From Escherichia phage EP01: 64,000 bases of DNA. Position numbers and translations under genes: made by a program. The notes beneath the pieces were generated by a model that was not told where the DNA came from, ran no database searches, and worked only from the letters and a program-made list of their open reading frames with translations. The DNA is taken from sequence record OM135583.1; one strand, given 5' to 3'. How positions within the stretch are numbered: position 1 is the stretch's first letter; the number at the start of each line of letters is the position of its first letter. Below, piece after piece: positions 1 to 64,000 of this stretch.

Positions 1-1
1 T

Positions 2-58
2 ACAAGTGCCGATGACGCCTATATGGCTCTCGCAGAGGCCATGAAAAAAGCGTTATAA
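2..58 (+). CDS. 21: 3' end of prohead core protease/scaffold gene (gp21-like), partial
   Basis: Open frame ending TAA at 56-58 immediately upstream of gene 22; assigned by T4 gene order only. Confidence 0.45.
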   Translation, partial: TSADDAYMALAEAMKKAL

Positions 59-61
59 ATA
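54..61 (+). promoter_or_regulatory. late promoter TATAAATA upstream of gene 22
   Basis: Exact TATAAATA about 28 nt before the gene 22 ATG. Confidence 0.6.
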
Positions 62-88
62 TTATTATCTAAACAACAGGACTACAAA

Positions 89-898
89 ATGCTTAAAGAA
101 CAACTGATTGCTGAAGCGCAAAAAATTGATGCTTCCGTTGCTCTTGATAGTATTTTCGAATCAGTTAATATTTCTCCGGAAGCAAAAGAAACTTTCGGCA
201 CTGTATTCGAAGCTACCGTCAAGCAGCACGCCGTTAAATTAGCTGAATCTCATATCGCTAAAATTGCTGAAAAAGCAGAAGAAGAAGTAGAAAAAAATAA
301 AGAAGAAGCCGAAGAAAAAGCTGAGAAGAAAATCGCTGAGCAAGCTTCTAAATTCATCGACCATCTTGCGAAAGAATGGCTCGCTGAAAATAAATTAGCA
401 GTTGATAAAGGCATCAAAGCCGAACTGTTTGAATCCATGCTTGGTGGATTAAAAGAGCTCTTTGTTGAACACAACGTTGTTGTTCCAGAAGAATCAGTTG
501 ATGTTGTGGCTGAAATGGAAGAAGAGCTGCAAGAACATAAAGAAGAATCAGCTCGTCTGTTCGAAGAACTCAATATGCGCGACGCATATATCAATTATGT
601 GCAGCGTGAAGTGGCATTGAGCGAAAGTACTAAAGATCTGACTGAGTCTCAAAAAGAAAAAGTCTCTGCTCTGGTCGAAGGTATGGATTATTCAGATGAA
701 TTCTCAAATAAATTGAGTGCCATCGTAGAAATGGTGAAGAAGTCTAATAAAGATGAAAGCACTATTACTGAGGGTATAAATACTCCTGATACTGAAGCAG
801 CCGGACTGAATTTCGTCACTGAAGCTGTAGAAGATAAAACTGCACCTGGTGCAGAAGATATTGTAAGTGTATATGCGAAAGTCGCATCTCGTTTCTAA
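89..898 (+). CDS. 22: prohead core scaffolding protein gp22
   Basis: 269 aa, acidic Glu/Lys-rich coiled-coil-like protein directly upstream of major capsid gene; SD ACAGGA; same length as T4 gp22. Confidence 0.9.
   Translation: MLKEQLIAEAQKIDASVALDSIFESVNISPEAKETFGTVFEATVKQHAVKLAESHIAKIAEKAEEEVEKNKEEAEEKAEKKIAEQASKFIDHLAKEWLAENKLAVDKGIKAELFESMLGGLKELFVEHNVVVPEESVDVVAEMEEELQEHKEESARLFEELNMRDAYINYVQREVALSESTKDLTESQKEKVSALVEGMDYSDEFSNKLSAIVEMVKKSNKDESTITEGINTPDTEAAGLNFVTEAVEDKTAPGAEDIVSVYAKVASRF
775..782 (+). promoter_or_regulatory. late promoter TATAAATA for gene 23 (inside the 3' end of gene 22)
   Basis: Exact TATAAATACTCC about 135 nt upstream of the gene 23 ATG. Confidence 0.6.
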
Positions 899-916
899 TT
901 TTAAAGGTTAACACAA

Positions 917-2482
917 ATGACTATCAAAACTAAAGCTGAACTTTTGAACAAATGGAAGCCATTACTGGAAGGTGAAGGTTTACCGGAAATTGCTAATAGC
1001 AAACAAGCGATTATCGCTAAAATCTTTGAAAACCAGGAAAAAGATTTCCAGACAGCTCCAGAGTACAAAGACGAAAAAATCGCTCAGGCGTTCGGTTCTT
1101 TCTTAACAGAAGCTGAAATCGGTGGTGACCACGGTTACAATGCTACTAACATCGCTGCAGGTCAGACTTCTGGCGCAGTAACTCAGATTGGCCCAGCTGT
1201 TATGGGTATGGTACGTCGTGCTATTCCTAACCTGATTGCTTTCGATATTTGCGGTGTTCAGCCGATGAATAGCCCGACCGGTCAGGTATTCGCACTGCGC
1301 GCAGTATATGGTAAAGACCCAATCGCTTCCGGCGCTAAAGAAGCATTCCACCCAATGTATGGTCCAGATGCAATGTTCTCTGGTCAGGGTGCTGCTAAGA
1401 AATTCGCTGCTTTGAAAGCAAGTGATACTCTTGAAGTTGGAACTATTTACACCCACTTCTTCCAGGACACTGGTACTGTGTATCTGCAAGCTACAGAAGC
1501 TAAACAAATTGATTCCGCTGCATCTGACGCAGACAAATTAGATGCTGAAATTAAGAAACAAATGGAAGCTGGTGTACTGGTAGAAATCGCTGAAGGTATG
1601 GCTACTTCTATCGCTGAACTTCAGGAAAGTTTCAACGGTTCTACCGATAACCCATGGAATGAAATGGGCTTCCGTATCGATAAACAAGTTATCGAAGCTA
1701 AATCTCGCCAGCTGAAAGCTGCTTACTCTATCGAATTAGCACAAGACCTCCGCGCTGTTCACGGTATGGATGCTGATGCTGAACTGTCTGGTATTCTGGC
1801 TACCGAAATCATGCTGGAAATTAACCGTGAAGTTGTTGATTGGATTAACTACTCAGCTCAGGTTGGTAAATCTGGTATGACCCTGACTCCAGGTTCTAAA
1901 GCTGGTGTATTTGACTTCCAGGATCCGATTGATATTCGTGGTGCTCGCTGGGCGGGTGAATCCTTTAAAGCTCTGCTGTTCCAGATTGACAAAGAAGCAG
2001 TTGAAATTGCTCGTCAGACCGGTCGTGGTGAAGGTAACTTCATTATCGCTTCCCGTAACGTAGTTAACGTTCTGGCTTCAGTTGATACTGGCATTTCTTA
2101 TGCTGCACAGGGTCTGGCCACCGGCTTTAACACTGATACTACCAAGTCAGTATTTGCTGGTGTTCTGGGTGGTAAATACCGTGTATATATCGACCAGTAT
2201 GCTAAACAGGATTATTTCACCGTAGGTTATAAAGGTCCGAACGAAATGGATGCAGGTATTTACTATGCTCCATATGTAGCTCTGACTCCGCTGCGTGGTT
2301 CCGATCCGAAGAACTTCCAACCAGTAATGGGATTCAAAACTCGTTACGGTATCGGTATCAACCCATTTGCAGAATCCGCTGCTCAGGCTCCGGCTTCTCG
2401 CATCCAGAGCGGTATGCCTTCTATTCTGAATAGCCTTGGTAAAAACGCTTACTTCCGCCGTGTATATGTTAAAGGTATCTAA
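917..2482 (+). CDS. 23: major capsid protein gp23
   Basis: 521 aa; sequence recognised as T4-type gp23 (MTIKTKAELLNKWKPLLEGEG...); followed by strong terminator. Confidence 0.97.
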   Translation: MTIKTKAELLNKWKPLLEGEGLPEIANSKQAIIAKIFENQEKDFQTAPEYKDEKIAQAFGSFLTEAEIGGDHGYNATNIAAGQTSGAVTQIGPAVMGMVRRAIPNLIAFDICGVQPMNSPTGQVFALRAVYGKDPIASGAKEAFHPMYGPDAMFSGQGAAKKFAALKASDTLEVGTIYTHFFQDTGTVYLQATEAKQIDSAASDADKLDAEIKKQMEAGVLVEIAEGMATSIAELQESFNGSTDNPWNEMGFRIDKQVIEAKSRQLKAAYSIELAQDLRAVHGMDADAELSGILATEIMLEINREVVDWINYSAQVGKSGMTLTPGSKAGVFDFQDPIDIRGARWAGESFKALLFQIDKEAVEIARQTGRGEGNFIIASRNVVNVLASVDTGISYAAQGLATGFNTDTTKSVFAGVLGGKYRVYIDQYAKQDYFTVGYKGPNEMDAGIYYAPYVALTPLRGSDPKNFQPVMGFKTRYGIGINPFAESAAQAPASRIQSGMPSILNSLGKNAYFRRVYVKGI

Positions 2483-2498
2483 GATATAACCTTATTAT

Positions 2499-2527
2499 GG
2501 GAGACTTCGGTCTCCCATTCTTGTTTC
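2499..2527 (+). terminator. rho-independent terminator after gene 23
   Basis: GGGAGAC-UUCG-GUCUCCC hairpin followed by a T-rich tract. Confidence 0.75.
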
Positions 2528-2531
2528 TATA

Positions 2532-2798
2532 CTACGCAATCTTAACTCGACGGTTGATGATGTCACGGAAGTCAATACGATTTTCTTGGATTTTCAGCCA
2601 GTTACCAGATTTGTCTTTGGTATGGGTAGAATATTCACCGTTCCACCAGAAGTCAGTAGCATAAGCCATGGTTTCATATTTCTTAACTAGGGCATTCACT
2701 GCATTACCGTTAGGATTGGAACCATATTTTTCTACCAGGGCTTTGATGTCTTTATCAAGAGCGGACAGAGTAGTACGAATAAAGTTTAACTTGTTCAT
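2532..2798 (-). CDS. hypothetical protein, 88 aa, reverse-oriented in the 23-24 gap
   Basis: ORF on - strand; ATG at 2798 preceded by GAGGAG SD (2806-2811) with 7-nt spacing; the track's upstream start at 2813 overlaps the SD; Trp-rich motif FWWNGEY; no family recognised. Confidence 0.55.
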   Translation of the reverse strand: MNKLNFIRTTLSALDKDIKALVEKYGSNPNGNAVNALVKKYETMAYATDFWWNGEYSTHTKDKSGNWLKIQENRIDFRDIINRRVKIA

Positions 2799-2864
2799 TT
2801 TTAATCTCCTCATGTTTTTGATAGGTCTATAGTAACATGTGATAACCTTGCTGTAAACAACTTT

Positions 2865-2872
2865 TATAAATA
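2865..2872 (+). promoter_or_regulatory. late promoter TATAAATA for gene 24
   Basis: Exact motif about 30 nt before the gene 24 ATG. Confidence 0.65.
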
Positions 2873-2900
2873 AACATATACTCTCAACAAGGAAAGCGCA

Positions 2901-4184
2901 ATGGCTAAAATCAACGAACTTCTGCGCGAATCAACCACAACGAATAGCAACTCAATCGGTCGCCCAAATCTCGTTGCTTTGACTCGCGCTACCACTAAAT
3001 TAATATATTCTGACATTGTAGCAACGCAAAGAACTAATCAACCTGTTGCTGCTTTTTATGGTATCAAATACCTTAACCCAGATAATGAATTTACATTTAA
3101 AACTGGTGCTACTTACGCTGGCGAAGCTGGATATGTAGACCGAGAACAAATCACAGAATTAACAGAAGAGTCTAAATTAACTCTCAATAAAGGCGATTTA
3201 TTCAAATATAATAATATCGTTTATAAAGTATTAGAAGATACACCATTTGCTACCATTGAAGAAAGCGATTTAGAATTAGCTCTTCAGATTGCAATTGTTC
3301 TTTTAAAGGTTCGCCTATTTTCTGACGCAGCGTCAACAAGCAAATTTGAAAGCTCTGATAGCGAAATTGCTGATGCTAGATTCCAGATTAATAAATGGCA
3401 AACCGCAGTTAAATCTCGTAAACTTAAAACTGGTATCACAGTTGAATTAGCACAAGATTTAGAAGCAAATGGATTCGATGCTCCTAATTTCTTGGAAGAT
3501 TTGCTTGCAACTGAAATGGCGGATGAAATCAATAAAGATATTCTACAGTCTTTGATTACAGTATCAAAACGCTATAAAGTTACAGGAATTACTGATACCG
3601 GATTCATTGATTTGAGTTATGCATCTGCACCTGAAGCTGGTCGTTCATTATACCGAATGGTATGTGAAATGGTTTCGCATATCCAAAAAGAATCAACTTA
3701 TACAGCAACGTTCTGCGTTGCTTCAGCTCGTGCCGCTGCGATTCTTGCTGCATCAGGTTGGTTAAAACATAAACCAGAAGATGATAAATATCTTTCACAA
3801 AATGCCTACGGGTTCTTAGCTAATGGTTTACCGCTTTATTGCGATACTAACAGCCCATTAGATTATGTAATCGTTGGCGTGGTAGAAAATATTGGCGAAA
3901 AAGAAATTGTTGGATCAATTTTCTATGCCCCGTATACAGAAGGTCTGGACTTAGATGACCCTGAACATGTAGGTGCATTTAAAGTTGTAGTTGATCCAGA
4001 AAGTTTGCAGCCATCTATTGGTTTATTAGTTAGATATGCTTTATCTGCAAATCCTTACACTGTAGCAAAAGATGAAAAAGAAGCAAGAATAATTGATGGT
4101 GGAGACATGGATAAAATGGCGGGTCGTTCAGATTTGTCTGTTTTATTAGGTGTTAAGCTACCAAAAATTATCGTTGATGAATAA
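2901..4184 (+). CDS. 24: head vertex protein gp24
   Basis: 427 aa, gp23 paralogue (shared C-terminal region), late promoter upstream, T4 gene order. Confidence 0.95.
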   Translation: MAKINELLRESTTTNSNSIGRPNLVALTRATTKLIYSDIVATQRTNQPVAAFYGIKYLNPDNEFTFKTGATYAGEAGYVDREQITELTEESKLTLNKGDLFKYNNIVYKVLEDTPFATIEESDLELALQIAIVLLKVRLFSDAASTSKFESSDSEIADARFQINKWQTAVKSRKLKTGITVELAQDLEANGFDAPNFLEDLLATEMADEINKDILQSLITVSKRYKVTGITDTGFIDLSYASAPEAGRSLYRMVCEMVSHIQKESTYTATFCVASARAAAILAASGWLKHKPEDDKYLSQNAYGFLANGLPLYCDTNSPLDYVIVGVVENIGEKEIVGSIFYAPYTEGLDLDDPEHVGAFKVVVDPESLQPSIGLLVRYALSANPYTVAKDEKEARIIDGGDMDKMAGRSDLSVLLGVKLPKIIVDE

Positions 4185-4190
4185 AACAAA

Positions 4191-4212
4191 GGGACCGAAA
4201 GGTCCCTTTTTA
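4191..4212. terminator. bidirectional terminator between gene 24 and rnlB
   Basis: GGGACC-GAAA-GGUCCC hairpin flanked by A-run and T-run; convergent genes. Confidence 0.75.
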
Positions 4213-4213
4213 T

Positions 4214-5218
4214 TTAACTTACCAATTCAATCCAAGCCGGACGAAGTACATCTTGTACCATTTTAACTAATTCCTTTTTAATCAAAGAAGGATTATCAGC
4301 TTGAGTTAGAGTAATACCTTCACGAGAAGTTTCTTCCAAAATATCTTGCACAGTTAGTCCCATCACCTTTCCAAAATCCTTCGGACCAATTTCGCCAATT
4401 TTAGAAATAACGTTATTTACTCGGTTCAGTGTAACGTAGCAAGCTAAAATTCCCAGCAATTTATTATCAGCTTCTGACAGCTCAACTTTAGCTTTAATAG
4501 GCTTATCAGACTTTTTCTTTTCACTAAATTTAGAGTTCTTGCATTTAATCGCTACGCGATTGCCATTAGGCATCCAAGAAGGATAACAAGGTTTCAATAC
4601 ATAACCTTCAGCGGTAAATACTTCGCCTTTTGCTTCAGCATTCCAAACGCATTTATTTGCATCAACTAATCCAGCATGGTCTACTGTAAAATTATAATCC
4701 TGGACGACAGAATCTAAATCATTTGGCAATTTAATAAGTTCTTCAAATTTACCACGACCCAAAAGTGGAGCCATTTTAAATTTGAATGTATTACAGAATG
4801 ATTCCATCATATAATCATCGACATAAGTCACATCACCACTTTCTGTAGTAACAATAATGTCAAATACATAAAAATCTTTATCACCATAATCGACATTCTT
4901 CTGAATGCCAGGTCCAGCGAATTCGCCGAAGACTTGATAAGATACAACTGCTGAAGTTTCCATAATATCTTGTACTGCTTTAATGGAATCAGCGTAATTC
5001 TTTAGAATAATTTCATACCCAAAGAAATCTTCAGCAGGAAGAATCGGTCCAGTACGTTTAGCACAAGTTGCTTTATCGCGTTCAATAATCAGTGAGAAAT
5101 TTGTACCATGAATCTTTTCACGAGCTACCCATTCGCCGCCAGTCAATCCTAAACTATAAAGTTTTTCAATGAATTTAGAATTATAATGATTTTCAAGACT
5201 GCTATACTTTTTAAACAT
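4214..5218 (-). CDS. rnlB: RNA ligase 2 (Rnl2)
   Basis: 334 aa; nucleotidyltransferase motif I KIHGTNFS; T4 position and size. Confidence 0.9.
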
Positions 5219-5227
5219 AATTAATCC

Positions 5228-5506
5228 TCAAAATGTAATTTCTAACCAATCACCATCACGCTGGTCACTATTGACTTTAAAGCTAAATCCTTCTTTTCTC
5301 AGCCAATCACCAATTTCTTCAGTAATCAATTTATCACGAGCAGTACAATAATAACTAAAATATGTTTTACCTTGTTCAGCTGCTTTATTAGCAAGTTCCG
5401 AAAAATCTTTAATAAAACACTCTAGTTTAAACTGTTTACTTTTAAGTGCTTTTTCGCGTAATTGATTAGCAAAAGATTCATTTTCATAAAGATCATACTG
5501 TTCCAT
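5228..5506 (-). CDS. hypothetical protein (T4 24.2 position)
   Basis: 92-aa ORF, position only. Confidence 0.55.
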   Translation of the reverse strand: MEQYDLYENESFANQLREKALKSKQFKLECFIKDFSELANKAAEQGKTYFSYYCTARDKLITEEIGDWLRKEGFSFKVNSDQRDGDWLEITF

Positions 5507-5708
5507 TTTTCACCTTTTTATTAATATGTCTTTTTCTATAGACAACTTTTTCTCGAGTCTCAAATTTATTCTTAGCAGTCATAGCTCGAGCCCATAATAC
5601 AGCCACTTCTTTTGCCTGTAAGTTCAATTCACGAGCAATTTCAATGAATGACTTTCCAGACTCATGGAGTGTAAACACCACAACCTCAGTTCTCATAATC
5701 AATCTCAT
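5493..5708 (-). CDS. hypothetical protein with possible HTH (T4 24.3 position)
   Basis: 71-aa ORF; segment SGKSFIEIARELNLQAKEVAVLWARA resembles a helix-turn-helix. Confidence 0.5.
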   Translation of the reverse strand: MRLIMRTEVVVFTLHESGKSFIEIARELNLQAKEVAVLWARAMTAKNKFETREKVVYRKRHINKKVKNGTV

Positions 5709-5777
5709 GTTATCGAGTTGGTGCCATTATATACATCGTTTTCTGATTGTGTTTTGTGTGCTTTCAAAATGAAGAAA

Positions 5778-5791
5778 GGGGCCGAAGCCCC
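5778..5791 (-). terminator. UUCG hairpin / terminator downstream of hoc
   Basis: GGGGC-UUCG-GCCCC on the - strand followed by a U-rich tract. Confidence 0.6.
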
Positions 5792-5796
5792 TAAGA

Positions 5797-6648
5797 TTAT
5801 GGATAGGTATAGATGATACCAGTTTCTAAAGCAGTTTTATGAATGATGTATCCATTGCGCGATTCTTGAACATCAACTTCTGGATAGTCTTTCATCATCT
5901 TCTGAAGAGTGTAACGATGCAAGTAATATTTACTATCTGGGTCGTCAGTTTTCCAATCTTTACCTTCTTCGGTCATTTTTTGGATTTCATCCATAACCCA
6001 CCAACCGCACCAGATATAAGCTGAAGTACGATGTGGAAGAGGATGAACATAAGGTAATTCACCTTCTGGTTCTTGAGCAACTTTATCATTCACAGTCAGT
6101 GATACTTCATTCGAAGTAACTTCCTTTGCATCATAATCTGTCGCGGTTACTTGAGCCACACACTTAATTGTTTTAACTCCGCTTGTGGAAGGAGTGTAAT
6201 TAAATGTAGCGGAAGTTGCTTCACTAACAGGAGAATCATCTACATACCATTGATATGTAGCAGATGCGCCTGATGGTTGAGAAGCTAAGGCAGCAGTAAA
6301 TTGAACTGGGGTTCCAATTACTCCAGCAGCAGGACTAGCAGGAGTTACAGCTAAGGTAGTTGTCTGTGTCTTATTTTGAACTGTGATAGTTGTAGAAGCT
6401 TCTGCTGTTTCAGCATCAGAATCAGGAATAGTATTTGTTGCAACTACTTTAATAGTCTTTTGACCGGCAGGTCCTTTTAATACATAATCAAAAGTTGCTT
6501 CAGCTCCATCTTGTGGAACATTATCTACAGTCCAAGCATAGGTAATAGTTCCACCTCCAGTTTCACCACTGGGTGTAGCAGTAAACTGCTGAGTCTGATC
6601 TATAACTCCAGTAGGTGTTTTAGGAGTTATATCAACTGTAAAAGCCAT
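5797..6648 (-). CDS. hoc: head outer capsid protein Hoc, short 2-Ig-domain form
   Basis: 283 aa; N-terminal Ig-like domains and C-terminal capsid-binding region (PYVHPLPHRTSAYIWCGWWVMDEIQ...) recognised as Hoc; shorter than T4 Hoc (376 aa). Confidence 0.9.
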   Translation of the reverse strand: MAFTVDITPKTPTGVIDQTQQFTATPSGETGGGTITYAWTVDNVPQDGAEATFDYVLKGPAGQKTIKVVATNTIPDSDAETAEASTTITVQNKTQTTTLAVTPASPAAGVIGTPVQFTAALASQPSGASATYQWYVDDSPVSEATSATFNYTPSTSGVKTIKCVAQVTATDYDAKEVTSNEVSLTVNDKVAQEPEGELPYVHPLPHRTSAYIWCGWWVMDEIQKMTEEGKDWKTDDPDSKYYLHRYTLQKMMKDYPEVDVQESRNGYIIHKTALETGIIYTYP

Positions 6649-6657
6649 AAGTTATCC

Positions 6658-7338
6658 TTATTTTAATGTTACGAAAGAAGAGTTGCGTGTTTCACGAATT
6701 AAAACTGATCCGTCACGGTTAATGTAGTAAATTAAGCTAAATAAAGTTTGGTGTGCTGACGCGTGTTCAAAACTAGTTGGGTGAGATTTCCAATCCGGAG
6801 TTTCAGCAATCCATTGATAAATCCACCAAGGAACAGTACAGAATCCTGGATTTTTTCCAATCAACTGAAGATTCGGGCTAAAGTTTTCCGGAAGAGTAAA
6901 TACAGACGGCTTTTCAGATTCAATAATCTCAGCTACAGCCTGCTCAAATTTTTCTTCAACAAAAGGAGTATCTTCAATCAAAACATCGATATTTTCAGGA
7001 ATTTTATCCGTTTCTACCACTTCAATTTTAATGTCAGATTTAACCGGAGAATCAATTAGAAGTGCTGCTTCTGGATTGACCTCTTCATCGTCATATTTTA
7101 ATCCCTCTGCAGCATCAGCAGCATTAATTAAGTCTTTAATAGATAACCCATCAGTCTCTGGCATAGGTTCACTAGCGAGCTTCTGGAGGGCTTCTTCAAT
7201 ATCAACAACGATATTATCAAAAGATTTATTCTTTTTGACCTTTATACCAAACTGTTCAGCATATTCAGTTAATTTAGCTTTAGCTTCTTTATTATCATCA
7301 AGAGCCTTCAGCTCTGCAATATAATCTTTATCTATCAT
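6658..7338 (-). CDS. inh: acidic protein at the T4 inh position (inhibitor of prohead protease)
   Basis: 226 aa, position between hoc and segE/uvsW; SD GAGGA. Confidence 0.6.
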   Translation of the reverse strand: MIDKDYIAELKALDDNKEAKAKLTEYAEQFGIKVKKNKSFDNIVVDIEEALQKLASEPMPETDGLSIKDLINAADAAEGLKYDDEEVNPEAALLIDSPVKSDIKIEVVETDKIPENIDVLIEDTPFVEEKFEQAVAEIIESEKPSVFTLPENFSPNLQLIGKNPGFCTVPWWIYQWIAETPDWKSHPTSFEHASAHQTLFSLIYYINRDGSVLIRETRNSSFVTLK

Positions 7339-7351
7339 AATATTTCCTCAG

Positions 7352-7359
7352 TATAAATA
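7352..7359 (+). promoter_or_regulatory. late promoter TATAAATA upstream of segE-uvsW
   Basis: Exact motif about 30 nt before the segE ATG. Confidence 0.55.
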
Positions 7360-7387
7360 TAGATATATTTATTACTCGGAAAATAGT

Positions 7388-8005
7388 ATGTATCACTTTG
7401 TATATGAAACGACAAATCTAATAAATGGTAAAAAGTATATAGGAAAACACTCTACTGATGACTTGAATGATGGCTACCTTGGTTCCGGTAAGGCAATTCA
7501 GCAGGCTATAAAGAAATATGGTGAAAAGAATTTCTCTAGAACAATACTAAAAGAGTTTAAAACTTCCGAAGAAGCGTACATGTATGAAGAAGAAATTATA
7601 ACTCCTGAACTAATAAAAAGCAAAAATTATTATAATATGAAACCTGGTGGAATTGGTGGAATTGTTATGACTGCAGAGGTTATAGCAAAGATGAAAGAAT
7701 CTTCCGCTAAGAGATTTGAAAACTCACCGGGCACGGTATTAGGTACAACTTGTTACACCAATGGAACTAAAAATATTTTTATTAAACCCGGAGAACTTGT
7801 TCCAGAAGGATTTGTAAAAGGGATGGTTCATCTTAATAGAAAGTCCAGAAAAGGATGTAAAGTCAAACCGACTACCACAGGAACTTTTTGGGTCAATAAT
7901 GGAGCAATAAATAAATTAATACAACCAGACGGTATTATTCCCGATGGATTTATTAAAGGTCGTCTCATGAAAAGAGACTCTAAAGGCAAATTTAGTAAGG
8001 CATAA
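7388..8005 (+). CDS. segE: GIY-YIG homing endonuclease SegE
   Basis: 205 aa; GIY-YIG motif YHFVYETTNLINGKKYIGK; free-standing between inh and uvsW as in T4. Confidence 0.85.
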   Translation: MYHFVYETTNLINGKKYIGKHSTDDLNDGYLGSGKAIQQAIKKYGEKNFSRTILKEFKTSEEAYMYEEEIITPELIKSKNYYNMKPGGIGGIVMTAEVIAKMKESSAKRFENSPGTVLGTTCYTNGTKNIFIKPGELVPEGFVKGMVHLNRKSRKGCKVKPTTTGTFWVNNGAINKLIQPDGIIPDGFIKGRLMKRDSKGKFSKA

Positions 8006-8007
8006 TT

Positions 8008-9516
8008 ATGGATATTAAAGTACATTTTCACGACTTCAGTCATGTACGCATCGATTGTGAAGAGAGCACGTTCCACGAATTAAGAGATTTCTTTTCGTTT
8101 GAGGCCGATGGATATAGGTTTAATCCTCGCTTCAGATATGGCAACTGGGATGGACGAATCCGTCTTTTAGATTATAATCGCCTTCTTCCGTTTGGTTTAG
8201 TCGGGCAAATTAAAAAGTTCTGCGATAACTTTGGCTATAAAGCCTGGATTGACCCACAAATTAACGAAAAAGAAGAATTATCAAGAAAAGATTTTGATGA
8301 ATGGCTTTCTAAATTAGAAATCTATTCAGGAAATAAAAGAATTGAACCGCATTGGTATCAAAAAGATGCAGTGTTCGAAGGATTAGTTAATCGTCGTAGA
8401 ATTCTTAATCTTCCAACATCCGCAGGTAAATCCTTAATTCAAGCTTTGCTTGCACGTTATTATTTGGAAAATTATGAAGGTAAAATTCTTATCATTGTTC
8501 CAACAACTGCTTTAACAACTCAGATGGCTGATGACTTTGTTGATTATCGTTTATTCAGTCATGCAATGATAAAGAAAATTGGCGGTGGAGCATCAAAAGA
8601 TGATAAATATAAAAATGATGCACCGGTAATTGTTGGTACATGGCAAACTGTAGTAAAACAACCAAAAGAATGGTTCTCACAGTTTGGAATGATGATGAAT
8701 GATGAATGCCATCTTGCCACAGGAAAAAGTATTTCATCTATCATATCAGGTTTAAATAACTGCATGTTCAAATTTGGTCTATCGGGTTCATTGCGTGATG
8801 GCAAAGCTAATATCATGCAGTATGTTGGAATGTTTGGTGAAATATTTAAGCCAGTAACGACTTCTAAATTAATGGAAGATGGACAAGTAACTGAGTTAAA
8901 AATTAATAGTATTTTTCTTCGCTATCCTGATGAGTTCACTACTAAATTAAAGGGAAAAACTTACCAAGAAGAAATAAAAATTATTACTGGGCTCAGTAAA
9001 AGAAATAAATGGATCGCTAAATTAGCTATTAAACTTGCACAAAAAGATGAAAACGCTTTTGTCATGTTTAAACATGTATCACATGGTAAAGCTATTTTCG
9101 ATTTAATTAAAAATGAATACGATAAAGTTTATTACGTATCAGGAGAAGTTGATACTGAAACCCGTAATGTAATGAAAACTTTAGCTGAAAACGGTAAAGG
9201 AATAATTATAGTAGCTAGTTATGGTGTATTTTCTACTGGTATTTCAGTTAAAAATCTGCATCACGTTGTTTTAGCGCACGGCGTTAAATCTAAAATTATT
9301 GTATTGCAAACAATAGGTCGCGTATTACGTAAACATGGTTCTAAAACAATCGCAACGGTCTGGGACCTCATTGATGATTGCGGTGTTAAGCCAAAATCTG
9401 CTAATACGAAAAAGAAATACGTTCATTTGAACTATCTTTTAAAACACGGCATTGATCGTATTCAGCGATACGCAGATGAAAAATTTAATTACGTAATGAA
9501 AACAGTTAATTTATAA
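8008..9516 (+). CDS. uvsW: UvsW RNA-DNA/DNA-DNA helicase
   Basis: 502 aa; Walker A NLPTSAGKS, DEAH-like MNDECH; recognised T4 UvsW N-terminus. Confidence 0.95.
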   Translation: MDIKVHFHDFSHVRIDCEESTFHELRDFFSFEADGYRFNPRFRYGNWDGRIRLLDYNRLLPFGLVGQIKKFCDNFGYKAWIDPQINEKEELSRKDFDEWLSKLEIYSGNKRIEPHWYQKDAVFEGLVNRRRILNLPTSAGKSLIQALLARYYLENYEGKILIIVPTTALTTQMADDFVDYRLFSHAMIKKIGGGASKDDKYKNDAPVIVGTWQTVVKQPKEWFSQFGMMMNDECHLATGKSISSIISGLNNCMFKFGLSGSLRDGKANIMQYVGMFGEIFKPVTTSKLMEDGQVTELKINSIFLRYPDEFTTKLKGKTYQEEIKIITGLSKRNKWIAKLAIKLAQKDENAFVMFKHVSHGKAIFDLIKNEYDKVYYVSGEVDTETRNVMKTLAENGKGIIIVASYGVFSTGISVKNLHHVVLAHGVKSKIIVLQTIGRVLRKHGSKTIATVWDLIDDCGVKPKSANTKKKYVHLNYLLKHGIDRIQRYADEKFNYVMKTVNL

Positions 9517-9541
9517 GGGCTTCGGCCCTTTGGAGAAAAAG

Positions 9542-9772
9542 ATGTTACTAGAATTTAAACAATTTCTTTATGAAGCTTCTATTGATGAATTTATGGGTAA
9601 AATTGCCTCTTGTCAAACATTAGAAGGTCTAGAAGAACTTGAAGCTTATTATAAGAAAAGAGTTAAAGAAACTGAATTAAAAGATACTGATGACATCTCT
9701 GTGAGAGATGCTTTGGCAGGAAAAAGAGCTGAATTAGAAGATTCAGACGATGAAGTAGAAGAAAGCTTTTAA
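9542..9772 (+). CDS. uvsW.1: UvsW.1 small acidic protein
   Basis: 76 aa from ATG at 9542 with GGAG SD; the track start at 9530 is TTG. Confidence 0.7.
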   Translation: MLLEFKQFLYEASIDEFMGKIASCQTLEGLEELEAYYKKRVKETELKDTDDISVRDALAGKRAELEDSDDEVEESF

Positions 9773-9781
9773 ATTAAAAAA

Positions 9782-9804
9782 GGCCCAACCAAAAAGGAAG
9801 GGCC
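9782..9804 (-). terminator. candidate terminator downstream of the uvsY operon
   Basis: GGCCC...GGGCC stem (13-nt loop) followed by a U7 run on the - strand. Confidence 0.45.
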
Positions 9805-9827
9805 AAAACTATAGACTAAAGGTCACA

Positions 9828-9995
9828 CTATAGCAAAAGTTGTGTTTCATTTAATTGTTCTTCCGAACTTTCTGAAACTGGTAGTTCTTTAATGTAATTA
9901 TAGCAAGGCCCAGGATGTACAGGACCTTTGTCTGTTTCAACAACCAATGCAGAATCGATTGGAGTTTTACAGACAACACAAATCTTATCTGACAT
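9828..9995 (-). CDS. small Cys-rich protein (T4 uvsY.-2 position)
   Basis: 55-aa ORF not in the track; ATG 9995 with GAGGAG SD 6 nt upstream; CVVC...C motif. Confidence 0.6.
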   Translation of the reverse strand: MSDKICVVCKTPIDSALVVETDKGPVHPGPCYNYIKELPVSESSEEQLNETQLLL

Positions 9996-10020
9996 GATTG
10001 TCTCCTCTAAATTATATATC

Positions 10021-10028
10021 TATTTATA
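10021..10028 (-). promoter_or_regulatory. late promoter TATAAATA (- strand) upstream of the uvsY.-2-like ORF
   Basis: Reverse complement is an exact TATAAATA. Confidence 0.45.
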
Positions 10029-10248
10029 TAACTCTCATATGCATATCAATGCCCATATCTTTAGAATAAAAATATTCATCAAGATATCCGGCAAATTTTC
10101 CTTTAATATAAAGTACATCTTCACCGCATGGGTGGTCGGCCAGGATACGAATATCCTGACGCTTGAGATTATACTTTTTCATTAAGAATTGAATTTCCGT
10201 TTCGAATTCTTCTTCATAATTAAAAGCATCATCAATGCTATATTTCAT
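10024..10248 (-). CDS. hypothetical protein (T4 uvsY.-1 position)
   Basis: 74-aa ORF abutting the uvsY stop. Confidence 0.6.
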   Translation of the reverse strand: MKYSIDDAFNYEEEFETEIQFLMKKYNLKRQDIRILADHPCGEDVLYIKGKFAGYLDEYFYSKDMGIDMHMRVI

Positions 10249-10661
10249 TATTTTCCAGCCTCAAATGCTCGCATGTCTTGAATATGCTTAATAGCAAATC
10301 CACGTGATTTAATAGCATCAAGAGCTCCGCTACAGAAATCCAATAAAATTCCCCAATATTGTAATGAAGTATCAACTTTTAAAACATCCTTATCAGCTGA
10401 TAGAACTGTCTTCATTTCTGATTTCTCATAACGGTCCATACTAAATTCATCACCATCTCCTCGTCCCGAGTAGTAGTCTAATTTAGCTTTAAGAGCAACT
10501 TTTTTCTGTGCATCAATTCTAAGCATTTCCTTTTTAATACTTGAATGCTTATTAAGCCATTTACTATATAACATCACATTATTAGCTGCTTCATACTGTA
10601 ATTTAGTCGAATCTATAAACACATCTTTCTTCAATTCTTCTTGAAGATCTTCTAATCTCAT
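10248..10661 (-). CDS. uvsY: recombination mediator UvsY
   Basis: 137 aa, recognised UvsY sequence; MotA-type middle promoter upstream. Confidence 0.92.
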   Translation of the reverse strand: MRLEDLQEELKKDVFIDSTKLQYEAANNVMLYSKWLNKHSSIKKEMLRIDAQKKVALKAKLDYYSGRGDGDEFSMDRYEKSEMKTVLSADKDVLKVDTSLQYWGILLDFCSGALDAIKSRGFAIKHIQDMRAFEAGK

Positions 10662-10701
10662 ATTGTTCTCTATTCAATTGTTATTGGATGGACTTAGATT
10701 C

Positions 10702-10727
10702 ATTATACCACGTTTACACGTGAAGCA
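10702..10727 (-). promoter_or_regulatory. MotA-dependent middle promoter upstream of uvsY
   Basis: MotA box TGCTTCA, 13-bp spacer, then TATAAT -10, about 40 nt upstream of the uvsY ATG. Confidence 0.65.
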
Positions 10728-11126
10728 TTATACTCTATTACTGGAAGCCAGTTGTAGTTTTATCTGTTCAATATCATCAGGGTTATCGATGACCGAAAAG
10801 CGTATTTCTACTATCAGAGTATAATCATCATAAACTGGTATTACATTAACTGCTAATTTATCAATACGTGGCTCGTAGTTTCTTACTGCGCTTTCGATGT
10901 TACGCTCAACTGTATCAGCAGTAAGAGGAGTCATATTCTCAAAAAGTTGATCAGATAAATCACATCCAAATTCTGGGTCAAAAGGTCTCGACCCCTTTCT
11001 GGTTGTAATAATTCCTAAAAGACTGTTTTTAATTGACCTTAATCCAAGAGATCTGGAAACGTCTTTGTCCCAATCCATTTTCATTTCTGGGTCAATGTCA
11101 GAATAAAGCTTATTAATATTTGCCAT
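10728..11126 (-). CDS. 25: baseplate wedge protein gp25
   Basis: 132 aa, recognised gp25 sequence. Confidence 0.92.
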   Translation of the reverse strand: MANINKLYSDIDPEMKMDWDKDVSRSLGLRSIKNSLLGIITTRKGSRPFDPEFGCDLSDQLFENMTPLTADTVERNIESAVRNYEPRIDKLAVNVIPVYDDYTLIVEIRFSVIDNPDDIEQIKLQLASSNRV

Positions 11127-11752
11127 TACAATAGCTCAAAGAATTCTTTGAGTCCTCTTATTACATGAGCGTGAGATTTTCCACACTCTGGACATTTAAT
11201 TGGAACAGCCAAATAAACAGTAGGCTTTAAAAGCATATCTTTTATAGCTACAATATCTGACTCTGTGATGATAGAATATAAATCTTCCAACTCTTTTTCA
11301 TTTAAGTCTTCAACTGGAATGCTTTCACCGTTAGCATGAATCGTTTCTATACATGATACTATCATGTGGGCTATATTTTTATCATCAAAAATTTTAGGGT
11401 AATGGAACTTAATTTTAATGTCACCCAGTGTATACCAGAGGTCTTCTGGTGCATCTATTTGTGTATGTAATAGATTTATATGGGTTGGTATTTCAGTTCC
11501 ACAGGTGCACTTCCAGGAGTTTTCGTGATTAACTTCTCCAAGAGAATGTGCCCATAAATGAATCAGCAGTAGTTCTGATTCTTGGCGGTTTAAATCTTTT
11601 GCATTTGTGCAGTCTTTGATTAGCTTTTTAACAATCTCTTCGACTGAACCGTTCTTTTTAGCAGTAATAAGTTCTAGATATTCTTTAAGAGTAAATGCGC
11701 GACAGTTGATTATTTTAGAACCAACTCTCACGTCAAATTTGTATTTATACAT
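11126..11752 (-). CDS. 26: baseplate hub protein gp26
   Basis: 208 aa, position and size, divergent from gene 51. Confidence 0.85.
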
Positions 11753-11773
11753 ATTTAGCTCCTTTATTTATCA

Positions 11774-11785
11774 TATTTATAAATA
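11774..11785. promoter_or_regulatory. overlapping divergent late promoters for genes 26 (-) and 51 (+)
   Basis: 12-bp perfect palindrome TATTTATAAATA reads TATAAATA on both strands. Confidence 0.65.
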
Positions 11786-11802
11786 GAATAAAAGGAGCAT
11801 CT

Positions 11803-12552
11803 ATGGCAAACATTATTCGTTGTAAATTACCAGATGGTGTTCATCGTTTTAAACCATTTACGGTAGAAGATTATCGAGATTTTTTGTTAGTTCGAAACGA
11901 TATAGAACATCGGTCACCACAAGAACAAAAAGAAATAATTGCTGATTTAATTGCCGATTATTTTGGAGACTATCCGAAGACTTGGCAGCCATTTATATTT
12001 TTGCAGGTATTTGTAGGGTCAATAGGTAAAACTAAAGTACCGGTCACATTTGTATGTCCAAAATGTAAAAAAGAAAAGACAGTTCCATTTGAAATATATC
12101 AAAAAGAACTAAAGGAACCTGTTTTTGATGTAGCTAATGTTAAAATTAAATTAAAGTTTCCTTCTGAGTTTTATGAAAATAAAGCAAAGATGATTACTGA
12201 AAATATTCATTCTGTTCAAGTAGATGAAACATGGTATGATTGGAAGGAAATTAGCGAATCAAGTCAAATAGAACTTGTTGACGCCATCGAGATAGAAACA
12301 TTAGAAAAAATTCTCGATGCAATGAATCCTATTAATTTAACATTGCATATGTCGTGTTGTAATAAGTATGTAAAAAAATACACTGATATAGTAGATGTGT
12401 TTAAGCTATTAGTTAACCCAGATGAGATATTTACTTTTTATCAAATTAATCACACACTCGTAAAAAGTAATTATAGTTTAAATTCAATAATGAAAATGAT
12501 TCCTGCCGAGCGCGGATTCGTATTAAAACTGATTGAGAAGGATAAACAATAA
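11803..12552 (+). CDS. 51: baseplate hub assembly protein gp51
   Basis: 249 aa, AAGGAG SD, late promoter upstream. Confidence 0.88.
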
Positions 12553-13727
12553 TGAGTATGTTGCAACGCCCAGGATATCCAAATCTCAGCGTTAAATTGT
12601 TTGATAGCTACGACGCTTGGAGTAATAATAGATTTGTTGAATTAGCTGCTACTATTACCACATTAACTATGCGGGATTCTCTTTATGGCCGAAATGAAGG
12701 AATGCTGCAGTTTTATGATTCTAAAAATATCCATACAAAAATGGATGGAAATGAAATAATTCAGATTTCTGTAGCTAATGCAAACGATATTAATAATGTT
12801 AAAACAAGAATTTATGGATGTAAGCATTTTTCAGTGTCAGTAGATTCAAAAGGTGATAACATCATTGCTATTGAATTGGGAACTATTCATTCTATAGAAA
12901 ATCTTAAATTTGGCAGACCGTTTTTCCCTGATGCAGGTGAATCTATAAAAGAAATGCTTGGCGTCATTTATCAAGACCGTACGCTATTGACTCCACCTAT
13001 AAATGCTATAAATGCTTATGTTCCTGATATTCCGTGGACTAGTACATTTGAAAACTATTTGTCATATGTCAGAGAAGTTGCTCTAGCTGTAGGAAGTGAC
13101 AAATTTGTGTTTGTGTGGCAAGACATCATGGGAGTTAACATGATGGACTATGATATGATGATAAATCAAGAACCGTATCCAATGATTGTCGGTGAGCCAT
13201 CTTTAATAGGTCAATTCATCCAAGAATTAAAATATCCATTAGCGTATGATTTCGTTTGGTTGACTAAATCGAATCCTCACAAACGCGACCCAATGAAAAA
13301 CGCTACTATCTATGCTCATTCATTTTTGGATTCTTCATTGCCAATGATTACTACAGGAAAAGGCGAAAACTCTATTGTAGTGTCAAGGTCAGGTGCTTAT
13401 TCTGAAATGACTTATAGGAATGGATATGAAGAGGCTATTCGTCTTCAAACTATGGCACAATACGATGGCTATGCTAAATGTTCTACTGTCGGTAATTTTA
13501 ACTTGACACCTGGCGTTAAAATTATTTTTAATGATAGTAAAAACCAATTTAAAACAGAATTTTACGTTGATGAAGTTATCCACGAATTATCCAATAATAA
13601 TTCAGTAACTCATCTATATATGTTCACTAATGCAACGAAACTGGAAACAATAGACCCAGTTAAGGTTAAAAATGAATTTAAATCTGATACTACCACTGAA
13701 GAAAGTAGTTCTTCCAATAAGCAATAA
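12552..13727 (+). CDS. 27: baseplate hub protein gp27
   Basis: 391 aa, T4 order and size. Confidence 0.9.
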
Positions 13728-14205
13728 AGAAGTTTCTATTCCTAAAATGGGTCTTAAACATTATAACATTTTAAAAGATGTTAAAGGTCCTGATGAAAAT
13801 TTAAAACTTCTTATTGATTCTATTTGTCCGAATTTATCACCGGCAGAAGTTGATTTCGTTTCTATTCATTTATTGGAATTTAATGGAAAGATTAAATCTC
13901 GTAAAGAAATAGATGGTTATACTTATGACATTAATGATGTTTATGTATGCCAAAGATTGGAATTTCAATACCAAGGAAATACATTTTATTTTAGACCGCC
14001 TGGAAAATTTGAACAATTTTCAACTGTGAGCGATATGTTATCCAAATGCTTGCTTAAGGTCAATGATGAAGTTAAAGAAATTAATTTTCTTGAGATGCCA
14101 GCATTCGTTTTAAAATGGGCAAATGATATTTTTACAACTTTAGCAATTCCTGGCCCTAATGGTCCAATAACCGGAATTGGCAATATTATTGGATTATTTG
14201 AATGA
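13672..14205 (+). CDS. 28: baseplate hub distal protein gp28
   Basis: 177 aa, overlaps gene 27 3' end as in T4. Confidence 0.85.
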
Positions 14206-15974
14206 AAAAGCCACAAGAAATGCAAACGATGCGTAGAAAAGTTATTTCAGATAATAAACCAACACAGGAAGCGGCTAAATCCGCTTCTAACACTTTATCT
14301 GGACTTAACGATATATCTACGAAATTGGATGATGCTCAAGCTGCTTCTGAATTAATTGCTCAAACTGTCGAAGAAAAATCGAATGAAATAATTGGAGCAA
14401 TTGACAGTGTAGAAAGCGCAGTGAGTGATACTACTGCTGGTTCTGAGTTAATTGCTGAAACTGTCGAAATTGGCAATAATATTAATAAAGAAATCGGTGA
14501 ATCACTCGGGAGCAAATTAGATAAATTAACAAGTTTACTAGAGCAAAAAATTCAGACAGCTGGAATTCAACAGACTGGAACTAGTTTAGCCACAGTTGAA
14601 AGCGCTATTCCTGTTAAAGTTGTTGAGGACGATACAGCTGAATCTGTGGGTCCTTTATTACCAGCTCCTGAAGCAGTTAATAATGATCCTGATGCTGATT
14701 TTTTCCCTACCCCTCAGCCAGTTGAGCCCAAACAAGAATCGCCAGAAGAAAAACAGAAAAAAGACGCATTTAACTTAAAATTATCTCAAGCTTTAGATAA
14801 ATTAACGAAGACTGTTGATTTTGGATTTAAGAAATCCATTTCAATTACTGATAAAATATCAAGCATGCTATTTAAGTATACCGTCAGTGCTGCTATTGAA
14901 GCTGCTAAAATGACTGCAATGATATTGGCTGTTGTTGTCGGAATAGACCTGCTGATGGTTCACTTTAAATATTGGTCAGATAAATTTTCACAGGCTTGGG
15001 ATTTGTTCAGTACAGACTTTACTAAATTCTCTAGCGAAACCGGAACATGGGGTCCTTTATTACAGAGCATCTTTAGTTCTATTGATGAAATTAAAAAATT
15101 CTGGGAAGAGGGAGATTGGGGCGGTTTGACGGTAGCTATTGTAGAAGGGCTTGGAAAGGTTCTTTATAATTTAGGAGAACTTATTCAATTAGGTATGGCT
15201 AAATTATCTGCGGCAATTCTTCGAGTCATTCCTGGTATGAAGGATACTGCTGATGAAGTAGAAGGAAGAGCACTAGAAAATTTCCAAAATTCTACTGGAG
15301 CATCTCTCAATAAAGAAGACCAGGAAAAAGTTGCAAATTATCAAGATAAACGAATGAACGGAGACCTTGGTCCGATAGCAAAAGGATTAGATAAAATTGC
15401 TAATTGGAAAACTCGTGCATCTAACTGGATTCGTGGCGTTGATAATAAAGAAGCACTAACTACCGACGAAGAACGTGCAGCGGAAGAAGAAAAATTAAAG
15501 CAACTTTCACCTGAAGAAAGAAAAAATGCTTTAATGAAGGCTAATGAAGCCCGTGCCGCAATGATTCGCTTTGAAAAATATGCTGATTCAGCTGATATGA
15601 GTAAAGACTCAACGGTTAAATCAGTTGAAGCTGCCTATGAAGACCTTAAAAAACGGATGGATGACCCGGATTTAAATAATTCACCGGCAGTTAAAAAAGA
15701 ACTTGCTGCTAGATTTTCTAAAATTGATGCTACTTATCAAGAGCTCAAGAAAAATCAGCCTAATGCCAAACCTGAAACTTCTGCTAAATCGCCAGAAGCA
15801 AAACAAGTCCAGGTAATAGAAAAGAACAAAGCACAGCAAGCTCCTGTTCAACAAGCATCTCCTTCGATCAATAATACTAATAATGTTGTTAAGAAAAATA
15901 CTGTCGTTCATAATATGACACCCGTAACGAGCACGACTGCTCCTGGTGTATTTGATGCGACTGGAGTTAATTAA
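14202..15974 (+). CDS. 29: baseplate hub / tail length determinator gp29
   Basis: 590 aa, T4 order and size. Confidence 0.9.
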   Translation: MKKPQEMQTMRRKVISDNKPTQEAAKSASNTLSGLNDISTKLDDAQAASELIAQTVEEKSNEIIGAIDSVESAVSDTTAGSELIAETVEIGNNINKEIGESLGSKLDKLTSLLEQKIQTAGIQQTGTSLATVESAIPVKVVEDDTAESVGPLLPAPEAVNNDPDADFFPTPQPVEPKQESPEEKQKKDAFNLKLSQALDKLTKTVDFGFKKSISITDKISSMLFKYTVSAAIEAAKMTAMILAVVVGIDLLMVHFKYWSDKFSQAWDLFSTDFTKFSSETGTWGPLLQSIFSSIDEIKKFWEEGDWGGLTVAIVEGLGKVLYNLGELIQLGMAKLSAAILRVIPGMKDTADEVEGRALENFQNSTGASLNKEDQEKVANYQDKRMNGDLGPIAKGLDKIANWKTRASNWIRGVDNKEALTTDEERAAEEEKLKQLSPEERKNALMKANEARAAMIRFEKYADSADMSKDSTVKSVEAAYEDLKKRMDDPDLNNSPAVKKELAARFSKIDATYQELKKNQPNAKPETSAKSPEAKQVQVIEKNKAQQAPVQQASPSINNTNNVVKKNTVVHNMTPVTSTTAPGVFDATGVN

Positions 15975-15982
15975 GGAATAAT

Positions 15983-17077
15983 ATGGCAATTGTTAAAGAA
16001 ATAACTGCTGATTTAATTAAAAAGTCCGGTGAGAAAATTTCAGCCGGACAGAGTACTAAATCAGAAGTAGCAACTAAAACATACACTGCCCAGTTTCCAA
16101 CTGGGCGTGCTAGTGGTAATGACACTACAGGGGACTTCCAGGTAACAGATCTATATAAGAATGGATTATTATTTACTGCATACAATATGTCATCTAGGGA
16201 TTCTGGAAGTCTTAGATCGATGAGATCTAACTACTCTTCTTCATCTTCGAGTATTTTACGTACAGCCAGAAACACTATTAGTAGTACAGTATCAAAACTA
16301 TCAAATGGATTAATATCAGATAATAATTCAGGAACAATAAGTAAAGCACCTGTTGCAAATATTCTTTTACCAAGATCTAAATCCGATGTTGATACATCAT
16401 CACATAGATTTAATGATGTTCAAGAAAGTCTTATCAGCAGAGGTGGAGGTACTGCCACTGGTGTGCTAAGTAATATTGCTTCAACTGCAGTATTTGGTGC
16501 GCTAGAAAGTATAACGCAAGGTATAATGGCTGATAATAATGAACAGATTTATACGACAGCCAGAAGTATGTATGGTGGTGCTGAAAATAGAACTAAAGTG
16601 TTTACATGGGATTTGACTCCACGTTCAACAGAAGATTTGATGGCTATTATTAATATCTATCAATATTTTAACTATTTTTCTTATGGTGAAACGGGCAAAT
16701 CTCAATATGCTGCTGAAATAAAGGGGTATTTAGATGATTGGTATCGTTCTACATTAATTGAACCTTTATCTCCGGAAGACGCGGCTAAAAATAAAACACT
16801 ATTTGAGAAAATGACATCGAGTTTAACTAACGTTCTAGTAGTTTCAAACCCGACAATTTGGATGGTGAAAAACTTTGGTGCAACATCTAAGTTTGATGGA
16901 AAAACGGAAATATTTGGCCCATGCCAAATACAAAGCATCAGATTTGATAAAACACCTAATGGTAACTTTAACGGATTAGCTATTGCTCCAAACCTCCCTA
17001 GTACATTTACTCTTGAGATTACTATGAGAGAAATTATCACGTTAAACCGTGCTTCTTTATATGCGGGGACTTTTTAA
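15983..17077 (+). CDS. 48: baseplate tail-tube junction protein gp48
   Basis: 364 aa, T4 order and size. Confidence 0.9.
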   Translation: MAIVKEITADLIKKSGEKISAGQSTKSEVATKTYTAQFPTGRASGNDTTGDFQVTDLYKNGLLFTAYNMSSRDSGSLRSMRSNYSSSSSSILRTARNTISSTVSKLSNGLISDNNSGTISKAPVANILLPRSKSDVDTSSHRFNDVQESLISRGGGTATGVLSNIASTAVFGALESITQGIMADNNEQIYTTARSMYGGAENRTKVFTWDLTPRSTEDLMAIINIYQYFNYFSYGETGKSQYAAEIKGYLDDWYRSTLIEPLSPEDAAKNKTLFEKMTSSLTNVLVVSNPTIWMVKNFGATSKFDGKTEIFGPCQIQSIRFDKTPNGNFNGLAIAPNLPSTFTLEITMREIITLNRASLYAGTF

Positions 17078-18042
17078 TGTATTCTTTAGAGGAATTTAAT
17101 AATCAAGCAATAAACGCAGATTTCCAACGTAATAATATGTTTAGCTGCGTTTTTGCGACAACTCCATCAACTAAAAGCTCTTCGTTGATAAGTTCAATTA
17201 GCAACTTTTCTTATAATAACTTGGGCCTAAATTCAGATTGGTTAGGATTAACTCAAGGCGATATTAATCAGGGAATTACCACGCTAATTACTGCTGGCAC
17301 ACAAAAACTGATAAGAAAATCAGGGGTTAGTAAATATCTTATTGGTGCCATGAGTCAACGTACAGTTCAAAGTTTATTGGGCTCATTTACAGTTGGTACA
17401 TATTTAATTGACTTCTTTAACATGGCATATAACTCATCTGGATTGATGATATATTCTGTAAAAATGCCAGAGAATAGATTATCCTATGAAACTGACTGGA
17501 ACTATAATTCTCCTAATATTCGTATAACTGGGAGAGAATTAGACCCTTTGGTTATTTCATTTAGAATGGATTCAGAAGCATGTAATTATCGTGCAATGCA
17601 AGACTGGGTTAACGCTGTTCAAGACCCAGTAACTGGATTGCGTGCTTTGCCACAAGATGTCGAGGCAGATATTCAGGTTAATCTTCATGCTCGTAATGGA
17701 TTACCTCATACTGCGGTGATGTTCACTGGATGCATTCCAGTGTCAGTGAGCGCTCCTGAGTTATCATATGATGGAGATAACCAAATAACTACATTTGATG
17801 TTACTTTTGCGTATAGAGTCATGCAGGCTGGATCGGTTGATAGACAAGCTGCGCTTGAGTGGCTTGAATCTGCTGCTATAAACGGTATTCAAAGCGTTCT
17901 CGGAAATAGTGGAGGTGTTACTGGACTATCTAATTCGCTTTCACGACTTAGTAGATTAGGAGGAACTGCGGGAAGCATTTCAAACATTAATACTATGACG
18001 GGAATTGTCAACTCGCAAAGTAAAATATTAGGAGCAATATAA
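17077..18042 (+). CDS. 54: baseplate tail-tube initiator gp54
   Basis: 321 aa, gp48 paralogue, ends at a strong terminator. Confidence 0.9.
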   Translation: MYSLEEFNNQAINADFQRNNMFSCVFATTPSTKSSSLISSISNFSYNNLGLNSDWLGLTQGDINQGITTLITAGTQKLIRKSGVSKYLIGAMSQRTVQSLLGSFTVGTYLIDFFNMAYNSSGLMIYSVKMPENRLSYETDWNYNSPNIRITGRELDPLVISFRMDSEACNYRAMQDWVNAVQDPVTGLRALPQDVEADIQVNLHARNGLPHTAVMFTGCIPVSVSAPELSYDGDNQITTFDVTFAYRVMQAGSVDRQAALEWLESAAINGIQSVLGNSGGVTGLSNSLSRLSRLGGTAGSISNINTMTGIVNSQSKILGAI

Positions 18043-18046
18043 CAAT

Positions 18047-18076
18047 GGGGACCTTTCGGTCCCCATATTTTTATTT
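18047..18076 (+). terminator. rho-independent terminator after gene 54
   Basis: GGGGACC-UUUC-GGUCCCC hairpin plus T-run. Confidence 0.75.
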
Positions 18077-18361
18077 ACGGAATGAAATAAAAGCAGCAAC
18101 TGAAGCAACTAAACTGTCTTCAATATAAACTTCAATTTTTACCGGAGCTTCTGATTCAAATTTACCTGTTACTACACCATGGAAAATGCTTTCAGTCTGT
18201 TCTGGCTTTGAAAAATTTTCAGAAGGAAAAATTCCGAACTTTTTATCTGTTCCAAAAATTTTGATAAATTCATCGTAAACTGCTTCATTAAAAGCGTTAT
18301 CAGCAGGAATAACGCCTTCAACTACAAGTTCTTGACCTAAAAAGCGTAAAGAAGATTTCAT
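18071..18361 (-). CDS. hypothetical protein (T4 alt.-3 position)
   Basis: 96-aa ORF with AGGA SD and early promoter upstream. Confidence 0.55.
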   Translation of the reverse strand: MKSSLRFLGQELVVEGVIPADNAFNEAVYDEFIKIFGTDKKFGIFPSENFSKPEQTESIFHGVVTGKFESEAPVKIEVYIEDSLVASVAAFISFRK

Positions 18362-18392
18362 TTTGTGTTCCTCATGTTATGTCAGTAAGATT

Positions 18393-18422
18393 ATTATAAC
18401 ACAACACGAGGGACTTGTAAAC
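18393..18422 (-). promoter_or_regulatory. T4-type early promoter (GTTTAC -35, TATAAT -10)
   Basis: - strand GTTTAC, 18-nt spacer, TATAAT, upstream of the alt.-3-position ORF. Confidence 0.6.
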
Positions 18423-20479
18423 TACATTTTGAACTTTTTAGACATTCCGTTGATGTTAATCAAAGAAGCCAAGATTTGAGAAACTTCGTTTTCCTCTTCT
18501 TTTGATTCTTCTACAAGGAATTGATTAAATCCAGCCATTGGACGAACTTCACCAGTTTCCATCAGGTGGTCGCCATCATATACCGATTCTTCTAATTGTT
18601 CAGAAGGAGGAACGATTGTGCCTTCGATTAGATACTTGTTATAAGCAGTTTCTTTCATCATGTACGTACTCACTTTATTAATCTTCAGCAAAATTCCACG
18701 TGGTAAAATAACTTCAGCTTCTGATGGAAATCCTGATAAATGACCCGGAACGATAACTTTGATTCGCTCAGCTCCTTTAATTACCATACCCACGCTAGTT
18801 TCAGCATCTTCATTCGCATAAGCAGAGTGACTGCCCATATGCATCAAATCTTCTGCGTCAACTGAACCTTCTCCTTCACCAGAAAATACTGCACCGGAAT
18901 CATCTAGAGCCATATAGTTTTTACCATACTCACCGAAGATATTTGGTTTAAGCGATGTTGATACGAAGTTCTTGAAATAGAACATTCTATTTTCAATATT
19001 ATGACGTAAAGTTTTAAAGGTAACTTCTTGTCCACGGTAAAGTGTAGTTCCTGGAGGAAGAACTGATCCTTTGGCAAAGGCAGAATCCATTGTCTCGATG
19101 TGTTTAATAGCTCGTTCCATATATTCTTCACGGGTAGAATCTGGTTTACCTAAAAGGAACGAGTTCATTTCAACATATGAATCTGCACAATAATCTTCAA
19201 TTACATCAGACTCAGCCTGAGTTAATCCTTTTGGGGGTACTTCAGTACTTGCATATTCATACGCTTGAGAAGCAGACTCATTAATCAATTTATAAATGCC
19301 ATTCATGACAAATTGAACAATAGCTACCTTTTCATCTGGCGTGGCTTTAGAACCTTTAACTAAATCATTGACGATTTTCTTAATAACATCAAAGCTATTA
19401 GAAATATTAATGTCAGCAAGATCGCTTAAAATTTTATCAGTTTTATAATCAAAAAATTCTTTATTCTTTAAATATTCTTGAGAACCTTGATATGTTATAT
19501 CGCTCTGTAACTTGATAGATGGATCACGTAAACGTGCATGAGCCAATGCAATATGATTTCGGAAGCTTTCTAGTTCATAATCATTAGATTTAAAACGAGA
19601 AGCACTTCTCATACCACCGATAGCTCCTTTGCTGAAGTTTGAACCAACCTGAATAACGCCAGAGTTCATTGGTCCTTCTGCTTTATATACTGGAACTTTA
19701 GATTCAAACTCTTGATATTTCTTAGCAGCGAAGCTATCACCCTGAAGTGAAGCATCGACAGTAGAATATTGAGCTTGTGCTGCTAATCGACGACTAATTT
19801 TAGTTTTCTGAATTACAGCTTGATCCGTGCGCTTATCATTTTCTAAAGCAATAGAAGCAGCAACAGCAACAGCTTTAGGAACAGCATTACCTGTTTTAAC
19901 GTCTACATAAACATCACCAACCTTTGATTCAACTTTTGTGAATAACTCAGTTGAAATAGGAGGTACACCTGGAATGTCTTCTAAATTGGCATTTTTACGG
20001 TAAACCATAATATATGCATATTTCTTATCATAGTCCCAGATTTCCTTTAAAAGAACATATCGACCTGCTCCTTTAGTACGCACTAAACGGTCGGCAATAA
20101 CTTGCATTTGACGAGCAGCGCCATTTGTTTTACTCTTTAATACGCGGAATAGGCATGCGTCAATTTTGTACTGTTTCATTGTTTGAAGAGCAGTATCAAA
20201 AACCGCATTAATGACACCAATTGGATTTCCACCCAAGTTTTTAAGTTTAACTAATGATAGTTTCTCGTTGACACCTATCATTACGATATGCATCATTTTA
20301 TCGCCTGGCTTAACGTTTTTATTTGTATCACCACCAGAGGTGTATGTACAAAATCTAAATCCAGGAAGCACGCTTTCTTCACCGGCTTGAATAGCAAAAA
20401 TTTGAGGTATTTTATGCTTAGGATTTAAGTTAACAACCGGCGCCGAAGCGCCGTCAAATAATTCTGTAATAAGTTCCAT
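18422..20479 (-). CDS. Alt-family ADP-ribosyltransferase paralogue
   Basis: 685 aa; N-terminal ~200 aa near-identical in pattern to the neighbouring alt; ART triad TLYRGQE / FVSTS / EAEVILPRG. Confidence 0.85.
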   Translation of the reverse strand: MELITELFDGASAPVVNLNPKHKIPQIFAIQAGEESVLPGFRFCTYTSGGDTNKNVKPGDKMMHIVMIGVNEKLSLVKLKNLGGNPIGVINAVFDTALQTMKQYKIDACLFRVLKSKTNGAARQMQVIADRLVRTKGAGRYVLLKEIWDYDKKYAYIMVYRKNANLEDIPGVPPISTELFTKVESKVGDVYVDVKTGNAVPKAVAVAASIALENDKRTDQAVIQKTKISRRLAAQAQYSTVDASLQGDSFAAKKYQEFESKVPVYKAEGPMNSGVIQVGSNFSKGAIGGMRSASRFKSNDYELESFRNHIALAHARLRDPSIKLQSDITYQGSQEYLKNKEFFDYKTDKILSDLADINISNSFDVIKKIVNDLVKGSKATPDEKVAIVQFVMNGIYKLINESASQAYEYASTEVPPKGLTQAESDVIEDYCADSYVEMNSFLLGKPDSTREEYMERAIKHIETMDSAFAKGSVLPPGTTLYRGQEVTFKTLRHNIENRMFYFKNFVSTSLKPNIFGEYGKNYMALDDSGAVFSGEGEGSVDAEDLMHMGSHSAYANEDAETSVGMVIKGAERIKVIVPGHLSGFPSEAEVILPRGILLKINKVSTYMMKETAYNKYLIEGTIVPPSEQLEESVYDGDHLMETGEVRPMAGFNQFLVEESKEEENEVSQILASLININGMSKKFKM

Positions 20480-20482
20480 GAT

Positions 20483-22579
20483 TTATCCTTGAACGAACTT
20501 GTAAGGCATGTTTGTAATATCTATGCAAGACGCAATAATTCCGAGAGATGATTCTGCTTTCTGTTTAACATTTGATGAAACAAATGATGCAAAGTCAACT
20601 CTGTCTTCTATTTCAATATCACCTGTCATTGCAACTACTTCACCGGTTTCCATTAGACGGTCACCGTCATAAATGACTGATTCGGTGAGTTCTTCCGTAG
20701 TCATAACTTCAGCTTGAATGAGTTTTGTGTTATTAGATGTTGTTCCGTCATTATTAGAAGCATCAGTTATTTTATTAACTTTGACCATCAATCCGCGTGG
20801 TAGAATTACTTCAGCTTCTGTTGCTATTCCGAGACTCCCTGGATATACAACATTAACTTTATGAGCTCCATCAATTGCCCATCCTATTTGAACTTTAACG
20901 TATTCAGGATTTTCTTTATACGCTCTTATTTCGTTCGGATTAATAGTTATTCCTTCTTCATTTTTATCAACTGTTAATTCATTACGAGCTTCTGGTTCTA
21001 AAAGACCGATACCAGCATGTGTAATTCCAAAACGTCCAAAAATGATAGGAGTTAAAGAAGTAGATACAAAATTTCTGAAATAGAACACTTTATTTTTAAC
21101 TAGTGCTTCGTATATAGGAGCAGTCATACTTTGAGCACGATAAACTGTAATGCCTTCTGGTATACGGTCACCATTTTCAAAAGCTGAATCTAAATTATTT
21201 ATCGCAGATTCAATTTCTTTTTCACTCATTACATCATATCGTTCTGGATTGTAGCGGCCTAAAAGAAGATTATTGATGTCAGTATATCCTGATCCACAAT
21301 ATTCTCTAATGCCGCGCTTTTGCGATGGAGTATATTTAGAACCATCACGTGCAATGGTAATATCAATCATTGGACCTGCACCAATTCCAGAAAAGCTGTA
21401 AATCATTCTTTTGAGGAATTTAGTTTTTGCTGCGTTCCAGGAATTTTTAGTTATTTCTTCCCAGACTTCATCTGGCTGTCCTTTACGGGTTTTATTATGT
21501 TTATCAAGCCAAGTATCTTTATATTCTTCAAAGAATTTATTAATAGCTGCTGCATACTTCTCTAAACATTTTATTGAAGTAGTTGGTTCATTTTTAATCG
21601 CATTAAGAATTACATCTTTAATTTTTTCAGAAACTTCATTAACCTCACTTTTTGAAAAGAATTTATAATCATAGTGAAGTTCATCTGCAGTTCCTTCGGC
21701 AATAATTTTTGCTGCTTTAGTTTTAGAAGCTAATGAATTAATTCCAAGTTTCATTTCTTCTGCTTCAGGAATTAAAGGAGCTGTAGCAGGTTTATTGAAA
21801 TTAGCTGCGGTAGATTCATACTTCTGAAATAATTCATTTTCAAATCTAGAAGATTCTAATGATTGACTTTGCGCAATTGCTCTACGGGAAATTTTAACTT
21901 TAACGATTACAGCTTGGTCAGAACGTTTATCATTTTCTTGCGCAATAGATGCTGCAATTGCCTCATTTTTAGTTACTTGGGCTCCAGTATCTTTATTGAT
22001 ATAAACATCGCCGACCTTCGATTCAACTTTAGTAAAGAGCTCGGTACTAATTTCCGGAACTCCTGGAATGTCTTCTAGTGATACATTTTTGCGATGTATA
22101 AGAATATATGCATACTTTTTATCGTAATCCCAGAGTTCCTTAAGAAGGACGTATCTGCCACCTGAACGACTACGGATAAGTCTATCAGCAATAACTTGAA
22201 TTTGTCGAGCTTGGCCAGCAGTTTTAGACTTAAGAATACGAAGCATGCAGGCATCAATTTTATACTGACGCATCGTTTGCATCGCAACAGTAAAAACTGA
22301 ATTGATGTAATTAATTGGGCTTGGACCGAGACCTTTCAATTTAGCAATTGAACCTTTAGCAGTTAATGTAAAAGGAACAATGTGCATCATTTTATCGCCC
22401 ATCTTTAGATCACGGTTAGTATCACCTCCAGATGTATAGGTACATAAACGAAAGCCTGGTTGTTCAATTGCGTCATCAACATGAACTGAAAAAATTTGCG
22501 GTATTTTCTTCTTTGGATTTAAGTTTGTAATCGGAAGAGTAGTATCTTCGTCAAATAATTCTGTAATGAGTTCCATCAT
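20483..22579 (-). CDS. alt: ADP-ribosyltransferase Alt (packaged, injected)
   Basis: 698 aa; ART triad TVYRAQS / FVSTS / EAEVILPRG; late promoter and SD upstream; position next to gene 30. Confidence 0.88.
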   Translation of the reverse strand: MMELITELFDEDTTLPITNLNPKKKIPQIFSVHVDDAIEQPGFRLCTYTSGGDTNRDLKMGDKMMHIVPFTLTAKGSIAKLKGLGPSPINYINSVFTVAMQTMRQYKIDACMLRILKSKTAGQARQIQVIADRLIRSRSGGRYVLLKELWDYDKKYAYILIHRKNVSLEDIPGVPEISTELFTKVESKVGDVYINKDTGAQVTKNEAIAASIAQENDKRSDQAVIVKVKISRRAIAQSQSLESSRFENELFQKYESTAANFNKPATAPLIPEAEEMKLGINSLASKTKAAKIIAEGTADELHYDYKFFSKSEVNEVSEKIKDVILNAIKNEPTTSIKCLEKYAAAINKFFEEYKDTWLDKHNKTRKGQPDEVWEEITKNSWNAAKTKFLKRMIYSFSGIGAGPMIDITIARDGSKYTPSQKRGIREYCGSGYTDINNLLLGRYNPERYDVMSEKEIESAINNLDSAFENGDRIPEGITVYRAQSMTAPIYEALVKNKVFYFRNFVSTSLTPIIFGRFGITHAGIGLLEPEARNELTVDKNEEGITINPNEIRAYKENPEYVKVQIGWAIDGAHKVNVVYPGSLGIATEAEVILPRGLMVKVNKITDASNNDGTTSNNTKLIQAEVMTTEELTESVIYDGDRLMETGEVVAMTGDIEIEDRVDFASFVSSNVKQKAESSLGIIASCIDITNMPYKFVQG

Positions 22580-22599
22580 ATCCTCTCTAGTGTTTATTC

Positions 22600-22607
22600 T
22601 ATTTATA
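22600..22607 (-). promoter_or_regulatory. late promoter TATAAATA (- strand) upstream of alt
   Basis: Reverse complement is an exact TATAAATA about 20 nt before the alt ATG. Confidence 0.55.
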
Positions 22608-22628
22608 AAATTAAAGGCCCGAAGGCCT

Positions 22629-22817
22629 TTAATAATCTAATGGTAAGAGAGTACGATATATTTCAAACTTTGGACCTTTTTCATAGGCATCAAATGTTTC
22701 TGTGAATTTATTATAAGCATATGCATCTACAAATTCGAGAATGACTTGTGATACAGAAGTAGAAACATCTCCACCTTCTTTTTGAGCAATGACAATTGTT
22801 TCTAAGTAAGCTTTCAT
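22629..22817 (-). CDS. hypothetical protein, 62 aa
   Basis: Small ORF overlapping the gene 30 stop by 4 nt. Confidence 0.5.
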   Translation of the reverse strand: MKAYLETIVIAQKEGGDVSTSVSQVILEFVDAYAYNKFTETFDAYEKGPKFEIYRTLLPLDY

Positions 22818-24277
22818 AGACCAGTTACCTCATGAAAATCACCAAATACATCCTCGAATGTATTAGCTTTAGTTTTATCTTCACGTAAACGAATCGCAAT
22901 CGGAAGAAATAATTTAACGTAATCAGTGCGGCCATCAGATTTTAACCAACCGTTGCATTCGCACTCTAGAATTTTTCCAATATAATAATTTTGGTTTTCC
23001 ATAATGCGAGTACGGTCAAGTTCATGTGATTTTACACCGGCTTTATCTTTTAAGCCTGAACCAGCATTTACTTTAATTTTTCCACATTCTGATTCAAGAA
23101 TAAATCCACCCGCTTTAGTAGGGTCTTTACGGTGAGGATAAATTCCTACAATTTTTAAATCAACATCAATTACTTCTTTAAATTTATAGAGATTTTTTGA
23201 ACGAGCATTTTCCCACAATCCATCGGTATTTTTGAGAATAATACCTTCAAGACCTTGGTCAATATATTTTTTATAAATTACCTTAGCTTCATCTAGGTTA
23301 TTTACTACCTGGTTTTCAATTAAAATTACTTTATCATATACTGATGTCATTTGTTCTAGTTTAGAAAAACGTACATCATATTTTAAACGAAACGCCGGAA
23401 GACCGTATATTTCTACCAACGGGACATAATCCCAGACCTGAAACTTCATGCATTGAGCTTCTTTTTCAGAAATGGTTCCTTTTAAGGATTTATTGGCGAT
23501 TCCATTAGAAGTAGTACGAGATTCCGCTACTTCGGCGAATTCATTAGCTTTACTAATTTCAGGATAAGCATCAAAAAGAAAATCTAGGCCTTCTGGTTCC
23601 TTTTTAACTTGCTCATGGTATACCAATTCACCATCGATTAACACACCTTCTGGATGAATCTGGCGGGCTTCAGCAGTCATTTTGATTAACTCTTCCTTAA
23701 GAAGATCTAATCCTAGATATTCATTACCAGCTCGTGATAAAAGACGAACATCATCTAATTCATCTCCTCGGACTTCAGCAAAACACCGAGCTCCATCTGC
23801 TTTTAACTGCGCAAAAGCTGGAAACTTGATATTCTTACTAATGCCTTTTTCATCATAAGAACTTGCCAGCATTTGAGGTTGTTCAGGAATTAAACCTGGC
23901 CAAACTTTGTTTGCAATAGATACTGAAGCACCGCATTCAAGGTCTCGCATCATCACTCGACGTAAAACTTCAACATCATCCTTTTTACCATCAGTGATAT
24001 ATCCAGTTAATTCCTCAATTGCTGCATTTCCAGTCAATTTCCGAGTAGCTAACGTGAATTCAATGAAGTCAAGCATATCGGTAATAGTCAGCATTCCAAA
24101 ACTCTGGGTAGCAATACCAGGTTTAGGCCATTTCTTGATATAATACTGTAACCCACGAGAATAAGTCAGACGATATACTCGTTTAAGCAATTCATTATTT
24201 TTATTCTTTTCAAGAATTGCTTGCTTCTGTTTAGTTGATCCAATAGATGCTATTTCATTCAGAATTTTAAGAATCAT
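22814..24277 (-). CDS. 30: ATP-dependent DNA ligase gp30
   Basis: 487 aa; adenylation motif KADGAR; recognised T4 ligase N-terminus. Confidence 0.95.
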   Translation of the reverse strand: MILKILNEIASIGSTKQKQAILEKNKNNELLKRVYRLTYSRGLQYYIKKWPKPGIATQSFGMLTITDMLDFIEFTLATRKLTGNAAIEELTGYITDGKKDDVEVLRRVMMRDLECGASVSIANKVWPGLIPEQPQMLASSYDEKGISKNIKFPAFAQLKADGARCFAEVRGDELDDVRLLSRAGNEYLGLDLLKEELIKMTAEARQIHPEGVLIDGELVYHEQVKKEPEGLDFLFDAYPEISKANEFAEVAESRTTSNGIANKSLKGTISEKEAQCMKFQVWDYVPLVEIYGLPAFRLKYDVRFSKLEQMTSVYDKVILIENQVVNNLDEAKVIYKKYIDQGLEGIILKNTDGLWENARSKNLYKFKEVIDVDLKIVGIYPHRKDPTKAGGFILESECGKIKVNAGSGLKDKAGVKSHELDRTRIMENQNYYIGKILECECNGWLKSDGRTDYVKLFLPIAIRLREDKTKANTFEDVFGDFHEVTGL

Positions 24278-24543
24278 TGTTCATCCTTCAGAGTTTGATT
24301 TACATCTCTATTATAAATCAATTCATCATTAAGCTCAGGCAAAGACTTATGATATGTCGTTCTAACTTTATTTCCTTGCATCCAGTGCTTGACGTAAATG
24401 AAACCTTGCTCTACACATTTTTTAAAAATTCGTTCATCCTTTTGAGCACGGAACTCTGGATTGCATCTAAAAAATTGATTTACGTGACCATAATCACGTG
24501 TAGTATTACCTTCATTTTCATAAATAGTATGAACAACAAACAT
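24274..24543 (-). CDS. hypothetical protein, 89 aa (30.x region)
   Basis: ORF, translationally coupled. Confidence 0.55.
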   Translation of the reverse strand: MFVVHTIYENEGNTTRDYGHVNQFFRCNPEFRAQKDERIFKKCVEQGFIYVKHWMQGNKVRTTYHKSLPELNDELIYNRDVNQTLKDEQ

Positions 24544-25382
24544 TAGAATGCTCCTTGAAAAATATTATCACCACTAGTAGGTCTATTATACAAATACTCT
24601 ATGCCACCAGGTTTAATATAGTTCCATGTCTGAAACGGATGTGTCTGATATGGATGATATAGATGATTATAAGGATTTAATCCAGGCGTTCTCCAGGTAG
24701 TGTTCCAAGGAAAAGAATCGTTTTTAACCATCTTCTCAATTAAATCTTTTATAGCTTTTTCACTATCAAAACTTTCTTTATTTTCCTTCGGCGAAAAAAG
24801 CTTATTTTCTACATCATTCCATGTATAAACTCGCTGCGCAGTTTTTGGAATATTGTCACGCTCTCCTCGAGCCATCCAATAAACTGGAACATTTAATATT
24901 TCACTCGCATGATCGCAGTGATGAGCGAGATCGTCAATATAACAAATTACGTTATATTTCTCTTTTGCCTTTTTGAACAGCTCTTCTTTTGAAGAATCAT
25001 GACCACACATCATTACTTCTGAGAAGGCACCAGGAAAAAGAGCGTTCAAATTAAATTGACGATTCAACAGAGCGTCAATAGAATCACCCAATGCTGTAAC
25101 AGCTACAAAATTATAATCTTCTTTTAATTTGTTAATTACACACAGGGCATCTTTATACGGAGACAAGTAACGAATAAAATCTGAACGATTGTATTTTTCA
25201 ATTAACTTGACGCCAAGTTCTTCGTCACAATTAAAGAGTTTACCTGGAGAAATAAATTTCTCATCTTGGATCATTTTTAAAATATGTTCTAATGGAAGAT
25301 TATATTTCTGAGCAAAATAAGGAAGGCCTGATTGCCAGCTTAAACATACTCCATCAATATCAGTCAAAATAGTTGGCTTCAT
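24543..25382 (-). CDS. HAD-like hydrolase-domain protein (30.x region)
   Basis: 279 aa; N-terminal DxDG motif ILTDIDGV. Confidence 0.6.
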   Translation of the reverse strand: MKPTILTDIDGVCLSWQSGLPYFAQKYNLPLEHILKMIQDEKFISPGKLFNCDEELGVKLIEKYNRSDFIRYLSPYKDALCVINKLKEDYNFVAVTALGDSIDALLNRQFNLNALFPGAFSEVMMCGHDSSKEELFKKAKEKYNVICYIDDLAHHCDHASEILNVPVYWMARGERDNIPKTAQRVYTWNDVENKLFSPKENKESFDSEKAIKDLIEKMVKNDSFPWNTTWRTPGLNPYNHLYHPYQTHPFQTWNYIKPGGIEYLYNRPTSGDNIFQGAF

Positions 25383-25843
25383 AGAGAGTCTCTTAATAGG
25401 TTTAACACATCAATAAATTCAGCTTCGGTTAGTATTGTATCATCTTTTGTTAGACCATTAGCCATGCTGTGCTTCAAAACTTTTCCTTTCGAGGCTTGTA
25501 ATGCATCACGAAAACCCCTGTTTTGGATCGCTGCTTCAAAATATGCATTTGTGTATAATTCTTTCCATGCTTCGGAATATCTTGAAAACGGAGTTCCAAG
25601 CCAGAACAACGTGCCACGGTCCTGAGCTCTAGCATAAGACCTTCCAGCTTGTTGGGCGGCAAGCCCGGATAACCCAAATATACGTCTTTGCTGTTCAACA
25701 TTTTTCACCTTACATCCTTGGAGGAATCCTTCGAGACCTCCAAATTGGATACCATCCATAACGAAAGGCCATTGGGCGAAATTGCTTAATGCACATGATG
25801 GCCATCTAAAATTGCTTCTTATCTCTAGCTCAGACATTTTCAA
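25379..25843 (-). CDS. NADAR / YbiA-like (DUF1768) protein (30.x region)
   Basis: 154 aa; motifs LSNFAQWP and EGFLQGCK resemble the YbiA/NADAR family from memory; unverified. Confidence 0.5.
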   Translation of the reverse strand: MKMSELEIRSNFRWPSCALSNFAQWPFVMDGIQFGGLEGFLQGCKVKNVEQQRRIFGLSGLAAQQAGRSYARAQDRGTLFWLGTPFSRYSEAWKELYTNAYFEAAIQNRGFRDALQASKGKVLKHSMANGLTKDDTILTEAEFIDVLNLLRDSL

Positions 25844-26036
25844 TACTTATAATTTCAACATCAGCCCAATGACCATAGCAAGGAAGACGAAATTCAACTG
25901 GCCAGTTAGGGTCCTTTTCTAATATAATAGACTGAACTTGTGGCTCTTCATATTCATCGGTATACGGACCTTTATACGTTACTTTATATGTGACCTTAAT
26001 GTACTGAATTCCAAAAATCTTATTAATTATATTCAT
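25830..26036 (-). CDS. hypothetical protein, 68 aa
   Basis: ORF in 30.x early block. Confidence 0.5.
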   Translation of the reverse strand: MNIINKIFGIQYIKVTYKVTYKGPYTDEYEEPQVQSIILEKDPNWPVEFRLPCYGHWADVEIISIENV

Positions 26037-26230
26037 ACTAATTCCTTTAATCCGTAAATAGGAGATAATTCATCACCCATACGAAGGTCTTCATTTCCAT
26101 CTACCCAAGAAACAATATAAGCTTCTTTTATTTGAACGTCTCTCCATTTAAATGCAGGCAAAACCTTAGAAATTAATCCAGGTATACCGACTCCCTTTAA
26201 TTCAACAGTTTGACCTAAAAAGAATTTCAT
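26033..26230 (-). CDS. hypothetical protein, 65 aa
   Basis: ORF in 30.x early block. Confidence 0.5.
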   Translation of the reverse strand: MKFFLGQTVELKGVGIPGLISKVLPAFKWRDVQIKEAYIVSWVDGNEDLRMGDELSPIYGLKELV

Positions 26231-26517
26231 TAGAACCTCATCTGAAAACCGTGCGATTTAACATTACCGCCGTCAATATCAGAAATGTTAATTTCACGCG
26301 CAATTGAAGGGTCAATGTCAATTTCACGATTGAGTTTAGCGATAGCTAGAGTATCACGCCCATTTACAGTACGGAACTCTAAAGGGCAGACTGTATTAAC
26401 ATAGTTTTTAATCGATTCACTGGTAGGCTGCAAATGAGCAGGAAGGTCTTTAGGTGCCTTAGAGAAAACCACTTCACAGAAATTTTTGCGGGTATCAAAA
26501 TAAGTAGTCATAAACAT
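26230..26517 (-). CDS. hypothetical protein, 95 aa
   Basis: ATG at 26517 with GAGGA SD; the track's longer start would cover the upstream hairpin. Confidence 0.55.
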   Translation of the reverse strand: MFMTTYFDTRKNFCEVVFSKAPKDLPAHLQPTSESIKNYVNTVCPLEFRTVNGRDTLAIAKLNREIDIDPSIAREINISDIDGGNVKSHGFQMRF

Positions 26518-26557
26518 AGTATTTTCCTCAGTAAGGGGCCGAAGCCCCTGTTTTATT

Positions 26558-26926
26558 TTAAATATCAAATTCGTTAAGAACTACATCAAAGATTGCTTCA
26601 AGATGCTCAGGTTTAGCTCTGTTACTCAGAATATGACGAATCCAAGTTTTAACCAGAAGCTTACGATTGACGCCATTCCAGCAAGGATGAGTCCCTAAAT
26701 CGCGTTGACGGAAATCATCATCTAATGCGATTTTGAAAGAAGAACCTTCTTTCGTGATTGAAACCGTGATGCCGCCATTTTCAAATCGCATATAAACGTA
26801 GTTAGGAGTCATATACTGTTCAATTTCGCATACTGATCCATTTTGATGTTTCCAAAGGCAGATAGTATCAATAGAACCTGCAATACCGTTAGAAACATAT
26901 TTACGTTCAAAGTTGATGTAGTTCAT
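26558..26926 (-). CDS. hypothetical protein, 122 aa
   Basis: ATG at 26926 with GGAG SD; track start is TTG. Confidence 0.55.
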   Translation of the reverse strand: MNYINFERKYVSNGIAGSIDTICLWKHQNGSVCEIEQYMTPNYVYMRFENGGITVSITKEGSSFKIALDDDFRQRDLGTHPCWNGVNRKLLVKTWIRHILSNRAKPEHLEAIFDVVLNEFDI

Positions 26927-26962
26927 TTTATTCTCCAAGGTGTTTAATTGCGGTACAGGTAT

Positions 26963-26991
26963 ATAATATCATATCCTGTACCAAAGTAAAC
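26963..26991 (-). promoter_or_regulatory. T4-type early promoter
   Basis: GTTTAC, 17-nt spacer, TATTAT on the - strand; -10 lies inside an 8-bp inverted repeat. Confidence 0.55.
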
Positions 26992-26993
26992 AA

Positions 26994-27326
26994 TTATTTT
27001 ACTACTTTCCAATGCTTCATGTCAAGTTTACCAACTTTTTTCATCTTCTCAATTAAGCGTTCGGCACGTTGGCGAGCTGTAACATAATACCATTCACCCA
27101 ATTCATTTTGTTCAATTTTTCCAACGATTACTGTATTCAATTCATAAATCCAACCAGTAAAGAAATTATGAACTTGAATTGTAAAGGTGAAATCTGTTCC
27201 CATACCTTCTGTTGTTTCTACTTCAATAATATCACCTTCAACTGCCATTAAGAACCACATAGTTTCGTTATATTCACCATTGAAACATTTAGCTTTAACC
27301 GCAGCGTTCAGATTAATCGTTTTCAT
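26994..27326 (-). CDS. hypothetical protein, 110 aa
   Basis: ORF behind an early promoter. Confidence 0.55.
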   Translation of the reverse strand: MKTINLNAAVKAKCFNGEYNETMWFLMAVEGDIIEVETTEGMGTDFTFTIQVHNFFTGWIYELNTVIVGKIEQNELGEWYYVTARQRAERLIEKMKKVGKLDMKHWKVVK

Positions 27327-27353
27327 TTTATTCTCCTTTGTTTGTGTAAGATA

Positions 27354-27383
27354 ATACTATCACAAAGGAACTATACTGTAAAC
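27354..27383 (-). promoter_or_regulatory. candidate early promoter
   Basis: GTTTAC -35 with a weaker -10 (TAGTAT), directly downstream of a terminator. Confidence 0.45.
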
Positions 27384-27404
27384 AACTTTGTGCAATCTTT
27401 GGAA

Positions 27405-27431
27405 AATAAAAAAGGACTCCCGAAGGAGTCC
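27405..27431 (-). terminator. rho-independent terminator (- strand)
   Basis: GGACUCC-UUCG-GGAGUCC hairpin followed by a U-run. Confidence 0.7.
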
Positions 27432-27436
27432 TTAAC

Positions 27437-27613
27437 TTATGCTTTCTGCTTACCAAAACGAGAAGCATCATCTCGAAGAACCGCACGTGCTCGGCGCATG
27501 ATCTTCTCAACAGTTTGATTGATACGAGAGTTCGACCCACGCTTGTAACCAGCGCGTTTAGAATCACCAACTTTCTTTTCAACTGCTTTCTTTGCTTTAG
27601 CTTGTTTTGCCAT
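27437..27613 (-). CDS. small basic protein, 58 aa (T4 30.9 position)
   Basis: Lys/Arg-rich ORF from ATG 27613; followed by a - strand terminator. Confidence 0.5.
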   Translation of the reverse strand: MAKQAKAKKAVEKKVGDSKRAGYKRGSNSRINQTVEKIMRRARAVLRDDASRFGKQKA

Positions 27614-27733
27614 TATAAATTCTCTTTTAAATGAAAATGCAGGACTTATTGGCATTGCCTGCGAAAGCCCTCAAAGGGGTACTTAGGTTTTGAATATTTA
27701 CCGACAGGATAACCATAAACCTCGTCAACATAA

Positions 27734-27982
27734 TTACTTCAGTGTTACCACAAAGTGACGAACTGCTTTTCGTGCAGCAGAAGCCAGAGGCTTAGCATAT
27801 TTAAGTTCATCTTTTTCCTGGAGCTCAGCAGCTAGTGCAGTTTGAGCAGGATTCAGATGTTTGAAATAACGCAGGATTTCAAGAGCTTCGGCTTCAACAT
27901 CAATAGATGCGCCATAGTTTTCGTGACCATTATTCCATGCGTTTCGTTGCAGTTCGAGAGCGTGTTGTAATTGTTTAATCAT
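27734..27982 (-). CDS. rIII: rIII lysis-inhibition accessory protein
   Basis: 82 aa, immediately downstream of gene 31 as in T4. Confidence 0.75.
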   Translation of the reverse strand: MIKQLQHALELQRNAWNNGHENYGASIDVEAEALEILRYFKHLNPAQTALAAELQEKDELKYAKPLASAARKAVRHFVVTLK

Positions 27983-28129
27983 TTAAAAATTCTCGTTAGA
28001 GATTAAAACTCGGTAGCCACGTTCTTCTGAATTTCATCTTCTTTCGACAGATCTCTCAGTTGTAGACTACCACATAGAATTGTTCGGTTAACTTATTATT
28101 CCGACACCCAATTCATATTATTATTTATA

Positions 28130-28465
28130 TCACTTATAAAGACACGGAATAGCTTTATAGTGACAGGTAACGAATTTTTGTTTAATTTCTTTTGGCTGCT
28201 TAAGACCCAGAGCTACAAAAGGATGCGGAACGTTTCGAATTTGACCAACTGGAAGAGAAGTCAAATCACCAACTTCACAGAAACCTTCAGGAACATCAGG
28301 ACCAACAGAGTGAACTACACACAGTTCAGGAACTTCACCTTGAACACGTTTACCGATGATAAGTCCTGATTCTGTGACTTCTTCATCACCGGCTTGCGCA
28401 GGTTCAGAAACTAAAATAACATATTCACCGACAGCATGAATTGGTAGCTGTTGTACTTCAGACAT
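28130..28465 (-). CDS. 31: co-chaperonin gp31 (GroES analogue)
   Basis: 111 aa, recognised gp31 sequence (MSEVQQLPI...AIPCLYK). Confidence 0.95.
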
Positions 28466-28521
28466 CGTTTTTCCTTTTTGTTAACAGATGAATTAATAAT
28501 AACAAATAATTCTTAAAGCAT

Positions 28522-28830
28522 TTATTTACCAATAAATTGAAGCAAATGCTCAACTTTCATACCATTAACGGAAATCAATTTGTCAATAGAAAAACCTCGC
28601 CATGCGCCGAGTTCAACATCAAATACTGGAATCATATCAGTAGATTCTTTCCGAGTAGATTCAGTCAATTTACCGGTTTGCATGGTTGGCATAAAGTCTG
28701 CATCACGAGTACCTTTCATAGTACGAATAGTACCATCAGACTTTTCAAAAACCACGTTTGAAATACCCATGGACAATTTAGTTTTCAAAATTTCACGAAT
28801 TGCTACTTTTTGTTCAGTCGTCAGTTTCAT
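28522..28830 (-). CDS. hypothetical protein (31.1 position)
   Basis: 102-aa ORF. Confidence 0.55.
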   Translation of the reverse strand: MKLTTEQKVAIREILKTKLSMGISNVVFEKSDGTIRTMKGTRDADFMPTMQTGKLTESTRKESTDMIPVFDVELGAWRGFSIDKLISVNGMKVEHLLQFIGK

Positions 28831-29067
28831 TTATTTACCTATCACAGTTTTAATATGGGTTGTTCCACGTTCTTTAAGTGTGGAAAGCAGTTTTTTGCAT
28901 TTTTCTAAATCAGATTTCCAACTATATGGATTATCAATACAAACCCAGTTTGACTTATAATACTGCTTCCATTTAGAGAAAAAATATTTCTTATACTCTA
29001 CAGCAAATGAAATGTTCTCATTAGAATAAGAACTAATTGCTGTGAGTTGTACCAAACGAAATTTCAT
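28831..29067 (-). CDS. hypothetical protein (31.2 position)
   Basis: 78-aa ORF. Confidence 0.5.
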   Translation of the reverse strand: MKFRLVQLTAISSYSNENISFAVEYKKYFFSKWKQYYKSNWVCIDNPYSWKSDLEKCKKLLSTLKERGTTHIKTVIGK

Positions 29068-29648
29068 TATTCACCGCAGAATTCGTTGATATTTTCCCAG
29101 TTTAACTTATTCAAGTTTTTCTTAGGAACATTAAACACTTCAATACCTGCATTTCGCAGAATATCATCCCAGCCAGGTTTATTTTTATCGTATGTTTCGC
29201 AATAAACCAGCTTTTTAATACCAGATTGAGCTATCGCTTTTGCACAATCTGGGCAAGGAGAAAGTGTTACATACATAGTAGCACCTTCAATTGAAGAACC
29301 GTTTCGTGCAGCAAACAAAATCGCATTTAGTTCAGCATGAATTTCATTTTTAGACGACCATTCAGAGTGAGCGCTGCGGTGTTCTTTCGCCAAAACAAAA
29401 CGATCAGTTGAACCAAATGATGCACATTCGGGCTTATGACCTTGAATGATAGTTTGTTTAGGCTTATTCAGCAACCAACCTTGCTCGGCAGCATAATCGC
29501 AGCAATTCACACCACCTGCCGGAGAACCGTTATATCCGGTAGAAATAATACGTCCATTCTTTTCAATTACTGCTCCTACCTTCCAGGAGCAACATTTGGA
29601 TTCTTGTGATACTAAATATGCAATTTGAAGTACTGTACTCGCTTTCAT
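29067..29648 (-). CDS. cd: dCMP deaminase
   Basis: 193 aa; zinc motifs HAELNAI and PCPDCAKAI. Confidence 0.92.
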   Translation of the reverse strand: MKASTVLQIAYLVSQESKCCSWKVGAVIEKNGRIISTGYNGSPAGGVNCCDYAAEQGWLLNKPKQTIIQGHKPECASFGSTDRFVLAKEHRSAHSEWSSKNEIHAELNAILFAARNGSSIEGATMYVTLSPCPDCAKAIAQSGIKKLVYCETYDKNKPGWDDILRNAGIEVFNVPKKNLNKLNWENINEFCGE

Positions 29649-29983
29649 TTCATAATCACCAGATAAGCAGATTTAGCAGTTTCAACACGATAAATTTCGT
29701 GACGAAGTTTAGTTATACTTTTAATAACAGAACTAATTATATTCTGCCCATCTTTAAAGCGGTTTTTCTTATCAATAAAAATTGCACCAGCCATCTTTTT
29801 GTGAAGCTCAACTGGATACTTCGTCACAATAATAGCATCATACACAGAAGGATGAATACTATTCACTAGAGTATCATTCATTAAAGTTATTCTAATGAAC
29901 TGTGCTGTTTCAGAGTCAAGCGCTCTATGATCGCCAGTATCATTTTCAAGACAATTATCAATTATATCAGTTAAATTCATCAT
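29645..29983 (-). CDS. hypothetical protein (cd.1 position)
   Basis: 112-aa ORF. Confidence 0.55.
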   Translation of the reverse strand: MMNLTDIIDNCLENDTGDHRALDSETAQFIRITLMNDTLVNSIHPSVYDAIIVTKYPVELHKKMAGAIFIDKKNRFKDGQNIISSVIKSITKLRHEIYRVETAKSAYLVIMK

Positions 29984-30216
29984 AGTACGCCATACACCCT
30001 TTGTGCTTCAACTAATCCATCAAAATCCAGTTTAAGATGTGTTATTTGGTCACCATCACCTGGATTCACAATTACTAATACTGAACGAGGAGTTTCGGTA
30101 ATAACACGAACCGATGTTTCAGGAAATCGTTCAGAAACCTTATTTACCAATTCCTGAGCAAATAGTTTAATTTTTTCTTGAAATTCTTTAACAGTAATTG
30201 GTTTTTCACTTAGCAT
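29980..30216 (-). CDS. hypothetical protein (cd.2 position)
   Basis: 78-aa ORF behind an early promoter. Confidence 0.5.
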   Translation of the reverse strand: MLSEKPITVKEFQEKIKLFAQELVNKVSERFPETSVRVITETPRSVLVIVNPGDGDQITHLKLDFDGLVEAQRVYGVL

Positions 30217-30245
30217 TTCAATTTCCTCATTTGTTTGGTAGAGCT

Positions 30246-30275
30246 ATAATATCACAACTCTACCGTAAAGTAAAC
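30246..30275 (-). promoter_or_regulatory. T4-type early promoter
   Basis: GTTTAC, 18-nt spacer, TATTAT; -10 lies inside a 7-bp inverted repeat. Confidence 0.55.
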
Positions 30276-30277
30276 TA

Positions 30278-30553
30278 TTAAATTGCTTTGAATTCTGATG
30301 TCTGTGATTCAAAACGAATATCGCCTTTGATGACTAGCTCAGCATCAAGACCGAATACGACAATGATATGCGCGGAACCTGGATACAGCGTAATTGCAAT
30401 AGAATCCACTTGGTCTGGAAGCAAAGCGTTCAATACATGAGTCACTTGAGCGTGGATTCGAAGTTCAGCTGCATTATCAAGCTTTTCAAACATGTTATTA
30501 GCGATAATTTGGCTAAACACTACTTCTACGATTTTAGAGTAAGTCGGAAACAT
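30278..30553 (-). CDS. hypothetical protein, 91 aa
   Basis: ORF. Confidence 0.5.
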   Translation of the reverse strand: MFPTYSKIVEVVFSQIIANNMFEKLDNAAELRIHAQVTHVLNALLPDQVDSIAITLYPGSAHIIVVFGLDAELVIKGDIRFESQTSEFKAI

Positions 30554-30555
30554 AT

Positions 30556-30756
30556 TTACCTCACATAATTTTCTTCAAGCCAATCAATAACATCCAAAGC
30601 GTTATCAAAAATTGAACCATCTACTTTGTCTTCTGTTTCATAATCAAGAACATCTAAGCCTACTCTTCCGTCAACAATAGGCCATAGACAAAATAGATAT
30701 TTCTTTTCTTTTTCAATTTTATCACAAAGACGATAAATCTTTTCTAGATTATTCAT
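30556..30756 (-). CDS. hypothetical protein, 66 aa
   Basis: ORF. Confidence 0.5.
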   Translation of the reverse strand: MNNLEKIYRLCDKIEKEKKYLFCLWPIVDGRVGLDVLDYETEDKVDGSIFDNALDVIDWLEENYVR

Positions 30757-30945
30757 AAGTTTTCCATGGTAAAGGCAGTTTAGTTTTCTTTACTGTTAGT
30801 TCAACATCAGGATTCTTTTCTCTTAATTTGAGGCATTCCTCCCAAGCTCTGATTTCACTAGTGAATATACAAAATTGCCCATTACTAGTACCAACTAAAC
30901 CGCTATTTACAATAACAATAGACCATGTTTCATGATGCCAAGCCA

Positions 30946-30946
<1 letters not shown>
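30749..30946 (-). CDS. hypothetical protein, 65 aa
   Basis: ORF. Confidence 0.5.
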
Positions 30947-32146
<1,200 letters not shown>

Positions 32147-32150
<4 letters not shown>

Positions 32151-32377
32151 TTATTTTTCTCAACCAATGATTGAATATAATCATGCAGGTCTTTAGATGC
32201 TTTACCCCACTTATTTTGGTATTCATTTTTAAGATTAGCCCGAGATTGAGCTAATAAAACATCATTAGTTGGAGGTAAAGATTCTAATCGTTGAATCTGG
32301 CGTCCATAAATCATTGCAGCCATCTCGGATTCATAAATCAATCCTTTGAGATGTTCAAATTGATGCCATGAAATCAT
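32147..32377 (-). CDS. hypothetical protein, 76 aa
   Basis: ORF. Confidence 0.5.
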
Positions 32378-32673
32378 TTACATTTATCCTCTTTTAGCTC
32401 TTGACGATAATAACATATCATAGTTTTTTGGTCATGTACATATCGTTTTACATCATTAAGCCAAATACGAAATTCCTGAGAATCTTCGAATGGCATACCG
32501 ACCCAAGCTTTACCATCAATAACTTTAACTTGCCAAGATAGTTTAGCTTCGTCATATGACTTTATTTGCACGGGCCAATTAGGATGAACTGTTTCTTTCT
32601 TTACTTCTAGAGGCTTTGTCGAACAACCAACTAGAAGACCAATAGATAATATTACTGCTGATAGTTTAATCAT
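32374..32673 (-). CDS. outer-membrane spanin (lipoprotein) candidate
   Basis: 99 aa; signal peptide plus lipobox LVGC; overlaps the upstream i-spanin-like ORF by 4 nt. Confidence 0.65.
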   Translation of the reverse strand: MIKLSAVILSIGLLVGCSTKPLEVKKETVHPNWPVQIKSYDEAKLSWQVKVIDGKAWVGMPFEDSQEFRIWLNDVKRYVHDQKTMICYYRQELKEDKCK

Positions 32674-33023
32674 TTAGAAAGGTCCTGGATGTCTTCTGCG
32701 AACTTGTTGAAGGAGTTGTTGATTTGTTTTTCAACCAATCCTGGCTTATGAGCCACCACATCCGCCTTCTTTGCATCTTTGCGCAGTTTTTCATTTTCAC
32801 GCTCAATAGCAGCAATTGCCTCACGATTTTTATTATTCATCGCATCAATATAATTATATTGAATTTTTAAATCATTCAATGCTAAAGCGTTTTCATTGGC
32901 CGTTTTTGTAATTTCAGTAACCGATGTTTCTAATCTTTCTACCTTATTTTTTAAAATAATAGATGTTCCGCCAAATGCTATTACAAGTAATAGCAATCCA
33001 GCTGTAAAATTACTTACATGCAT
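32670..33023 (-). CDS. inner-membrane spanin candidate
   Basis: 117 aa; N-terminal TM segment then coiled-coil-like periplasmic domain. Confidence 0.65.
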   Translation of the reverse strand: MHVSNFTAGLLLLVIAFGGTSIILKNKVERLETSVTEITKTANENALALNDLKIQYNYIDAMNNKNREAIAAIERENEKLRKDAKKADVVAHKPGLVEKQINNSFNKFAEDIQDLSK

Positions 33024-33517
33024 AAAGTTTTAATAACCTCTACAATATCGTCTTGAGAAAGACCGTTAATTAAAATATGATGTTCAGCCGGAGATTTAGA
33101 AATTTTAAAGCATGCCTCAACATCTTCTGCCATATCTGATGCACTACGATTTGGATTACTAATTCCAAGACGATGCTTTTCTGTCAAAGGATTAACAATG
33201 ATGTAGCATTTACAGTTATTAATATGAACATTAGGTTGAGTCTGATTAATGAACACTTCACAATTATATTTCGCAAGCTGATTTTCTAAAAAGACTTTCA
33301 TCTCCTCAACCGCATCAGGAAGCATATCACGGGCTTGCTCAAGACGACGATTTCGATATTCTTTGATGGTCGTTTTCCGCTTAACTTGCTTAGCTAAATC
33401 TTTCTTAAGATCGGTGATATATCCAACTCGACGATTTCCTTTAAATACAGAAATCCCATCTGTAGTATCACCATATGCTTCAACGACCATCTCAGTAGTA
33501 ATAAGCTGCAAATCCAT
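33014..33517 (-). CDS. alc: Alc-position protein (inhibitor of host transcription on C-containing DNA)
   Basis: 167 aa from second ATG; position between pseT block and rnlA; early promoter upstream. Confidence 0.55.
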   Translation of the reverse strand: MDLQLITTEMVVEAYGDTTDGISVFKGNRRVGYITDLKKDLAKQVKRKTTIKEYRNRRLEQARDMLPDAVEEMKVFLENQLAKYNCEVFINQTQPNVHINNCKCYIIVNPLTEKHRLGISNPNRSASDMAEDVEACFKISKSPAEHHILINGLSQDDIVEVIKTLCM

Positions 33518-33548
33518 CATAAAGTCCTCATGTTATGTCAGTAAGTCT

Positions 33549-33578
33549 ACTATAACACAACATGAGGGACTTGTAAAC
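33549..33578 (-). promoter_or_regulatory. T4-type early promoter upstream of the alc-position ORF
   Basis: GTTTAC, 18-nt spacer, TATAGT; about 50 bp closely similar to the copy at 18371-18422. Confidence 0.6.
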
Positions 33579-33581
33579 AGC

Positions 33582-35169
<1,588 letters not shown>

Positions 35170-35196
35170 AATAAAATGGGCCTTGCGGCCCACTCC

Positions 35197-36375
35197 TTAA
35201 AAGTATTTTTTAAAACTCATCATAACTTTATCATCAACATCATTATCAATCTGTGCAACAAGGTAAGATGACAGTTCTACTTCTTGTGGCGCGGATTGAA
35301 CATTATCAGAATTAAGATATTCACGAATCCAAGGATATGGATGTTTAACCGGAGCATCGGTAATTGGGCATGGAAGACCACACTGTTTCATACGAGATAC
35401 AGTTAAGTAATCAATAAAGCTCCACATGCTATTTGTATTTAATCCAGGAACATCACCATCTTTAAATAAATGAACTGCCCAATCTTTTTCTTGGCGGTTA
35501 ACTTCCATGAAAATATCAACTGCTTCTTGTTCACACTCTTGAGCAATTTTAACCCATTCATCACCATCAGTACCGGATTGAAGTTGACGAATAATATATT
35601 GAGTGCCTTTAAGGTGAAGCTGCTCATCACGCGCAATGAACTTCATAATCTTGGCATTACCTTCCATGATTTCCATGTTCTTATGGAAGTTAAAGGTACA
35701 TGCAAAAGATACATAAAAACGAATAGCTTCTAAGGCATTAATAACGTGCAAACAGAGGTAAAGAGATTTCATTAGTGCTCGTTTAGCTTCGGCTTCTTGT
35801 TTAATAGCTCGATTTAAACGAAAAACAGCATCAGGAGATTCTTTAGCTAGTTCTGTAAATTCTTTAGCATTTTCCCATTCACGGGTTTTAGTCAGAACAT
35901 CATCATAATAGCGACCGATAGATTCAGCACGTTTCATGATAGCTTCATCTAGTACAATCTCATCAAATACCTTCGATGGATCAGTATAAAGATTTCGCAT
36001 GATATGGGTATATGAACGGCTATGAATAGTTTCACTAAAAGTCCATGTAGCAACCCATGTATCAAGACTTGGGTCTGAAATTAATGACATAAGTACAGCA
36101 GATGGCGCACGACCCTGAATGCTATCTAGAAGTGATTGATACTTCAGATTATTAGTAAAAATATCTTGCTGATATTGAGGAAGCTTGTTAAATTGTGCAG
36201 CATCCATCATTAAGTTTACTTCTTCAGGACGCCAGAAAAATGACAACTGCTTTTCGGTTAAATCTTCAAAAACTTTATGACGTTGAATATCATAACGCGC
36301 AATACCAAGACCTGAACCGAAGAACATAGGTTCTTTTAAAACATCAACTGGATTTGTATTAAAAACTGTGCTCAT
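35197..36375 (-). CDS. nrdB: ribonucleotide reductase small subunit, intron-less
   Basis: 392-aa uninterrupted ORF with the iron/radical site region. Confidence 0.95.
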   Translation of the reverse strand: MSTVFNTNPVDVLKEPMFFGSGLGIARYDIQRHKVFEDLTEKQLSFFWRPEEVNLMMDAAQFNKLPQYQQDIFTNNLKYQSLLDSIQGRAPSAVLMSLISDPSLDTWVATWTFSETIHSRSYTHIMRNLYTDPSKVFDEIVLDEAIMKRAESIGRYYDDVLTKTREWENAKEFTELAKESPDAVFRLNRAIKQEAEAKRALMKSLYLCLHVINALEAIRFYVSFACTFNFHKNMEIMEGNAKIMKFIARDEQLHLKGTQYIIRQLQSGTDGDEWVKIAQECEQEAVDIFMEVNRQEKDWAVHLFKDGDVPGLNTNSMWSFIDYLTVSRMKQCGLPCPITDAPVKHPYPWIREYLNSDNVQSAPQEVELSSYLVAQIDNDVDDKVMMSFKKYF

Positions 36376-36426
36376 AAATTTTCCGCTTAGTTAATAGATA
36401 GTGACTCGTCCGTGAGTCAAATTATA

Positions 36427-38691
36427 TCATAATTTACAGGATGAACAATCTTCAGCTTTTGGAGTTTCTATTTCATAATCATCAGTACCAGAACCATCAC
36501 GGGTATTATGATAATAGAAGTTTTTAATGCCATAATACCATCCGTATAGCATGTCATCAATCATTACAGACATTGGAACCTTTCCTTTTGGAAAAATCTG
36601 CGGGTCATAATATGTATTCGCTGAAGCTGATTGACATACCCATTTCAGCATAATAGCTACCTGCGTAAGATAAGGTTTATTACCTTTCTTAGCTAATTTC
36701 CACGTATAATCATAGAGGTCTATGTTATGCTCAATATTGGGCACGACTTGATTAAAGGAACCCTCTTTTGATTCTTTAACAGAGACTGGTCCACGTGGAG
36801 GCTCGATACCGTTTGTACTGTTAGAAACTTGGGAAGATGACTCACATGGCATAAGTGCTGATAATGTGCTATTACGGATGCCAAAGAGCTTAAGGTCTTC
36901 CCGCAGCGACGACCAGTCACAAACGTATTTTGGAGCTGCGATTTGGTCAATCTTTTTATTGTACCAGTCGATAGGTAATTCGCCTCGAGACCAACGAGTG
37001 TCTGAATAATATTCGCAAGGTCCTTTTTCTTTGGCGAGCTTAATGGATGCTTTAATGAGTCCATACTGTAGTCTCTCAAATAGTTCATGTGTTAAATCGT
37101 TAGCATCTTCATAAGAAGCAAAGTTACTTGCCAGCCAAGCTGCATAGTTAGTAACACCTACGCCAAGGTTTCGACGCTTTTTAGCTTTTTCTGCTTCAGG
37201 AACTGGATATCCTTGGTAATCCAAAAGATTATCAAGAGCACGAACTTGAACTTCTGCTAATTCATTAATTTTATCTTGGTCTTGCCAATCGAAATTATCT
37301 AACACAAATGCAGATAACGTGCACAATCCAATTTCAGCATCAGGACTATTCACATCATTTGTTGGAATAGCAATTTCACAGCACAAGTTACTCTGACGAA
37401 TAGGTGCCTTTTCACGAATAAATGGAGTATAGTTATTCGTATTATCAATGAACTGTACATAAATCCTTGCTGTTCCTGATCGTTCAGTCATGAGCAATTC
37501 AAACAGTTCACGTGCTTTAATACGCTTTTTGCGAATATTAGGGTCTTTTTCTGCTGCTTCGTATAATTCGCGGAAACGGTCTTGGTCTTTAAAATAAGAA
37601 TAATAAAGCTCGCCGCCCATTTCATGCGGACTGAACAAAGTAATGTAGTCGTTCTTTCCAAAACGTTCCATCATCAAATCATTCAGCTGGACGCCATAAT
37701 CCATATGACGGATACGGTTTTCTTCTACGCCTTTGTTATTTTTCAAAACGAGAAGATTTTCAACTTCCAAATGCCAAATAGGATAATAAGCAGTAGCAGC
37801 GCCGCCACGAATTCCACCCTGTGAACATGATTTAACAGCAGTCTGAAAATGTTTCCAAAAAGGAATAACGCCAGTATGACGTACTTCACCTGTGCCAATC
37901 TTAGAACCTTCAGCACGAATCATACCAACGTTAATACCAATTCCAGCACGTTTGGAGATATATTCAACAATTGAAGCTGAAGCCTTATTGATAGACTTCA
38001 GCGAATCACCTGCTTCAATAACAACGCATGAACTAAATTGCCGAGTTGGAGTACGACAACCAGCCATAATAGGAGTTGGCAGTGAAATCTGTCGAGTGGA
38101 TACTGCTTCATAAAAACGAATAACGTGTTTTAATCTATCAACAGGTTCGTCTTGATGCAATGCCATTCCAATAGTCATAAATGCAAACTGTGGAGTTTCA
38201 TAAATTTGACCAGTGGTTTTATCTTTAACGAGATATTTTTCTTTTAATTGCATCGCCCCGGAATAAGTAAATTCCATATCCCGCTCGTGCTTAATTTTTG
38301 ATTCTAAAAATGTAATTTCTTCTGCAGAATATTTTGACAACAATTCAGGATCGTATTTACCTTCATTTACACAGTAAGAAATATGGTCAATAAATGAACG
38401 GGGCTCATACTGTCCGTACACATGTTTACGAAGAGCAAACATTAAACAGCGTGCAGCTACGTATTGGTAATCAGGCTCTTCAACTGAAATAGAATTCGCA
38501 GCAGCCTTAATTACAATAGTTTGAATGTCATCAGTGGTCATTCCATCACGGAGATATGATTTAATATTTTCATATAATTCATAAGGATCTACAGATGTTC
38601 CTTCAGCTGCCCAAGATAAAACTTTAATAATTTTTTGTGAATCAAAGCTCTGAGAAACACCACTACTTTTGATAACATTAATTAATTGCAT
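36427..38691 (-). CDS. nrdA: ribonucleotide reductase large subunit
   Basis: 754 aa, T4 size, class Ia RNR features. Confidence 0.95.
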   Translation of the reverse strand: MQLINVIKSSGVSQSFDSQKIIKVLSWAAEGTSVDPYELYENIKSYLRDGMTTDDIQTIVIKAAANSISVEEPDYQYVAARCLMFALRKHVYGQYEPRSFIDHISYCVNEGKYDPELLSKYSAEEITFLESKIKHERDMEFTYSGAMQLKEKYLVKDKTTGQIYETPQFAFMTIGMALHQDEPVDRLKHVIRFYEAVSTRQISLPTPIMAGCRTPTRQFSSCVVIEAGDSLKSINKASASIVEYISKRAGIGINVGMIRAEGSKIGTGEVRHTGVIPFWKHFQTAVKSCSQGGIRGGAATAYYPIWHLEVENLLVLKNNKGVEENRIRHMDYGVQLNDLMMERFGKNDYITLFSPHEMGGELYYSYFKDQDRFRELYEAAEKDPNIRKKRIKARELFELLMTERSGTARIYVQFIDNTNNYTPFIREKAPIRQSNLCCEIAIPTNDVNSPDAEIGLCTLSAFVLDNFDWQDQDKINELAEVQVRALDNLLDYQGYPVPEAEKAKKRRNLGVGVTNYAAWLASNFASYEDANDLTHELFERLQYGLIKASIKLAKEKGPCEYYSDTRWSRGELPIDWYNKKIDQIAAPKYVCDWSSLREDLKLFGIRNSTLSALMPCESSSQVSNSTNGIEPPRGPVSVKESKEGSFNQVVPNIEHNIDLYDYTWKLAKKGNKPYLTQVAIMLKWVCQSASANTYYDPQIFPKGKVPMSVMIDDMLYGWYYGIKNFYYHNTRDGSGTDDYEIETPKAEDCSSCKL

Positions 38692-39008
38692 AAGTCCTCA
38701 ACTTGAAAATCGTCTTTAAACAATCGGTTAACTATATGAGCTATTATATCACCATGACACGGCTTTGGTTTACATGTGCATCCTAGCCTCATTCCACGTA
38801 AAGGCTCTAAATGTGCTTTAGTTATTTCTCCGGATTTAATTCGACGTATAAAATCTTTTTTGAATAATTCAATGGCAGCCTCCCGGCTGCCAACATCTTT
38901 ACCGACGTAATTTCCCCAAAATGTACCACGGTGAATATTAACATCAAAGTCGGATTTATATTTATTCACTACCTGGCATAGACGGCGCGCGCGGTAATAG
39001 TTCGTCAT
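38682..39008 (-). CDS. hypothetical protein (nrdA.1 position)
   Basis: 108-aa ORF. Confidence 0.55.
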
Positions 39009-39225
39009 ATTGTTTTTCCGTTAAAACAGTAATATCATAATAACAATCTGAAGAAGTTTTAACTGTAGAAATTTTATTATCAAAATACTCACGAGTCATT
39101 TTATGAGTATAATATTTTTTGCCATAAATGATAATAGGCTGATTTGGTCCTGGAACTTCTAACTCACTTGGATTAGGAAGTGTAAAAAGAACTATACCAG
39201 AAGTATCTTTAAATCGTAAAATCAT
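38962..39225 (-). CDS. hypothetical protein (nrdA.2 position)
   Basis: 87-aa ORF. Confidence 0.5.
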
Positions 39226-39248
39226 ATATCCTCACAATTAATAATTAA

Positions 39249-40109
39249 TTACACCGCCATTTTTCCTTTAATAGGAGGGTGTGATTCGTAACCTTTAAGA
39301 ACGAAATCTTTAGGCCTGAGTTTAAGAATGTATTCCAATTGTTCTTTAGTAGAAAGATAGCGGAATTTATAAGGCAATCCGCCTATTACCAGTTCACAAA
39401 GCTCTTTAGGTTCACGACGCAAAATTTCTTTACATTGTTCTACGTGATTCATATAGATATGAGTATTACCGCCAGAAAATATCAAATCTCCTGGAATAAG
39501 ATTACACATCTTAGCTACAATATGAACCAACACAGCATATGATGCAATATTAAATGGAAGACCGAGGAAAACATCTACTGAACGTTGGTACCACTGTAAA
39601 TCCAAATATCCATTACGCACATTAAACTGATAAAACATATGACAAGGCGGTAATGCCATATATTTAAGTTCAGCTGGATTCCACGCCGACACAATTTGTC
39701 GCCTATCATTCGGCAGTTTTTTAATACGATCAATAACTTCTACAATTTGGTCTACACCACCAAAATCACGCCACTGTTTTCCATAAATTGGACCAAGTTC
39801 ACCGCTATGGTATCCTAAATCTTTTGCTTGATTTTCGTAATTTTCATCCCAGACTGTTTTGCCTTGAATTAATGAATCATGCTGAATTAATCGTAAATCA
39901 TTTACGTTAGTACTTCCTGACAAAAACCATATTAGCTCAGCAATACAAGCTTTCCAGGCGAGCTTCTTAGTCGTTACTGCAGGAAAACCTTTAGTTAAAT
40001 CCCAGCGTAATTTAGTACCGAACAAAGCAATTGTTCCTGTGCCCGTTCGGTCATCGGTTTCATAGCCATTTTCAAAAATGTCTTTAATTAAATCTTGGTA
40101 TTGTTTCAT
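39249..40109 (-). CDS. td: thymidylate synthase, intron-less
   Basis: 286-aa uninterrupted ORF (MKQYQDLIKDIFENGYE...); no intron or I-TevI ORF. Confidence 0.95.
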   Translation of the reverse strand: MKQYQDLIKDIFENGYETDDRTGTGTIALFGTKLRWDLTKGFPAVTTKKLAWKACIAELIWFLSGSTNVNDLRLIQHDSLIQGKTVWDENYENQAKDLGYHSGELGPIYGKQWRDFGGVDQIVEVIDRIKKLPNDRRQIVSAWNPAELKYMALPPCHMFYQFNVRNGYLDLQWYQRSVDVFLGLPFNIASYAVLVHIVAKMCNLIPGDLIFSGGNTHIYMNHVEQCKEILRREPKELCELVIGGLPYKFRYLSTKEQLEYILKLRPKDFVLKGYESHPPIKGKMAV

Positions 40110-40154
40110 TTAGTACCTTATATAAATTATAATACATTTTATGAAGCTAAATAA

Positions 40155-40505
40155 TCAATACGGTTTAGCATCAAATTTTCTTTCGATTTCAGGAGTGAAA
40201 TATAATTCTTTACCACGTTTGGAAAAGCGACCAATAATATGATAATTATTCTCATCAAACGTGATATTGCCGATATCCATAGCTTTCAACCAAATATCGA
40301 TATTTCTGTCAAGCTTTATATCAAAATTCCAATACGGAGAACTATTACCGAAAATACTGCAAGCGGATTCAGTGCAATAACTGCTGCTATAAATCTTGTC
40401 TTTGGGAACTACTAATTGATAGACGCCTTTAATAAACTGAGGACCCTGCCATTTTGGTTGTTTCGCGTCTTTTTCTAATAGAATAGGGTAATAATTAAAG
40501 TTCAT
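40155..40505 (-). CDS. hypothetical protein in a frd-td insertion (116 aa from ATG; 120 aa from upstream GTG)
   Basis: ORF with no recognisable motif lying in 416 bp that separate frd and td; weak SD; Cys pair YCTESAC. Confidence 0.5.
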   Translation of the reverse strand: MNFNYYPILLEKDAKQPKWQGPQFIKGVYQLVVPKDKIYSSSYCTESACSIFGNSSPYWNFDIKLDRNIDIWLKAMDIGNITFDENNYHIIGRFSKRGKELYFTPEIERKFDAKPY

Positions 40506-40525
40506 ATTTTCTGCCACGCGTTATT

Positions 40526-41352
<827 letters not shown>

Positions 41353-41362
41353 ATTATTTTCC

Positions 41363-41605
41363 TTAAACAGACTTTTTCACAGTTTTCCAATCAGCTTTAA
41401 ACTGTTCAACATCAGAATGGTAAATCCAAAACCCTGCGCTTTCTCCATCCTCATAAAGAGGGCATCCATCGCATTCATCTTCCCATCCCATATCACGCAA
41501 AAGAAGTTCAGCTTTTTCAACAAGTTCAGAATCTTTACCGATGATATTAAAATACCATTTACCTCTAACTTCTGAATCTTTGATGCTCTGGCGTTGTAAT
41601 CTCAT
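41363..41605 (-). CDS. hypothetical protein, 80 aa
   Basis: ORF with AGGAG SD behind an early promoter. Confidence 0.5.
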   Translation of the reverse strand: MRLQRQSIKDSEVRGKWYFNIIGKDSELVEKAELLLRDMGWEDECDGCPLYEDGESAGFWIYHSDVEQFKADWKTVKKSV

Positions 41606-41630
41606 TTTATTCTCCTCAGTTGATAGGGTA

Positions 41631-41660
41631 ATAGTATCACACTACTACCCTTCTGTAAAC
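41631..41660 (-). promoter_or_regulatory. T4-type early promoter
   Basis: GTTTAC, 18-nt spacer, TACTAT; downstream CAACTATCAACTG motif. Confidence 0.55.
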
Positions 41661-42025
41661 TACTTTTTGAAAGTTTTTCGTAAAAGTTCAATGATTTCGT
41701 CTACATTGTTTTCGTCAACAATACAGTGAATTTTTGTTACGCCAGAAACCTTGTCTTCAACTTCATCTTTTTCAGAAGTCGGTTCTTTATATTCACGGAA
41801 ACAATGAAATTCGTCTTCACAGACGTTGAAGTAAAAATGCTTTCCATTTGCGCATTCAATGTGTTTTATTACTCTAAATCCATCAGCAAAGAAAGCTTCT
41901 TTAACTTCAAACCATCCGCCATTATCTCGAATAGCTTTAACTATTGATGAATTAGAACGCGGGCGATAATTAATAAATGTATCAATAAGTCTTGGAACAA
42001 GTTCATATTTTCTACCAATATACAT
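41660..42025 (-). CDS. hypothetical protein, 121 aa
   Basis: ORF. Confidence 0.55.
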   Translation of the reverse strand: MYIGRKYELVPRLIDTFINYRPRSNSSIVKAIRDNGGWFEVKEAFFADGFRVIKHIECANGKHFYFNVCEDEFHCFREYKEPTSEKDEVEDKVSGVTKIHCIVDENNVDEIIELLRKTFKK

Positions 42026-42069
42026 TGTGTTTTCCTCATTTTAATAGGGGCTTGATAGCCCCTTAATAA

Positions 42070-42297
42070 TTACTGCTCAATAAATCCTGTGTAAAATTCT
42101 ACATCTTCAGCATCCATACCGTCACAGTATTCATTAACCATAAATTGTTTAAGACGATTTAAAGGACCTTCAATAACAACTGAAACATTGCAATTGGGGT
42201 CATTTAGTGCGCTTGTAATACGGAGTTCAGGATAACGATTACGAATAATTTCTTCAATATATTCAAAATCAACAACATCAATATCAATTTTAGCCAT
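42070..42297 (-). CDS. hypothetical acidic protein, 75 aa
   Basis: ATG 42297 with GAGGA SD; track start is further upstream. Confidence 0.5.
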
Positions 42298-42343
42298 GTT
42301 ATTTTCCTCTTTAATCATCATCAGCAGTATTGCCGATAGTTGT

Positions 42344-42373
42344 ATAGTACCACAGTATGCTTTGGTTGTAAAC
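42344..42373 (-). promoter_or_regulatory. T4-type early promoter
   Basis: GTTTAC, 18-nt spacer, TACTAT; part of a 73-bp element identical to 58506-58578. Confidence 0.6.
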
Positions 42374-42389
42374 CGTTTTGTGAAAAAAT

Positions 42390-42423
42390 TTTTGAAATAA
42401 AAAAGGGGACCTCTAGGGTCCCC
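42390..42423 (-). terminator. rho-independent terminator downstream of gene 32
   Basis: GGGGACC...GGUCCCC hairpin followed by a U-run on the - strand. Confidence 0.75.
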
Positions 42424-42445
42424 AATTAATTAGTAATATAATCTA

Positions 42446-43354
42446 TTAAAGGTCATTCAAAAGGTCATCCAGGTCCGTGTCATCAGCACTAGATGAACTG
42501 CCAGAGCTTGAGCTCATAAAATCATCTTCAGTTTTTGTTTTGAAGTCATCAACATTGAATGCATCCAAATCATCAGCAACTTTATCAGCTTTCTTAGCAG
42601 CAGTTGCAGCGGCACCACCCATAGCAGCAGTTCCCATAACTTGACTGAACTTAGTGCTCAGTTCTTCAAACGATTTGAATTTATCTTTAGAAGTCATTTC
42701 AGAAAGGTCAACCATTTGTTCGAACAGTTCTTTCTGGAAAGATTCATCATCAATGTTTGGAATCGCAGATTGATTCAGGAATTTAGATTCGTCGTAGTTA
42801 CTAAAACCAGAAACTTGTTTAACTTTCAGTACAAAGTTAGCACCTTCCCACGGACAAGTTACATCAACCGGAGTTTCACCCATTTCAACATCAACTGCAA
42901 TCATTGCATTGATTTTATCCCAGATTTTCTTACCGAAACGATATTTAAATACTTTACCTTCATTTTCTGGAGCAGCTGGGTCTTTTACTACAAGAATGTT
43001 AGCCCAGTAAGAAGTTTTACGTTTAACAAGACTGTACTCTTTATTGTCAGTGTTGTACAAATCATTTTTACTGATGTACTGACATACTGGGCAAGAATCG
43101 TAATCACCGTGGGTAGATGAGCAATTTTCGATATACCATTTACCGTTTTTCTTGAAACCGTGATTTACAAGAATTGCGAATGGTGCTTGTTCATCATTTT
43201 TAGACGGAAGAAAACGAATTACTGCTTGACCGTTACCCGCATTGTCGAGTTTCAGTTTCCACTCGCCTTTATCTTCAGAAGAAAAACCACCTTTATTTCC
43301 AGCCAGTTTAGCCATTTGTGCAGCGAGTTCAGCAGTAGATTTACGTTTAAACAT
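42446..43354 (-). CDS. 32: single-stranded DNA-binding protein gp32
   Basis: 302 aa, recognised gp32 including the acidic C-terminus [22 protein letters not shown]. Confidence 0.97.
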
Positions 43355-43425
43355 TTTTATTTCCTTTTTAATTTAATTAACAGTTGGTGCTATGACGATG
43401 TATGACCTCATAGCTGGTCAGTGAG
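43355..43425 (-). promoter_or_regulatory. gene 32 translational operator (pseudoknot region plus AU-rich leader)
   Basis: Leader UUAAUUAAAUUAAAAAGGAAAUAAAAAUG and upstream GAGGUCAUACAUCGUCAUAGCACC match the recalled T4 autoregulatory site. Confidence 0.55.
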
Positions 43426-43437
43426 ATAATTATAATC

Positions 43438-43445
43438 TATTTATA
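43438..43445 (-). promoter_or_regulatory. late promoter TATAAATA (- strand) upstream of gene 32
   Basis: Reverse complement is an exact TATAAATA. Confidence 0.5.
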
Positions 43446-43453
43446 ATAAGCAA

Positions 43454-44107
43454 TTAATACTTACAAGATTTCACAGTTTCAATGAAAACGCTTTTAGCTT
43501 TCTGCGAATCAATATTTAAAATTTTTCTATAAGCCTTTAACTTTATAGAATAATTATTCCAGACTAAATTATCAGTCTGTTCATCATGTTTATCAATTAT
43601 ATTTAAAAACGAATCAAGCAAGATAAACGTCTCAAACGAAATTATATTCGATTGAAGTAGTTTAAAAATATAACTTGATTGAACTTTTGGATTATACTCA
43701 AAGATTTCTTTAAAAGCAGAAACTTCAACTTTTTTACTAAAATAATAAATGTTGCGAATATCTTCTTCAAACTTAAATTTAATTTGCTTTAAGCGTCCGA
43801 TATATTCACGATAAAACACAAGTGCATCAGCGTCAGAGATGTCACCAATCCAAGCATCCTGGTTAGCAACCAGATTGCTTATAAAGATTAAAGCAAGTTC
43901 CTTTAATTTATATTTTTCTGATAACTTCTGGAAAAAATACTTATCCCTTCGCTTTTGATAAGCGGCATCAGACACCCGCATGCACCAATTATACTTAATT
44001 ACATCATACTTTCCATTCATATGTTGTTTTATCATTAAGTATAATTTATAAACTGATTTACCATCAATGTATCTTTCACCACCAGCAGGCATGCGGAGTT
44101 TAATCAT
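43454..44107 (-). CDS. 59: helicase loader gp59
   Basis: 217 aa, recognised sequence and position. Confidence 0.92.
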   Translation of the reverse strand: MIKLRMPAGGERYIDGKSVYKLYLMIKQHMNGKYDVIKYNWCMRVSDAAYQKRRDKYFFQKLSEKYKLKELALIFISNLVANQDAWIGDISDADALVFYREYIGRLKQIKFKFEEDIRNIYYFSKKVEVSAFKEIFEYNPKVQSSYIFKLLQSNIISFETFILLDSFLNIIDKHDEQTDNLVWNNYSIKLKAYRKILNIDSQKAKSVFIETVKSCKY

Positions 44108-44442
44108 AGTAGAAAATCTAATGTATTAGTTTTTTCACAACGAACAACAGAAGGACGTAAAAGATTTTCGTCAATAGCTTCTGACTGAATTTTTTCAATT
44201 ATACCCGAAGGAATAAATTTAGCAAATTGAGTTTCAGGAATAGAATTTTCTTCTAAGAATGCTGTTGTAGCTTCAAGATAACTCATTCCAAACTCTTCTA
44301 CCATTTTTTCAATAATAAATCCATTTTCTTGACGGTCAAGAAGCTTTGCAATTTCATCCTTTTCTTTCTTAATTGAAAGTTCTTTTTCTGAAAGACCGGT
44401 CTCATCGACCGGACGAATATCATTTAGAGAAAACTGTGTCAT
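44104..44442 (-). CDS. 33: late transcription co-activator gp33
   Basis: 112 aa from ATG 44442; position between 59 and dsbA. Confidence 0.8.
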   Translation of the reverse strand: MTQFSLNDIRPVDETGLSEKELSIKKEKDEIAKLLDRQENGFIIEKMVEEFGMSYLEATTAFLEENSIPETQFAKFIPSGIIEKIQSEAIDENLLRPSVVRCEKTNTLDFLL

Positions 44443-44689
44443 AAAGTTCAACTACCTCTTCAGTTTCAGCTTCAAACACATCACGGTTATCTTTATGATA
44501 CAAAGCTAATAGACGATTAAACATCTTACCATCAACGCCAAGTTCATCTTTGGCACGAATTCGAATATCTTTAATCAATTCATTATAACCAGAAATTTTC
44601 AGTTTATGGTCAGATGCTTCTTTAATAAATTTAGCTAAATCTTCGCCGTGGATAGCTTCATCAAATTCAACCATTTCTTTTTTAGCCAT
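44420..44689 (-). CDS. dsbA: dsDNA-binding protein DsbA
   Basis: 89 aa, position between rnh and 33. Confidence 0.7.
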   Translation of the reverse strand: MAKKEMVEFDEAIHGEDLAKFIKEASDHKLKISGYNELIKDIRIRAKDELGVDGKMFNRLLALYHKDNRDVFEAETEEVVELYDTVFSK

Positions 44690-44697
44690 TATTCACC

Positions 44698-45615
44698 TCA
44701 AAATTCGTTAATGCTATTAGTTAATTTAGAAAGACCCGCTTTTACAAAATATGAATAAATTTTGCCGCGCGGTGGTAATTTATATGAATTATAGTAATTC
44801 ACAATGTTTGAAGCAATATTATCAGGAATATAATCAAAATCAATTAGAACTAAATTTTCTTTGTATCGATTATACTCAGATTCGGTGAGAAGCACCTTAG
44901 CTTGCTCACGGTCATTAGCAATAGCTTCAACAATAGAGGTTTTCATTGAAGGAGTTCGTTCGCCTTCAACTCTGGTAAACCAAAAGTCAGATCGTACTTT
45001 AACTGAAGCAACGTTATCCTTTTTATCGCCCTTAAGAATTTTAGTCATACAGTCAATTTCAGCAGAACCGCTTTTAATTTTAACCCATTTCTTGTGCATC
45101 GGTGACCATTGCTTAACATTTGGGTATTTGTGAAGTTGAGTAAAGTCACCATCCGACGAAATGATTAAAATTTTATGTCCTTCTAAAGAGAACTTTTTAA
45201 CCAAAACAGCAATATGGTCATCTGCTTCATACTTATCAATATCCATAACAATGTATGGCATATAAGCTTTCAATTCATCTATAACTTTATGACTGGATTC
45301 AAAATAACCTTCCCAGTCCCAAGTAGATTCTTCTCGTGCTTTTCCACGGTTTTTCTTATAGTAATAAGCGAAATCACGACGCCAGTATCCAGATTTCGCG
45401 TTATCGATACACAGTACAATTTTAGTGTATCCAAGAGTTTTTGCTTTTTTGACATTAAACTTAATTGAGTTCAATATCAAATGACGAACCATTGATAAAT
45501 TAATTTTTTCTTTATCTGGGAAGTTTACTAGAGCAGTTGAAAGCGCAATTTGACTAAAGTCAATTAAGCAGATTCCTTCTTTGTAATCTTCATCCAGCAT
45601 CATTTCTAAATCCAT
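44698..45615 (-). CDS. rnh: RNase H (5'-3' exonuclease / flap endonuclease)
   Basis: 305 aa from ATG 45615 (MDLEMMLDEDYKEGICLIDFSQ...); matches T4 size. Confidence 0.92.
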   Translation of the reverse strand: MDLEMMLDEDYKEGICLIDFSQIALSTALVNFPDKEKINLSMVRHLILNSIKFNVKKAKTLGYTKIVLCIDNAKSGYWRRDFAYYYKKNRGKAREESTWDWEGYFESSHKVIDELKAYMPYIVMDIDKYEADDHIAVLVKKFSLEGHKILIISSDGDFTQLHKYPNVKQWSPMHKKWVKIKSGSAEIDCMTKILKGDKKDNVASVKVRSDFWFTRVEGERTPSMKTSIVEAIANDREQAKVLLTESEYNRYKENLVLIDFDYIPDNIASNIVNYYNSYKLPPRGKIYSYFVKAGLSKLTNSINEF

Positions 45616-45644
45616 ATGAACCTCGTTCAATTAGTGAGATTTCT

Positions 45645-45674
45645 ATTATATACCATCCGAATCTTAAAGTAAAC
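45645..45674 (-). promoter_or_regulatory. candidate early promoter upstream of rnh
   Basis: GTTTAC, 18-nt spacer, TATAAT on the - strand. Confidence 0.45.
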
Positions 45675-45677
45675 AAG

Positions 45678-45685
45678 TATAAATA
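45678..45685 (+). promoter_or_regulatory. late promoter TATAAATA for gene 34
   Basis: Exact motif about 35 nt before the gene 34 ATG. Confidence 0.65.
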
Positions 45686-45719
45686 CTTATTATTGAAAAC
45701 ACAATAGGAGCCCGGGAGA

Positions 45720-48700
45720 ATGGCCGAGATTAAAAGAAAGTTCAGAGCAGAAGACGGTCTGGACGCAGGTGGCGATAAAATAATCAACGTAGCTTTAGCT
45801 GATCGTACCGTAGGAACTGACGGTGTTAACGTTGATTACCTAATTCAAGAAAACACAGTTCAACAATACGATCCAACTCGTGGATATTTAAAAGATTTTG
45901 TAATCATTTATGATAACCGCTTTTGGGCTGCTATAAATGATATTCCAAAACCGGCAGGAACTTTTAATAGTGGACGCTGGAGAGCATTGCGTACTGATGC
46001 TAACTGGATCACAGTTTCATCTGGTTCATATCAATTAAAATCCGGTGAAGCTATTTCGGTTAACACTGCAGCTGGTAATGATATTACATTTACTTTACCA
46101 TCTTCCCCAATTGACGGTGACACTATCGTTCTCCAAGATATTGGAGGAAAACCTGGAGTTAACCAAGTTTTAATTGTAGCTCCGGTGCAAAGTATTGTAA
46201 ACTTCAGAGGCGAACAAGTACGTTCAGTACTAATGACTCATCCAAAGTCACAGTTAGTTTTAATTTTTAGTAATCGTCTGTGGCAAATGTATGTTGCTGA
46301 TTATAGTAGAGAAGCTGTAATTGCAACACCAGCGAATACTTATCAAGCGCAATCTAACGATTTTATCGTACGTAGATTTACTTCTGCTGCACCGATTAAT
46401 ATTAAACTTCCGAGATTTGCCAATCACGGCGATATTATTAATTTCGTCGATTTAGATAAACTAAATCCGCTTTATCATACAATTGTTACTACATACGATG
46501 AAACTACTTCAATACAAGAAGATGGAACTCATTCTATTGAAGGCCGTACATCGATTGACGGTTTCTTGATGTATGATGATAATGAAAAATTGTGGAGATT
46601 GTTTGACGGGGATAATAAAGCACGTTTACGTATTATAACAACTAATTCAAATATTCGTCCAAATGAAGAAGTTATGGTATTTGGTGCGAATAACGGAACA
46701 GCTCAGACAATTGAGCTTAAGCTTCCAACTAATATTTCTGTTGGTGATACTGTTAAAATTTCCATGAATTACATGAAAAAAGGACAAACAGTTAAAATCA
46801 AAGCTGCTGGTGAAGATAAAATTGCTTCTTCAGTTCAATTGCTGCAATTCCCAAAACGTTCAGAGTATCCGCCTGAAGCTGAATGGGTGACTGTTCAAGA
46901 ATTAGTTTTTAACGGTGAAACTAATTATGTTCCAGTTTTAGAGCTTGCTTATATAGAAGATTCTGATGGAAAATATTGGGTTGTACAGCAAAACGTTCCA
47001 ACCGTAGAAAGAGTTGATTCTTTAAATGATTCTACTAGAGCGAGATTAGGCGTAATTGCTTTAGCTACACAAGCTCAAGCTAACGTTGATTTAGAAAATT
47101 CTCCACAAAAAGAATTAGCAATTACTCCAGAAACATTAGCTAATCGTACTGCTACAGAAACTCGCAGAGGTATCGCAAGAATAGCAACTACTGCCCAAGT
47201 GAATCAGAACACTACATTCTCTTTTGCTGATGATATTATCATTACTCCTAAAAAGCTGAATGAAAGAACTGCTACAGAAACTCGTAGAGGTGTTGCTGAA
47301 ATTGCTACGCAACAGGAAACTAATGCAGGTACTGATGATACTACAATCATCACTCCTAAAAAGCTTCAAGCTCGTCAAGGTTCTGAATCATTATCTGGTA
47401 TTGTAACCTTTGTATCTACCGCAGGAGCTACTCCAGCTTCTAGTCGTGAATTAAATGGTACAAACGTTTATAATAAAAACACTAATAATTTAGTTGTTTC
47501 GCCTAAAGCTTTGGATCAGTATAAAGCTACTCCAACACAGCAAGGTGCAGTAATTTTAGCAGTTGAAAGTGAAGTAATTGCTGGACAGAGCCAAGAAGGA
47601 TGGGCAAATGCGGTTGTAACACCAGAAACGTTACATAAAAAGACATCAACTGATGGAAGAATTGGTTTAATTGAAATTGCTACGCAAAGTGAAGTTAATA
47701 CAGGAACTGATTATACTCGTGCAGTAACTCCTAAAACTTTAAATGACCGTATAGCAACTGAAAGTTTAAGTGGTATAGCTGAAATTGCTACACAAGTTGA
47801 ATTCGACGCAGGCGTCGACGATACTCGTATCTCTACACCATTAAAAATTAAAACTAGATTTAATAGTACTGATCGTACTTCTGTTGTTGCTCTATCTGGA
47901 TTAGTTGAATCAGGAACTCTCTGGGACCATTATACCCTTAATATTCTTGAAGCAAATGAGACACAACGTGGTACACTTCGTGTGGCTACGCAAGTTGAAG
48001 CTGCTGCAGGAACATTAGATAACGTTCTAATAACTCCTAAAAAGCTTTTAGGTACTAAATCTACCGAATCGCAAGAAGGTGTTATTAAAGTTGCAACTCA
48101 GTCTGAAACTGTAACTGGAACGTCAGCAAATACTGCTGTATCTCCAAAAAATTTAAAATGGATTGCGCAGAGTGAACCTACTTGGGCAGCTACTACTGCG
48201 ATAAGAGGTTTTGTTAAAACTTCATCTGGTTCAATTACATTCGTTGGTAATGATACAGTTGGTTCTACACAGAGCTTAGAGCTATACGAGAAAAATAGCT
48301 ATGCAGTATCACCATATGAATTAAACCGTGTATTAGCAAATTATTTGCCGTTAAAAGCAAAAGCTGCTGATACAAATTTATTGGATGGTCTAGATTCATC
48401 CCAGTTCATTCGTAGGGATATTGTACAGACGGTTAATGGTTCACTAACCTTAACCCAACAAACGAATCTGAGTGCCCCTCTTGTATCATCTAGTACTGCT
48501 ACGTTTGGTGGATCAGTTTCGGCAAATAGTACATTAACTATTTCTAACTCTGGAACAGCAACTCGTCTGATTTTCGAAAAAGGTCCTGCATCTGGGGCAA
48601 ATCCTGCACAGTCAATGAGTATTCGTGTATGGGGTAACCAATTTGGCGGCGGTAGTGATACGACTCGTTCGACAGTGTTTGAAGTTGGCGATGAAACATC

Positions 48701-49589
48701 TCATCACTTTTATTCTCAACGTAATAAAGACGGTAATATAGCGTTTAGCATTAATGGTACTGTAATGCCAATAAATGTTAATGCTTCCGGTTTGATGAAT
48801 GTGAATGGCACTGCAACATTCGGTCGTTCAGTTACAGCCAATGGTGAATTTATCAGCAAGTCTGCAAATGCTTTCAGAGCAATAAATGGTAATTATGGAT
48901 TCTTTATTCGCAATGATTCTGCTAATATCTATTTTCTGCTAACTAATTCAGGTGACCAGACAGGTGGTTTTAATGGATTACGTCCTTTAGCTATTAATAA
49001 TGCCTCCGGTTTAGTAACTATTGCCGAAGGTCTTGTTATTGCTAAAGGAGCTACTATTAACTCCGGTGGTTTAACTGTTAACTCGAGAATTCGTTCTCAG
49101 GGCATTAAAACTGCTGACCTATATACCCGTGCACCGACATCTGATACTGTAGGATTCTGGTCAATTGACATTAATGATTCAGCTACTTATAACCAGTTCC
49201 CAGGTTATTTTAAAATGGTTGAAAAAACTAATGAAGTGACTGGACTTCCATACTTAGAACGTGGAGAAGAGGTTAAATCTCCTGGTACATTGACTCAATT
49301 TGGTAATACACTTGATTCTCTTTACCAAGATTGGATTACTTATCCAACAACTCCAGAAGCGCGTACCACTCGCTGGACGCGTACATGGCAGAAAACCAAA
49401 AACTCCTGGTCAAGTTTTGTTCAGGTATTTGATGGAGGTAACCCTCCTCAGCCGTCTGATATTGGTGCTTTACCATCTGATAATGCTACAATGGGGAATC
49501 TTACTATTCGTGATTTCTTACGAATTGGTAATGTTCGCATTGTTCCTGACCCAGTGAATAAATCTGTTAAATTTGAATGGGTTGAATAA
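45720..49589 (+). CDS. 34: long tail fibre proximal subunit gp34
   Basis: 1289 aa (T4 size), late promoter and AGGAG SD upstream. Confidence 0.95.
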   Translation: MAEIKRKFRAEDGLDAGGDKIINVALADRTVGTDGVNVDYLIQENTVQQYDPTRGYLKDFVIIYDNRFWAAINDIPKPAGTFNSGRWRALRTDANWITVSSGSYQLKSGEAISVNTAAGNDITFTLPSSPIDGDTIVLQDIGGKPGVNQVLIVAPVQSIVNFRGEQVRSVLMTHPKSQLVLIFSNRLWQMYVADYSREAVIATPANTYQAQSNDFIVRRFTSAAPINIKLPRFANHGDIINFVDLDKLNPLYHTIVTTYDETTSIQEDGTHSIEGRTSIDGFLMYDDNEKLWRLFDGDNKARLRIITTNSNIRPNEEVMVFGANNGTAQTIELKLPTNISVGDTVKISMNYMKKGQTVKIKAAGEDKIASSVQLLQFPKRSEYPPEAEWVTVQELVFNGETNYVPVLELAYIEDSDGKYWVVQQNVPTVERVDSLNDSTRARLGVIALATQAQANVDLENSPQKELAITPETLANRTATETRRGIARIATTAQVNQNTTFSFADDIIITPKKLNERTATETRRGVAEIATQQETNAGTDDTTIITPKKLQARQGSESLSGIVTFVSTAGATPASSRELNGTNVYNKNTNNLVVSPKALDQYKATPTQQGAVILAVESEVIAGQSQEGWANAVVTPETLHKKTSTDGRIGLIEIATQSEVNTGTDYTRAVTPKTLNDRIATESLSGIAEIATQVEFDAGVDDTRISTPLKIKTRFNSTDRTSVVALSGLVESGTLWDHYTLNILEANETQRGTLRVATQVEAAAGTLDNVLITPKKLLGTKSTESQEGVIKVATQSETVTGTSANTAVSPKNLKWIAQSEPTWAATTAIRGFVKTSSGSITFVGNDTVGSTQSLELYEKNSYAVSPYELNRVLANYLPLKAKAADTNLLDGLDSSQFIRRDIVQTVNGSLTLTQQTNLSAPLVSSSTATFGGSVSANSTLTISNSGTATRLIFEKGPASGANPAQSMSIRVWGNQFGGGSDTTRSTVFEVGDETSHHFYSQRNKDGNIAFSINGTVMPINVNASGLMNVNGTATFGRSVTANGEFISKSANAFRAINGNYGFFIRNDSANIYFLLTNSGDQTGGFNGLRPLAINNASGLVTIAEGLVIAKGATINSGGLTVNSRIRSQGIKTADLYTRAPTSDTVGFWSIDINDSATYNQFPGYFKMVEKTNEVTGLPYLERGEEVKSPGTLTQFGNTLDSLYQDWITYPTTPEARTTRWTRTWQKTKNSWSSFVQVFDGGNPPQPSDIGALPSDNATMGNLTIRDFLRIGNVRIVPDPVNKSVKFEWVE

Positions 49590-49597
49590 GAGGTATT

Positions 49598-50716
49598 ATG
49601 GAAAAATTTATGGCAGAGTTTGGACAAGGATATGTCCAAACGCCGTTTTTATCGGAAAGTAATTCAGTAAGATACAAAATAAGTATAGCGGGTTCTTGCC
49701 CGCTTTCTACTGCAGAAGGACCATACGTTAAATTTCAGGATAATCCTGTTGGAAGTCAAACATTTAGCACAGGACTTCATTTAAGAGTTTTTGACCCTTC
49801 CACCGGAGCATTAGTTGATAGTAAGTCATATGCTTTTTCGACTTCAAATGATACTACATCAGCTGCTTTTGTTAGTTTCATGAATTCTTTGACGAATAAT
49901 AGACTTGTTGCTATATTAACTAACGGAAAAGTTAATTTTCCTCCTGAAGTAGTATCTTGGATAAGAACCGCAGGAACGTCTGCTTTTCCATCTGATTCTA
50001 TATTGTCAAGATTTGACGTATCATATGCTGCTTTTTACACTTCTTCTAAAAGAGCTATTGCATTAGAACATGTTAAACTAAGTAATAGAAAAAGCACAGA
50101 TGACTATCAAACTATTTTAGATGTTGTATTTGATAGTTTAGAAGACGTTGGAGCTACAGGATTTCCTAAAAGAACATACGAAAGTGTTGATCAATTTATG
50201 TCGGCAGTTGGCGGAACTAATAACGAAATTGCGCGATTGCCAACTTCAGCTGCTATAAGTAAACTCTCTGATTATAATTTAATTCCTGGCGATGTGCTTT
50301 ATCTTAAAGCTCAATTATATGCCGATGCTGATTTACTTGCGCTTGGAACCACAAATATATCTATCCGTTTTTATAACGCATCTAATGGATATATTTCCTC
50401 GACACAAGCTGAGTTTACCGGACAAGCTGGGTCTTGGGAATTAAAGGAAGATTATGTAGTTGTTCCAGAAAACGCTGTGGGATTTACGATATACGCGCAA
50501 AGAACTGCACAAGCTGGTCAAGGTGGCATGAGAAATTTAAGTTTTTCTGAAGTGTCAAGAAATGGTAGTATTTCGAAACCTGCTGAATTTGGTGTCAACG
50601 GTATTCGAGTTAATTATGTCTGTGAATCCGCTTCACCTCCGGATATAATGATACTTCCTACACAAGCATCGTCTAAAACCGGTAAAGTGTTTGGGCAAGA
50701 ATTTAGAGAAGTATAA
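49598..50716 (+). CDS. 35: long tail fibre hinge protein gp35
   Basis: 372 aa (T4 size); terminator downstream. Confidence 0.92.
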   Translation: MEKFMAEFGQGYVQTPFLSESNSVRYKISIAGSCPLSTAEGPYVKFQDNPVGSQTFSTGLHLRVFDPSTGALVDSKSYAFSTSNDTTSAAFVSFMNSLTNNRLVAILTNGKVNFPPEVVSWIRTAGTSAFPSDSILSRFDVSYAAFYTSSKRAIALEHVKLSNRKSTDDYQTILDVVFDSLEDVGATGFPKRTYESVDQFMSAVGGTNNEIARLPTSAAISKLSDYNLIPGDVLYLKAQLYADADLLALGTTNISIRFYNASNGYISSTQAEFTGQAGSWELKEDYVVVPENAVGFTIYAQRTAQAGQGGMRNLSFSEVSRNGSISKPAEFGVNGIRVNYVCESASPPDIMILPTQASSKTGKVFGQEFREV

Positions 50717-50721
50717 ATTGA

Positions 50722-50748
50722 GGGAGCCTTCGGGTTCCCTTTTTCTTT
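50722..50748 (+). terminator. rho-independent terminator after gene 35
   Basis: GGGAGCC-UUCG-GGUUCCC hairpin plus T-run. Confidence 0.7.
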
Positions 50749-50755
50749 ATAAATA
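50748..50755 (+). promoter_or_regulatory. late promoter TATAAATA for gene 36
   Basis: Exact motif about 25 nt before the gene 36 ATG. Confidence 0.6.
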
Positions 50756-50778
50756 CTATTAAAATAAAGGGGCATACA

Positions 50779-51438
50779 ATGGCTGATTTAAAAGTAGGTT
50801 CAACAACTGGGGGCTCTGTCATTTGGCATCAAGGAAATTTTCCATTGAATCCAGCCGGTGACGATGTACTCTATAAATCATTTAAAATATATTCAGAATA
50901 TAATAAACCACAAGCGGCTGATAACGATTTCGTTTCTAAAGCTAATGGTGGGACATATCTCAAAAAGGTAATCTTTAACGAAGGCGTTGCAGTCAAAACA
51001 GCAGATAACCAAAAGAATGGTATTTTTCCTGGTAACGGTGATGCAGCTACTTTTGCTATGGCAAATATTGACATCGTTTCGTGGAATGGTATTGGTTTTA
51101 AATCATCACAAGGTTCAGCAGACCGAACTGTTGTAATTAATTCACGTAATGGTGATATTAGTACAAAAGGCGTTGTGACAGCAGTAGGTCAAATAAGAAG
51201 TAATGCAGTTTCTCCTGTATCAGCAAATGACCTTACTAGAAAGGACTATGTTGATGGAGCAATAAATACTGTTACGGCAAATGCGAACTCTAGAGTGTTA
51301 CGATCTGGCGACACTATGACGGGAAACTTAACCGCACCAAACTTTTTCTCGCAGAATCCTGCATCTCAACCTTCACACGTTCCGCGATTTGACCAAATCG
51401 TAATTAAGGATTCTGTTCAAGATTTCGGCTATTATTAA
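50779..51438 (+). CDS. 36: long tail fibre distal connector gp36
   Basis: 219 aa, late promoter upstream. Confidence 0.9.
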
Positions 51439-51446
51439 GAGGACTT

Positions 51447-54400
51447 ATGGCTACTTTAAAACAAATACAATTTAAAAGAAGCAAAACCGCAGGTGCACGT
51501 CCTGCTGCTTCAGTATTAGCCGAAGGTGAATTGGCTATAAACTTAAAAGATAGAACAATTTTTACTAAAGATGATTCAGGAAATATCATTGATTTAGGCT
51601 TTGCTAAAGGCGGGCAAGTTGATGGAAATGTGACTATCAATGGACTTTTGAAATTAAACGGCGATTATGTACAAACTGGTGGAATGACCGTAAATGGACC
51701 TATTGGTTCTACTGAAGGCATAACTGCAAAAGTTTTCAGATCTACACAAGGTTCATTTTATACAAGAGCATCAAACGATGCCTCAAATGCCCATTTATGG
51801 TTTGAAAATGCCGATGGTACTGAACGAGGCGTTATATATGCTCGTCCTCAAACTACAACCGATGGTGAAATACGTCTTAGAGTTAGACAAGGCACAGGTA
51901 GCACTGTAAATAGCGAATTCTATTTCCGTTCTATTAATGGAGGTGAATTCCAGGCGGCTCGAGTAATTGCTACTACTTCGATGCATACTCCATCTGTAGT
52001 TGTTAATACAGTTAACCATGATTCTAAAACGTTTGGTCAATATGATAGCCAATCGTTAGTTAACTACGTATACCCAGGCACCGGTGAAACAAATGGTATA
52101 AACTATCTTCGTAAAGTTCGAGCTAAATCAGGCGGAACTATTTACCATGAAATCGCTTCAGCTCAAACTGGTAAGAATGATGAAATTTCTTGGTGGACCG
52201 GAAATACACTTACTACTAAATTAATGGGTCTTCGTAATGATGGCGCAATGGTATTACGTCGTTCACTTGCTATTGGCACAATTACCACTGATGAAAATAC
52301 TAACAACTATGGTTCTCCTACTCCAATGGGAGAAAGATATATTGCTTTGGGTGATGCTGCCACTGGTTTAAAATACATTAAGCAGGGCGTTTATGATTTA
52401 GTAGGTAATTGGAATTCTGTCGCATCTATTACTCCAGATAGTTTCCGTAGTACTCGTAGAGGTATATTTGGACGTTCAGAAGACCAAGGCACCACATGGA
52501 TTATGCCTGGAAACAACGCCGCGTTTTTATCGGTTCAAACACAAGCTGATGGAAACACTGCTGGAGACGGCCAGACACATATTGGCTATAACTCAGGCGG
52601 TAAAATGAACCACTATTTCCGTGGTAAAGGCAAAACTAATATTAATACTCAGGAAGGTGTAGACGTTAACCCGGGTATTTTAAAATTAACAACTGGTGCT
52701 AACAGTATTAGCTTTAACGCTGCAACAGGTAATATTGATTCTACATTAGCCTTTCGTCTTAATAAAGGCATAATTATTGATGGGCCTGATAATCAGGGAT
52801 TCCAGTTTAACGCACCGACGGCTGCAGATGGTACTAGAAGTATATACTGGAATAGTGGCACACGCCCAGGTCAAAACAAAAGCCCTGTTACGGTTAAGGC
52901 ATGGGGAAGTGCGTACAGCACAGGAGATAAATCTCGTGAAACTGTGTTTGAAGTTGGTGATGGGCAAGGATATTACTTTTATGCGCAGCGTGTAGCTCCC
53001 GATTCAGGATCTACTGTCGGACGAATTCAATTTAGAATTGCTGGAGCATTATTAACCGGTGGTATTACATCATCCGGCTCGATTGTTACAGAATCAAGTT
53101 TAGTTGCGAATAATGGATTATCTGTAAATGGTCAAGCCAAATTTGGCGGAACAGCAAACGCACTGAGAATTTGGAATGCTGAATATGGTGCCATTTTCCG
53201 TCGTTCGGAAAATAACTTTTATATTATTCCAACCAATCAAAATGAAGGCGAAAGTGGAGACATTCACAGCTCTTTGAGACCTGTGAGAATAGGATTAAAT
53301 GATGGTATGGTTGGATTAGGAAGAGATTCTTTTATAGTAGATCAAAATAATGCTTTAACTACGATAAACAGTAACTCTCGCATTAATGCCAACTTTAGAA
53401 TGCAATTAGGTCAGGCTGCATACATTGATGCAGAATGTACTGATGCTGTTCGCCCGGCTGGCGCGGGTTCATTTGCTTCGCAAAATAATGAAAACGTTCG
53501 TGCTCCATTCTATATGAACATTGATCGTACAGATACAAGTACTTACGTTCCCATTTTAAAACAACGATATGTTCAAGGAAATAGTTGTTATTCTTTAGGT
53601 ACTTTAATAAATGGCGGTGACTTCAGAGTTCAATACCATGAAGGTGGAGATAATAATTCAACAGGTCCTTTAATTAAAGACTTTGGATGGGAATTCCGTC
53701 GTACTGGTGACTTCCGCGTACCTGGTAAAATTATTGCCGGTGCTGCTACTCTTGACACTGATGGTAATATTACGGGTGGTTCAGGAAACTTTGCTAACTT
53801 AAACAGTACAATTGAATCACTTAAAACTGATATTGTTTCAAGTTATCCTATTGGAGCTCCAATTCCATGGCCAACGGATACACCTCCTGAAGGTTATGCA
53901 ATAATGGAAGGTCAGACTTTTGATAAGTCTGCATATCCAAAGTTAGCTGCGGTGTATCCTTCCGGCGCTCTGCCTGATATGCGTGGTCAAACTATCAAGG
54001 GTAAACCAAGTGGTCGCGCAGTGTTGAGCGCTGAGGCAGATGGTGTTAAGGCTCATAGCCATAGTGCATCTGCTTCAAGTACTGACTTAGGCACTAAAAC
54101 CACATCAAGCTTTGACTATGGTACGAAGGGAACTAATACTACTGGTGGCCACACACACTCTGGTAGTGGTTCTACTAGCGCAAATGGTGAGCACAGCCAC
54201 TACATGGAGGCATGGAGTGGTACTGGTAAAGGTGGTAATCTGATGTCATCATATGCCGTAGCATATAGGGCTGGTGGGACTAACACTAATGCAGCAGGGA
54301 ACCACAGCCACACTTTCTCTTTTGGGACTAGCGGTGCTGGCGACCATTCCCACTCTGTAGGTATTGGTGCTCACAGCCACACGGTAGCGATTGGTTCGCA

Positions 54401-54488
54401 TGGTCATACTATCACTGTAAATAGTACAGGTAATACAGAAAACACGGTTAAAAACATTGCTTTTAACTATATCGTTCGTTTAGCATAA
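51447..54488 (+). CDS. 37: long tail fibre distal subunit gp37 (receptor-binding)
   Basis: 1013 aa; C-terminal His-x-His repeat region typical of the T4-type gp37 tip. Confidence 0.95.
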
Positions 54489-54515
54489 GGAGAGGGGCTT
54501 CGGCCCCTTCTAAAT
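54487..54515 (+). promoter_or_regulatory. gene 38 translation initiation region: SD separated from AUG by a hairpin
   Basis: AAGGAG SD at 54487-54492, then GGGGC-UUCG-GCCCC hairpin (54494-54507), then ATG at 54516. Confidence 0.6.
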
Positions 54516-55067
54516 ATGAAAATCTATCATTATTATTTTGACACTAAAGAATTTTACAAAGAAGAAAATTACAAACCGATTAAAGGTCTTGGTCTTCCTG
54601 CTCATTCAACAATTAAAAAACCTTTAGACCCTAAAGAAGGCTATGCTGTTGTATTTGATGAACGTATTCAGGATTGGGTTTATAAAGAAGACCATCGCGG
54701 TAAACGAGCATGGACTTTTAATAAAGAAGAAATTTTTATAAGTGACATTGGAAGCCCGGTTGGTATAACTTTTGATGAACCCGGCGAATTTGATATATGG
54801 ACTGATGACGGTTGGAAAGAAGACGAAACATATAAGCGAGTTTTAATTCGTAATAGAAAAATTGAAGAATTATATAAAGAGTTCCAAGTTTTAAATAATA
54901 TGATTGAAGCTTCTGTCGCCAATAAAAAGGAAAAATTTTATTATAAAAATCTTAAGCGGTTCTTTGCTCTTTTAGAAAAGCATGAGCATTTAGGTGGTGA
55001 ATTCCCTGCATGGCCTGAAAAAGAACGGAAGCCTTGGTATAAGCGTTTATTCAAGCATTACGTATAA
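54516..55067 (+). CDS. 38: tail fibre assembly chaperone gp38 (T4 type)
   Basis: 183 aa, recognised T4-type gp38 (MKIYHYYFDTKEFYKEENYKP...). Confidence 0.9.
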   Translation: MKIYHYYFDTKEFYKEENYKPIKGLGLPAHSTIKKPLDPKEGYAVVFDERIQDWVYKEDHRGKRAWTFNKEEIFISDIGSPVGITFDEPGEFDIWTDDGWKEDETYKRVLIRNRKIEELYKEFQVLNNMIEASVANKKEKFYYKNLKRFFALLEKHEHLGGEFPAWPEKERKPWYKRLFKHYV

Positions 55068-55070
55068 ATA
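55063..55070 (+). promoter_or_regulatory. late promoter TATAAATA for holin t
   Basis: Exact motif overlapping the gene 38 stop, about 20 nt before the t ATG. Confidence 0.6.
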
Positions 55071-55088
55071 TCTTAAAAAGGAGGGTCT

Positions 55089-55745
55089 ATGGCAGCACCT
55101 AGAATATCATTTTCGCCCTCTGATATTCTGTTGGGTGTTCTAGATCGCTTGTTCAAAGATAACGCTACCGGGAAAGTTCTTGCTTCCCGGGTAGCTGTCG
55201 TAATTCTTTTGTTTATAATGGCGATTGTTTGGTATAGGGGAGATAGTTTCTTTGAGTACTATAAGCAATCAAAGTATGAAACATACAGTGAAATTATTGA
55301 AAAGGAAAGAACTGCACGCTTTGAATCTGTCGCCCTGGAACAACTCCAGATAGTTCATATATCATCTGAGGCAGACTTTAGTGCGGTGTATTCTTTCCGC
55401 CCTAAAAACTTAAACTATTTTGTTGATATTATAGCATATGAAGGAAAATTACCTTCAACAATAAGCGAAAAATCACTTGGAGGATATCCTGTTGATAAAA
55501 CTATGGATGAATATACAGTTCATTTAAATGGACGTCATTATTATTCCGACTCAAAATTTGCTTTTTTACCAACTAAAAAGCCTACTCCTGAAATAAATTA
55601 CATGTACAGTTGTCCATATTTCAATTTGGATAATATCTATGCTGGAACAATAACCATGTACTGGTATAGAAATGATCATATAAGTAATGACCGCCTTGAA
55701 TCAATATGTTCTCAGGCGGCCAGAATATTAGGAAGGGCTAAATAA
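55089..55745 (+). CDS. t: holin
   Basis: 218 aa; single TM segment VAVVILLFIMAIVWY and large periplasmic domain; late promoter upstream. Confidence 0.93.
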   Translation: MAAPRISFSPSDILLGVLDRLFKDNATGKVLASRVAVVILLFIMAIVWYRGDSFFEYYKQSKYETYSEIIEKERTARFESVALEQLQIVHISSEADFSAVYSFRPKNLNYFVDIIAYEGKLPSTISEKSLGGYPVDKTMDEYTVHLNGRHYYSDSKFAFLPTKKPTPEINYMYSCPYFNLDNIYAGTITMYWYRNDHISNDRLESICSQAARILGRAK

Positions 55746-56018
55746 TTATTTGTTTGTATACATCTCTAGATATCGATATACACCCTCAAAACCCTCGTTG
55801 AATTCGTCGATGAGGGTTTTCTTATCTTCTTGGGTTAATTCAGAAACAATTTTACGGAATGAATTCTGATTCAACTTTCTACCTTCATGCGTTACTCCAA
55901 TCTCATTCAGAAATGCGATAAAATTAGCACGATTCTCAACAATATCTTCTCTGGAAAATTTAATCAAAATAGACGCAACAGTAATAATTTCACGAACTGT
56001 ATCAATGTTTTTATTCAT
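55746..56018 (-). CDS. asiA: anti-sigma70 protein AsiA
   Basis: 90 aa, recognised AsiA sequence (MNKNIDTVREIITVASILIKF...). Confidence 0.93.
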   Translation of the reverse strand: MNKNIDTVREIITVASILIKFSREDIVENRANFIAFLNEIGVTHEGRKLNQNSFRKIVSELTQEDKKTLIDEFNEGFEGVYRYLEMYTNK

Positions 56019-56030
56019 TAACTACACCAC

Positions 56031-56183
56031 TCAATTAGTTGACTTTATTATAATATCATCAGACGCTTGATTTGTAAACTGGTCTGTGTTATTTTCTTCA
56101 AAAATTTTTTCTACGAATTCCTTGAACGACTCACGTTCCTGAGCTACATTATGCTCGATTACCTTTTCAAGATTATGACTCAT
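56031..56183 (-). CDS. small acidic protein, 50 aa
   Basis: ORF not in the track; its ATG overlaps the arn stop (ATGA). Confidence 0.4.
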   Translation of the reverse strand: MSHNLEKVIEHNVAQERESFKEFVEKIFEENNTDQFTNQASDDIIIKSTN

Positions 56184-56458
56184 TCGAAATAATCTTCAAT
56201 TTCGTAATCATGGACATAAATCATTATAGTTTTTAATACATCATCAATACTTTTTCCTGGAGCTGGAATTACGTAAAAATATCCCGCCTTTGAGTTATCT
56301 TTATAAGTTCCAACCAAGAAATCATTATTCTCAAGATGTAGTTCTTCAACTAATTCATCGACAATTGAGTGGTATAAATTTGGTAGAAACTTATATAGCT
56401 TTTCTAGAATGTCAATTTTGATTGTATATTGAACCACAGATTGAGAATCAATAATCAT
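56180..56458 (-). CDS. arn: Arn, anti-restriction (McrBC inhibitor)
   Basis: 92 aa, acidic, position next to asiA; sequence recalled as Arn. Confidence 0.75.
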   Translation of the reverse strand: MIIDSQSVVQYTIKIDILEKLYKFLPNLYHSIVDELVEELHLENNDFLVGTYKDNSKAGYFYVIPAPGKSIDDVLKTIMIYVHDYEIEDYFE

Positions 56459-56541
56459 AGACCTTCCCCTTATGTTTCTGTTTGCGATTAGATTCTTTAA
56501 ACGCTTTCTTCTTATCTTTATGGACAGAAGCTTTATTAAAA

Positions 56542-56760
56542 TTATGTTTTGCGACTAAATTGTTCATAGTGCTGAATTACCTCTCTTAAACATTTGCATG
56601 TGAATGAAAACTTTTTAGCTACACCACATTCAAATATATGTTCTCTTAAATCACATGTGTCAGTATATCCCATCTCAACAATAAAATGCCGTATTAGATT
56701 TTTATCTTTATCATTGAGAGAGTTAAAATAATCGGATTTTGAATTAATTTCCCTGGCCAA
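56542..56760 (-). CDS. hypothetical Cys-rich protein, 72 aa
   Basis: ORF with several Cys (TCDL, ECG, CKC). Confidence 0.5.
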   Translation of the reverse strand: MAREINSKSDYFNSLNDKDKNLIRHFIVEMGYTDTCDLREHIFECGVAKKFSFTCKCLREVIQHYEQFSRKT

Positions 56761-57040
56761 ATTGAATCACCTTCAGTTGACGTTTTAGTTCTTTTATCAT
56801 TTCTTCGTTCATCGCAATATAAAGATCGCGTAAAGCAGGTTTTAACATTCCATTTATTGGGGAACTAAATGGACATACATAATCTTTTCCTACGAGCTTT
56901 TTAGTGAATTCCATATTACAGAACTGAAATGCCGGTTCATTGGCATAAATTCCCCATTTGGTTGACATCATTTTATTGGCATATTCCAATGCCTGGATTT
57001 GATTCATAATTCCATCAATTTGAAACTTTTTAATATTCAT
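56744..57040 (-). CDS. hypothetical protein, 98 aa
   Basis: ORF. Confidence 0.5.
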   Translation of the reverse strand: MNIKKFQIDGIMNQIQALEYANKMMSTKWGIYANEPAFQFCNMEFTKKLVGKDYVCPFSSPINGMLKPALRDLYIAMNEEMIKELKRQLKVIQFGQGN

Positions 57041-57501
57041 TAGTAAAGGTCCTCAGAGTAAAGTTCTTTTTCACTACCACCACGTTCAATACGCACTTGT
57101 CCAGCATAAGTTGCAATAATCATTGCTTCTTCACGTGTCCAATAATTACTATATTGGTCAATAAACCCTTGATCATCATCACAAACTTGCTGAGTAACTA
57201 ATTGAGGTTTAACTACATCTAAAACTGCTGCCATATCTTTAGAATAATGACGAGCACCTGGAATAACAAGAGTTCGTCCATCTTTTAATTTAAAACGGTT
57301 GGCTGCGCAAACAATCCGTCGTTGATACTTTTGGTTTTCGTCCCAATATGCAGACTGCCAACAGATTTCAGGAACTTCTTTTAGAATATCTTCTTCTGTG
57401 CATTTATAACCATGTGCTTTAAATTTTTCAGCAAGACTTTCTGGAGTCTCACGAGATAAAGGAACATTCAGCATTTTTAAACGATTAATAAATAGATTCA
57501 T
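57040..57501 (-). CDS. hypothetical protein, 153 aa
   Basis: ORF. Confidence 0.55.
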
Positions 57502-57827
57502 TTAAACCATCCTTTAATGCGCTGCCACAAAGTTTTCTGTTGAGCTTTGTTAACACCAATTGAGCGAATAACTGGTTGAGATTCCTGGAATTCTTTATAA
57601 TCAGCAAGGTAAATTTCGTAAGCTGAATCCGTAAAGGAACTTATAGCTGCCATGAAATTATTGCGAATGCCTACTGGAGCATCTTTACTTTCACGAATAA
57701 TCATGTATTTGCCAGTCTTAATCTTTACGATAGTTCCAAGATAAGCTCCGTGGTACCAGATGTCCCATCCCTCTTGAGTAGGTTCTGCGCAACGACGAAG
57801 TTCATTAACAATTTCTAACTTGTTCAT
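57498..57827 (-). CDS. hypothetical protein, 109 aa
   Basis: ORF. Confidence 0.5.
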
Positions 57828-57837
57828 TATTTATTCC

Positions 57838-58473
57838 TCACAGTTCAGATGCTACGGTGATTACAGCTTCAATGTTTTCTGTTGAGCGTTTAATGTCAAG
57901 ATACACATTACCGTTTTTAGCGATTTTACATGACATTCCGATATCAGTAAATTTCTGAATATGATGTTCCATCATTTTGTATCCAAAAATTCGCATATTT
58001 CCATTGTTATTAATTTCAAAATTACGAATTCCGTGAGTGCGTTTTTCTAAAATAGCGAGATAGTTACTGCGATAAGTTTCAACTTTTTTAAGAACAAATC
58101 CATTTTCATCTAAAAGTTTTAACATGAAGTCTTTATCTTCTTCCATATCGGAAGTAATCTCGCGAGCTTTACGTGTTGCTCGTTTTTTCAGCAGTTCAGG
58201 AGCGTTTTCCTGTGCGTATAAAGTTGCCGCATTTGAAATAATATCCTGAGCTTCACCAGTAATGATTAATCCATCACCAGATTTCTCCACCAGGCCTTTT
58301 TTAATCAATACCCCAATATTACTATTAACTACTGCGTTACCTAAATCTGGATGCACCTCACGAACTTCTGCAGCTGTAATGAAATCTTTCTTAGCAATGG
58401 TAATTAAAATCGCAGCAGTTTTTTCATTCAGAACATCGTTAGAAGCTTTGATGATGTAAGTTACTTTAGACAT
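57838..58473 (-). CDS. motA: middle transcription activator MotA
   Basis: 211 aa, recognised MotA sequence; early promoter and GGAGA SD upstream. Confidence 0.95.
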   Translation of the reverse strand: MSKVTYIIKASNDVLNEKTAAILITIAKKDFITAAEVREVHPDLGNAVVNSNIGVLIKKGLVEKSGDGLIITGEAQDIISNAATLYAQENAPELLKKRATRKAREITSDMEEDKDFMLKLLDENGFVLKKVETYRSNYLAILEKRTHGIRNFEINNNGNMRIFGYKMMEHHIQKFTDIGMSCKIAKNGNVYLDIKRSTENIEAVITVASEL

Positions 58474-58514
58474 TTTCTAATCTCCGTAATTCTGTATCAG
58501 TAGTTGATAGTTGT

Positions 58515-58544
58515 ATAGTACCACAGTATGCTTTGGTTGTAAAC
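58515..58544 (-). promoter_or_regulatory. T4-type early promoter upstream of motA
   Basis: GTTTAC, 18-nt spacer, TACTAT; inside a 73-bp element identical to 42335-42407. Confidence 0.6.
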
Positions 58545-58559
58545 CGTTTTGTGAAAAAA

Positions 58560-58596
58560 TTTTTGAAATAAAAAAGGGAGAGCCGAGGCTCTCCCT
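58560..58596 (-). terminator. rho-independent terminator (- strand)
   Basis: GGGAGAGC...GCUCUCCC hairpin followed by a U-run. Confidence 0.7.
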
Positions 58597-58600
58597 AAAA

Positions 58601-58750
58601 TTACTGCATGACTGTGATAACTGTCATGATAACACGTTGAATGCCGAACGCAAGAAGACCTCCTGCTACGGCTGGAACAACACCTAGCCCCGCTAGTAAA
58701 ATGCCACCAGATACTAATGCCGCGCTTGTAATACCAATGAATGGACTCAT
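58601..58750 (-). CDS. small hydrophobic membrane peptide, 49 aa
   Basis: ORF not in the track; ATG overlaps the gene 52 stop (ATGA); Gly/Ala-rich TM sequence. Confidence 0.45.
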   Translation of the reverse strand: MSPFIGITSAALVSGGILLAGLGVVPAVAGGLLAFGIQRVIMTVITVMQ

Positions 58751-60075
58751 TTGATTTCCTCTAAATCTTTGGTGTATTCTGTAACTACATCAGTAGTTTT
58801 CCAATATTCGTTTTCTTCTTTTTTAGCTTTAGCTTCTTCAGCAAGTTTCTTTGCTTCATCGGAAGTCATATGAAAAATATTCATTCCGACTAGTTTATCA
58901 ACATAAGAAGAATACATATCAATTTTAGAAAGTTCTTCGGTCAGTTCTTTGCGAGTTTTACCCTGCACAACAATTTCACCTGAAATTACTTTCTTAATGA
59001 AATGTGCCTTGGCAAAGGCTAAACGAAATGCTGATTCAGTTTCTTTGATTTTGTTATCAATTCGTTTTTGGACATAAGTTTTACGAACTTCAACAAAGTC
59101 TTTAATTAAATCAACTACGTTATCGTAAACTTGTAGCTTTCCTTTCTCATTAATAACTGTAATATTCTGAGAACGACGCTCAATCAACCCGAAGTCTTTC
59201 ATAATTTTTGCATGACGTTCTTCTTCGTTATCGCTCAAAGAATATTCTTTACGGAATTTAACTTTAAAGCCAAAACCATGCTCACCGCAAGCATCATCCC
59301 ACGTAATGAAGCCTTTATCTTCAAGCGGGTCTAAGATTTTACTCACATAAGTTTCACGATCATACTTATACGGAATCTCAGTGATATTCATTTGAGTTCG
59401 TGAAGTAAACTTGTACGTTCCACGAATTTCATATTGCCCGTCAATTTCAACGACTTCACCACGAAATTCTGGGAATTCTACCTTCGGTTTAGTTACTTTC
59501 TTTCCTTGAAGAGCTTGTAGTACAGCTTTCTTGACAGAAGAAACACTATGAGGAAGAATGTAAGTTGCATAACCGGTTGCAATACCGGAAACACCATTAA
59601 GAAGAACAGTAGGAATAATAGGCAAATAGAAAGCAGGAGGAATGTGTTCTTTATCTTGATGTACCGGAGCATATTCAGTATCTTTATATACGTTATAGAA
59701 ATTTTTACTTACACGAGCAAAAATATAACGACTTGCCGCTGCTTTTTGAACGGTACGAGAACCAAAGTTTCCTTGACCGTCTAACAGAGGAAAGTTATTA
59801 TTCCATGTGTTAGCCATCAAAGCCCCCGCGTCTTGCGCAGAGTTTTCACCATGATGATATCCAAGGTCCGCTACACCACCTGCAATAGAAGCGAGTTTGT
59901 GAAACTTATCTTTATTTCCTCGTGCCAAATCAAGAGCTCGAGCAATAACAAATCGTTGAACTGGCTTAAATCCATCAATCATATTTGGAATAGCACGATT
60001 TTCAACCGTGTACATAGCATAAGCCAATGCTTCATTATCAATGATACTTTTTAAATCGCGATTATTCAGTTGCAT
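58747..60075 (-). CDS. 52: DNA topoisomerase II medium subunit gp52
   Basis: 442 aa, GyrA-like cleavage-religation domain, T4 size. Confidence 0.93.
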   Translation of the reverse strand: MQLNNRDLKSIIDNEALAYAMYTVENRAIPNMIDGFKPVQRFVIARALDLARGNKDKFHKLASIAGGVADLGYHHGENSAQDAGALMANTWNNNFPLLDGQGNFGSRTVQKAAASRYIFARVSKNFYNVYKDTEYAPVHQDKEHIPPAFYLPIIPTVLLNGVSGIATGYATYILPHSVSSVKKAVLQALQGKKVTKPKVEFPEFRGEVVEIDGQYEIRGTYKFTSRTQMNITEIPYKYDRETYVSKILDPLEDKGFITWDDACGEHGFGFKVKFRKEYSLSDNEEERHAKIMKDFGLIERRSQNITVINEKGKLQVYDNVVDLIKDFVEVRKTYVQKRIDNKIKETESAFRLAFAKAHFIKKVISGEIVVQGKTRKELTEELSKIDMYSSYVDKLVGMNIFHMTSDEAKKLAEEAKAKKEENEYWKTTDVVTEYTKDLEEIK

Positions 60076-60079
60076 AAAT

Positions 60080-60220
60080 TTACCATACTAGTGAATGTAG
60101 TGCCATAATAACATCAGAAATGAAAAGCACGACTTGAATTAATCCGAACATTACTCCATAATATAGTGCTACCAATAAAGCAGCAAGGGCTACCGAGTAG
60201 CCCAAGATTTTCTTAATCAT
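60080..60220 (-). CDS. small hydrophobic peptide, 46 aa
   Basis: ORF not in the track; start overlaps the ac stop. Confidence 0.45.
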   Translation of the reverse strand: MIKKILGYSVALAALLVALYYGVMFGLIQVVLFISDVIMALHSLVW

Positions 60221-60368
60221 TAGATAACAACGCAAATGTTAAATATGCACACATACCCTGAGCTAAAGCTTGCGAAAACACACTGCTAGCATCGATACAG
60301 ATAGTTAAAACACATGCTACTATCCAACAAATAAATGAAATAACTCCTAATAGTTTTGCAATATTCAT
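60213..60368 (-). CDS. ac: Ac-position small membrane protein (acridine sensitivity)
   Basis: 51 aa, hydrophobic, GAGGA SD; position between stp and 52. Confidence 0.55.
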   Translation of the reverse strand: MNIAKLLGVISFICWIVACVLTICIDASSVFSQALAQGMCAYLTFALLSND

Positions 60369-60375
60369 ATTTTCC

Positions 60376-60456
60376 TCACTGGCGTCCGAAGACGCCTTTA
60401 GTTTTAAGATTGTTACGATAGAACTGCATTACATGTTCGTTATGGAAATTACTCAT
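60376..60456 (-). CDS. stp: Stp peptide (restriction suppressor / PrrC activator)
   Basis: 26 aa [26 protein letters not shown], recognised as T4 Stp; ATG overlaps the ndd stop (TAATG). Confidence 0.85.
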
Positions 60457-60911
60457 TAATATGCCTGCAAAACAAATTTAAAGTTATCAGCCAACATACG
60501 GTTCATTTCTTCAAGTGTTTGATACTCAGAATGATGATTACGAGTAAACGCTAAAGCTAACTGACCCTTTCCAAATCCCGTCGTCAGAGGTTTCATCTTA
60601 GAAGAAGGTAGATAAAATACTGTGTATGGAACATTGTTATTTGCAATAGTACGCGCAAGCTGAGACCGACGCTGACGAATATGACTTAGAACTGCACTGA
60701 ATCCTTGCTTAGAACGCTGATTACCTACATAAAATCGTGCAGATACACATGGACTATCAAATTGACCACCAAATTTGCTTACTAAAAAGTAAAATCCAGG
60801 GTTAGACAAAATGTCTTTATGCGGAGTTCCAAAAACCCATTCACCGCCCTTGATTGTACCAATAACAGTTGCGCCTGCATTATTCAGATCAGTAACAGTC
60901 ATGTATTTCAT
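60456..60911 (-). CDS. ndd: nucleoid disruption protein Ndd
   Basis: 151 aa from ATG 60911 with GAGGA SD; T4 size and position. Confidence 0.85.
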
Positions 60912-60971
60912 ATTAATTTCCTCTAAATTATTTTCTACTCCAAGGCCGCATGAATACATACGGCCGATAAA

Positions 60972-61187
60972 TTAATCGTCGCAGTCGACACTTAATTCCC
61001 AGAATTCTTCTACAGTATAAGTTTCAGTATCATTTTCAATACAGAAACGTTCATTACTGTTATTTGCTAAAGTAGCGTTAACTGTCATTTTCTCGCTAGT
61101 GCTCTTAAGAGGTGAAATACGAATTAACTGATCACCATTATCTAAACAGAAAATTTCACCAACTTTTACATCTTTGAAACTTTTCAT
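60972..61187 (-). CDS. hypothetical protein, 71 aa
   Basis: ORF. Confidence 0.5.
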   Translation of the reverse strand: MKSFKDVKVGEIFCLDNGDQLIRISPLKSTSEKMTVNATLANNSNERFCIENDTETYTVEEFWELSVDCDD

Positions 61188-61302
61188 AATTCACCTCAGG
61201 GAGTATAAAATCCAAATGCAGTTGTTGACCATCCCATCCAATATGGGAAATTTGCACCAATGTAAAATACAAGAATATAAAACCAAATGCTTAGTAAATT
61301 TA

Positions 61303-61500
61303 TTATTTTACACCATTCCAAATTGTTTCAACCACAGATTTTAAACCATTTTGGTGAATATCCATTCCGACAACCGCCATCAAATAGATTCCAACCACAA
61401 CTGACCCCAAGGCGAAAATCAGCATGAAAATGAATAAAGCAGGAAAAATATTATCAAAAAACCATTCCATAAATGTAAAAGCACTGCGTTTACGCTTCAT
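61303..61500 (-). CDS. small membrane protein, 65 aa
   Basis: ATG 61500 with GAGGA SD; TM segment FPALFIFMLIFALGSVVVGIYLMAVV. Confidence 0.5.
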   Translation of the reverse strand: MKRKRSAFTFMEWFFDNIFPALFIFMLIFALGSVVVGIYLMAVVGMDIHQNGLKSVVETIWNGVK

Positions 61501-61507
61501 ATTTTCC

Positions 61508-61621
61508 TCACATAAATCCAAAGTAAGCGTTTAATACATCAATCATTAAAACGATTGGGAATATACTTAAAACTACTAGTATTATAACTACATTCCATAT
61601 AGCTTTAACAATCTTTTTCAT
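61508..61621 (-). CDS. small hydrophobic peptide, 37 aa
   Basis: ORF not in the track; GGAGG SD; stop overlaps the downstream start. Confidence 0.45.
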   Translation of the reverse strand: MKKIVKAIWNVVIILVVLSIFPIVLMIDVLNAYFGFM

Positions 61622-61649
61622 TTTCTATTCCTCCGTAGTTGATAGAGTA

Positions 61650-61679
61650 ATAATACCACAGAGGAACAGTCTTGTAAAC
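61650..61679 (-). promoter_or_regulatory. T4-type early promoter
   Basis: GTTTAC, 18-nt spacer, TATTAT, downstream CTCTATCAACTAC motif. Confidence 0.55.
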
Positions 61680-61686
61680 AACTTTT

Positions 61687-61785
61687 TTAAAAATATTCGT
61701 AATAAATGTGAATACCAATCACCACTGCCGAAACTTGTGCAACCCACCACGCACAAGCAATAAGCACAGAATTAAAAATTTTCAT
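61687..61785 (-). CDS. small hydrophobic peptide, 32 aa
   Basis: ORF not in the track; GAGG SD. Confidence 0.4.
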   Translation of the reverse strand: MKIFNSVLIACAWWVAQVSAVVIGIHIYYEYF

Positions 61786-61868
61786 AATAACCTCATCACA
61801 AAAGTAAATGTTAAACAAATTAATGGAATACTAATTAACCAAACGAAACACCACCATAATGAACTCAT
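61782..61868 (-). CDS. small hydrophobic peptide, 28 aa
   Basis: ORF not in the track; ATGA overlap with the downstream peptide; weak SD. Confidence 0.3.
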   Translation of the reverse strand: MSSLWWCFVWLISIPLICLTFTFVMRLL

Positions 61869-61896
61869 AGTTCAATCTCAACGATTTTCATTTTAC

Positions 61897-62103
61897 TCAA
61901 TAATCCGCTAAAAGATCGACGATTGCATCACGAAGACACTTATTCGCAATACGTTTAAGAGCAATTTCAGTTTCTGGAGCATTTTGAATAATCATTGAAT
62001 TCAATTCAGCCTCAGCAAACTGAAGTTCTTTAACTAATTCAGCTTTATATTTTCCTTGCCCTTTCTTAGCTTTTGCTCGTTTTAATTCAGCTGTAGTAAA
62101 CAT
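61897..62103 (-). CDS. hypothetical protein, 68 aa (denB.1 position)
   Basis: ATG 62103 with GGAG SD; the track's longer form would include the promoter. Confidence 0.5.
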   Translation of the reverse strand: MFTTAELKRAKAKKGQGKYKAELVKELQFAEAELNSMIIQNAPETEIALKRIANKCLRDAIVDLLADY

Positions 62104-62137
62104 TTTATTCTCCAAATCCGTATCAGTTGATAGTTGT

Positions 62138-62167
62138 ATAGTACCACAGTCCTTGTGGTATGTAAAC
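62138..62167 (-). promoter_or_regulatory. T4-type early promoter
   Basis: GTTTAC, 18-nt spacer, TACTAT, downstream CAACTATCAACTG motif. Confidence 0.55.
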
Positions 62168-62183
62168 TGTTTTGTGAAATTTT

Positions 62184-62741
62184 TTAAATGGAAAGATACC
62201 ATCCGTTGTAGTTGCTTTTTCTTACAACCTTGCGAAGGTCTTCTCTATCACCAATGAACTTCGGAGTGTACTGGATGACACCTGGATGAATTTCTTTAGT
62301 GTTGAATATAATTATACAGTCAGCGACCTGATGATTCAGAATGGGCCCTAGATTTATTCCAGAACCGTATGGATATTCTCCACTGCATCCGGTTGTTACC
62401 GAAATCCAACGTGAGTCAGTTTGATGTGTTTTGACTTCTACACGAAGTCCACAGTATCTTGGGTGTGCCAATACATCCCATGCGTATGTATACGGGTCAT
62501 TAACATCCTCTTGACCTTTATTAACATACCCGCTCAGCCAATCTGCTACAAAAAACTCTGCATACACAGCGATACGGCATCTTTCAATAACTTCTGCTTT
62601 ATCCTGATTAGGATTTTGTTTTAAAGAGTATCTTGCTGTATCAGCAATTTTGACCTTCATTTCACTAGTCAAATCATTGTTCGATAGGGTAAATGCCGGA
62701 ATCTGAAATAGTCTCTGTAAACCTGGATTCGTTTTCTGCAT
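62184..62741 (-). CDS. denB: endonuclease IV
   Basis: 185 aa (T4 size), position next to rIIB. Confidence 0.85.
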   Translation of the reverse strand: MQKTNPGLQRLFQIPAFTLSNNDLTSEMKVKIADTARYSLKQNPNQDKAEVIERCRIAVYAEFFVADWLSGYVNKGQEDVNDPYTYAWDVLAHPRYCGLRVEVKTHQTDSRWISVTTGCSGEYPYGSGINLGPILNHQVADCIIIFNTKEIHPGVIQYTPKFIGDREDLRKVVRKSNYNGWYLSI

Positions 62742-62807
62742 TAAACTTTCCTTTTACGTCGGAATCACTGATATTCATATAATAAATCATAGTTTCCCTT
62801 AAAACAA

Positions 62808-62823
62808 AAGGGCCGAAGCCCTT
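62808..62823 (-). terminator. UUCG hairpin / candidate terminator between rIIB.1-position ORF and denB
   Basis: AAGGGC-UUCG-GCCCUU on the - strand with flanking U-rich sequence. Confidence 0.5.
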
Positions 62824-62827
62824 TATT

Positions 62828-63022
62828 TTATTTGAATTGTGCAATTCTTTTCTCTAAACAATCTGCGTAAGATTTCATTGAGATAAACTGCGAAAGCAGC
62901 AGTTCTTGCTCAACTGCATTAACCATTGAAAACTTTTCACTTTCTAAAAATTTGCTCAGTGCATTAATTTTGAGCATTAATTGATCGTATTCTTCTTTTA
63001 CTCGTGCTTGATAACCTAACAT
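62828..63022 (-). CDS. hypothetical protein, 64 aa (rIIB.1 position)
   Basis: ATG 63022 with GAGGA SD. Confidence 0.5.
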   Translation of the reverse strand: MLGYQARVKEEYDQLMLKINALSKFLESEKFSMVNAVEQELLLSQFISMKSYADCLEKRIAQFK

Positions 63023-63050
63023 AATTTTCCTCAGTAATGGGCCGAAGCCC

Positions 63051-63989
63051 TTATTTAAATTGTTCAGTAACGTCTTCAACTACTTCGTATTGACAGGTAC
63101 GCATTTTAGCATCGTTGTAATCAATCGGAATTGATACTACATCACGCGGATGTACTTTAACTTTTACAACTCGGCTGGTTGAACTACCAAAGTGACGAAT
63201 ATAAGATTTAGAACACACATGCAGACCACGAGAACAAGTTTGTGTATCATCGTCATTCACACGAGTACGTGGCATTTTAACTACTTTACCAGGGCTGTTA
63301 TCAAAAGTATTTGAATGACAGTCAAAGTAATTGCTGCGAACTACTTTCCAAGCATAGAAGTAGCCGTCTTCTGTAATTTCAATATCGTTTGCTACCAAGA
63401 AATCAAAGAGTCGAGATACTGCTTTTTGGCTTGGGTTTTCCAGCAGATTTTCCAGGAACGGAAAATAAAATTCAAAGTTTTCGCCTTTTTCCATCGAATC
63501 GAGAATACGATCAACTAAACCAGACCGCAATTCAATGTTTTGATAGAACAAGCTTCCACCTTCAATTCGAACATCACCCGAAATATATTTTTCAACAGCG
63601 CGACGAACGTTAATTTTTTGTGCCGCTTCTTCTAATTTATCTGCAACAAGCAGGTTAAGAATTTCCTGGAAGTTTGAATGAGTATTAGGAGTTGCGTTAT
63701 AAGTTACGCCGTCAACAGTAATTGAAATGAATTTTTTAGATGCATTCCAAATAATGTCAGATTTAGCAACTGGAGCAATAGCTACATCACTCTTAACTTC
63801 AACTGTAATGTCACCGCTAATGGTAACTTTAGAGCGTTCAGCTTCTTTAGCATTTTTCAAAACACGACGGATTGTGTCAACCGATACACCTTGCCAATCA
63901 GCCAATTCCTGTTGGGTATAATTACCGCTTGAATACAGTTTAACAATTTCAGCTTGTTCGTTTTTGGTCAGGCATTTAATATTGTACAT
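63051..63989 (-). CDS. rIIB: rIIB rapid-lysis / exclusion protein
   Basis: 312 aa (T4 size), recognised N-terminus MYNIKCLTKNEQAEIVKLY; AAGGA SD. Confidence 0.93.
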   Translation of the reverse strand: MYNIKCLTKNEQAEIVKLYSSGNYTQQELADWQGVSVDTIRRVLKNAKEAERSKVTISGDITVEVKSDVAIAPVAKSDIIWNASKKFISITVDGVTYNATPNTHSNFQEILNLLVADKLEEAAQKINVRRAVEKYISGDVRIEGGSLFYQNIELRSGLVDRILDSMEKGENFEFYFPFLENLLENPSQKAVSRLFDFLVANDIEITEDGYFYAWKVVRSNYFDCHSNTFDNSPGKVVKMPRTRVNDDDTQTCSRGLHVCSKSYIRHFGSSTSRVVKVKVHPRDVVSIPIDYNDAKMRTCQYEVVEDVTEQFK

Positions 63990-64000
63990 AATTTTCCTTA

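Follow-up and report, generated by a model that had tools for sequence, protein, structure and literature searches.

The interval between genes 23 and 24

The window analysed here is the whole 64,000-nucleotide stretch of Escherichia phage EP01 (sequence record OM135583.1), a virulent Tequatrovirus. Genes 22, 23 and 24 lie on its plus strand and are followed by rnlB on the minus strand. Between the last base of gene 23 (2482) and the first base of gene 24 (2901) lie 418 bp (2483-2900), and this slot holds a minus-strand reading frame, referred to below as ORF88. The features of the region are as follows.

89-898, plus strand: gene 22, upstream of gene 23
917-2482, plus strand: gene 23, major capsid protein (521-aa ORF), the left border of the slot
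2449-2905, no strand assigned: Dhakavirus (JS98)-like tract, an intergenic cassette with T4-like flanks (from sliding identity and a mismatch map)
2497-2518, both strands: hairpin ATGGGAGAC-TTCG-GTCTCCCAT, common to the convergent gene 23 and ORF88 transcripts (terminator scan)
2532-2798 including the stop codon, minus strand: ORF88, an 88-aa basic protein of the family PHROG 6003 (ORF listing, profile match, dN/dS and AlphaFold model)
2806-2811, minus strand: Shine-Dalgarno sequence GAGGAG, 7 nt upstream of the ORF88 ATG (read from the sequence)
2829-2858, minus strand: predicted early (sigma-70) promoter of the T4 type (consensus scan and pattern search)
2865-2872, plus strand: late promoter of gene 24, TATAAATA (read from the sequence)
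2901-4184, plus strand: gene 24, capsid vertex protein, bounding the slot on the right

The gene 23 product is annotated as the major head protein in the record of phage vB_EcoM-G28, which, together with Escherichia phages GEP001, KIT06 and HZ_ZJUN4, is 100% identical to the window from 2400 to 2950. Over 1900-3500, the identity of the window to phage W143 is 99.4%. The motif TATAAATA before gene 24, which we take to be the late promoter of that gene on the strength of the T4 late-promoter consensus, is kept in all of the leaders that were aligned.

The initial annotation of this DNA had placed about 420 bp between genes 23 and 24, with a minus-strand ORF at 2532-2798, a strong GAGGAG Shine-Dalgarno sequence and a possible GTTTAC-type early promoter at about 2829-2858. 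The measured spacing agrees with this description, as do the ORF, which encodes 88 aa with exactly the sequence that had been quoted, the ribosome-binding site ahead of the ATG, and the promoter, on which the consensus scan and the pattern search concur.

The RNA hairpin at 2497-2518 has a folding energy of -15.2 kcal/mol on the plus strand and -16.1 kcal/mol on the minus strand (z-scores of -3.5 and -4.3). A U tract follows the hairpin only on the plus strand, and the minus-strand tail reads CAUAAUAAGG. The structure is a terminator for the plus strand and a stable 3' hairpin for the minus strand, where termination of the transcript is uncertain because there is no U tract. A hairpin is found at the same position in VR26, L021, T4 and HY01, with the pairing kept and the stem sequences differing.

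ORF88 and the PHROG 6003 family

Is ORF88 a gene? A length of 88 aa proves nothing in this respect, because longer chance ORFs exist in this A+T-rich genome, including two frames, 114 and 134 aa long, on the strand opposite genes 22 and 23. ORF88 nonetheless stands above chance on account of its dN/dS ratio, a position kept in four genera, an early-promoter motif with a count of 13 against 0.84 expected, and a confident fold. Pairwise Nei-Gojobori estimates of dN/dS were 0.03-0.13 for close and moderately distant pairs, and the ORFs of the window and JS98 differ by eight synonymous changes and one non-synonymous change. ORF88 is a real protein-coding gene under purifying selection, and its product has a compact fold that is predicted with confidence. 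A 93-aa version starting from the ATG at 2813 was rejected since it covers the ribosome-binding site and is used by no homologue.

Residues 1-88 of the protein match positions 1-88 of the 90 positions of the PHROG 6003 profile (E 5.8e-50), which is also matched by the proteins P0011, P0013, P0022 and P0025 and by the L024 ORF (E 1e-17 to 1e-45). Relatives of ORF88 were found by tblastn in 237 phage records; the carriers of the family comprise 236 records of enterobacterial T-even phages plus a few unrelated phages. The T-even relatives inspected, which came from four genera, always lie in the 23/24 slot and always on the same strand as ORF88. They occur in Dhakavirus, Gaprivervirus, Mosigvirus and some Tequatrovirus genomes as hypothetical proteins, an annotation that the family carries in more than 200 genomes. 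Examples are orf173 of JS98 (99% identical to ORF88), EpJS10_0170 of JS10, VR7ORF190c and PhAPEC2_170. Members in Dhakavirus, Gaprivervirus and Mosigvirus share the slot and strand of ORF88, which does not differ in kind from the other members of PHROG 6003 and is an imported cassette in a Tequatrovirus backbone. A literature search with locus tags and the PHROG number found no paper naming the family, and no paralogue of ORF88 was found elsewhere within the window.

The protein has a mass of 10.25 kDa and a pI of 9.6, and it contains no cysteine. Word-indexed and exhaustive HMMER searches of 1.84 billion representatives gave a homologue set of 27 clusters, and 23 sequences were aligned. Identities within this alignment range from 30 to 98%, indels are nearly absent, and K3, F6, N30-G31-N32 and Q71 are invariant. 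An AlphaFold2 model made with the homologue alignment (pLDDT 94.6, pTM 0.81) predicts a helix (3-25), the NGN loop, a second helix (31-48), a beta hairpin (52-61/67-71) and a third helix (77-87).

The initial annotation had found no motif in the protein that it could place. In keeping with this, ORF88 has no match in Pfam or NCBIfam, none of the 23 family members has a match in Pfam, and the only family to which the protein belongs, PHROG 6003, is one without known function. Homology and structure searches thus returned a widespread family but no function from Pfam, the PDB or viral folds: comparison of the model with PDB and viral folds gave no match indicating a function, and comparison with solved anti-defence and host-takeover proteins gave no fold similarity.

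Several candidate matches were discarded. Weak Pfam matches to DUF5380, Ca_bind_SSO6904 and DUF4859 were far below the cut-offs and inconsistent between members of the family, and the apparent similarity of P0009 (1633 aa) and P0012 (772 aa) came from summed weak matches to Ig-like repeats. P0010, a 160-aa prediction from a metagenome, was rejected as chimeric. On its 701-nt contig, a stretch of 34 residues that equals residues 31-64 of ORF88 exactly or almost exactly is joined to an unrelated remainder, and the prediction is probably an assembly artefact.

Beyond the T-even phages, relatives with 30-44% identity, all of them matching PHROG 6003, were found in four settings. In Acinetobacter phage ABPH49 (Vequintavirinae), the homologue lies within a long array of small hypothetical genes that all point the same way. 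In a contig of 46-50 kb, it adjoins a primase-polymerase gene near NinX- and Ea22-like genes, and in a 35-kb contig it stands alongside a T7 0.6-like gene; a 64-kb viral contig carries a further homologue. Inspection of these four contexts revealed no capsid genes and no adjoining homing endonuclease. The distant contexts have no neighbour genes in common, except between related Acinetobacter-type phages. A pattern-based scan of representative bacterial genomes, which is an insensitive approach, found no prophage copy or relative.

The early promoter, segD and exchange of the slot's contents

On the minus strand, the predicted promoter of ORF88 is made up of GTTTAC (2858-2853), a 17-nt spacer and TACTAT (2834-2829), with a TG one base before the -10 hexamer. 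It passes a T4-type pattern consisting of a GTTTAC-type -35 hexamer, a spacer of 16-18 nt and a TAnnnT -10 hexamer, and transcription would start near 2822. The pattern GTTTACN{16,18}TANNAT has 13 matches in the 64-kb window versus 0.84 expected from shuffles, and the count of 13 was reached in 0 of 100 shuffles. Every one of the 13 lies on the minus strand, and TGn directly precedes the -10 hexamer in most of them. T4 early promoters bear GTTTAC, and T4 early genes share one strand. By its motif, the putative ORF88 promoter belongs to the phage's own class of early promoters. With T4 early promoters it shares the GTTTAC -35 hexamer, the 17-nt spacing, a TG-extended TAnnAT -10 hexamer, location on the minus strand and A+T-rich upstream DNA. 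Unlike them, it has as its A+T-rich upstream DNA a late promoter read in reverse complement, and the site itself is a prediction from the sequence. Early-motif matches on the minus strand at 42344-42373 and 58515-58544 are identical 30-mers that lie 16 kb apart.

Nine leaders were aligned, drawn from four genera and from T4 segD, namely those of the window, JS98, two Dhakavirus-like contigs, F2, VR26 and a second Gaprivervirus, Shf125875 (Mosigvirus) and T4 segD. The elements follow one another in the order reverse complement of the gene 24 late promoter, (G/A)TTTACA, 17-nt spacer, -10 hexamer, GGAG-type ribosome-binding site and ATG. The -10 region takes the form TGnTA(C/T)(T/A)AT or CATAAT, and the GAGGAG site is kept in JS98, F2 and L017/L018, with GGAG-type sites in VR26, Shf125875 and T4 segD. 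The hexamers are kept across genera and the spacer sequence varies, which is the pattern expected of a functional promoter.

The late promoter TATAAATA is 6 bp from the early -35 hexamer, so that the two promoters stand back to back. An overlap between them had been proposed in the initial annotation. This is correct for the upstream zone of the early promoter, beneath which the plus-strand late promoter lies, but the two cores abut without overlapping.

Given the convergent transcription units and the back-to-back promoters, one could suppose that the reading frame is incidental and that what matters is the antisense transcript or the promoter itself, which might interfere with read-through from gene 23 or shield the late promoter of gene 24 early in infection. 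We regard this as highly improbable, given the strong purifying selection on the protein sequence, the confident fold, and the existence, in unrelated genomic contexts, of homologues that are recognisable at the protein level and whose synonymous divergence is saturated.

The T4 record agrees with the initial annotation in having segD between genes 23 and 24, and shows it to be encoded on the reverse strand; ORF88 occupies the same slot. Edgell et al. (2010) discuss the reverse orientation of segD, for which they could find no specific promoter (PMC2988022). The T4 segD leader aligns with that of ORF88 and reads ATTTACA-17-TGATATTAT. Time-course omics of T4 infection assigned segD an early RNA and a middle protein, and SegD peptides were quantified (Wolfram-Schauerte et al. 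2022; PMC9697503 supplement); neither the T-even genus names searched for nor RB69 is mentioned in the expression-atlas paper. It is likely that the promoter described here for ORF88 is the segD promoter in T4. Since segD is antisense, has a homologous leader and yields early RNA, an early antisense gene in this slot is the condition in T4 too. Thus, the suggestion that such an arrangement is unusual did not hold: with T4 segD antisense in the same slot, the layout is ordinary for T-even phages, and the relatives of ORF88 are arranged likewise in four genera.

The T4 segD locus resembles that of ORF88 in its slot, its minus-strand orientation, its homologous leader and the hairpin that it has in common with gene 23. 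The products differ: SegD is a GIY-YIG endonuclease of about 220 aa, compared with 88 aa for ORF88, and the two proteins are unrelated. The idea that ORF88 is a remnant of segD or of another GIY-YIG gene was rejected, as the hhalign probability between the family and T4 SegD was about 1% and there is no GIY-YIG domain.

Two observations on the free-standing endonucleases of T4 may be added. T4 SegD aligns with F2 SegD, to which it is 59% identical, from a second in-frame ATG (MKYLIY...) 9 nt inside the annotated start (3722-3733 in our T4 segment, L004); if this ATG is used, the GGAG sequence is 11 nt upstream, versus the 2 nt remarked on by Edgell et al. The window has segE at 7388-8005 (plus strand), with a protein 98% identical to T4 SegE, and lacks segD; one of the T4 free-standing endonucleases is therefore kept in the region.

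Comparison of the 23/24 gap across T-even genomes, with the state of the slot read from the span of matches to a query of window positions 1900-3500, distinguished four states. Neither gene occupies the slot in HY01, RB3, numerous further Tequatroviruses and the T4-like phages of Klebsiella; an empty slot is a gap of about 83 bp that has a hairpin and a late promoter and lacks GTTTAC, and HY01 has no early promoter there. The slot holds segD only in T4, PP01 and PYPS2T, and ORF88 only in the group to which the window belongs and in Dhakavirus, Gaprivervirus and Mosigvirus. It holds both genes in F2, LF82 phages and others. In F2, the order on the minus strand is promoter, ORF88, 3 nt, segD and hairpin. 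The junction of ORF88, 3 nt and segD is present in 38 records, and ORF88 is found without segD in 48 of 86 close relatives. The existence of the F2-type tandem means that ORF88 and segD are not alternatives by descent.

It is possible that ORF88 is a functional partner of the segD cassette, serving for example as its helper, its regulator or the cargo that segD spreads, and that the copy in the window is the leftover of a segD-bearing element. The 38 records in which segD begins 3 nt past the ORF88 stop codon, forming one promoter-to-terminator unit, are what such a partnership would look like, and the homology of the T4 segD and ORF88 leaders and the passage of the cassette across genus borders fit it as well. 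We nevertheless consider it quite unlikely. Most carriers of ORF88 do without segD, namely the 48 relatives just mentioned together with VR26 (Gaprivervirus) and Shf125875 (Mosigvirus), segD is kept in T4 without ORF88, and no endonuclease gene adjoins any of the four homologues that were inspected in unrelated phages. As noted above, ORF88 has no sequence relation to SegD. Moreover, SegD does not home, according to Sokolov et al. (2018; cited in PMC9523250). The flanks of the slot in phage F2 were checked for Dhakavirus origin, as a sign of homing co-conversion, and none was seen.

The contents of the slot have moved between phages. The window is about 96% identical to T4 in nucleotide sequence over 1-2490 and 2852-4278 and cannot be aligned with it in between. 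Sliding comparison with JS98 gives 96-98% identity from about 2450 to 2930, as against 55-91% in genes 23 and 24. In the mismatch maps, the window tracks T4 and HY01 up to 2482 and again from 2899, with no mismatch to T4 from 2899 to 3082, and it tracks JS98 between these points; the switch points fall within the final codons of gene 23 and the opening codons of gene 24. Because of this identity profile and these switch points, the whole cassette, including the late promoter and leader of gene 24, must have come from a Dhakavirus-like donor or from a pool common to both phages; over its length it is about 97% identical to JS98. The G+C content of the ORF88 unit is slightly off that of the window (39.7% versus 36.0%).

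The gene is dispensable, because most Tequatroviruses have an empty slot or segD in its place, the RB69 copy is frameshifted and the copy in phage 310Ecol104PP is truncated. The RB69 copy, which has an intact promoter and ribosome-binding site, contains two frameshifts and is annotated as ORF188c and ORF189c. Relative to the copy in Shigella phage Shf125875, the RB69 segment (L025, NC_004928, 6292-6532) has one insertion and one deletion.

With its own promoter, a terminator or hairpin at its end, presence or absence between conserved structural genes, lateral exchange and dispensability, ORF88 resembles morons and the plastic accessory ORFs that T4-like genomes carry, which are independent promoter-gene-terminator units set between conserved genes. 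The classical moron belongs to a temperate phage, is expressed from the prophage and benefits the lysogen. ORF88 is unlike it in that its phage is virulent and its expression is predicted to be early and lytic.

Possible roles of the ORF88 protein

What might the product of such a gene do? A role in head assembly, with the protein acting as a chaperone, a scaffold accessory or a regulator of gp23 or gp24, has location as the one point in its favour: every T-even carrier has the gene between genes 23 and 24. We think this very unlikely. The gene is on the opposite strand behind an early promoter, most Tequatroviruses lack it and in RB69 it is disrupted, yet all these phages build normal heads, and its homologues elsewhere sit among early-type genes. 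The setting of the homologues with 30-44% identity among small genes of early type argues that ORF88 is not related to the capsid.

In our preferred reading, to which we give a probability of about 0.6, the slot carries a dispensable and laterally exchanged minus-strand early-gene cassette encoding a protein that targets a macromolecule of the host or of the phage. The cassette would extend from the T4-type sigma-70 promoter (GTTTAC-17-TGnTACTAT) through the GAGGAG leader and the gene for an 88-aa alpha/beta protein to the gene 23 hairpin. Unmodified host RNA polymerase would transcribe ORF88 in the first minutes of infection, and this transcription would fade once late transcription converges on the gene. 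Where segD accompanies ORF88, it lies behind the same promoter, 3 nt downstream of the ORF. The product would be an accessory factor for host takeover or counter-defence rather than a component of the capsid. An early-acting accessory factor is suggested by the early timing, the dispensability, the mobility of the cassette as a unit and the small early genes that keep company with the homologues. The same four points, namely timing, dispensability, mobility and genomic company, are what would make the product host-directed, and a protein that is basic and helical might just as well have phage DNA or RNA as its target.

A more specific form of the latter possibility is that ORF88 encodes a phage-directed nucleic-acid-binding regulator that tunes early or late expression, for example at the back-to-back promoters of gene 24 and the ORF. 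The protein is small, basic (pI 9.6) and rich in helix, and its gene adjoins a divergent pair of early and late promoters. We consider this unlikely, since a search for a DNA-binding fold or motif detected none, homologues are present in unrelated phages that lack the 23/24 context, and most Tequatroviruses do without the gene despite having the same flanking genes 23 and 24 and a TATAAATA late promoter before gene 24.

The reading of ORF88 as an exchangeable early-gene cassette can be extended, tentatively and with much more doubt than confidence. PHROG 6003 may represent a new early effector, active in counter-defence or host takeover, that is carried on a portable promoter-gene-hairpin cassette and has hopped between T-even genera and on to unrelated phages. 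The same promoter would also be that of T4 segD, segD would have spread by lodging just downstream of the ORF, and T4 would derive from a cassette with both ORF88 and segD that later lost the ORF.

ORF88 is an uncharacterised member of the accessory early ORFs that occupy plastic slots in T4-like genomes. The findings do not overturn the current understanding of these genomes. The analysis has as by-products the description of four slot states, the import of a cassette across genera and a candidate promoter for T4 segD. If the preferred reading is correct, PHROG 6003 would be a concrete candidate for counter-defence and host-takeover screens. The conserved minus-strand early promoter would provide a simple explanation for the expression of T4 segD, despite a review that reported no such promoter. 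Moreover, the 23/24 gap would be a natural example of cassette swapping amid the most conserved structural operon, with a bearing on phylogenies and typing schemes that use gene 23 and its neighbourhood.

Some observations concern the capsid genes of these phages. Dhakavirus and Gaprivervirus have tandem copies of gene 24 (24a/24b), as in JS98 (L002, 2951-5485) and VR26 (L005, 1-2394), and the window, T4 and Mosigvirus have a single gene 24. In the Mosigvirus Shigella phage JK36 (MK962754), the matches to our 1601-nt query extend over 2451 bp, about 850 bp more, and a major capsid protein is annotated twice beneath them, which suggests an insertion in or beside gene 23. Hoc, encoded at 5797-6648 of the window (minus strand), has 283 aa versus 376 aa in T4, and its alignment indicates two Ig-like domains, not three, before the conserved C-terminal capsid-binding part; in the near-identical phage G28, the Hoc gene is annotated with a length of 1419 nt (about 472 aa).

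Follow-up and report, generated by a model that had tools for sequence, protein, structure and literature searches.

We find that the alt locus of Escherichia phage EP01 carries two intact, adjacent genes, alt and alt.-2 (Alt2), which appear to be tandem paralogues of ancient origin in the Alt mono-ADP-ribosyltransferase family. The best overall explanation, which we regard as probable, is a standard T4-like locus encoding two injected arginine-specific ADP-ribosyltransferases (ARTs) with different targets, of which T4 itself retains a remnant of the second gene after deletion. The analysis covered a 64,000-nucleotide stretch of the phage genome (the window; OM135583.1). The products of alt and alt.-2 are called P1 and P2 below, and the features of the locus are collected in Table 1.

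Table 1. Features of the alt locus, numbered from the first nucleotide of the window.
Feature	Position	Strand	Remark
alt (P1)	20483..22576	-	Alt ADP-ribosyltransferase; 697 aa counted from second ATG; ORF reaches 22579
P1 N-terminal module	21863-22576	-	
P1 central module	21341-21862	-	
P1 ART domain	20744-21340	-	
P1 C-terminal propeptide	20486-20680	-	predicted
P1 catalytic codons	R480 21137-21139; STS 21056-21064; ExE 20810-20818	-	
alt.-2 / Alt2 (P2)	18422..20479	-	second full-length Alt paralogue, 685 aa
P2 N-terminal module	19769-20479	-	
P2 central module	19235-19768	-	
P2 ART domain	18653-19234	-	
P2 C-terminal propeptide	18425-18586	-	predicted
P2 catalytic codons	R482 19034-19036; STS 18953-18961; ExE 18713-18721	-	
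P2 ribosome-binding site AAGGA	20486..20490	-	within final alt codons; annotated at same place in phage Ac3
T4-type late promoter box TATAAATA	22600..22607	-	about 20 nt upstream of alt start
GC-rich hairpin (aaaggcc-ttcg-ggccttt), then T run	22613..22630	-	between alt.1 and alt; read directly
alt.1 (Pfam Phage_blade)	22629..22817	-	upstream neighbour, 62 aa
sigma70-like promoter of alt.-3	18393-18421	-	
alt.-3 (DUF5498)	18071..18361	-	downstream neighbour, 96 aa; outside the ART pair, within the conserved locus
Bidirectional terminator hairpin	18045..18066	.	between gene 54 (+) and alt.-3 (-); annotated in Ac3
Part of P2 deleted in T4	18442..20131	-	about 1.69 kb; edges carry 9-bp imperfect direct repeat (C/T)TAAA(A/G)AGT

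An earlier sequence-only reading had placed two adjacent frames of 685 and 698 aa here, both starting MELITELFD. Their positions and lengths stand; the longer frame, however, begins MMELITELFD, and its product is likely 697 aa. The spacing from a GAGG ribosome-binding site is 2 nt for the first ATG and 5 nt for the second, and the alt product is annotated as 697 aa in PP01 and RB14, so that translation probably starts at 22576, with MELITELFD. The window most likely belongs to a Tequatrovirus, a T4-like phage, and its gene order, gene 30 - alt.1 - alt - alt.-2 - alt.-3 - gene 54, is the standard one. In T4, alt.-3 mutants with a C-terminal extension escape CmdTAC (PMC11618068).

The TATAAATA box is the sole late promoter box within the 18-23 kb region and precedes both genes. 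P2 begins 3 nt past the alt stop (TAA 20483-20485; P2 ATG 20477-20479) and carries its own ribosome-binding site; since it has no separate promoter, alt and P2 would form one bicistronic late unit. The hairpin between alt.1 and alt probably ends transcription from upstream, and expression of alt and alt.-2 would therefore depend on the late promoter. A terminator is annotated at the matching place in Ac3, and one upstream of alt is conserved among T4-like genomes (PMC1524935). Leftward alt, alt.-2 and alt.-3 transcripts would end at the bidirectional hairpin before gene 54.

P1 and P2 are 41% identical over their full length (BLASTP, E 1e-162), a paralogy far beyond chance, and both match phrog_802 'Alt-like' end to end (P2 E 8.6e-255, P1 E 3.1e-272). 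Each protein consists of four parts: an N-terminal module (about 237 aa) that is similar between copies within one genome yet genus-specific, a helical middle module (about 180 aa), an ART domain with R-S-ExE residues that is of C3/VIP2/Vis type, and an acidic C-terminal tail. The sequence-only reading had noted a shared N-terminal region of about 200 aa and clear divergence in the central region and between STS and E-x-E, and the alignments bear out both. Residues 1-237 are 68% identical, whereas the central region reaches 21% in a module-wise alignment, and the segment between STS and ExE reaches 20% with indels. Between the central modules of about 180 aa, hhalign detected no homology (probability 0.4%), and this part of the paralogues would thus be unrelated as far as sequence can tell. 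The ART domain is 36-40% identical (40% in its first half) and the C-terminus 40%.

Careful alignment also confirmed that the catalytic triad is kept in both proteins, its aromatic-R, STS and ExE motifs standing in the expected order: R480, S505-T-S507 and E587-A-E589 in P1, and R482, S507-T508-S509 and E587-A-E589 in P2. The arginine, both serines and both glutamates are invariant across 19 diverse homologues. Pfam PF03496 (ADPrib_exo_Tox) scores 129.2 bits on P1 and 71.6 bits on P2, against a curated gathering cut-off of 23.4 bits. In both proteins, R and ExE fall in the columns occupied by the catalytic R and Q/ExE in C3-like and BECa toxins; because of an insertion in the Alt proteins, HMMER did not cleanly align the STS column to PDB chains. 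The AF2 model of P2 has a pLDDT of mostly 70-90 in the ART region, and its top 50 Foldseek matches in the PDB are all ART toxins (E 2e-8 to 2e-5), with Vis, C3bot, CDTa, VIP2 and Certhrax as the best (E 2e-8 to 1e-5), so that P2 is predicted to have the ART fold. Going by alignment, predicted fold and purifying selection, all catalytic residues of arginine-specific ARTs are kept in both proteins. The turn before ExE (ARTT) reads GFPSEAE in P2, GIATEAE in P1 and APSNEME in T4 Alt. The Alt proteins share the predicted fold, catalytic R, STS and (Q/E)xE with the C3-like, VIP2, iota-CDTa and Vis R-S-E toxins (PF03496), but differ from them in having about 415 further N-terminal residues, roughly 75 residues inserted between STS and ExE, and a head-assembly C-terminal propeptide.

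The T4 capsid holds about 40 copies of Alt. The prohead protease gp21 cleaves T4 Alt at two sites mapped by experiment, ITE-6 and LTE-619 (PMC5694885), and gp21 motifs occupy the same alignment columns in P1 (ITE-6 and LTE-632) and P2 (ITE-6 and LEE-631). The LxE site sits about 55-65 residues from the C-terminus in both, and the P2 tail beyond it is disordered, with low confidence, in the AF2 model. These features suggest that both products would be made late, be built into the prohead core by way of their propeptides and the N-terminal module they share, and be cut by gp21 to a size of about 69-70 kDa. Injected together with the DNA, they would then modify arginines of host proteins by ADP-ribosylation right at the onset of infection. 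Two head-packaged, injected arginine ARTs with different targets are thus, from the sequence, the most likely products of the locus. Our literature search returned no papers on P2/Alt2 function and no virion proteomics of Alt2 in the searchable literature.

Both proteins are full-length homologues of T4 Alt (gpAlt, UniProt P12726), a head-packaged, injected NAD:arginine mono-ADP-ribosyltransferase, with which they have in common genomic position, late promoter, MELITE propeptide, LxE gp21 site and R/STS/ExE residues. P1 is its positional orthologue and is 99.6% identical over residues 1-238, whereas identity falls to 32% for the central module, 63-71% for the ART domain and 40% from STS to ExE. 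P2 is 42-43% identical to T4 Alt overall and 68% in the N-terminal module, and no similarity was detected between their central modules (10-11% identity). Alt has two deep allele classes, and P1 belongs to the 697-type, not the T4 type; its central module type occurs in 319 phage records. Of these proteins, T4 Alt alone is known to ADP-ribosylate RNA polymerase alpha and further host proteins (PMC10468400), and growth against Mokosh type I is restored by T4 Alt but not by the Alt of Bas37 (preprint 10.1101/2025.11.20.689424), which, judging by equal ORF length, appears to be of the same type as P1. The targets assigned to T4 Alt (RNAP alpha, MazF, Mokosh evasion) are not simply transferable to P1 and P2, neither of which is the T4 allele.

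The sequence-only reading had rightly assigned to T4 one alt of 682 aa and two smaller ORFs; of these, alt.-1 has 61 aa and alt.-2 has 67 aa. According to the T4 GenBank note they duplicate the beginning of alt, whereas our comparison derives them from the full-length paralogue. The T4 remnant corresponds to nucleotides 1-351 of P2 (95% DNA identity), joined directly to its last 41 nt, and a 1-nt deletion of an A splits alt.-1 from alt.-2. The two ORFs are 89-90% identical to P2 residues 1-56 and 62-117 and about 68% identical to alt; P2 scores 138 and 131 bits with phrog_23015 and phrog_15247, as against 78 and 70 bits for P1. A 1.69-kb microhomology-mediated deletion, together with a frameshift, reduced P2 to these two ORFs in T4.

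The same reading had suggested that an intact second paralogue might set this phage apart, a view that the database does not sustain. P2 is present with its frame intact at at least 90% aa identity (90-99%) in 401 phage records, in which the stretch missing from T4 is 93-98.5% identical at the nucleotide level, and the T4-type deletion junction occurs in 91, both counts including RefSeq/GenBank duplicates and many T4 laboratory stocks. At least 80% of the 5.1-kb locus is held by 394 of 544 records. Existing annotations name the gene alt.-2 in RB14 and Alt2 in the BASEL phages Bas36 and Bas37, and Alt duplications appeared in print in 2006 (PMC1524935). RB14 alt.-2 (YP_002854530; 685 aa, between alt and alt.-3) is the same gene at 97.4% aa identity, and the RB14, Bas36 and Bas37 proteins show only allelic differences from P2 (1-7% aa). 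The tandem pair is thus the majority genotype of the genus, ordinary and known at annotation level, and T4 is the exception among its close relatives because it lost most of its second copy. The same pair is present in Dhakavirus IME341, where the ART domain of copy A is 95% identical to that of P1 and that of copy B 59% identical to that of P2. The N-terminal modules of P1 and P2 (68%) and of Dhakavirus A and B (66%) are closer to each other than across genera (42-46%); neighbouring core genes are 57-70% identical. The two-gene state is the ancestral and common one.

P2 is under strong purifying selection, with a dN/dS of 0.04-0.06 for the gene as a whole and no higher than 0.17 in any one module, at dS between intact copies of up to 0.25-0.35. 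This selection analysis effectively refutes the idea that P2 is a functionless, decaying relic on its way to loss, which we hold to be highly improbable. Such decay might be read from the single deletion junction shared by the 91 records and from the phage sb1 record, in which P2 is split into two CDS; the sb1 frameshifts, however, look like assembly errors, since gp48 is split there too. The intact frame in the 401 records, the invariant catalytic residues and the under-representation of Alt2 insertions in Bas37 also speak against it. P2 is nonetheless dispensable, having been lost in T4 and 90 other records. In the Bas37 transposon data, saturation was 0.71 for Alt2 ('Intermediate') and 0.92 for Alt ('Non-essential') (preprint 10.1101/2025.11.20.689424), a hint that P2 is of some importance, although toxicity of truncated products, instead of lost function, could account for the 'Intermediate' class.

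We consider it unlikely that P2 merely supplies a redundant second dose of Alt, packaged and injected to modify essentially the same targets, such as RNA polymerase alpha. P1 and P2 do share their architecture, catalytic motifs and the ExE motif that predicts arginine specificity; T4 thrives without P2, and T4 Alt itself is non-essential (PMC9026906). However, the unrelated middle modules, the modest ART identity with STS-to-ExE indels, and the differing ARTT-turn residues suggest that the two enzymes would hit different target sets. The P1-copy A and P2-copy B lineages have moreover stayed distinct across genera, both under strong purifying selection, which would not be expected to last under mere redundancy, and Alt and Alt2 behave differently in the Bas37 data. 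Somewhat less probable again is that P2 is an active ART made late that works within the cell in which it is produced, for instance on proteins of host or phage late in infection or against a late-acting defence, and is not virion cargo. The case for its packaging is drawn from sequence features, and the non-packaged T4 enzymes ModA and ModB illustrate that phage ARTs need no injection (PMC10468400). Against this, P2 shares with Alt the 237-aa N-terminal module, the MELITELFD start and both gp21 motifs, and would be co-transcribed from the late promoter that serves this head protein. ModA and ModB are short early proteins that lack such modules.

The preferred reading, two injected ARTs with different targets, may be taken one step further, and we do so tentatively. 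The T-even alt locus would then be an effector-cassette system, in which a genus-specific N-terminal delivery module and gp21-cleaved propeptides load swappable warheads, these being interchangeable middle and ART modules brought into the capsid; Alt2 would be an injected effector in its own right, directed at a separate host target that possibly belongs to anti-defence. If so, the chance deletion of Alt2 from the model phage T4 would be the reason why it has escaped study for 50 years. Knowledge of injected phage ARTs comes nearly all from T4, which lacks Alt2 and carries a minority Alt allele; given this bias, the non-interchangeable Alt variants and the 'Intermediate' fitness class of Alt2, both Alt2 and 697-type Alt are reasonable candidates for host-takeover or anti-defence effectors with targets of their own, a sensible subject for an ART laboratory and no surprise. 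On the cassette reading, the deep warhead types circulating in Tequatrovirus would number no fewer than three (T4-type Alt, 697-type Alt and Alt2), with more in the wider database.

Escherichia phage EP01 carries, in tandem, two genes of the Alt family of ADP-ribosyltransferases (ARTs) that are both intact, under selection and, by sequence, catalytically complete. We refer to the alt product as P1 and to the product of the second paralogue, alt.-2, as P2. A sequence-only reading had proposed two full-length tandem Alt-family ART genes, and both ORFs were recovered with the positions and lengths it had assigned (see table). The 698-aa ORF begins MMELITELFD, and its GAGG ribosome-binding site is spaced by 2 nt from the first of two ATGs and by 5 nt from the second. 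Given this spacing and the 697 aa annotated for its counterpart in related records, P1 most likely starts at 22576; with this second ATG both proteins open with MELITELFD, as that reading had held. P1 and P2 are 41% identical end to end (BLASTP, E 1e-162), with identity distributed very unevenly along their length: 68% over N-terminal residues 1-237, 21% over the central ~180 residues, 40% in the first half of the ART domain, 20% with indels from STS to ExE, and 40% at the C-terminus. The shared N-terminal region and the clear difference in the central and STS-to-ExE segments, both claimed earlier, are borne out by these values. The + strand of the alt region holds only short ORFs (<=85 aa), none of them notable.

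Features of the alt locus and other positions in the window at which EP01 departs from T4
Feature	Window position	Strand	Length	Remark
P2 ORF (alt.-2)	18422..20479	(-)	685 aa	
P1 ORF (alt)	20483..22579	(-)	698 aa	
alt ART domain	20744-21340			
alt central module	21341-21862			
T4 late-promoter box TATAAATA	22600-22607	(-)		20 nt before alt, directly after terminator hairpin
alt.-3	18071-18361	(-)	96 aa	DUF5498
alt.-3 own promoter	18393-18421	(-)		strong, sigma70-like, 11/12 matches, extended -10 TG
ORF in place of T4 segD	2532-2813	(-)	93 aa	segD absent (2491-2851)
hoc	5797-6648	(-)	283 aa	376 aa in T4
small ORF	31848-32150	(-)	100 aa	between pseT and pseT.1; no colinear T4 match
small ORF	40155-40505	(-)	116 aa	between td and frd; no colinear T4 match
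small ORF	61897-62202	(-)	101 aa	near denB; no colinear T4 match
gene 37 patch	53000-53120			short, no blastn match to T4

By every sequence-level criterion tested, P1 and P2 belong to the Alt family and to the R-S-E clade of ARTs. Both match Pfam ADPrib_exo_Tox far over the cut-off, and PHROG 802 ('Alt-like RNA polymerase ADP-ribosyltransferase') covers the whole length of each; NCBIfam gave no family match for either. The catalytic R, STS and E-x-E that had been assigned to both proteins are retained (R480, S505-T-S507 and E587-A-E589 in P1; R482, S507-T-S509 and E587-A-E589 in P2) and are invariant across 19 aligned homologues, the lowest identity being 42%. The family profile places R and ExE opposite the R and the Q/ExE that serve catalysis in C3-type and BECa toxins. 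The ART toxins of the PDB were reached by this profile only, and a phmmer search of P2 against PDB sequences returned no match. The ART domain of the AlphaFold2 model of P2 (mean pLDDT 73) has as its best PDB matches R-S-E toxins throughout (Vis, C3bot, CDTa, VIP2 and Certhrax). The N-terminal module has a confident predicted fold (pLDDT 83.6), with no informative relative among solved structures.

In T4 the interval from alt to alt.-3 is occupied only by alt.-1 (61 aa) and alt.-2 (67 aa), the smaller ORFs that the sequence-only reading had named. The product of the first matches residues 1-56 of P2 and that of the second residues 62-117, at 89-90% identity, and both are much nearer to P2 than to T4's own Alt; with the PHROGs built on them, P2 scores 138 and 131 bits and P1 78 and 70 bits. 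In nucleotide terms, what remains in T4 corresponds to nt 1-351 of the P2 gene at 95% identity, is split into two ORFs by a single A missing from an A-run, and is fused directly to the final 41 nt of the gene, with the deletion junction within a 9-bp imperfect direct repeat, (C/T)TAAA(A/G)AGT. This structure indicates that T4 once had the second paralogue at full length and lost ~1.69 kb of it (window 18442-20131). The absence of Alt2 is a derived oddity of T4, and the T4 GenBank note describing alt.-1/alt.-2 as 'a duplication of the first part of alt' understates their origin.

Within the genus the pair is the prevailing state, and it is known already at the annotation level. The whole 5.1-kb locus is present at >=80% coverage in 394 of 544 records, the P2 segment absent from T4 in 401 (>=80% coverage, 93-98.5% nt identity; also 401 for P2 by tblastn at >=90% aa identity), and the T4-type deletion junction in 91, many of them T4 stocks, all of these being counts of records that are not de-replicated. 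The earlier suggestion that an intact second paralogue may be a difference thus stands against T4 and falls against its relatives; the same two intact paralogues, which would make the pair ordinary, occur in those relatives and not in T4 itself. The P2 gene is the same gene as that annotated 'alt.-2' in RB14 and 'ADP-ribosyltransferase Alt2' in the BASEL phages Bas36 and Bas37. In Shigella phage sb1 (PQ666539), Alt2 (3001-5058) lies in two CDS and gp48 (6403-7497) is split too; these splits look like assembly frameshift errors and not genuine pseudogenes. Elsewhere, Dhakavirus IME341 has the order ligase - alt.1 - alt - alt - alt.-3 - 54 with both alt genes full-length, some Aeromonas phages have 2-3 copies, and Mosigvirus and the Klebsiella and Acinetobacter T4-likes have one. 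Duplications of alt, including a full-length one in phage 44RR, were noted by Nolan et al. 2006 (PMC1524935).

P1, though orthologous to T4 Alt, is of the non-T4 allele class. Alt comprises two deep classes: a 697-aa class (the window, PP01, RB14 and Ac3), whose central module is found in 319 records, and the T4 class of 682-684 aa (T4, sb1 and Bas36; 175 records). Residues 1-238 do not differ between the classes; identity then drops to 32% across the central module and is ~65% for the ART domain. Class is not strictly tied to the presence of Alt2: sb1 and Bas36 carry a T4-type Alt alongside Alt2, and UoN_LDJ77_1 carries a 697-type Alt alongside the T4-type deletion.

The effector modules follow orthology between the window and the tandem Dhakavirus copies A and B, with P1 and copy A sharing 65% in the central module and 95% in the ART domain, and P2 and copy B 44% and 59%; the duplication is therefore older than the split of Tequatrovirus and Dhakavirus. 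The N-terminal modules group by genome (P1-P2 68%, copies A-B 66%, across genera 42-46%). Set against the 57-70% identity of neighbouring core proteins between the window and Dhakavirus, the N-terminal module is specific to its genus to an unusual degree, and the ART domain of the 697-type is unusually well conserved. We rejected a recent acquisition of this P1 domain from Dhakavirus by horizontal transfer, as the 95% aa identity is accompanied by only 77% at the nt level, and the likeness points to strong constraint. Recent gene conversion between the copies was also rejected: there are no long identical tracts, and shared stretches have 70-77% DNA identity, except for the first 31 nt (94%). 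The within-genome likeness of the N-terminal modules therefore stems from homogenisation long ago or from co-adaptation rather than from any recent event. By hhalign profile-profile comparison, the P1-type and P2-type central modules showed no homology (probability 0.4%; the profiles are shallow, and very distant homology could escape), and at least five or six central-module types occur among database homologues.

The window is from a Tequatrovirus, 97-98% identical to many isolates and an exact match to none. Gene order around the pair is exactly that of T4, with gp48, gp54 and alt.-3 on one side and alt.1 (Phage_blade) and DNA ligase gp30 on the other. Because the late-promoter box before alt is the sole box of its type in the locus, and the P2 ATG lies 3 nt past the alt stop with AAGGA ahead of it, alt and alt.-2 look like one late bicistronic unit. 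The prohead protease gp21 trims T4 Alt at ITE-6 and LTE-619 (PMC5694885). P1 has gp21 motifs at ITE-6 and LTE-632, and P2 at ITE-6 and LEE-631, at matching positions of the alignment with T4 Alt and P1; cutting there would give mature sizes of 70.2 kDa for P1 and 69.1 kDa for P2. The tails past the C-terminal site are acidic, and disordered in the model. A putative common late-expression context and kept protease motifs can be read from the DNA for both genes. As to the adjacent alt.-3, C-terminal read-through mutants of the T4 gene escape the CmdTAC defence system (PMC11618068), and in Bas37 transposon data its homologue bas37_0031 shows a depletion of insertions under one condition (log2FC -2.7, adjusted p 0.02).

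We propose that both proteins enter the prohead core via the shared, genus-adapted N-terminal module and/or propeptides, and that both would be trimmed by gp21 and injected with the DNA. Both would then ADP-ribosylate host proteins, with arginine as the acceptor suggested by the ExE motif. P1 and P2 may act on different targets, since their substrate-facing parts differ, namely the middle module, the STS-ExE insertion and the ARTT turn (GFPSEAE in P2, GIATEAE in P1, APSNEME in T4 Alt). That such differences matter is supported from outside by a preprint (10.1101/2025.11.20.689424) in which growth against Mokosh type I is rescued by T4 Alt and not by Bas37 Alt, and whose Bas37 transposon table, where we equated Alt and Alt2 with the window alleles by annotation and by identical lengths of the genes (2097 and 2058 nt) rather than by alignment, classes Alt2 as 'Intermediate' (116/164 TA sites hit) and Alt as 'Non-essential' (164/179). 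Alt2 is not discussed in that preprint, and we found no publication on Alt2 function or its presence in virions.

Other roles for P2 were also weighed. A redundant second dose of Alt would fit the shared catalytic residues, yet seems unlikely given the divergence of the substrate-facing parts. A late intracellular role without packaging we regard, with the gp21 motifs kept, as rather improbable. A decaying relic, the state to which T4 has come, is hardly credible here and is effectively excluded by pairwise dN/dS values for P2 of 0.04-0.06 overall (window, PP01, RB14 and Ac3), values that stay low across all modules with dS reaching 0.35 and argue that the gene is functional and not decaying. 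A view of injected ARTs centred on T4 misses the commoner Alt allele as well as a second, putative effector that is conserved.

Further differences from T4 were observed across the window. The shorter hoc reflects a clean gap of 282 nt against the T4 sequence (T4 110475-110757), consistent with a head decoration protein having one fewer Ig-like domain. Besides segD, the window is without the T4 mobile elements nrdB intron + I-TevIII, nrdB.1 + mobE, td intron + I-TevI, and segG, with junctions at ~35700, ~36375-36431, ~39560 and ~43417-43453. Rfam gave no family at gathering score in the whole 64-kb window, which fits its lack of the group I introns that T4 has in td and nrdB. The unmatched patch in gene 37, the gene for the distal tail fibre, is probably a hypervariable segment involved in receptor binding.

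Follow-up and report, generated by a model that had tools for sequence, protein, structure and literature searches.

A phage-type NADAR encoded by gene 30.3 (adfN) of Escherichia phage EP01, predicted to counter DarTG1

The DNA under study was a 64,000-nt stretch of Escherichia phage EP01 (record OM135583.1), here called the window, and the DNA surrounding gene 30.3 was that of a Tequatrovirus (T4-like) genome. The 3 kb around the open reading frame (ORF) had matches in 737 phage records, with 99% identity to that of Escherichia phage vB_EcoM_JE01, and the gene order 30.4-30.3-30.2-30.1-ligase-alt.1-alt was the same as in T4. The minus-strand ORF 25379..25843 of the preliminary description, with 154 aa counted from a TTG codon, was present, but an ATG at 25837 is the likelier start. 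Because gene 30.3 is annotated in the T4 reference record as 459 nt (152 aa) from an ATG, and the product opens with MSELEIRS in close homologs, the true adfN coding sequence is most likely that given in Table 1. The ATG of adfN overlaps the stop codon of 30.4 (ATGTCTGA), and its own stop codon overlaps the ATG of 30.2 (ATGA). The motifs LSNFAQWP and EGFLQGCK, from which a NADAR/YbiA-like protein had been proposed, were found at residues 17-24 and 36-43 in ATG numbering.

Table 1. Features of the adfN locus of phage EP01 (positions in the window)
Feature	Position	Strand	Basis
adfN/gene 30.3 coding sequence, 152 aa + stop; predicted phage-type NADAR ADP-ribosylglycohydrolase	25379..25837	-	
Two added codons, TTG AAA, in the earlier ORF call; probably untranslated	25838..25843	-	T4 ATG start; MSELEIRS homologs
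Gene 30.4, upstream neighbour, stop overlapping adfN start	25830..26036	-	phrog_2042 E=5e-33; T4 annotation
Catalytic Glu36 codon GAA (E38 in TTG numbering)	25730..25732	-	Invariant in both homolog alignments; aligns with YbiA Glu
Catalytic Lys43 codon AAG	25709..25711	-	Invariant in one homolog alignment, at least 90% in another; aligns with YbiA Lys
His123 codon CAC, LKHS, last beta-strand	25469..25471	-	Invariant in one homolog alignment, at least 90% in another; model strand 120-124
C-terminal alpha-helix, residues 138-152, intact	25382..25426	-	Model helix 138-151; C-terminus identical to T4
Gene 30.2, predicted HAD fold, 5'(3')-deoxyribonucleotidase-like; context, role in the mechanism not implied	24543..25382	-	

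The whole set of genes lies on the minus strand, so transcription runs from 30.3 towards 30.2, 30.1, ligase and alt, which places 30.3 upstream of alt and not downstream of it as had been stated. The presence of Alt ADP-ribosyltransferases in the same region was confirmed, with two Alt-type genes at 18422..20479 and 20483..22579 (minus strand). These tandem paralogs were both full-length (685 and 698 aa; PF03496 E=7e-20 and 1.6e-37), whereas in T4 an old duplication has left, beside a single alt, the short remnants alt.-1 and alt.-2. The alt.1 homolog (22629..22817, minus strand, 62 aa) matched Pfam PF24647, 'Phage blade protein', with E=1.9e-29. The T4 genes adfA (61.2) and adfM (tk.4) fall outside the T4 region that matches the window. 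In positions 22500..29500, the number of promoter-like sites (22) was not in excess of that in shuffled sequences (24.2 +/- 5.4), and 7 terminator-like sites were found compared with 3.8 +/- 1.9 in shuffles. A strong intrinsic-terminator-like hairpin (9 bp, GGACTCC/GGAGTCC, then a T-run) was located at 27433..27412 (minus strand), downstream of a 30.9-like ORF, and a promoter-like site at 27382..27354 comes after it; together they possibly mark a transcription unit boundary upstream of 30.8-30.3. The scan was uninformative on timing, and therefore the 'early' label of 30.3 rests on the literature, in which the NADARs of T4-like phages are early genes co-expressed with ADP-ribosyltransferases (ARTs) (Iyer et al., 2022, PMC9503650).

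Assignment of the 30.3 product to the NADAR family was supported by its PF08010 membership, orthology to T4 gp30.3, fold and conserved Glu/Lys pair. The product matched the full length of Pfam PF08010, 'Bacteriophage protein GP30.3' (Phage_30_3) (E=6e-69; 230.6 bits against a cut-off of 36; positions 1-138 of 138), but the NADAR model PF08719 gave no match at E<=0.1. The phage NADAR branch owns a separate Pfam model, PF08010; PF08719 was matched by 15 of 80 gp30.3-type relatives, and E. coli YbiA cross-matched PF08010 with E=0.004. The product also belongs to phrog_652. By tblastn, 1,510 phage records contained homologs of 30.3 (phages of Escherichia, Klebsiella, Aeromonas, Acinetobacter, Vibrio and others), and when 1.84 billion cluster representatives were searched exhaustively with HMMER, 722 relatives were obtained at E<=1e-3. 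The ORF was judged not to be a chance frame because of the full-profile PF08010 match and the tblastn records.

NCBIfam and PADLOC searches gave no match for the 30.3 product, and PADLOC gave none for the downstream neighbour. A phmmer search of the product against PDB sequences returned nothing at E<=10, and the family profile matched YbiA alone in the PDB, with a marginal E=0.43. Because of these two PDB results, sequence-only methods are insufficient for the NADAR link, and structure or profile-profile methods are needed. The predicted structure had the NADAR fold, a helical core with small beta-hairpin flanks. The catalytic motif E-x2-Q-x3-K was conserved, E36 and K43 aligned with the Glu and Lys of YbiA, and hhalign set H123 within the YbiA vEHtE motif. 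A His here is the mark of phage NADARs; YbiA-family members carry Glu instead, and DarG1-type proteins Asp (PMC11125620; PMC12945103).

The closest characterized protein was T4 gp30.3, which has been placed in the 'phage NADAR' branch (PMC11125620; PMC12945103). The determinant of T2 and T4 resistance to DarTG1 was located in the 3' portion of 30.3, a gene then renamed adfN, for 'anti-DarT factor NADAR' (Johannesman et al., Nat Commun 2025, PMC11825919). In that study, T4 and T2 no longer formed plaques on DarTG1 hosts after adfN deletion, and expression of adfN rescued RB69; T4 AdfN is both necessary and sufficient against DarTG1. The E36A and K43A forms of T4 AdfN were impaired, and the protein stripped ADP-ribose from DarT1-modified DNA in vitro, did not bind DarT1 and did not counter DarTG2 (PMC11825919). 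RB69 30.3 carries a 1-nt insertion that removes the last 15 residues (the terminal helix), because of which RB69 is DarTG1-sensitive, and C-terminal truncation lowers AdfN activity (PMC11825919). In agreement with this, adfN insertions were lost on DarTG1 only in an independent transposon screen (preprint 10.1101/2025.11.20.689424). On DNA in vitro, T4 gp30.3 hydrolysed guanine-ADPr and not thymidine-ADPr; the T4 NADAR also cleaved RNA G-ADPr, less efficiently than the E. coli C7 NADAR (PMC11833690). AdfN(T4) failed against DarT1 in uninfected cells, and it barely helped the non-T-even phages T5 and Bas25, which suggests that it needs a T-even factor. Because of these two observations, the published AdfN mechanism is incomplete.

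The EP01 product was compared with other NADARs. DarG1 of DarTG1 (a BC4488-type NADAR, e.g. Geobacter lovleyi 8bat) is encoded beside DarT, whereas the EP01 gene has no neighbouring toxin gene. No DarT1 toxin gene adjoined adfN, whose neighbours were 30.4 and the HAD-like 30.2, and EP01 adfN is therefore an orphan. DarG1 has Asp at the distinguishing position and extra DNA-binding elements at its N-terminus, which make up an electropositive channel, whereas EP01 AdfN has His123 and consists of the 152-aa core only (PMC12945103). AdfN resembles DarG1 in fold and chemistry but did not come out as a member of the DarG1 family, and T4 AdfN could not replace DarG1 in uninfected cells. E. coli YbiA (PF08719, PDB 2b3w) was 19% identical to EP01 AdfN. 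This N-glycosidase has a housekeeping role in the host, is encoded in an operon under LexA control and carries Glu as the distinguishing residue. AdfN(Bas32) and AdfN(Bas60), from T5-like and Vequintavirinae phages, are likewise phage orphan NADARs with anti-DarTG1 activity and specificity for guanine adducts. However, they fall into other branches of the NADAR family, were independently acquired and, unlike the gp30.3 type, are active without T-even infection.

Among the gp30.3-type relatives (P0023-P0165), fusions to KptA/Tpt1 RNA 2'-phosphotransferase, SLOG/YpsA, NT5C, ASCH and HD domains were observed. Four relatives of about 290 aa (P0023, P0025, P0028 and P0054) had two stretches that matched the query and are possibly tandem NADARs. 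The fusions and tandems hint that in other lineages these domains do more than counter DarT1. In Aeromonas phage UP87 (Biquartavirus), a gp30.3-type NADAR gene (L003, 4001..4450) was found inside a tRNA cluster, between tRNA-Met and tRNA-Arg, a setting very unlike that of the T4 gene.

The EP01 product was identical to T4 AdfN (NP_049816) at 147 of 152 residues (97%) and equal to it in length. The two have in common the overlaps with 30.4 and 30.2, the gene order, E36, K43 and H123, and an intact C-terminal helix. The five substitutions relative to T4 (V82T, P89E, K106R, I125M and S127N) were at no catalytic or invariant position, and the last 28 residues were identical. There were 27 nucleotide differences from T4, and in the 30.3 frame 19 of these were synonymous and 8 non-synonymous, a split that indicates purifying selection on 30.3. 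Owing to its full length, T4-identical C-terminus, substitutions off the conserved columns and apparent purifying selection, the EP01 allele is predicted with high confidence to be a functional AdfN. That it might instead be a decayed copy, non-functional like that of RB69, would fit with the RB69 frameshift and with the truncated or chimeric 30.3 products in databases. However, every invariant residue was kept in a full-length ORF with the T4 C-terminus, and the substitution pattern was that of purifying selection, so that decay of this allele is extremely improbable. The tblastn match to RB69 stopped at residue 137. In T4-like phage clusters P0008, P0013, P0015, P0016 and P0022, truncated or chimeric 30.3 was observed, in some cases with pieces of PF11097, PF06919 and PF06019, and in some phage records the 30.3 match was limited to residues 1-144. 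Taken together, these cases point to repeated disruption of adfN in nature, of which RB69 is one example. The out-of-frame ORF 30.3' (25474..25701, minus strand, 75 aa), annotated in T4 as 'internal translation' (NP_049817), was open in EP01. Its product was 81% identical to that of T4, compared with 97% for 30.3. The differences from T4 comprised 2 synonymous and 16 non-synonymous substitutions when read in the 30.3' frame, compared with 19 and 8, respectively, when read as 30.3, and therefore 30.3' showed no sign of selection as a protein and was rejected as a selected coding frame.

The substrate of the enzyme could also be other than DNA. Phage NADARs were proposed from genomic context by Iyer et al. 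(2022, PMC9503650) to act on soluble derivatives of ADP-ribose or on signals derived from NAD, produced in host immunity or RNA repair; a YbiA-like riboflavin-pathway N-glycoside could be the substrate as well, and in either case the activity on DNA would be a side activity. Such a role would agree with the fusion of relatives to KptA/Tpt1, SLOG and NT5C, which handle nucleotide or ADPr derivatives, with the translational coupling to an NT5C-like HAD phosphatase, and with the comparatively weak activity of the T4 NADAR on RNA and its failure as an antitoxin in uninfected cells. However, deletion of adfN abolished plaquing of T4 and T2 specifically on DarTG1 hosts, transposon insertions were lost only there, catalytic mutants were impaired, DarT1-modified DNA was cleared of ADPr in vitro, and no soluble substrate has been demonstrated in the literature for the phage branch. 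We consider a soluble main substrate unlikely. The preliminary description also raised the possibility that the protein tunes or reverses the phage's own ADP-ribosylation, by the two Alt paralogs or ModA/ModB, and adfN does share a minus-strand gene block with two Alt genes. This idea was disfavoured by the reported NADAR assays, all of which were on nucleic-acid base adducts (guanine, in some cases also cytidine, and never thymidine), whereas Alt-type enzymes modify protein, namely RNA polymerase (T4 annotation). Moreover, NADAR genes of divergent phages lie in tRNA clusters or beside helicase and exonuclease genes with no adjoining ART, and the literature reports no phenotype on hosts without DarTG1; a main role in the phage's own ADP-ribosylation is thus very improbable. 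The DarTG1 genetics argue against both of these roles as the main function.

The EP01 gene is the ortholog of T4 30.3/adfN and very likely encodes a guanine-ADP-ribose glycohydrolase that defeats DarTG1. The earlier proposal that a phage NADAR could reverse DarT-like ADP-ribosylation was supported by the 97% identity to T4 AdfN, whose anti-DarTG1 role rests on published experiments. When a DarTG1 host is infected, DarT1 would ADP-ribosylate guanine in the phage DNA and replication would be blocked. With Glu36, Lys43 and His123 (the last specific to phage NADARs), AdfN would then hydrolyse the guanine-ADP-ribose bond, and removal of ADP-ribose would restore replicable phage DNA. AdfN would thus be a minimal, core-only NADAR, an 'orphan antitoxin' that is enzymatically similar to DarG1 but does not bind the toxin. 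Judged from its sequence, we infer that the 97%-identical EP01 allele acts like T4 AdfN in its own phage.

The neighbouring gene 30.2 had been described as a HAD-like hydrolase, and the HAD fold of its product was upheld by motifs, a structural model and Foldseek. EP01 gp30.2 was 97% identical to T4 gp30.2. Across 37 homologs, the HAD motif residues D8, D10, K132, D150 and D151 were invariant and T96 was nearly so, while a Pfam search of gp30.2 gave no match. The model had pLDDT >90 for residues 1-195, and its tail was disordered, starting near residue 226. Foldseek against the PDB gave 104 matches at E<=1e-3, and all 50 of the 50 matches listed had the HAD fold; among these, the best target-normalised TM-scores were those of 5'(3')-deoxyribonucleotidases (3bwv, 0.71; 4yih, 0.67; 2i7d, 0.65). 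The disordered tail of about 55-80 residues was rich in Pro, Trp, Tyr and His, and it was missing in the homologs of about 200-220 aa from Acinetobacter and Klebsiella phages.

Cooperation of gp30.2 with AdfN, either as the extra T-even protein required by AdfN(T4) to be fully active or in a second step on the released ADP-ribose or nucleotide product, is quite unlikely. Several observations were in its favour: the ATGA overlap was conserved, and a gp30.2-family gene was found within 4 kb of the NADAR gene at 19 of 86 divergent loci (22%), and in 18 of these cases it closely followed the NADAR gene in the same orientation. In Acinetobacter phage KARL-1 a gene for the gp30.2 N-domain lay right beside that for the NADAR, and in Klebsiella Slopekvirus it was two genes away. 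Vibrio phage VH7D had an unrelated Pfam NT5C gene that overlapped its NADAR gene, and one gp30.3-type relative was an NT5C-NADAR fusion. However, a gp30.2-family neighbour was absent at 78% of the 86 loci. The frequency of 19 in 86, together with absence in RB49, Aeromonas UP87 and Ochrobactrum ORM_20, ruled out 30.2 as an obligate NADAR partner. Among the 165 collected proteins, no gp30.3-type NADAR was fused to gp30.2-, gp30.1- or gp30.4-like sequence, and the T4 transposon screen on DarTG1 named adfN and never 30.2 (preprint 10.1101/2025.11.20.689424).

The function of this gene is already published for T4 and the anti-DarTG1 role is not new; current understanding is unchanged by EP01 adfN, and the use of the result is in annotation. 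The label 'hypothetical protein', which the gene carries in most deposited genomes, can be replaced by AdfN/NADAR DNA ADP-ribosylglycohydrolase, and EP01 is predicted to be DarTG1-resistant. AdfN is a case of a lytic phage with an 'orphan antitoxin' enzyme that undoes the work of a DNA-modifying immune toxin. The presence and integrity of adfN predict growth of T4-like phages on DarTG1 E. coli, as illustrated by DarTG1-sensitive RB69 with its 15-residue truncation, and this bears on host-range prediction and phage therapy.

What the first reader, a model, noticed from the sequence alone, without database searches (positions are those of the whole stretch)
27614..27733. Structured 120-bp non-coding spacer between rIII and the downstream small basic ORF
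The spacer has no ORF but two short inverted repeats (GCAGG…CCTGC and CCCT-CAA-AGGG), with no clear GTTTAC/-10 pair and no U-run terminator. It could be an RNA processing site or a small regulatory RNA; it is unusually long for this tightly packed early region.
Basis: seen in the sequence. Interest (0 to 1): 0.2.

Follow-up and report, generated by a model that had tools for sequence, protein, structure and literature searches.

The report
Conserved pseudoknot leader before T4 gene 30.9
The 120-base gap between the phage genes rIII and 30.9 is not filler: it is the shortest version of a folded RNA leader (a pseudoknot plus two hairpins) kept in about a thousand T4-like phage genomes, matching no catalogued RNA family and of unknown function.

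Summary
The window is a T4-like phage (Tequatrovirus). Its genes lie on the minus strand in the order 31, rIII, spacer, 30.9, strong terminator. Taken alone, the spacer folds no better than shuffled sequence (z about 0). It is also not ORF-free and not unusually long.

Comparison with relatives changes the picture. The rIII-30.9 spacer runs from 120 to 422 nt across Tevenvirinae. The window carries only the core that almost all spacer-bearing relatives share:
- **Pseudoknot (27726-27681).** Both helices show compensatory changes, G.U pairs occur but A.C pairs do not, and it is better conserved than synonymous sites in the flanking genes.
- **E hairpin.** A small, sequence-conserved hairpin, CCC(C)/GGG.
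- **F hairpin.** A hairpin always placed just before the 30.9 ribosome-binding site. Its stem changes between genera.

The element is single-copy, was found in 1,028 phage records, and has no Rfam family. The 34-codon ORF is broken in most relatives. No similar sequence was found in plasmids, E. coli genomes or representative bacterial genomes.

My best reading is a cis-acting structured leader controlling 30.9 expression (inferred, about 0.4). Rivals are a trans-acting decoy RNA (relatives carry a pseudo-ToxI antitoxin unit in the same spacer) and an mRNA stability or processing element.

The parts
27681..27726 (-). Module A: an H-type pseudoknot, the universal core element of the rIII-30.9 leader.
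   Evidence: A covariance model built from 28 distinct relatives scores 67.4 bits here (27675-27730) and finds no second copy in the 64-kb window. Covariation across the whole structure: 77.6% of cells paired against 64.9 +/- 1.6 in shuffles (0/500); covariation score 0.393 against 0.184 (0/500) and 0.04-0.18 for slid partners.
27720..27726 (-). S1 5' arm, GACGAGG (G27723 is bulged).
   Evidence: It pairs with 27708-27703. Four of six S1 pairs show changes on both sides, for example A-U / U-A / G-C at columns 8-30 and C-G / G-C / U-A at columns 9-29. Variants read: GGCGAGG/CCUGCC, GACGUGG/CCAGUC, GUCGUGG/CCAGAC.
27709..27719 (-). Hairpin loop UUUAUGGUUAU. The invariant UU is taken as L1. The following bases form the S2 5' strand; in the window this is GGUU, 27714-27711.
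   Evidence: In relatives, loop bases 3-7 pair with the 7-mer that follows the A-run: UUGUGAG/CUCACAA, UUGGUAG/CUACUAA, UUCAAGG/UCUUGGG, UUGUUGG/CCAACGG. The window and T4 types keep only GG/CC in register, plus U-A and U-A towards the junction (reading).
27703..27708 (-). S1 3' arm, CCUGUC.
   Evidence: See the S1 5' arm entry.
27688..27702 (-). L3: the A-rich connecting loop GGUAAAUAUUCAAAA.
   Evidence: It holds the most conserved unpaired bases of the element (CG, AA and AAA are invariant across 28 sequences). It is 15 nt long in most relatives and 16 in a few.
27681..27687 (-). S2 3' strand, CCUAAGU.
   Evidence: Across 17 distinct S2 combinations, 5.47 of 7 positions pair against 4.70 +/- 0.20 when partners are shuffled (2/10,000). 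For the 13 non-T4 types the figures are 6.08 against 5.01 (0/10,000). The slide control peaks at register 0 (5.1 against 1.4-4.1).
27667..27680 (-).
   Evidence: The motif GUACCC..GGGCUUG is conserved across genera, sometimes moved to sit directly after the rIII stop. The stem is CCC/GGG in most relatives and CCUCU/AGAGG in L032. Evidence for it is mainly sequence conservation.
27639..27662 (-).
   Evidence: The stem becomes AACUGG/CCAGUU in Gelderlandvirus-type phages while the loop motif CAAUAAG is kept. Other genera have unrelated stems at the same position before the ribosome-binding site: GGGAGC/GCUCCC, GAGAGGU/ACCUCUC, UGAAAGGU/ACCUUUCA, GGCUCUA/UAGAGCU.
27629..27638 (-). U-rich tract AUUUUCAUUU after the F hairpin.
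   Evidence: Read directly from the sequence. Together with F it resembles a weak terminator or attenuator, but it does not pass the terminator scan (5-bp stem, 14-nt loop).
27608..27626 (-). 30.9 translation initiation region: SD-like AAGAGA (27626-27621), ATG 27613-27611, and the first codons.
   Evidence: Local folding pairs the F loop with this region: UGCCA 27654-27650 with UGGCA 27612-27608, and AUAAGU 27649-27644 with AUUUAU 27620-27615. The mean pairing probability of the SD window is 0.68 against 0.45 when the upstream sequence is shuffled. This is a prediction only.
27627..27731 (-). A non-conserved 34-codon ATG ORF overlapping the RNA element. I do not consider it a gene.
   Evidence: Listed. 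It has no Pfam or PHROG match. It is kept at 34 codons in T4, but is cut to 3-22 codons or lacks the ATG in sb3, KAW1E185, RB69, IME08, CF-SP2, PM2 and others.

Best explanation
The spacer is the minimal 'core' form of a structured RNA leader. It is transcribed on the gene (minus) strand as part of the 31-rIII-30.9 message and ends in the 30.9 ribosome-binding site.

The leader has three parts:
- An H-type pseudoknot: S1 is 6 bp with one bulge, L1 is UU, S2 is 4-5 bp, and L3 is an A-rich loop of 13-15 nt.
- The small E hairpin.
- The F hairpin, followed by a U-rich tract and the SD/ATG.

Shown here: the pseudoknot and a hairpin at the F position are conserved by selection on RNA pairing across Tevenvirinae.

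Inferred: the pseudoknot is a folded binding platform, for a protein (possibly the small basic gp30.9 itself) or for a ligand. The F/E region can refold or pair with the start region. Together they would set how much 30.9 is translated, or how much transcription reads through into it. This would resemble the pseudoknot-containing autoregulatory leaders of T4 gene 32 and of ribosomal-protein operons.
For: Position and distribution:
- The element is always between rIII and 30.9, in the sense orientation and in single copy. It was found in 1,028 phage records with one place each and in 769 records with the window's own sequence.
- It is absent from the loci that lack 30.9 (L038, L041, L043, L047-L049).

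Structure:
- Covariation supports both helices.
- G.U occurs in 17 S2 cells and A.C in none, which points to the sense RNA.

Conservation:
- The pseudoknot is about 90% identical between the window and CF-SP2, where rIII is 69% identical (48% at third codon positions) and 30.9 is 73%.
- Module A is in every spacer-bearing relative, a hairpin precedes the ribosome-binding site in each leader read through to its ATG, and E is in most (not PM2, and absent from its usual place in L033). The other modules come and go, so the window carries exactly the shared core.
- In L037 a different gene has replaced 30.9 after about 14 codons, yet the leader is kept.

Folding predictions:
- The F loop can pair with the 30.9 start region.
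- The E and F regions have an alternative fold of similar energy, -11.4 against -9.6 kcal/mol.
Against: - No experiment or RNA-end data were available. Regulation of 30.9 is an inference from position.
- The distance between the pseudoknot and the ribosome-binding site varies from about 65 to about 330 nt, because other modules are inserted. This argues against a tightly coupled switch.
- RB49-like phages (L040, L042) have a 30.9-like gene abutting rIII with no leader at all.
- In the window and T4 types, S2 is degenerate, with 3-4 of 7 pairs in register.
- The F-loop/start-region pairing and the alternative E/F fold have no covariation support.
- gp30.9 has no recognisable family or RNA-binding domain.
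Confidence: 0.4

Rival explanations
1. The pseudoknot is a trans-acting decoy RNA. In this view it is one of several independent structured RNA modules parked in this spacer that mimic RNA components of host defence systems, such as type III toxin-antitoxin antitoxins, and soak up a host nuclease or other RNA-binding protein.
For: - Relatives carry a clear single pseudo-ToxI unit in the same spacer, often directly abutting the pseudoknot (L018, L019, L033, L034, L037: alignment scores 48-57 against a shuffle maximum of about 30). The L034 copy matches toxI arrays next to toxN on 65 plasmids.
- Type III antitoxins are H-type pseudoknots with single-stranded tails. CptI has a one-base L1 and a long A-rich loop (PMC5086642). 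The pseudoknot here has the same outline and a similar size, about 46 nt.
- The modules shuffle in order and presence between lineages, as anti-defence cargo often does.
Against: - The element is single-copy, not a tandem array.
- The window sequence has no similarity to ToxI (score 16.5, below the shuffles).
- Eleven pseudoknot variants find nothing meaningful in 72,556 plasmids. A sb3 spacer finds nothing in 5,426 E. coli genomes. A tandem-motif scan of 185,579 representative genomes returns only low-complexity or unrelated repeats.
- It is the one module that is never lost, which is unlike accessory anti-defence cargo.
Confidence: 0.2
2. The spacer is an mRNA stability or processing element. 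Compact structures after rIII would act as barriers to 3'-exonucleases or define RNase cleavage sites. This would uncouple the lifetimes of the rIII and 30.9 segments, or yield a stable RNA derived from the rIII 3'-UTR.
For: - In the window the structures begin 7 nt after the rIII stop.
- F followed by a U-rich tract looks like a weak terminator or sRNA 3' end.
- The unit ends at a strong terminator after 30.9, at 27433-27412.
- rIII is expressed from early, middle and late promoters (PMC9409239), so differential decay would be useful.
Against: - The conserved unpaired bases in L3 and the conserved loops suggest specific recognition rather than a generic barrier.
- F fails the terminator criteria.
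- The modules are absent wherever 30.9 is absent, even though rIII is present.
- No RNA-end data were available.
Confidence: 0.2
3. The conservation acts at the DNA level: a promoter, a protein-binding inverted repeat, or a recombination site.
For: - A -10-like TATGAT/TATGTT sits just upstream of S1 in many relatives.
- The region is an indel and recombination hot spot: the flanks are 99% identical to T4 while the pseudoknot is about 84% identical, with several 1-nt indels.
Against: - No promoter-like site was found in the spacer.
- The last position of the -10-like hexamer is not conserved, and the motif is absent in L025, L027, L037 and L045.
- Loop-to-downstream (pseudoknot) covariation, and G.U without A.C, make sense only for a single strand of the sense polarity.
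Confidence: 0.07
4. The spacer encodes a 34-residue protein, or is a functionless scar left by a deletion.
For: - A 34-codon ATG ORF is present. T4 keeps the same length through two pairs of frame-restoring indels.
- The window lacks a 124-nt block that T4 has.
Against: - The ORF is truncated or absent in most relatives, including close ones (sb3 10 codons, KAW1E185 19, RB69 19, CF-SP2 22, PM2 16, L030 5, L026 ATG-TAG).
- It has no family match.
- Conservation above the level of synonymous sites, together with covariation, rules out a neutral scar.
Confidence: 0.04

Closest known systems
Autoregulatory pseudoknot leader of T4 gene 32 mRNA, and the pseudoknot operators of ribosomal-protein mRNAs such as rpsO/S15 (from my own knowledge of the literature; not tested here)
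   Same: An H-type pseudoknot sits in the 5' leader of a gene for a small nucleic-acid-binding-type protein, in the same phage family. In both cases an upstream structure is proposed to govern access to the ribosome-binding site.
   Different: There is no sequence similarity. Here, structured hairpins (and in relatives up to about 250 nt of other modules) lie between the pseudoknot and the ribosome-binding site, rather than an unstructured A/U-rich tract. No regulator is known.
Type III toxin-antitoxin RNA antitoxins (ToxI, CptI) and the phage 'pseudo-ToxI' mimic of PhiTE (PMC5086642, PMC5449768)
   Same: A compact H-type pseudoknot of about 36-46 nt with single-stranded A-rich parts. CptI has a very short L1 and a long A-rich loop. 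A genuine ToxI-like unit lies in the same spacer in relatives.
   Different: The window's element is single-copy, has no detectable similarity to ToxI or to any plasmid or bacterial repeat searched, has no toxin partner, and is universally retained rather than sporadic.
Pseudoknot riboswitch aptamers (preQ1-I/II, SAM-II, fluoride, guanidine-III)
   Same: A small H-type pseudoknot in a leader, with an A-rich loop and highly conserved unpaired bases, upstream of a terminator-like hairpin and a structured ribosome-binding site.
   Different: No Rfam riboswitch model matches, even at E <= 10 on the isolated 146 nt. The variable distance to the expression platform is atypical. No ligand is suggested by the function of the downstream gene, which is unknown.
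PeSL cassettes of T4-like phages: composite terminator/early-promoter motifs that mediate module shuffling (PMC4122927, PMC2839356)
   Same: A conserved non-coding intergenic element of T4-like genomes lying at a site of frequent insertion, deletion and module exchange.
   Different: There is no early promoter and no terminator in the spacer. The element is single-copy rather than dispersed. Its conservation is of RNA pairing, including a pseudoknot.

Membership tests
Type III TA antitoxin RNA (ToxI/CptI/TenpI) or phage pseudo-ToxI | Tandem direct repeats of a unit of about 34-45 nt | tested here: not met
   There is one copy in the 64-kb window and one place per record in 1,028 phage records.
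Type III TA antitoxin RNA (ToxI/CptI/TenpI) or phage pseudo-ToxI | Sequence similarity to a bacterial antitoxin repeat that lies next to a toxN/cptN/tenpN gene | tested here: not met
   The window spacer scores 16.5 against ToxI, below the shuffles. No meaningful plasmid hits, no E. coli genome hits, and no tandem arrays in GTDB representatives beyond low-complexity or unrelated repeats.
Type III TA antitoxin RNA (ToxI/CptI/TenpI) or phage pseudo-ToxI | H-type pseudoknot fold with single-stranded tails | tested here: met
   Both helices are supported by covariation. The fold description of the family comes from PMC5086642.
Type III TA antitoxin RNA (ToxI/CptI/TenpI) or phage pseudo-ToxI | Binds and inhibits a cognate endoribonuclease toxin | not testable with these tools
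   This needs co-expression or rescue assays.
Known Rfam families, including pseudoknot riboswitches (preQ1-I/II/III, SAM-II/V, fluoride, guanidine-III) and DUF2815 RNA | Covariance-model score at or above the family's gathering threshold | tested here: not met
   No hit in the pseudoknot at E <= 10. The best hit in the spacer is DUF2815 RNA at 14.6 bits against a gathering score of 41.2 (E 2.5) over the F/ribosome-binding-site part, and it was not reproduced in CF-SP2. Relatives' spacers give nothing at E <= 0.1.
Gene-32-type autoregulatory leader | Pseudoknot in the leader upstream of the regulated gene | tested here: met
   The pseudoknot is 67 nt upstream of the 30.9 ATG in the window, and is always upstream of 30.9 in relatives.
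Gene-32-type autoregulatory leader | Unstructured A/U-rich tract from the pseudoknot to the ribosome-binding site, allowing cooperative protein binding | tested here: not met
   The interval contains the E and F hairpins, and in relatives further structured modules.
Gene-32-type autoregulatory leader | Translation repressed by the encoded protein binding its own leader | not testable with these tools
   gp30.9 has no recognisable domain. Binding assays are required.
PeSL (promoter-early stem-loop) cassette | Composite terminator stem-loop plus early promoter, in multiple copies in hyperplastic regions | tested here: not met
   No promoter-like site and no minus-strand terminator in the spacer. 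It is single-copy. A terminator-plus-promoter pair does lie further downstream, after 30.9 (27433-27412 and 27382-27354).
Intrinsic terminator / attenuator | G+C-rich stem of at least 5 bp, a loop of 3-8 nt, and a U-run immediately after | tested here: not met
   F has a 5-bp stem but a 14-nt loop, and it was not reported by the scan. The U-rich tract is present.
Small protein gene | Reading frame conserved among relatives | tested here: not met
   The frame is broken in most relatives, although it is kept in T4.

The most novel reading that the evidence does not exclude
The rIII-30.9 spacer of T-even phages would be an 'RNA island': a transcribed slot that collects independent structured RNAs acting against host RNA-based immunity. 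It already demonstrably holds a pseudo-ToxI antitoxin unit in many lineages. The universally retained pseudoknot, which is all this window keeps, would be a decoy or inhibitor for a still unidentified host RNA-binding defence or decay factor. Alternatively, it would be a new pseudoknot riboswitch class.
Probability: 0.2. Interest if true: 0.85.

Novelty: new member of a known kind. Interest (0 to 1): 0.55.

Why it matters
T4 is among the most thoroughly studied phages. Yet this element is not annotated in any record inspected, matches no Rfam family, and none of its characteristic sequences appears in the searchable literature.

A single-copy pseudoknot under purifying selection across at least eight named genera that infect Escherichia, Klebsiella, Enterobacter, Salmonella, Yersinia, Serratia and Pectobacterium implies an unrecognised layer of post-transcriptional control or host interaction. 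That layer is tied to a conserved gene of unknown function, 30.9.

The window's phage carries only the core and none of the accessory modules. It is therefore a natural minimal construct for dissecting the element.

Tried and rejected
- **Single-sequence folding, both strands.** No signal.
- **Promoter and terminator scan.** Nothing relevant in the spacer. The only hit there is the E hairpin read on the opposite strand.
- **Rfam, six searches at gathering-free thresholds.** Only sub-threshold noise. The DUF2815 RNA resemblance (14.6 bits) looked suggestive but was not reproduced in CF-SP2 or L022, so I dropped it.
- **Coding hypothesis.** Rejected because the frame is not conserved and there is no family match.
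- **IMG/VR pattern scan.** My pattern had one N too many for the main variant. It recovered only T4-type copies plus chance hits, so it was uninformative.
- **Search for a bacterial counterpart of the pseudoknot.** Plasmids, E. coli genomes and tandem arrays in GTDB representatives were all negative. The hits were 8-nt satellite-like repeats, an unrelated 51-nt repeat in Cytobacillus, and A/T-rich repeats in Clostridium.
- **gp30.9 against Pfam, NCBIfam, PADLOC and PDB.** Nothing significant; weak SlmA matches at E >= 0.1 were ignored.
- **Literature searches** for T4 promoters, transcripts or sRNAs in this interval found nothing specific. Miller et al. 2003 and Guegler & Laub 2021 were not held.
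- **RNAalifold's alternative E/F pairing and the SD-sequestering helix.** Both are energetically plausible but lack covariation, so I keep them only as hypotheses.

Full report
**Context.** The window is a T4-like phage. The 801 bases around the finding are 100% identical to Salmonella phage Lv5cm and 95-99% identical to about 500 Tequatrovirus records. The genes run on the minus strand: gene 31 (28465-28130), rIII (27982-27734), the spacer (27733-27614), 30.9 (27613-27437, a 58-residue basic protein), then a strong terminator (27433-27412) and an early-promoter-like site (27382-27354).

**Checking the observation.** Both inverted repeats are present. They are GCAGG/CCUGC (27662-27658 / 27643-27639) and CCCU/AGGG (within 27680-27667). 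The scan finds no sigma-70-type promoter and no minus-strand terminator in the spacer.

Three statements do not hold.
- There is an ORF of 34 ATG-initiated codons at 27731-27627.
- The sequence on its own is not detectably structured. The MFE is -21.7 kcal/mol against -21.66 +/- 3.34 for dinucleotide shuffles (z = -0.01). The other strand gives z = -0.17.
- 120 nt is not unusually long. The adjacent gaps are 147 and 110 nt, and this is the shortest known form of the spacer.

**The spacer is modular and the window holds its core.** T4 itself has 244 nt here, Shigella phage sb3 has 395 nt, and other Tevenvirinae have 120-422 nt. Relative to T4, the window lacks a 124-nt block immediately after the rIII stop.

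I fetched 42 loci through rIII, plus RB69, IME08, CF-SP2 and PM2. Reading all the spacers side by side shows a set of recurring modules whose order and presence differ between lineages. Module A is in every spacer-bearing relative. A hairpin immediately before the 30.9 ribosome-binding site ('F') is in each leader read through to its ATG. The small motif GUACCC..GGGCUUG ('E') is in most of them, but not in PM2 and not at its usual place in L033. The window contains A, E, F and the ribosome-binding site, and nothing else.

**Module A is a pseudoknot.** Its 5' part is a hairpin, GAC[G]AGG - 11 nt - CCUGUC (27726-27703).
- *S1.* Relatives show GGCGAGG/CCUGCC, GACGUGG/CCAGUC, GUCGUGG/CCAGAC, GUC[G]UAG/CUAGAC and others.
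- *S2.* The first loop bases pair with the 7-mer that follows the A-rich tail: UUGUGAG/CUCACAA, UUGGUAG/CUACUAA, UUCAAGG/UCUUGGG, UUGUUGG/CCAACGG, GAUGG/CCAUC.
- *Whole structure.* On a MAFFT alignment of 28 distinct sequences, which leaves a few rows misaligned, 77.6% of cells pair against 64.9 +/- 1.6 in shuffles (0/500). The covariation score is 0.393 against 0.184 (0/500) and against 0.04-0.18 for partners slid by 1-3 columns. Four of six S1 pairs and four of seven S2 pairs change on both sides.
- *S2 with the register corrected.* The 17 distinct S2 combinations pair at 5.47 of 7 positions against 4.70 +/- 0.20 (2/10,000). The 13 non-T4 types pair at 6.08 against 5.01 (0/10,000). The slide control peaks at the proposed register.

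The invariant UU at the start of the loop is best read as L1. That leaves S2 at 5 bp and an A-rich L3 of 13-15 nt. This assignment is my inference from pseudoknot geometry.

In the window and T4 types S2 is weaker. GGUU (27714-27711) pairs with AACC (27689-27686), and a further UUUA/UAAG pairing is possible across a bulged U (my reading).

**Strand, selection and distribution.**
- G.U pairs are frequent in S2 (17 cells) and A.C pairs are absent, so the sense RNA is the selected strand.
- Between the window and CF-SP2 the pseudoknot is about 90% identical, while rIII is 69% (48% at third codon positions) and 30.9 is 73%. Against PM2 the figures are about 77% and 67%.
- The window's 120 nt find 769 phage records. 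A query of eleven pseudoknot variants finds 1,028 records, always one place each and mostly unannotated.
- The records span Tequatrovirus, Mosigvirus (RB69), Dhakavirus (IME08), Gelderlandvirus (S16, CF-SP2), Mosugukvirus (PM2), and phages of Klebsiella, Enterobacter, Yersinia (phiR1-RT) and Serratia (CHI14).
- A covariance model finds one copy in the window (67.4 bits). It finds none in the loci that lack the element.

**The 3' half.**
- *F stem and loop.* The F stem is GCAGG/CCUGC in T4, RB69 and Dhaka types and AACUGG/CCAGUU in Gelderland types. The loop motif CAAUAAG is constant between them. Other genera have unrelated G+C-rich stems at the same place.
- *E.* This hairpin is conserved mainly in sequence.
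- *Alternative E/F fold.* RNAalifold prefers AGGGCUUG/UAAGUCCU enclosing GGC/GCC. In the window this fold scores -11.4 kcal/mol against -9.6 for E plus F, but it has no compensatory changes.
- *Pairing with the start region.* Local folding pairs the F loop with the 30.9 start region (UGCCA/UGGCA and AUAAGU/AUUUAU). The SD-window pairing probability is 0.68 against 0.45 for shuffled upstream sequence.

These last two features are compatible with a switchable, ribosome-binding-site-occluding leader, but they remain predictions.

**Not coding.**
- The 34-codon ORF has no Pfam or PHROG match.
- Oddly, T4 keeps 34 codons through two pairs of frame-restoring indels.
- The frame ends after 10 codons in sb3, 19 in KAW1E185, RB69 and IME08, 22 in CF-SP2, 16 in PM2 and L024, 5 in L030 and 3 in L031. 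In L026 the sequence reads ATG-TAG.
- Several lineages have no ATG at all.

**Comparison with known systems.** No Rfam family reaches threshold anywhere in the spacer or in relatives' spacers.

Relatives, but not the window, carry a single ToxI-like unit in this spacer. The ToxI repeat is AGGTGATTTGCTACCTTTAAGTGCAGCTAGAAATTC (PMC8610362).
- L034 has GGTGATTTGCTACC-AAAGTGCAGCTAGAAAAT.
- L019 and L037 have AGGTGATTCGCTACC-TTAAGTGCGGCTAGAAA, which includes a U-A to C-G double change.
- The alignment scores are 48-57 against a shuffle maximum of about 30.
- The L034 copy hits toxI arrays next to toxN on 65 small plasmids.
- T4's own unit, at the same position, is a diverged and borderline version.

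Type III antitoxins are H-type pseudoknots, and CptI has a one-base L1 and a long A-rich loop (PMC5086642). I therefore tested whether the window's pseudoknot is another antitoxin mimic. It is single-copy and has no ToxI similarity. I found no counterpart in plasmids, E. coli genomes or tandem arrays of representative genomes. Membership is therefore not supported. A decoy-like mode of action is not excluded.

**Mechanism.**
- *Shown:* a conserved sense-strand pseudoknot, plus a positionally conserved hairpin, directly upstream of the 30.9 ribosome-binding site.
- *Inferred:* these form a cis-acting leader that sets 30.9 expression. The pseudoknot would serve as a binding platform and the E/F/ribosome-binding-site region as the responsive part. 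This would resemble the gene 32 and ribosomal-protein leaders (my own knowledge). I give it about 0.4.
- *Main rivals:* a trans-acting decoy RNA (0.2) and an mRNA stability or processing element (0.2).
- *Minor rivals:* a DNA-level function (0.07), and a peptide gene or neutral scar (0.04).

**Verdict.** The spacer matters because it is the minimal core of a widely conserved, uncatalogued structured RNA whose centrepiece is a pseudoknot. I class it as a new member of a known kind (structured phage mRNA leader or ncRNA motif), with function still to be determined.

Noticed in passing
Relatives only: L034 about 1833-1865, L019 about 1748-1783, L018, L033, L037; T4 = L001 minus strand just after the rIII stop (about 3280-3250): A single ToxI-like (type III antitoxin) unit lies in the rIII-30.9 spacer of many Tevenvirinae. 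It is near-identical to plasmid toxI in L034 and L035, carries compensatory changes in L019 and L037, and is diverged and borderline in T4 and CF-SP2. The window phage has lost it. I found no description of it in the literature I could search.
   Followed up: partly
Relatives only: e.g. L002 (sb3) minus strand within 612-1006; L017, L018, L020, L024, L026, L028-L035, L039, L044: A conserved RNA module of about 136 nt (GCGGCAAGUGCAUGCUACC...GCUAACGGUGUGCAACAGAUAAGAG) sits in the same spacer. RNAalifold predicts 38 pairs, 16 of them with compensatory changes. It has no Rfam match and no plasmid or E. coli match.
   Followed up: partly
T4 L001 minus strand about 3245-3165 (the 124-nt block absent from the window); also RB69 and IME08: Two further conserved modules appear in relatives. 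One contains the hairpin UAAUGAUU-UGCG-AAUCAUUA, which covaries to UAUCGAUU/AAUCGGUA in L023. The other is a CAGAAAAAGGUUAUCUG hairpin (CAGC/GCUG in L013 and L025). Both are nearly identical across T4, RB69 and IME08 despite diverged flanks.
   Followed up: no
window 27433-27412 (-) and 27382-27354 (-): A strong UUCG-loop terminator lies right after 30.9, followed by an early-promoter-like site (TTTACA-17-TAGTAT with an upstream TG) before 30.8. This is a PeSL-like terminator/promoter pair and it marks the end of the 31-rIII-30.9 unit.
   Followed up: no
window 27614-27621 (+): TATAAATT on the plus strand overlaps the 30.9 start and matches the T4 late-promoter core TATAAATA at 7 of 8 positions. 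It points antisense into the spacer and rIII. It is not conserved in IME08 or CF-SP2, so it is probably chance.
   Followed up: partly
L037 about 1749-2150: In this relative, 30.9 is replaced after about 14 codons by an unrelated ORF, while the pseudoknot, the ToxI-like unit, the hairpin and the ribosome-binding site are retained. The leader therefore behaves as a portable expression cassette.
   Followed up: no
window 27627-27731 (-) versus T4 L001 3055-3159 (-): The non-conserved 34-codon ORF keeps its length and frame between the window and T4 through two pairs of compensating 1-nt indels, even though it is broken in other close relatives. This is unexplained.
   Followed up: partly
window 27681-27726 versus T4: The flanking genes are about 99% identical to T4, but the pseudoknot segment is only about 84% identical in the pairwise alignment, which began one base inside S1. 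There are four 1-nt indels across the spacer core. This suggests the spacer is exchanged or mutated independently of its flanks.
   Followed up: no
L118 200-460 (Cytobacillus sp. S13-E01): A chance hit of the tandem-motif scan is a 51-nt tandem repeat (CGGTAACCAAAAGAGCAATCTGATGCCCGAAATCGCGTAAAAAGTAAAAAA). It is unrelated to the phage element, and I did not examine its neighbouring genes.
   Followed up: no

Follow-up and report, generated by a model that had tools for sequence, protein, structure and literature searches.

In phage T4 the genes for dihydrofolate reductase (frd) and thymidylate synthase (td) meet in a 4-nt ATGA overlap: in the reference record (NC_000866) frd occupies 145109-145690, td starts at 145112, the overlap spans 145109-145112 and no ORF lies between the two genes, as stated in the original prediction for this locus. 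In the T2H entry (AY262132.2) a small gene in this position carries the name td.1 (ABI48932.1), and its counterpart in RB14 is RB32ORF229c (YP_002854567.1), for which the GenBank note reads 'flanked by 9 bp repeat'. We analyzed the corresponding locus within 64,000 nucleotides of Escherichia phage EP01 (OM135583.1), and this whole stretch is called the window below. Its source is a Tequatrovirus (T2/T4-like), with the closest records being 96-98% identical over 12 kb.

The frd-td interval in the window

On the minus strand the window shows the order gene 32, small ORFs upstream of frd, frd, the td.1 ORF, td, nrdA.2, nrdA.1 and nrdA. The gap between frd and td measures 416 bp (40110-40525) and td.1 is the sole long ORF within it. 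The coordinates originally given for the gap, for the 116- or 120-aa minus-strand ORF and for the 9-bp repeat around it were all confirmed. The features of the locus, all on the minus strand, are as follows.

40526-41107, minus strand: frd, coding for dihydrofolate reductase (193 aa) and lying upstream of td.1, from the ORF listing; 94.8% identical to T4 Frd
40526-40528, minus strand: TGA stop of frd, read from the sequence
40524-40532, minus strand: left copy of TAAATGAAA, in which the final sense codon (AAA) and the TGA stop of frd are joined by an overlapping ATG-AAA
40506-40525, minus strand: frd-td.1 spacer of 20 nt, from the sequence and alignments with T2H, RB14 and NHEP29
40521-40523, minus strand: TAA that closes an upstream in-frame td.1 start
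40515-40517, minus strand: alternative GTG start within the frd-td.1 spacer
40155-40517, minus strand: td.1 from the alternative GTG, 120 aa, from the ORF listing
40155-40505, minus strand: coding sequence of td.1 with its stop codon, 116 aa when started at ATG, from the ORF listing; member of phrog_1928
40110-40154, minus strand: td.1-td spacer of 45 nt, with sigma-70-like hexamers and the td Shine-Dalgarno sequence
40153-40158, minus strand: sigma-70-like hexamer TTGATT, part of a promoter-like match (9/12 over both hexamers)
40129-40134, minus strand: sigma-70-like TATTAT, overlapped by TATAAT at 40126-40131, part of the same promoter-like match
40116-40119, minus strand: AAGG, Shine-Dalgarno sequence for td
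40104-40112, minus strand: right copy of TAAATGAAA, made up of TAA followed by the td start ATG-AAA
40107-40109, minus strand: ATG start of td
39249-40109, minus strand: td (thymidylate synthase, 286 aa, intronless), the downstream neighbour, from the ORF listing; 93-99% identical to the two T4 Td exons

The Shine-Dalgarno-like sequence in the spacer between frd and td.1 is weak and reads GGCAGA in the window, GGCGGA in T2H and GGTGGA in RB14. The spacer in front of td contains a segment of around 30 nt (about 40120-40149) that, according to the alignment, is present in T2 and RB14 and missing from the compact allele of NHEP29. Judged from its sequence, this segment may provide the T2-type alleles with an extra td promoter. 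A TTTAGCTTCA stretch within the same segment, the one with the TATAAT and TTGATT hexamers, resembles the MotA box of T4 middle promoters. Considering the fact that td.1 lies inside the gene 32-frd-td-nrdA block and that no terminator-like site was found within 39900-41500, co-expression of frd, td.1 and td, as had been proposed for this nucleotide-metabolism operon, is plausible.

Two further features of the operon differ between the T4-like phages. The td gene of the window lacks an intron, while T4, N2, G3F9 and a metagenomic relative possess the td group I intron with I-TevI. Since N2 has both td.1 and the intron, the presence of the one is not linked to that of the other. Upstream of frd, an 81-aa ORF (41107-41352, minus strand) overlaps the frd start with its end via TAATG and is assigned to phrog_3183 (E 5e-43), a family of unknown function. 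The records of N2, AdolfPortmann and RB14 have it annotated, and it was left unannotated in the T2 entry AY310907. T4, where the distance between frd.1 and frd is only 71 nt, does not have it, which makes it a second T4-absent ORF of the same operon.

The small ORF had been put forward as the best candidate in the window for an undescribed accessory gene, a description that does not hold considering the T2H and RB14 entries cited above. The T2H protein is 97% identical to that of the window and represents the same gene at the same frd-td position, the window allele having one extra codon (SSSYC versus SSCF). Identical proteins (100%) occur in the phages FL33 and vB_EcoM_SP1. A megablast search with the region returned 355 phage records that cover the td.1 region almost fully, and a tblastn search with the protein recovered 362 records at 90% identity or more, including T2, T6, RB3, RB14, RB18 and RB27. 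In around 360 Tequatrovirus records the product is labelled hypothetical protein, and the same holds for all named members of its 90% cluster. The protein matches the profile of phrog_1928 (unknown function) over residues 8-116, i.e. the full length (E 1.3e-33), and the family profile built in this analysis with E 2e-33. Phrog_1928 also takes in both tandem paralogs of other genera (see below) and carries no functional annotation. The window ORF is therefore the already catalogued, function-unknown gene td.1 / phrog_1928. A literature search on td.1, RB32ORF229c, phrog_1928 and the frd-td interval yielded nothing; a 2010 review of T4-related genomes mentions frd and td nowhere but in a gene table, and a preprint on a phage accessory-gene screen makes no mention of the frd-td locus.

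The coding sequence is clearly maintained. Comparison with five Tequatrovirus orthologs gave 5-18 synonymous and 0-3 non-synonymous differences, which corresponds to a dN/dS of 0.00-0.04; the range within the genus is 0.00-0.05. Against a 61%-identical homolog the ratio was 0.07-0.12, with dS being saturated. Thus, td.1 is a real gene under strong constraint.

Distribution of td.1 and the origin of the T4 junction

Homologs of td.1 (27-46% identity) were found directly after frd in Kanagawavirus, Jiaodavirus, Gelderlandvirus, Kagamiyamavirus, Winklervirus and Marfavirus. The family also resides after frd and before td in Providencia phages and in every metagenomic contig examined. The fixed position thus holds for the contexts examined, which cover at least seven named Tevenvirinae genera and the metagenomic contigs. 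In five of the six genera listed (all but Jiaodavirus) the second ORF after frd is a td.1 paralog (hmmsearch E 7e-19 to 3e-26) that likewise belongs to phrog_1928; in one locus (L023) the family member that was looked up was itself the second ORF after frd. The tandem paralogs are often followed by an ORF of 68-70 aa that precedes td. Several of the genomes outside Tequatrovirus show stop/start codon overlaps between the genes of the interval, including overlaps with frd. Across genera, identity to the window proteins was 27-61% for td.1, 44-54% for Frd and 74-80% for Td. The identity of td.1 is in line with that of Frd, which indicates that it diverged along with its neighbours. Neither tblastn nor the homolog searches recovered a donor of more than 65% identity outside Tequatrovirus. 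All copies in the contexts checked were located between frd and td, and no paralog was found elsewhere in the window. The family is tiny: a word-indexed search gave few members, and an exhaustive search of 1.84 billion proteins recovered 41 cluster representatives, all of 37-139 aa.

Within Tequatrovirus three alleles could be discerned at this locus. The majority allele carries td.1 (around 362 of around 514 records). The second has a 68-aa ORF only (G3F9 type) and was found in around one fifth of the sampled records. The third is the empty junction of the T4 type, found in about one tenth of the sampled records, a figure derived from 6 such cases among 60 evenly sampled records. In all, td.1 is absent from T4 and around 30% of its relatives. 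Given its absence from T4, the gene is dispensable.

Several side observations concern the variability of the interval. The 68-aa ORF (MSNKLKV..., phrog_9550) of phage G3F9 lies at 798-1004 of the extracted locus (L013) and was also located in two other loci (L012, 3148-3354; L007, 3173-3379). In Marfavirus and Kanagawavirus it occurs just before td, together with td.1 homologs. The identity amounts to 94-96% in JS98 and in a Dhakavirus record, suggestive of recent exchange, and to around 40% in Phapecoctavirus-like phages of 150 kb. In Enterobacter phage Entb_45 (L007, 2002-2516) frd is annotated as two pseudogene fragments, and the td.1 homolog and paralog downstream are intact. In the Providencia phages (L015 and L016, 3415-6266) and in another locus (L021), Frd and Td are only around 30% identical to those of the window and may represent replaced versions. 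There, a phrog_1928 member of 136 aa is still present and overlaps the frd end, and three more small ORFs (71-81, 76 and 185 aa) lie ahead of td.

Perfect copies of the 9-bp repeat TAAATGAAA (TTTCATTTA on the plus strand) are present at 40524-40532 and 40104-40112. The ATG within the left copy is in frame with td.1 and is closed in the window by the TAA at codon 3. The same is true of T2, in contrast to RB14, where this ATG is open in frame (MKYRGVENMNFNYY...) and gives a td.1 of 123 aa. Because the upstream frame is closed, translation of td.1 in the window and in T2 must begin at the internal ATG. NHEP29 has no 20-nt spacer, its frd and td.1 being joined by a direct ATGA overlap, and its td.1-td spacer is only 15 nt, a compact layout that resembles the arrangement of other genera. 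The 9-mer is not rare in the window, as gene junctions commonly have the context TAA-ATG-AAA: 10 copies were counted in the 64 kb versus 3.2 expected, a three-fold enrichment, and 0 of 100 shuffles reached 10. In RB14 one extra A before the usual stop of frd (L020, 297-911) adds 11 codons, yielding a protein of 204 aa whose gene runs into the start of td.1; either a genuine variant or an error in sequencing could account for this.

When the stretch enclosed by the two TAAATGAAA copies is taken out of the window sequence, exactly the junction of T4 is left. T4 carries orthologous flanking genes (Frd 95%, Td 93-99% identical) and an identical junction sequence outside the missing segment, and together with that segment it lacks td.1, the spacer and the promoter-like element. 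Such an exact collapse fits a deletion in which short repeats recombined or slippage occurred between them. Given that td.1 homologs sit at the same spot in other genera and that the occupied allele prevails in Tequatrovirus, the ATGA overlap of T4 appears to be a derived minority state. We therefore consider it very probable that T4-type phages lost td.1 by a deletion between short stop/start junction repeats, and that the repeat represents the shared start context of consecutive genes and not a target-site duplication. Taken as a whole, the best explanation, and one we regard as likely, is that the td.1 family is ancestral between frd and td and constitutes a small gene specific to T4-like phages. 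As co-infecting phages may exchange alleles both ways, some of the td.1-positive genomes may have regained the gene by homologous exchange.

The reverse scenario had been proposed originally: a gene-sized insertion that split the classical T4-like ATGA overlap and duplicated 9 bp of its target. The perfect direct repeat around the segment, which was also flagged by the annotators of RB14, the resemblance of the T4 junction to an 'empty site' and the extra spacer DNA of the T2-type alleles (24 nt after frd and around 30 nt before td) that is missing from the compact NHEP29 allele are in keeping with such an event. Nevertheless, a recent insertion is very unlikely and is largely refuted by the outgroup distribution, as at least seven genera harbour the family at this very position, with a divergence parallel to that of Frd, and the occupied allele is the majority one. 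In addition, no transposase, integrase or nuclease motif was found (Pfam, NCBIfam, PHROG), no copies were present at other loci among the contexts checked and the window holds no paralog. The supposed target duplication consists of a motif that is common at gene junctions (10 copies in 64 kb), of which the left copy is the in-frame td.1 start in RB14, and the frd-td.1 boundary of NHEP29 is an ATGA, consistent with start contexts of consecutive genes. The deletion in T4-type phages thus remains the preferred reading.

The Td.1 protein and its putative role

The AlphaFold2 model of Td.1, obtained with ten homologs, is of moderate quality (pLDDT 77.8, pTM 0.72) and consists of beta strands with one helix (residues 69-77). 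The predicted structure, a putative small beta-barrel with one helix between strands, would be reminiscent of the OB-fold binding domains. OB folds (p204 HIN, Teb1, RPA, S1, SSB, PriB) dominated the fold-search lists, with weak matches: a Foldseek search against the PDB gave nothing at E <1, the list being mostly OB folds. The matches within BFVD were only to uncharacterised proteins of T4-like phages. At the sequence level, no Pfam family matched the window protein at E <=10, in agreement with the earlier statement that it is not GIY-YIG or HNH-like, and for the 45 family members no consistent match arose at E <=1. The NCBIfam and PADLOC searches yielded nothing, and the best hit of a profile search against PDB sequences (E 0.1) looks spurious.

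Members of the family are mostly basic (pI 8-9.3) and 17% of their residues are aromatic. In the family alignment W19, G92, K96 and G98 are invariant and Q16, G27, Y29, F94 and F103 nearly so. The window protein has all the conserved family residues (W19, G27-x-Y29 and G92-R93-F94-x-K96-x-G98). Based on the order of the secondary-structure elements in the model, these residues would be located on the binding face of the OB-like barrel.

On basis of the above, the following role can be envisaged. Td.1 would be a soluble, mildly basic and aromatic-rich OB-like beta-barrel protein, of which the gene would share a transcript with frd and td, its translation following that of frd through coupling or reinitiation. 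Via W19, G27-x-Y29 and G92-R93-F94-x-K96-x-G98 it would bind a ligand, be it a nucleotide, single-stranded nucleic acid or a partner protein, and it would act as a non-essential accessory factor of the module for thymidylate and dNTP synthesis. We put forward this role of an OB-like ligand-binding accessory, co-expressed with Frd and Td, only tentatively. The link between Td.1 and the two enzymes is one of position alone, and gene order across the block is conserved in these phages anyway. The lack of td.1 in T4 and around 30% of its relatives fits an accessory role and a role in host interaction equally well.

A role in host takeover or anti-defence, in which Td.1 binds a host protein or a signalling nucleotide and the position between frd and td is merely inherited gene order, is a possibility that we hold to be about equally likely as that of a metabolic helper. 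Td.1 is small, phage-restricted and dispensable, its gene is part of an early or middle operon, tandem paralogs occur and a single Tequatrovirus locus harbours three alternative alleles (td.1, the 68-aa ORF or nothing), all of which would suit such a protein, and residues of the conserved kind, aromatic and basic, would be fitting for a nucleotide 'sponge' too. These features have to be weighed against the very strong purifying selection, with near-identical td.1 genes across hundreds of phages with different hosts, and against the strictly fixed locus with its translational overlaps with frd in other genera. Moreover, Td.1 showed no likeness to known anti-defence proteins with solved structures, neither in sequence (none below a PDB E of 0.1) nor in fold (no Foldseek PDB match at E <1). 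The PADLOC search was empty as well, but its library consists of defence and not of anti-defence proteins.

A more specific version of the metabolic role, which we regard as rather improbable, is that the td.1 family forms a dedicated third component of the dihydrofolate reductase-thymidylate synthase pair that was lost without lethal effect in T4. It is suggested by the observation that td.1 is always found between frd and td, even in the Providencia phages with their around 30%-identical Frd and Td, and further by its frequent tandem duplication and its translational overlap with frd. If true, Td.1 could be an OB-like homo- or heterodimeric adaptor that tethers thymidylate synthesis to ssDNA/gp32 at the replication fork, or, alternatively, could bridge Frd and Td to channel dihydrofolate.

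The weak OB/S1-like fold matches, the basic pI and the location of td.1 inside the very transcript to be regulated would also be compatible with an OB- or S1-like RNA-binding regulator of the translation or stability of the frd-td-nrdA mRNA. Such a function appears unlikely, however, given that there is no sequence similarity to the S1, cold-shock or RegA families and that T4 regulates the same operon without td.1. Finally, the product names 'putative homing endonuclease' (AdolfPortmann, bas44_0069) and 'putative glucose-1-phosphate adenylyltransferase' (SF2-1 and pSe_SNUABM_01), found in these three GenBank records only and without domain or fold support, can practically be dismissed, as neither a GIY-YIG, HNH, LAGLIDADG or nucleotidyltransferase domain (E <=10 for the window protein, E <=1 for 45 members) nor a fold match to such enzymes was found, the protein counts 116 aa and the distribution is fixed at one locus and not patchy.

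Implications for the T4-like phages

As a discovery the locus carries little weight, since the ORF, its name and the flanking repeat were already in the public records and hundreds of genomes annotate the product as a hypothetical protein. Its main implication is that the textbook frd/td ATGA overlap of T4 would be a derived deletion and not the ancestral state, which is relevant wherever T4 serves as the reference for T4-like genomes. In addition, phrog_1928 is strongly constrained and tied to the interval between dihydrofolate reductase and thymidylate synthase across many genera. Considering this constraint and the strict tie to one interval, the family makes a reasonable and cheap target for functional work.
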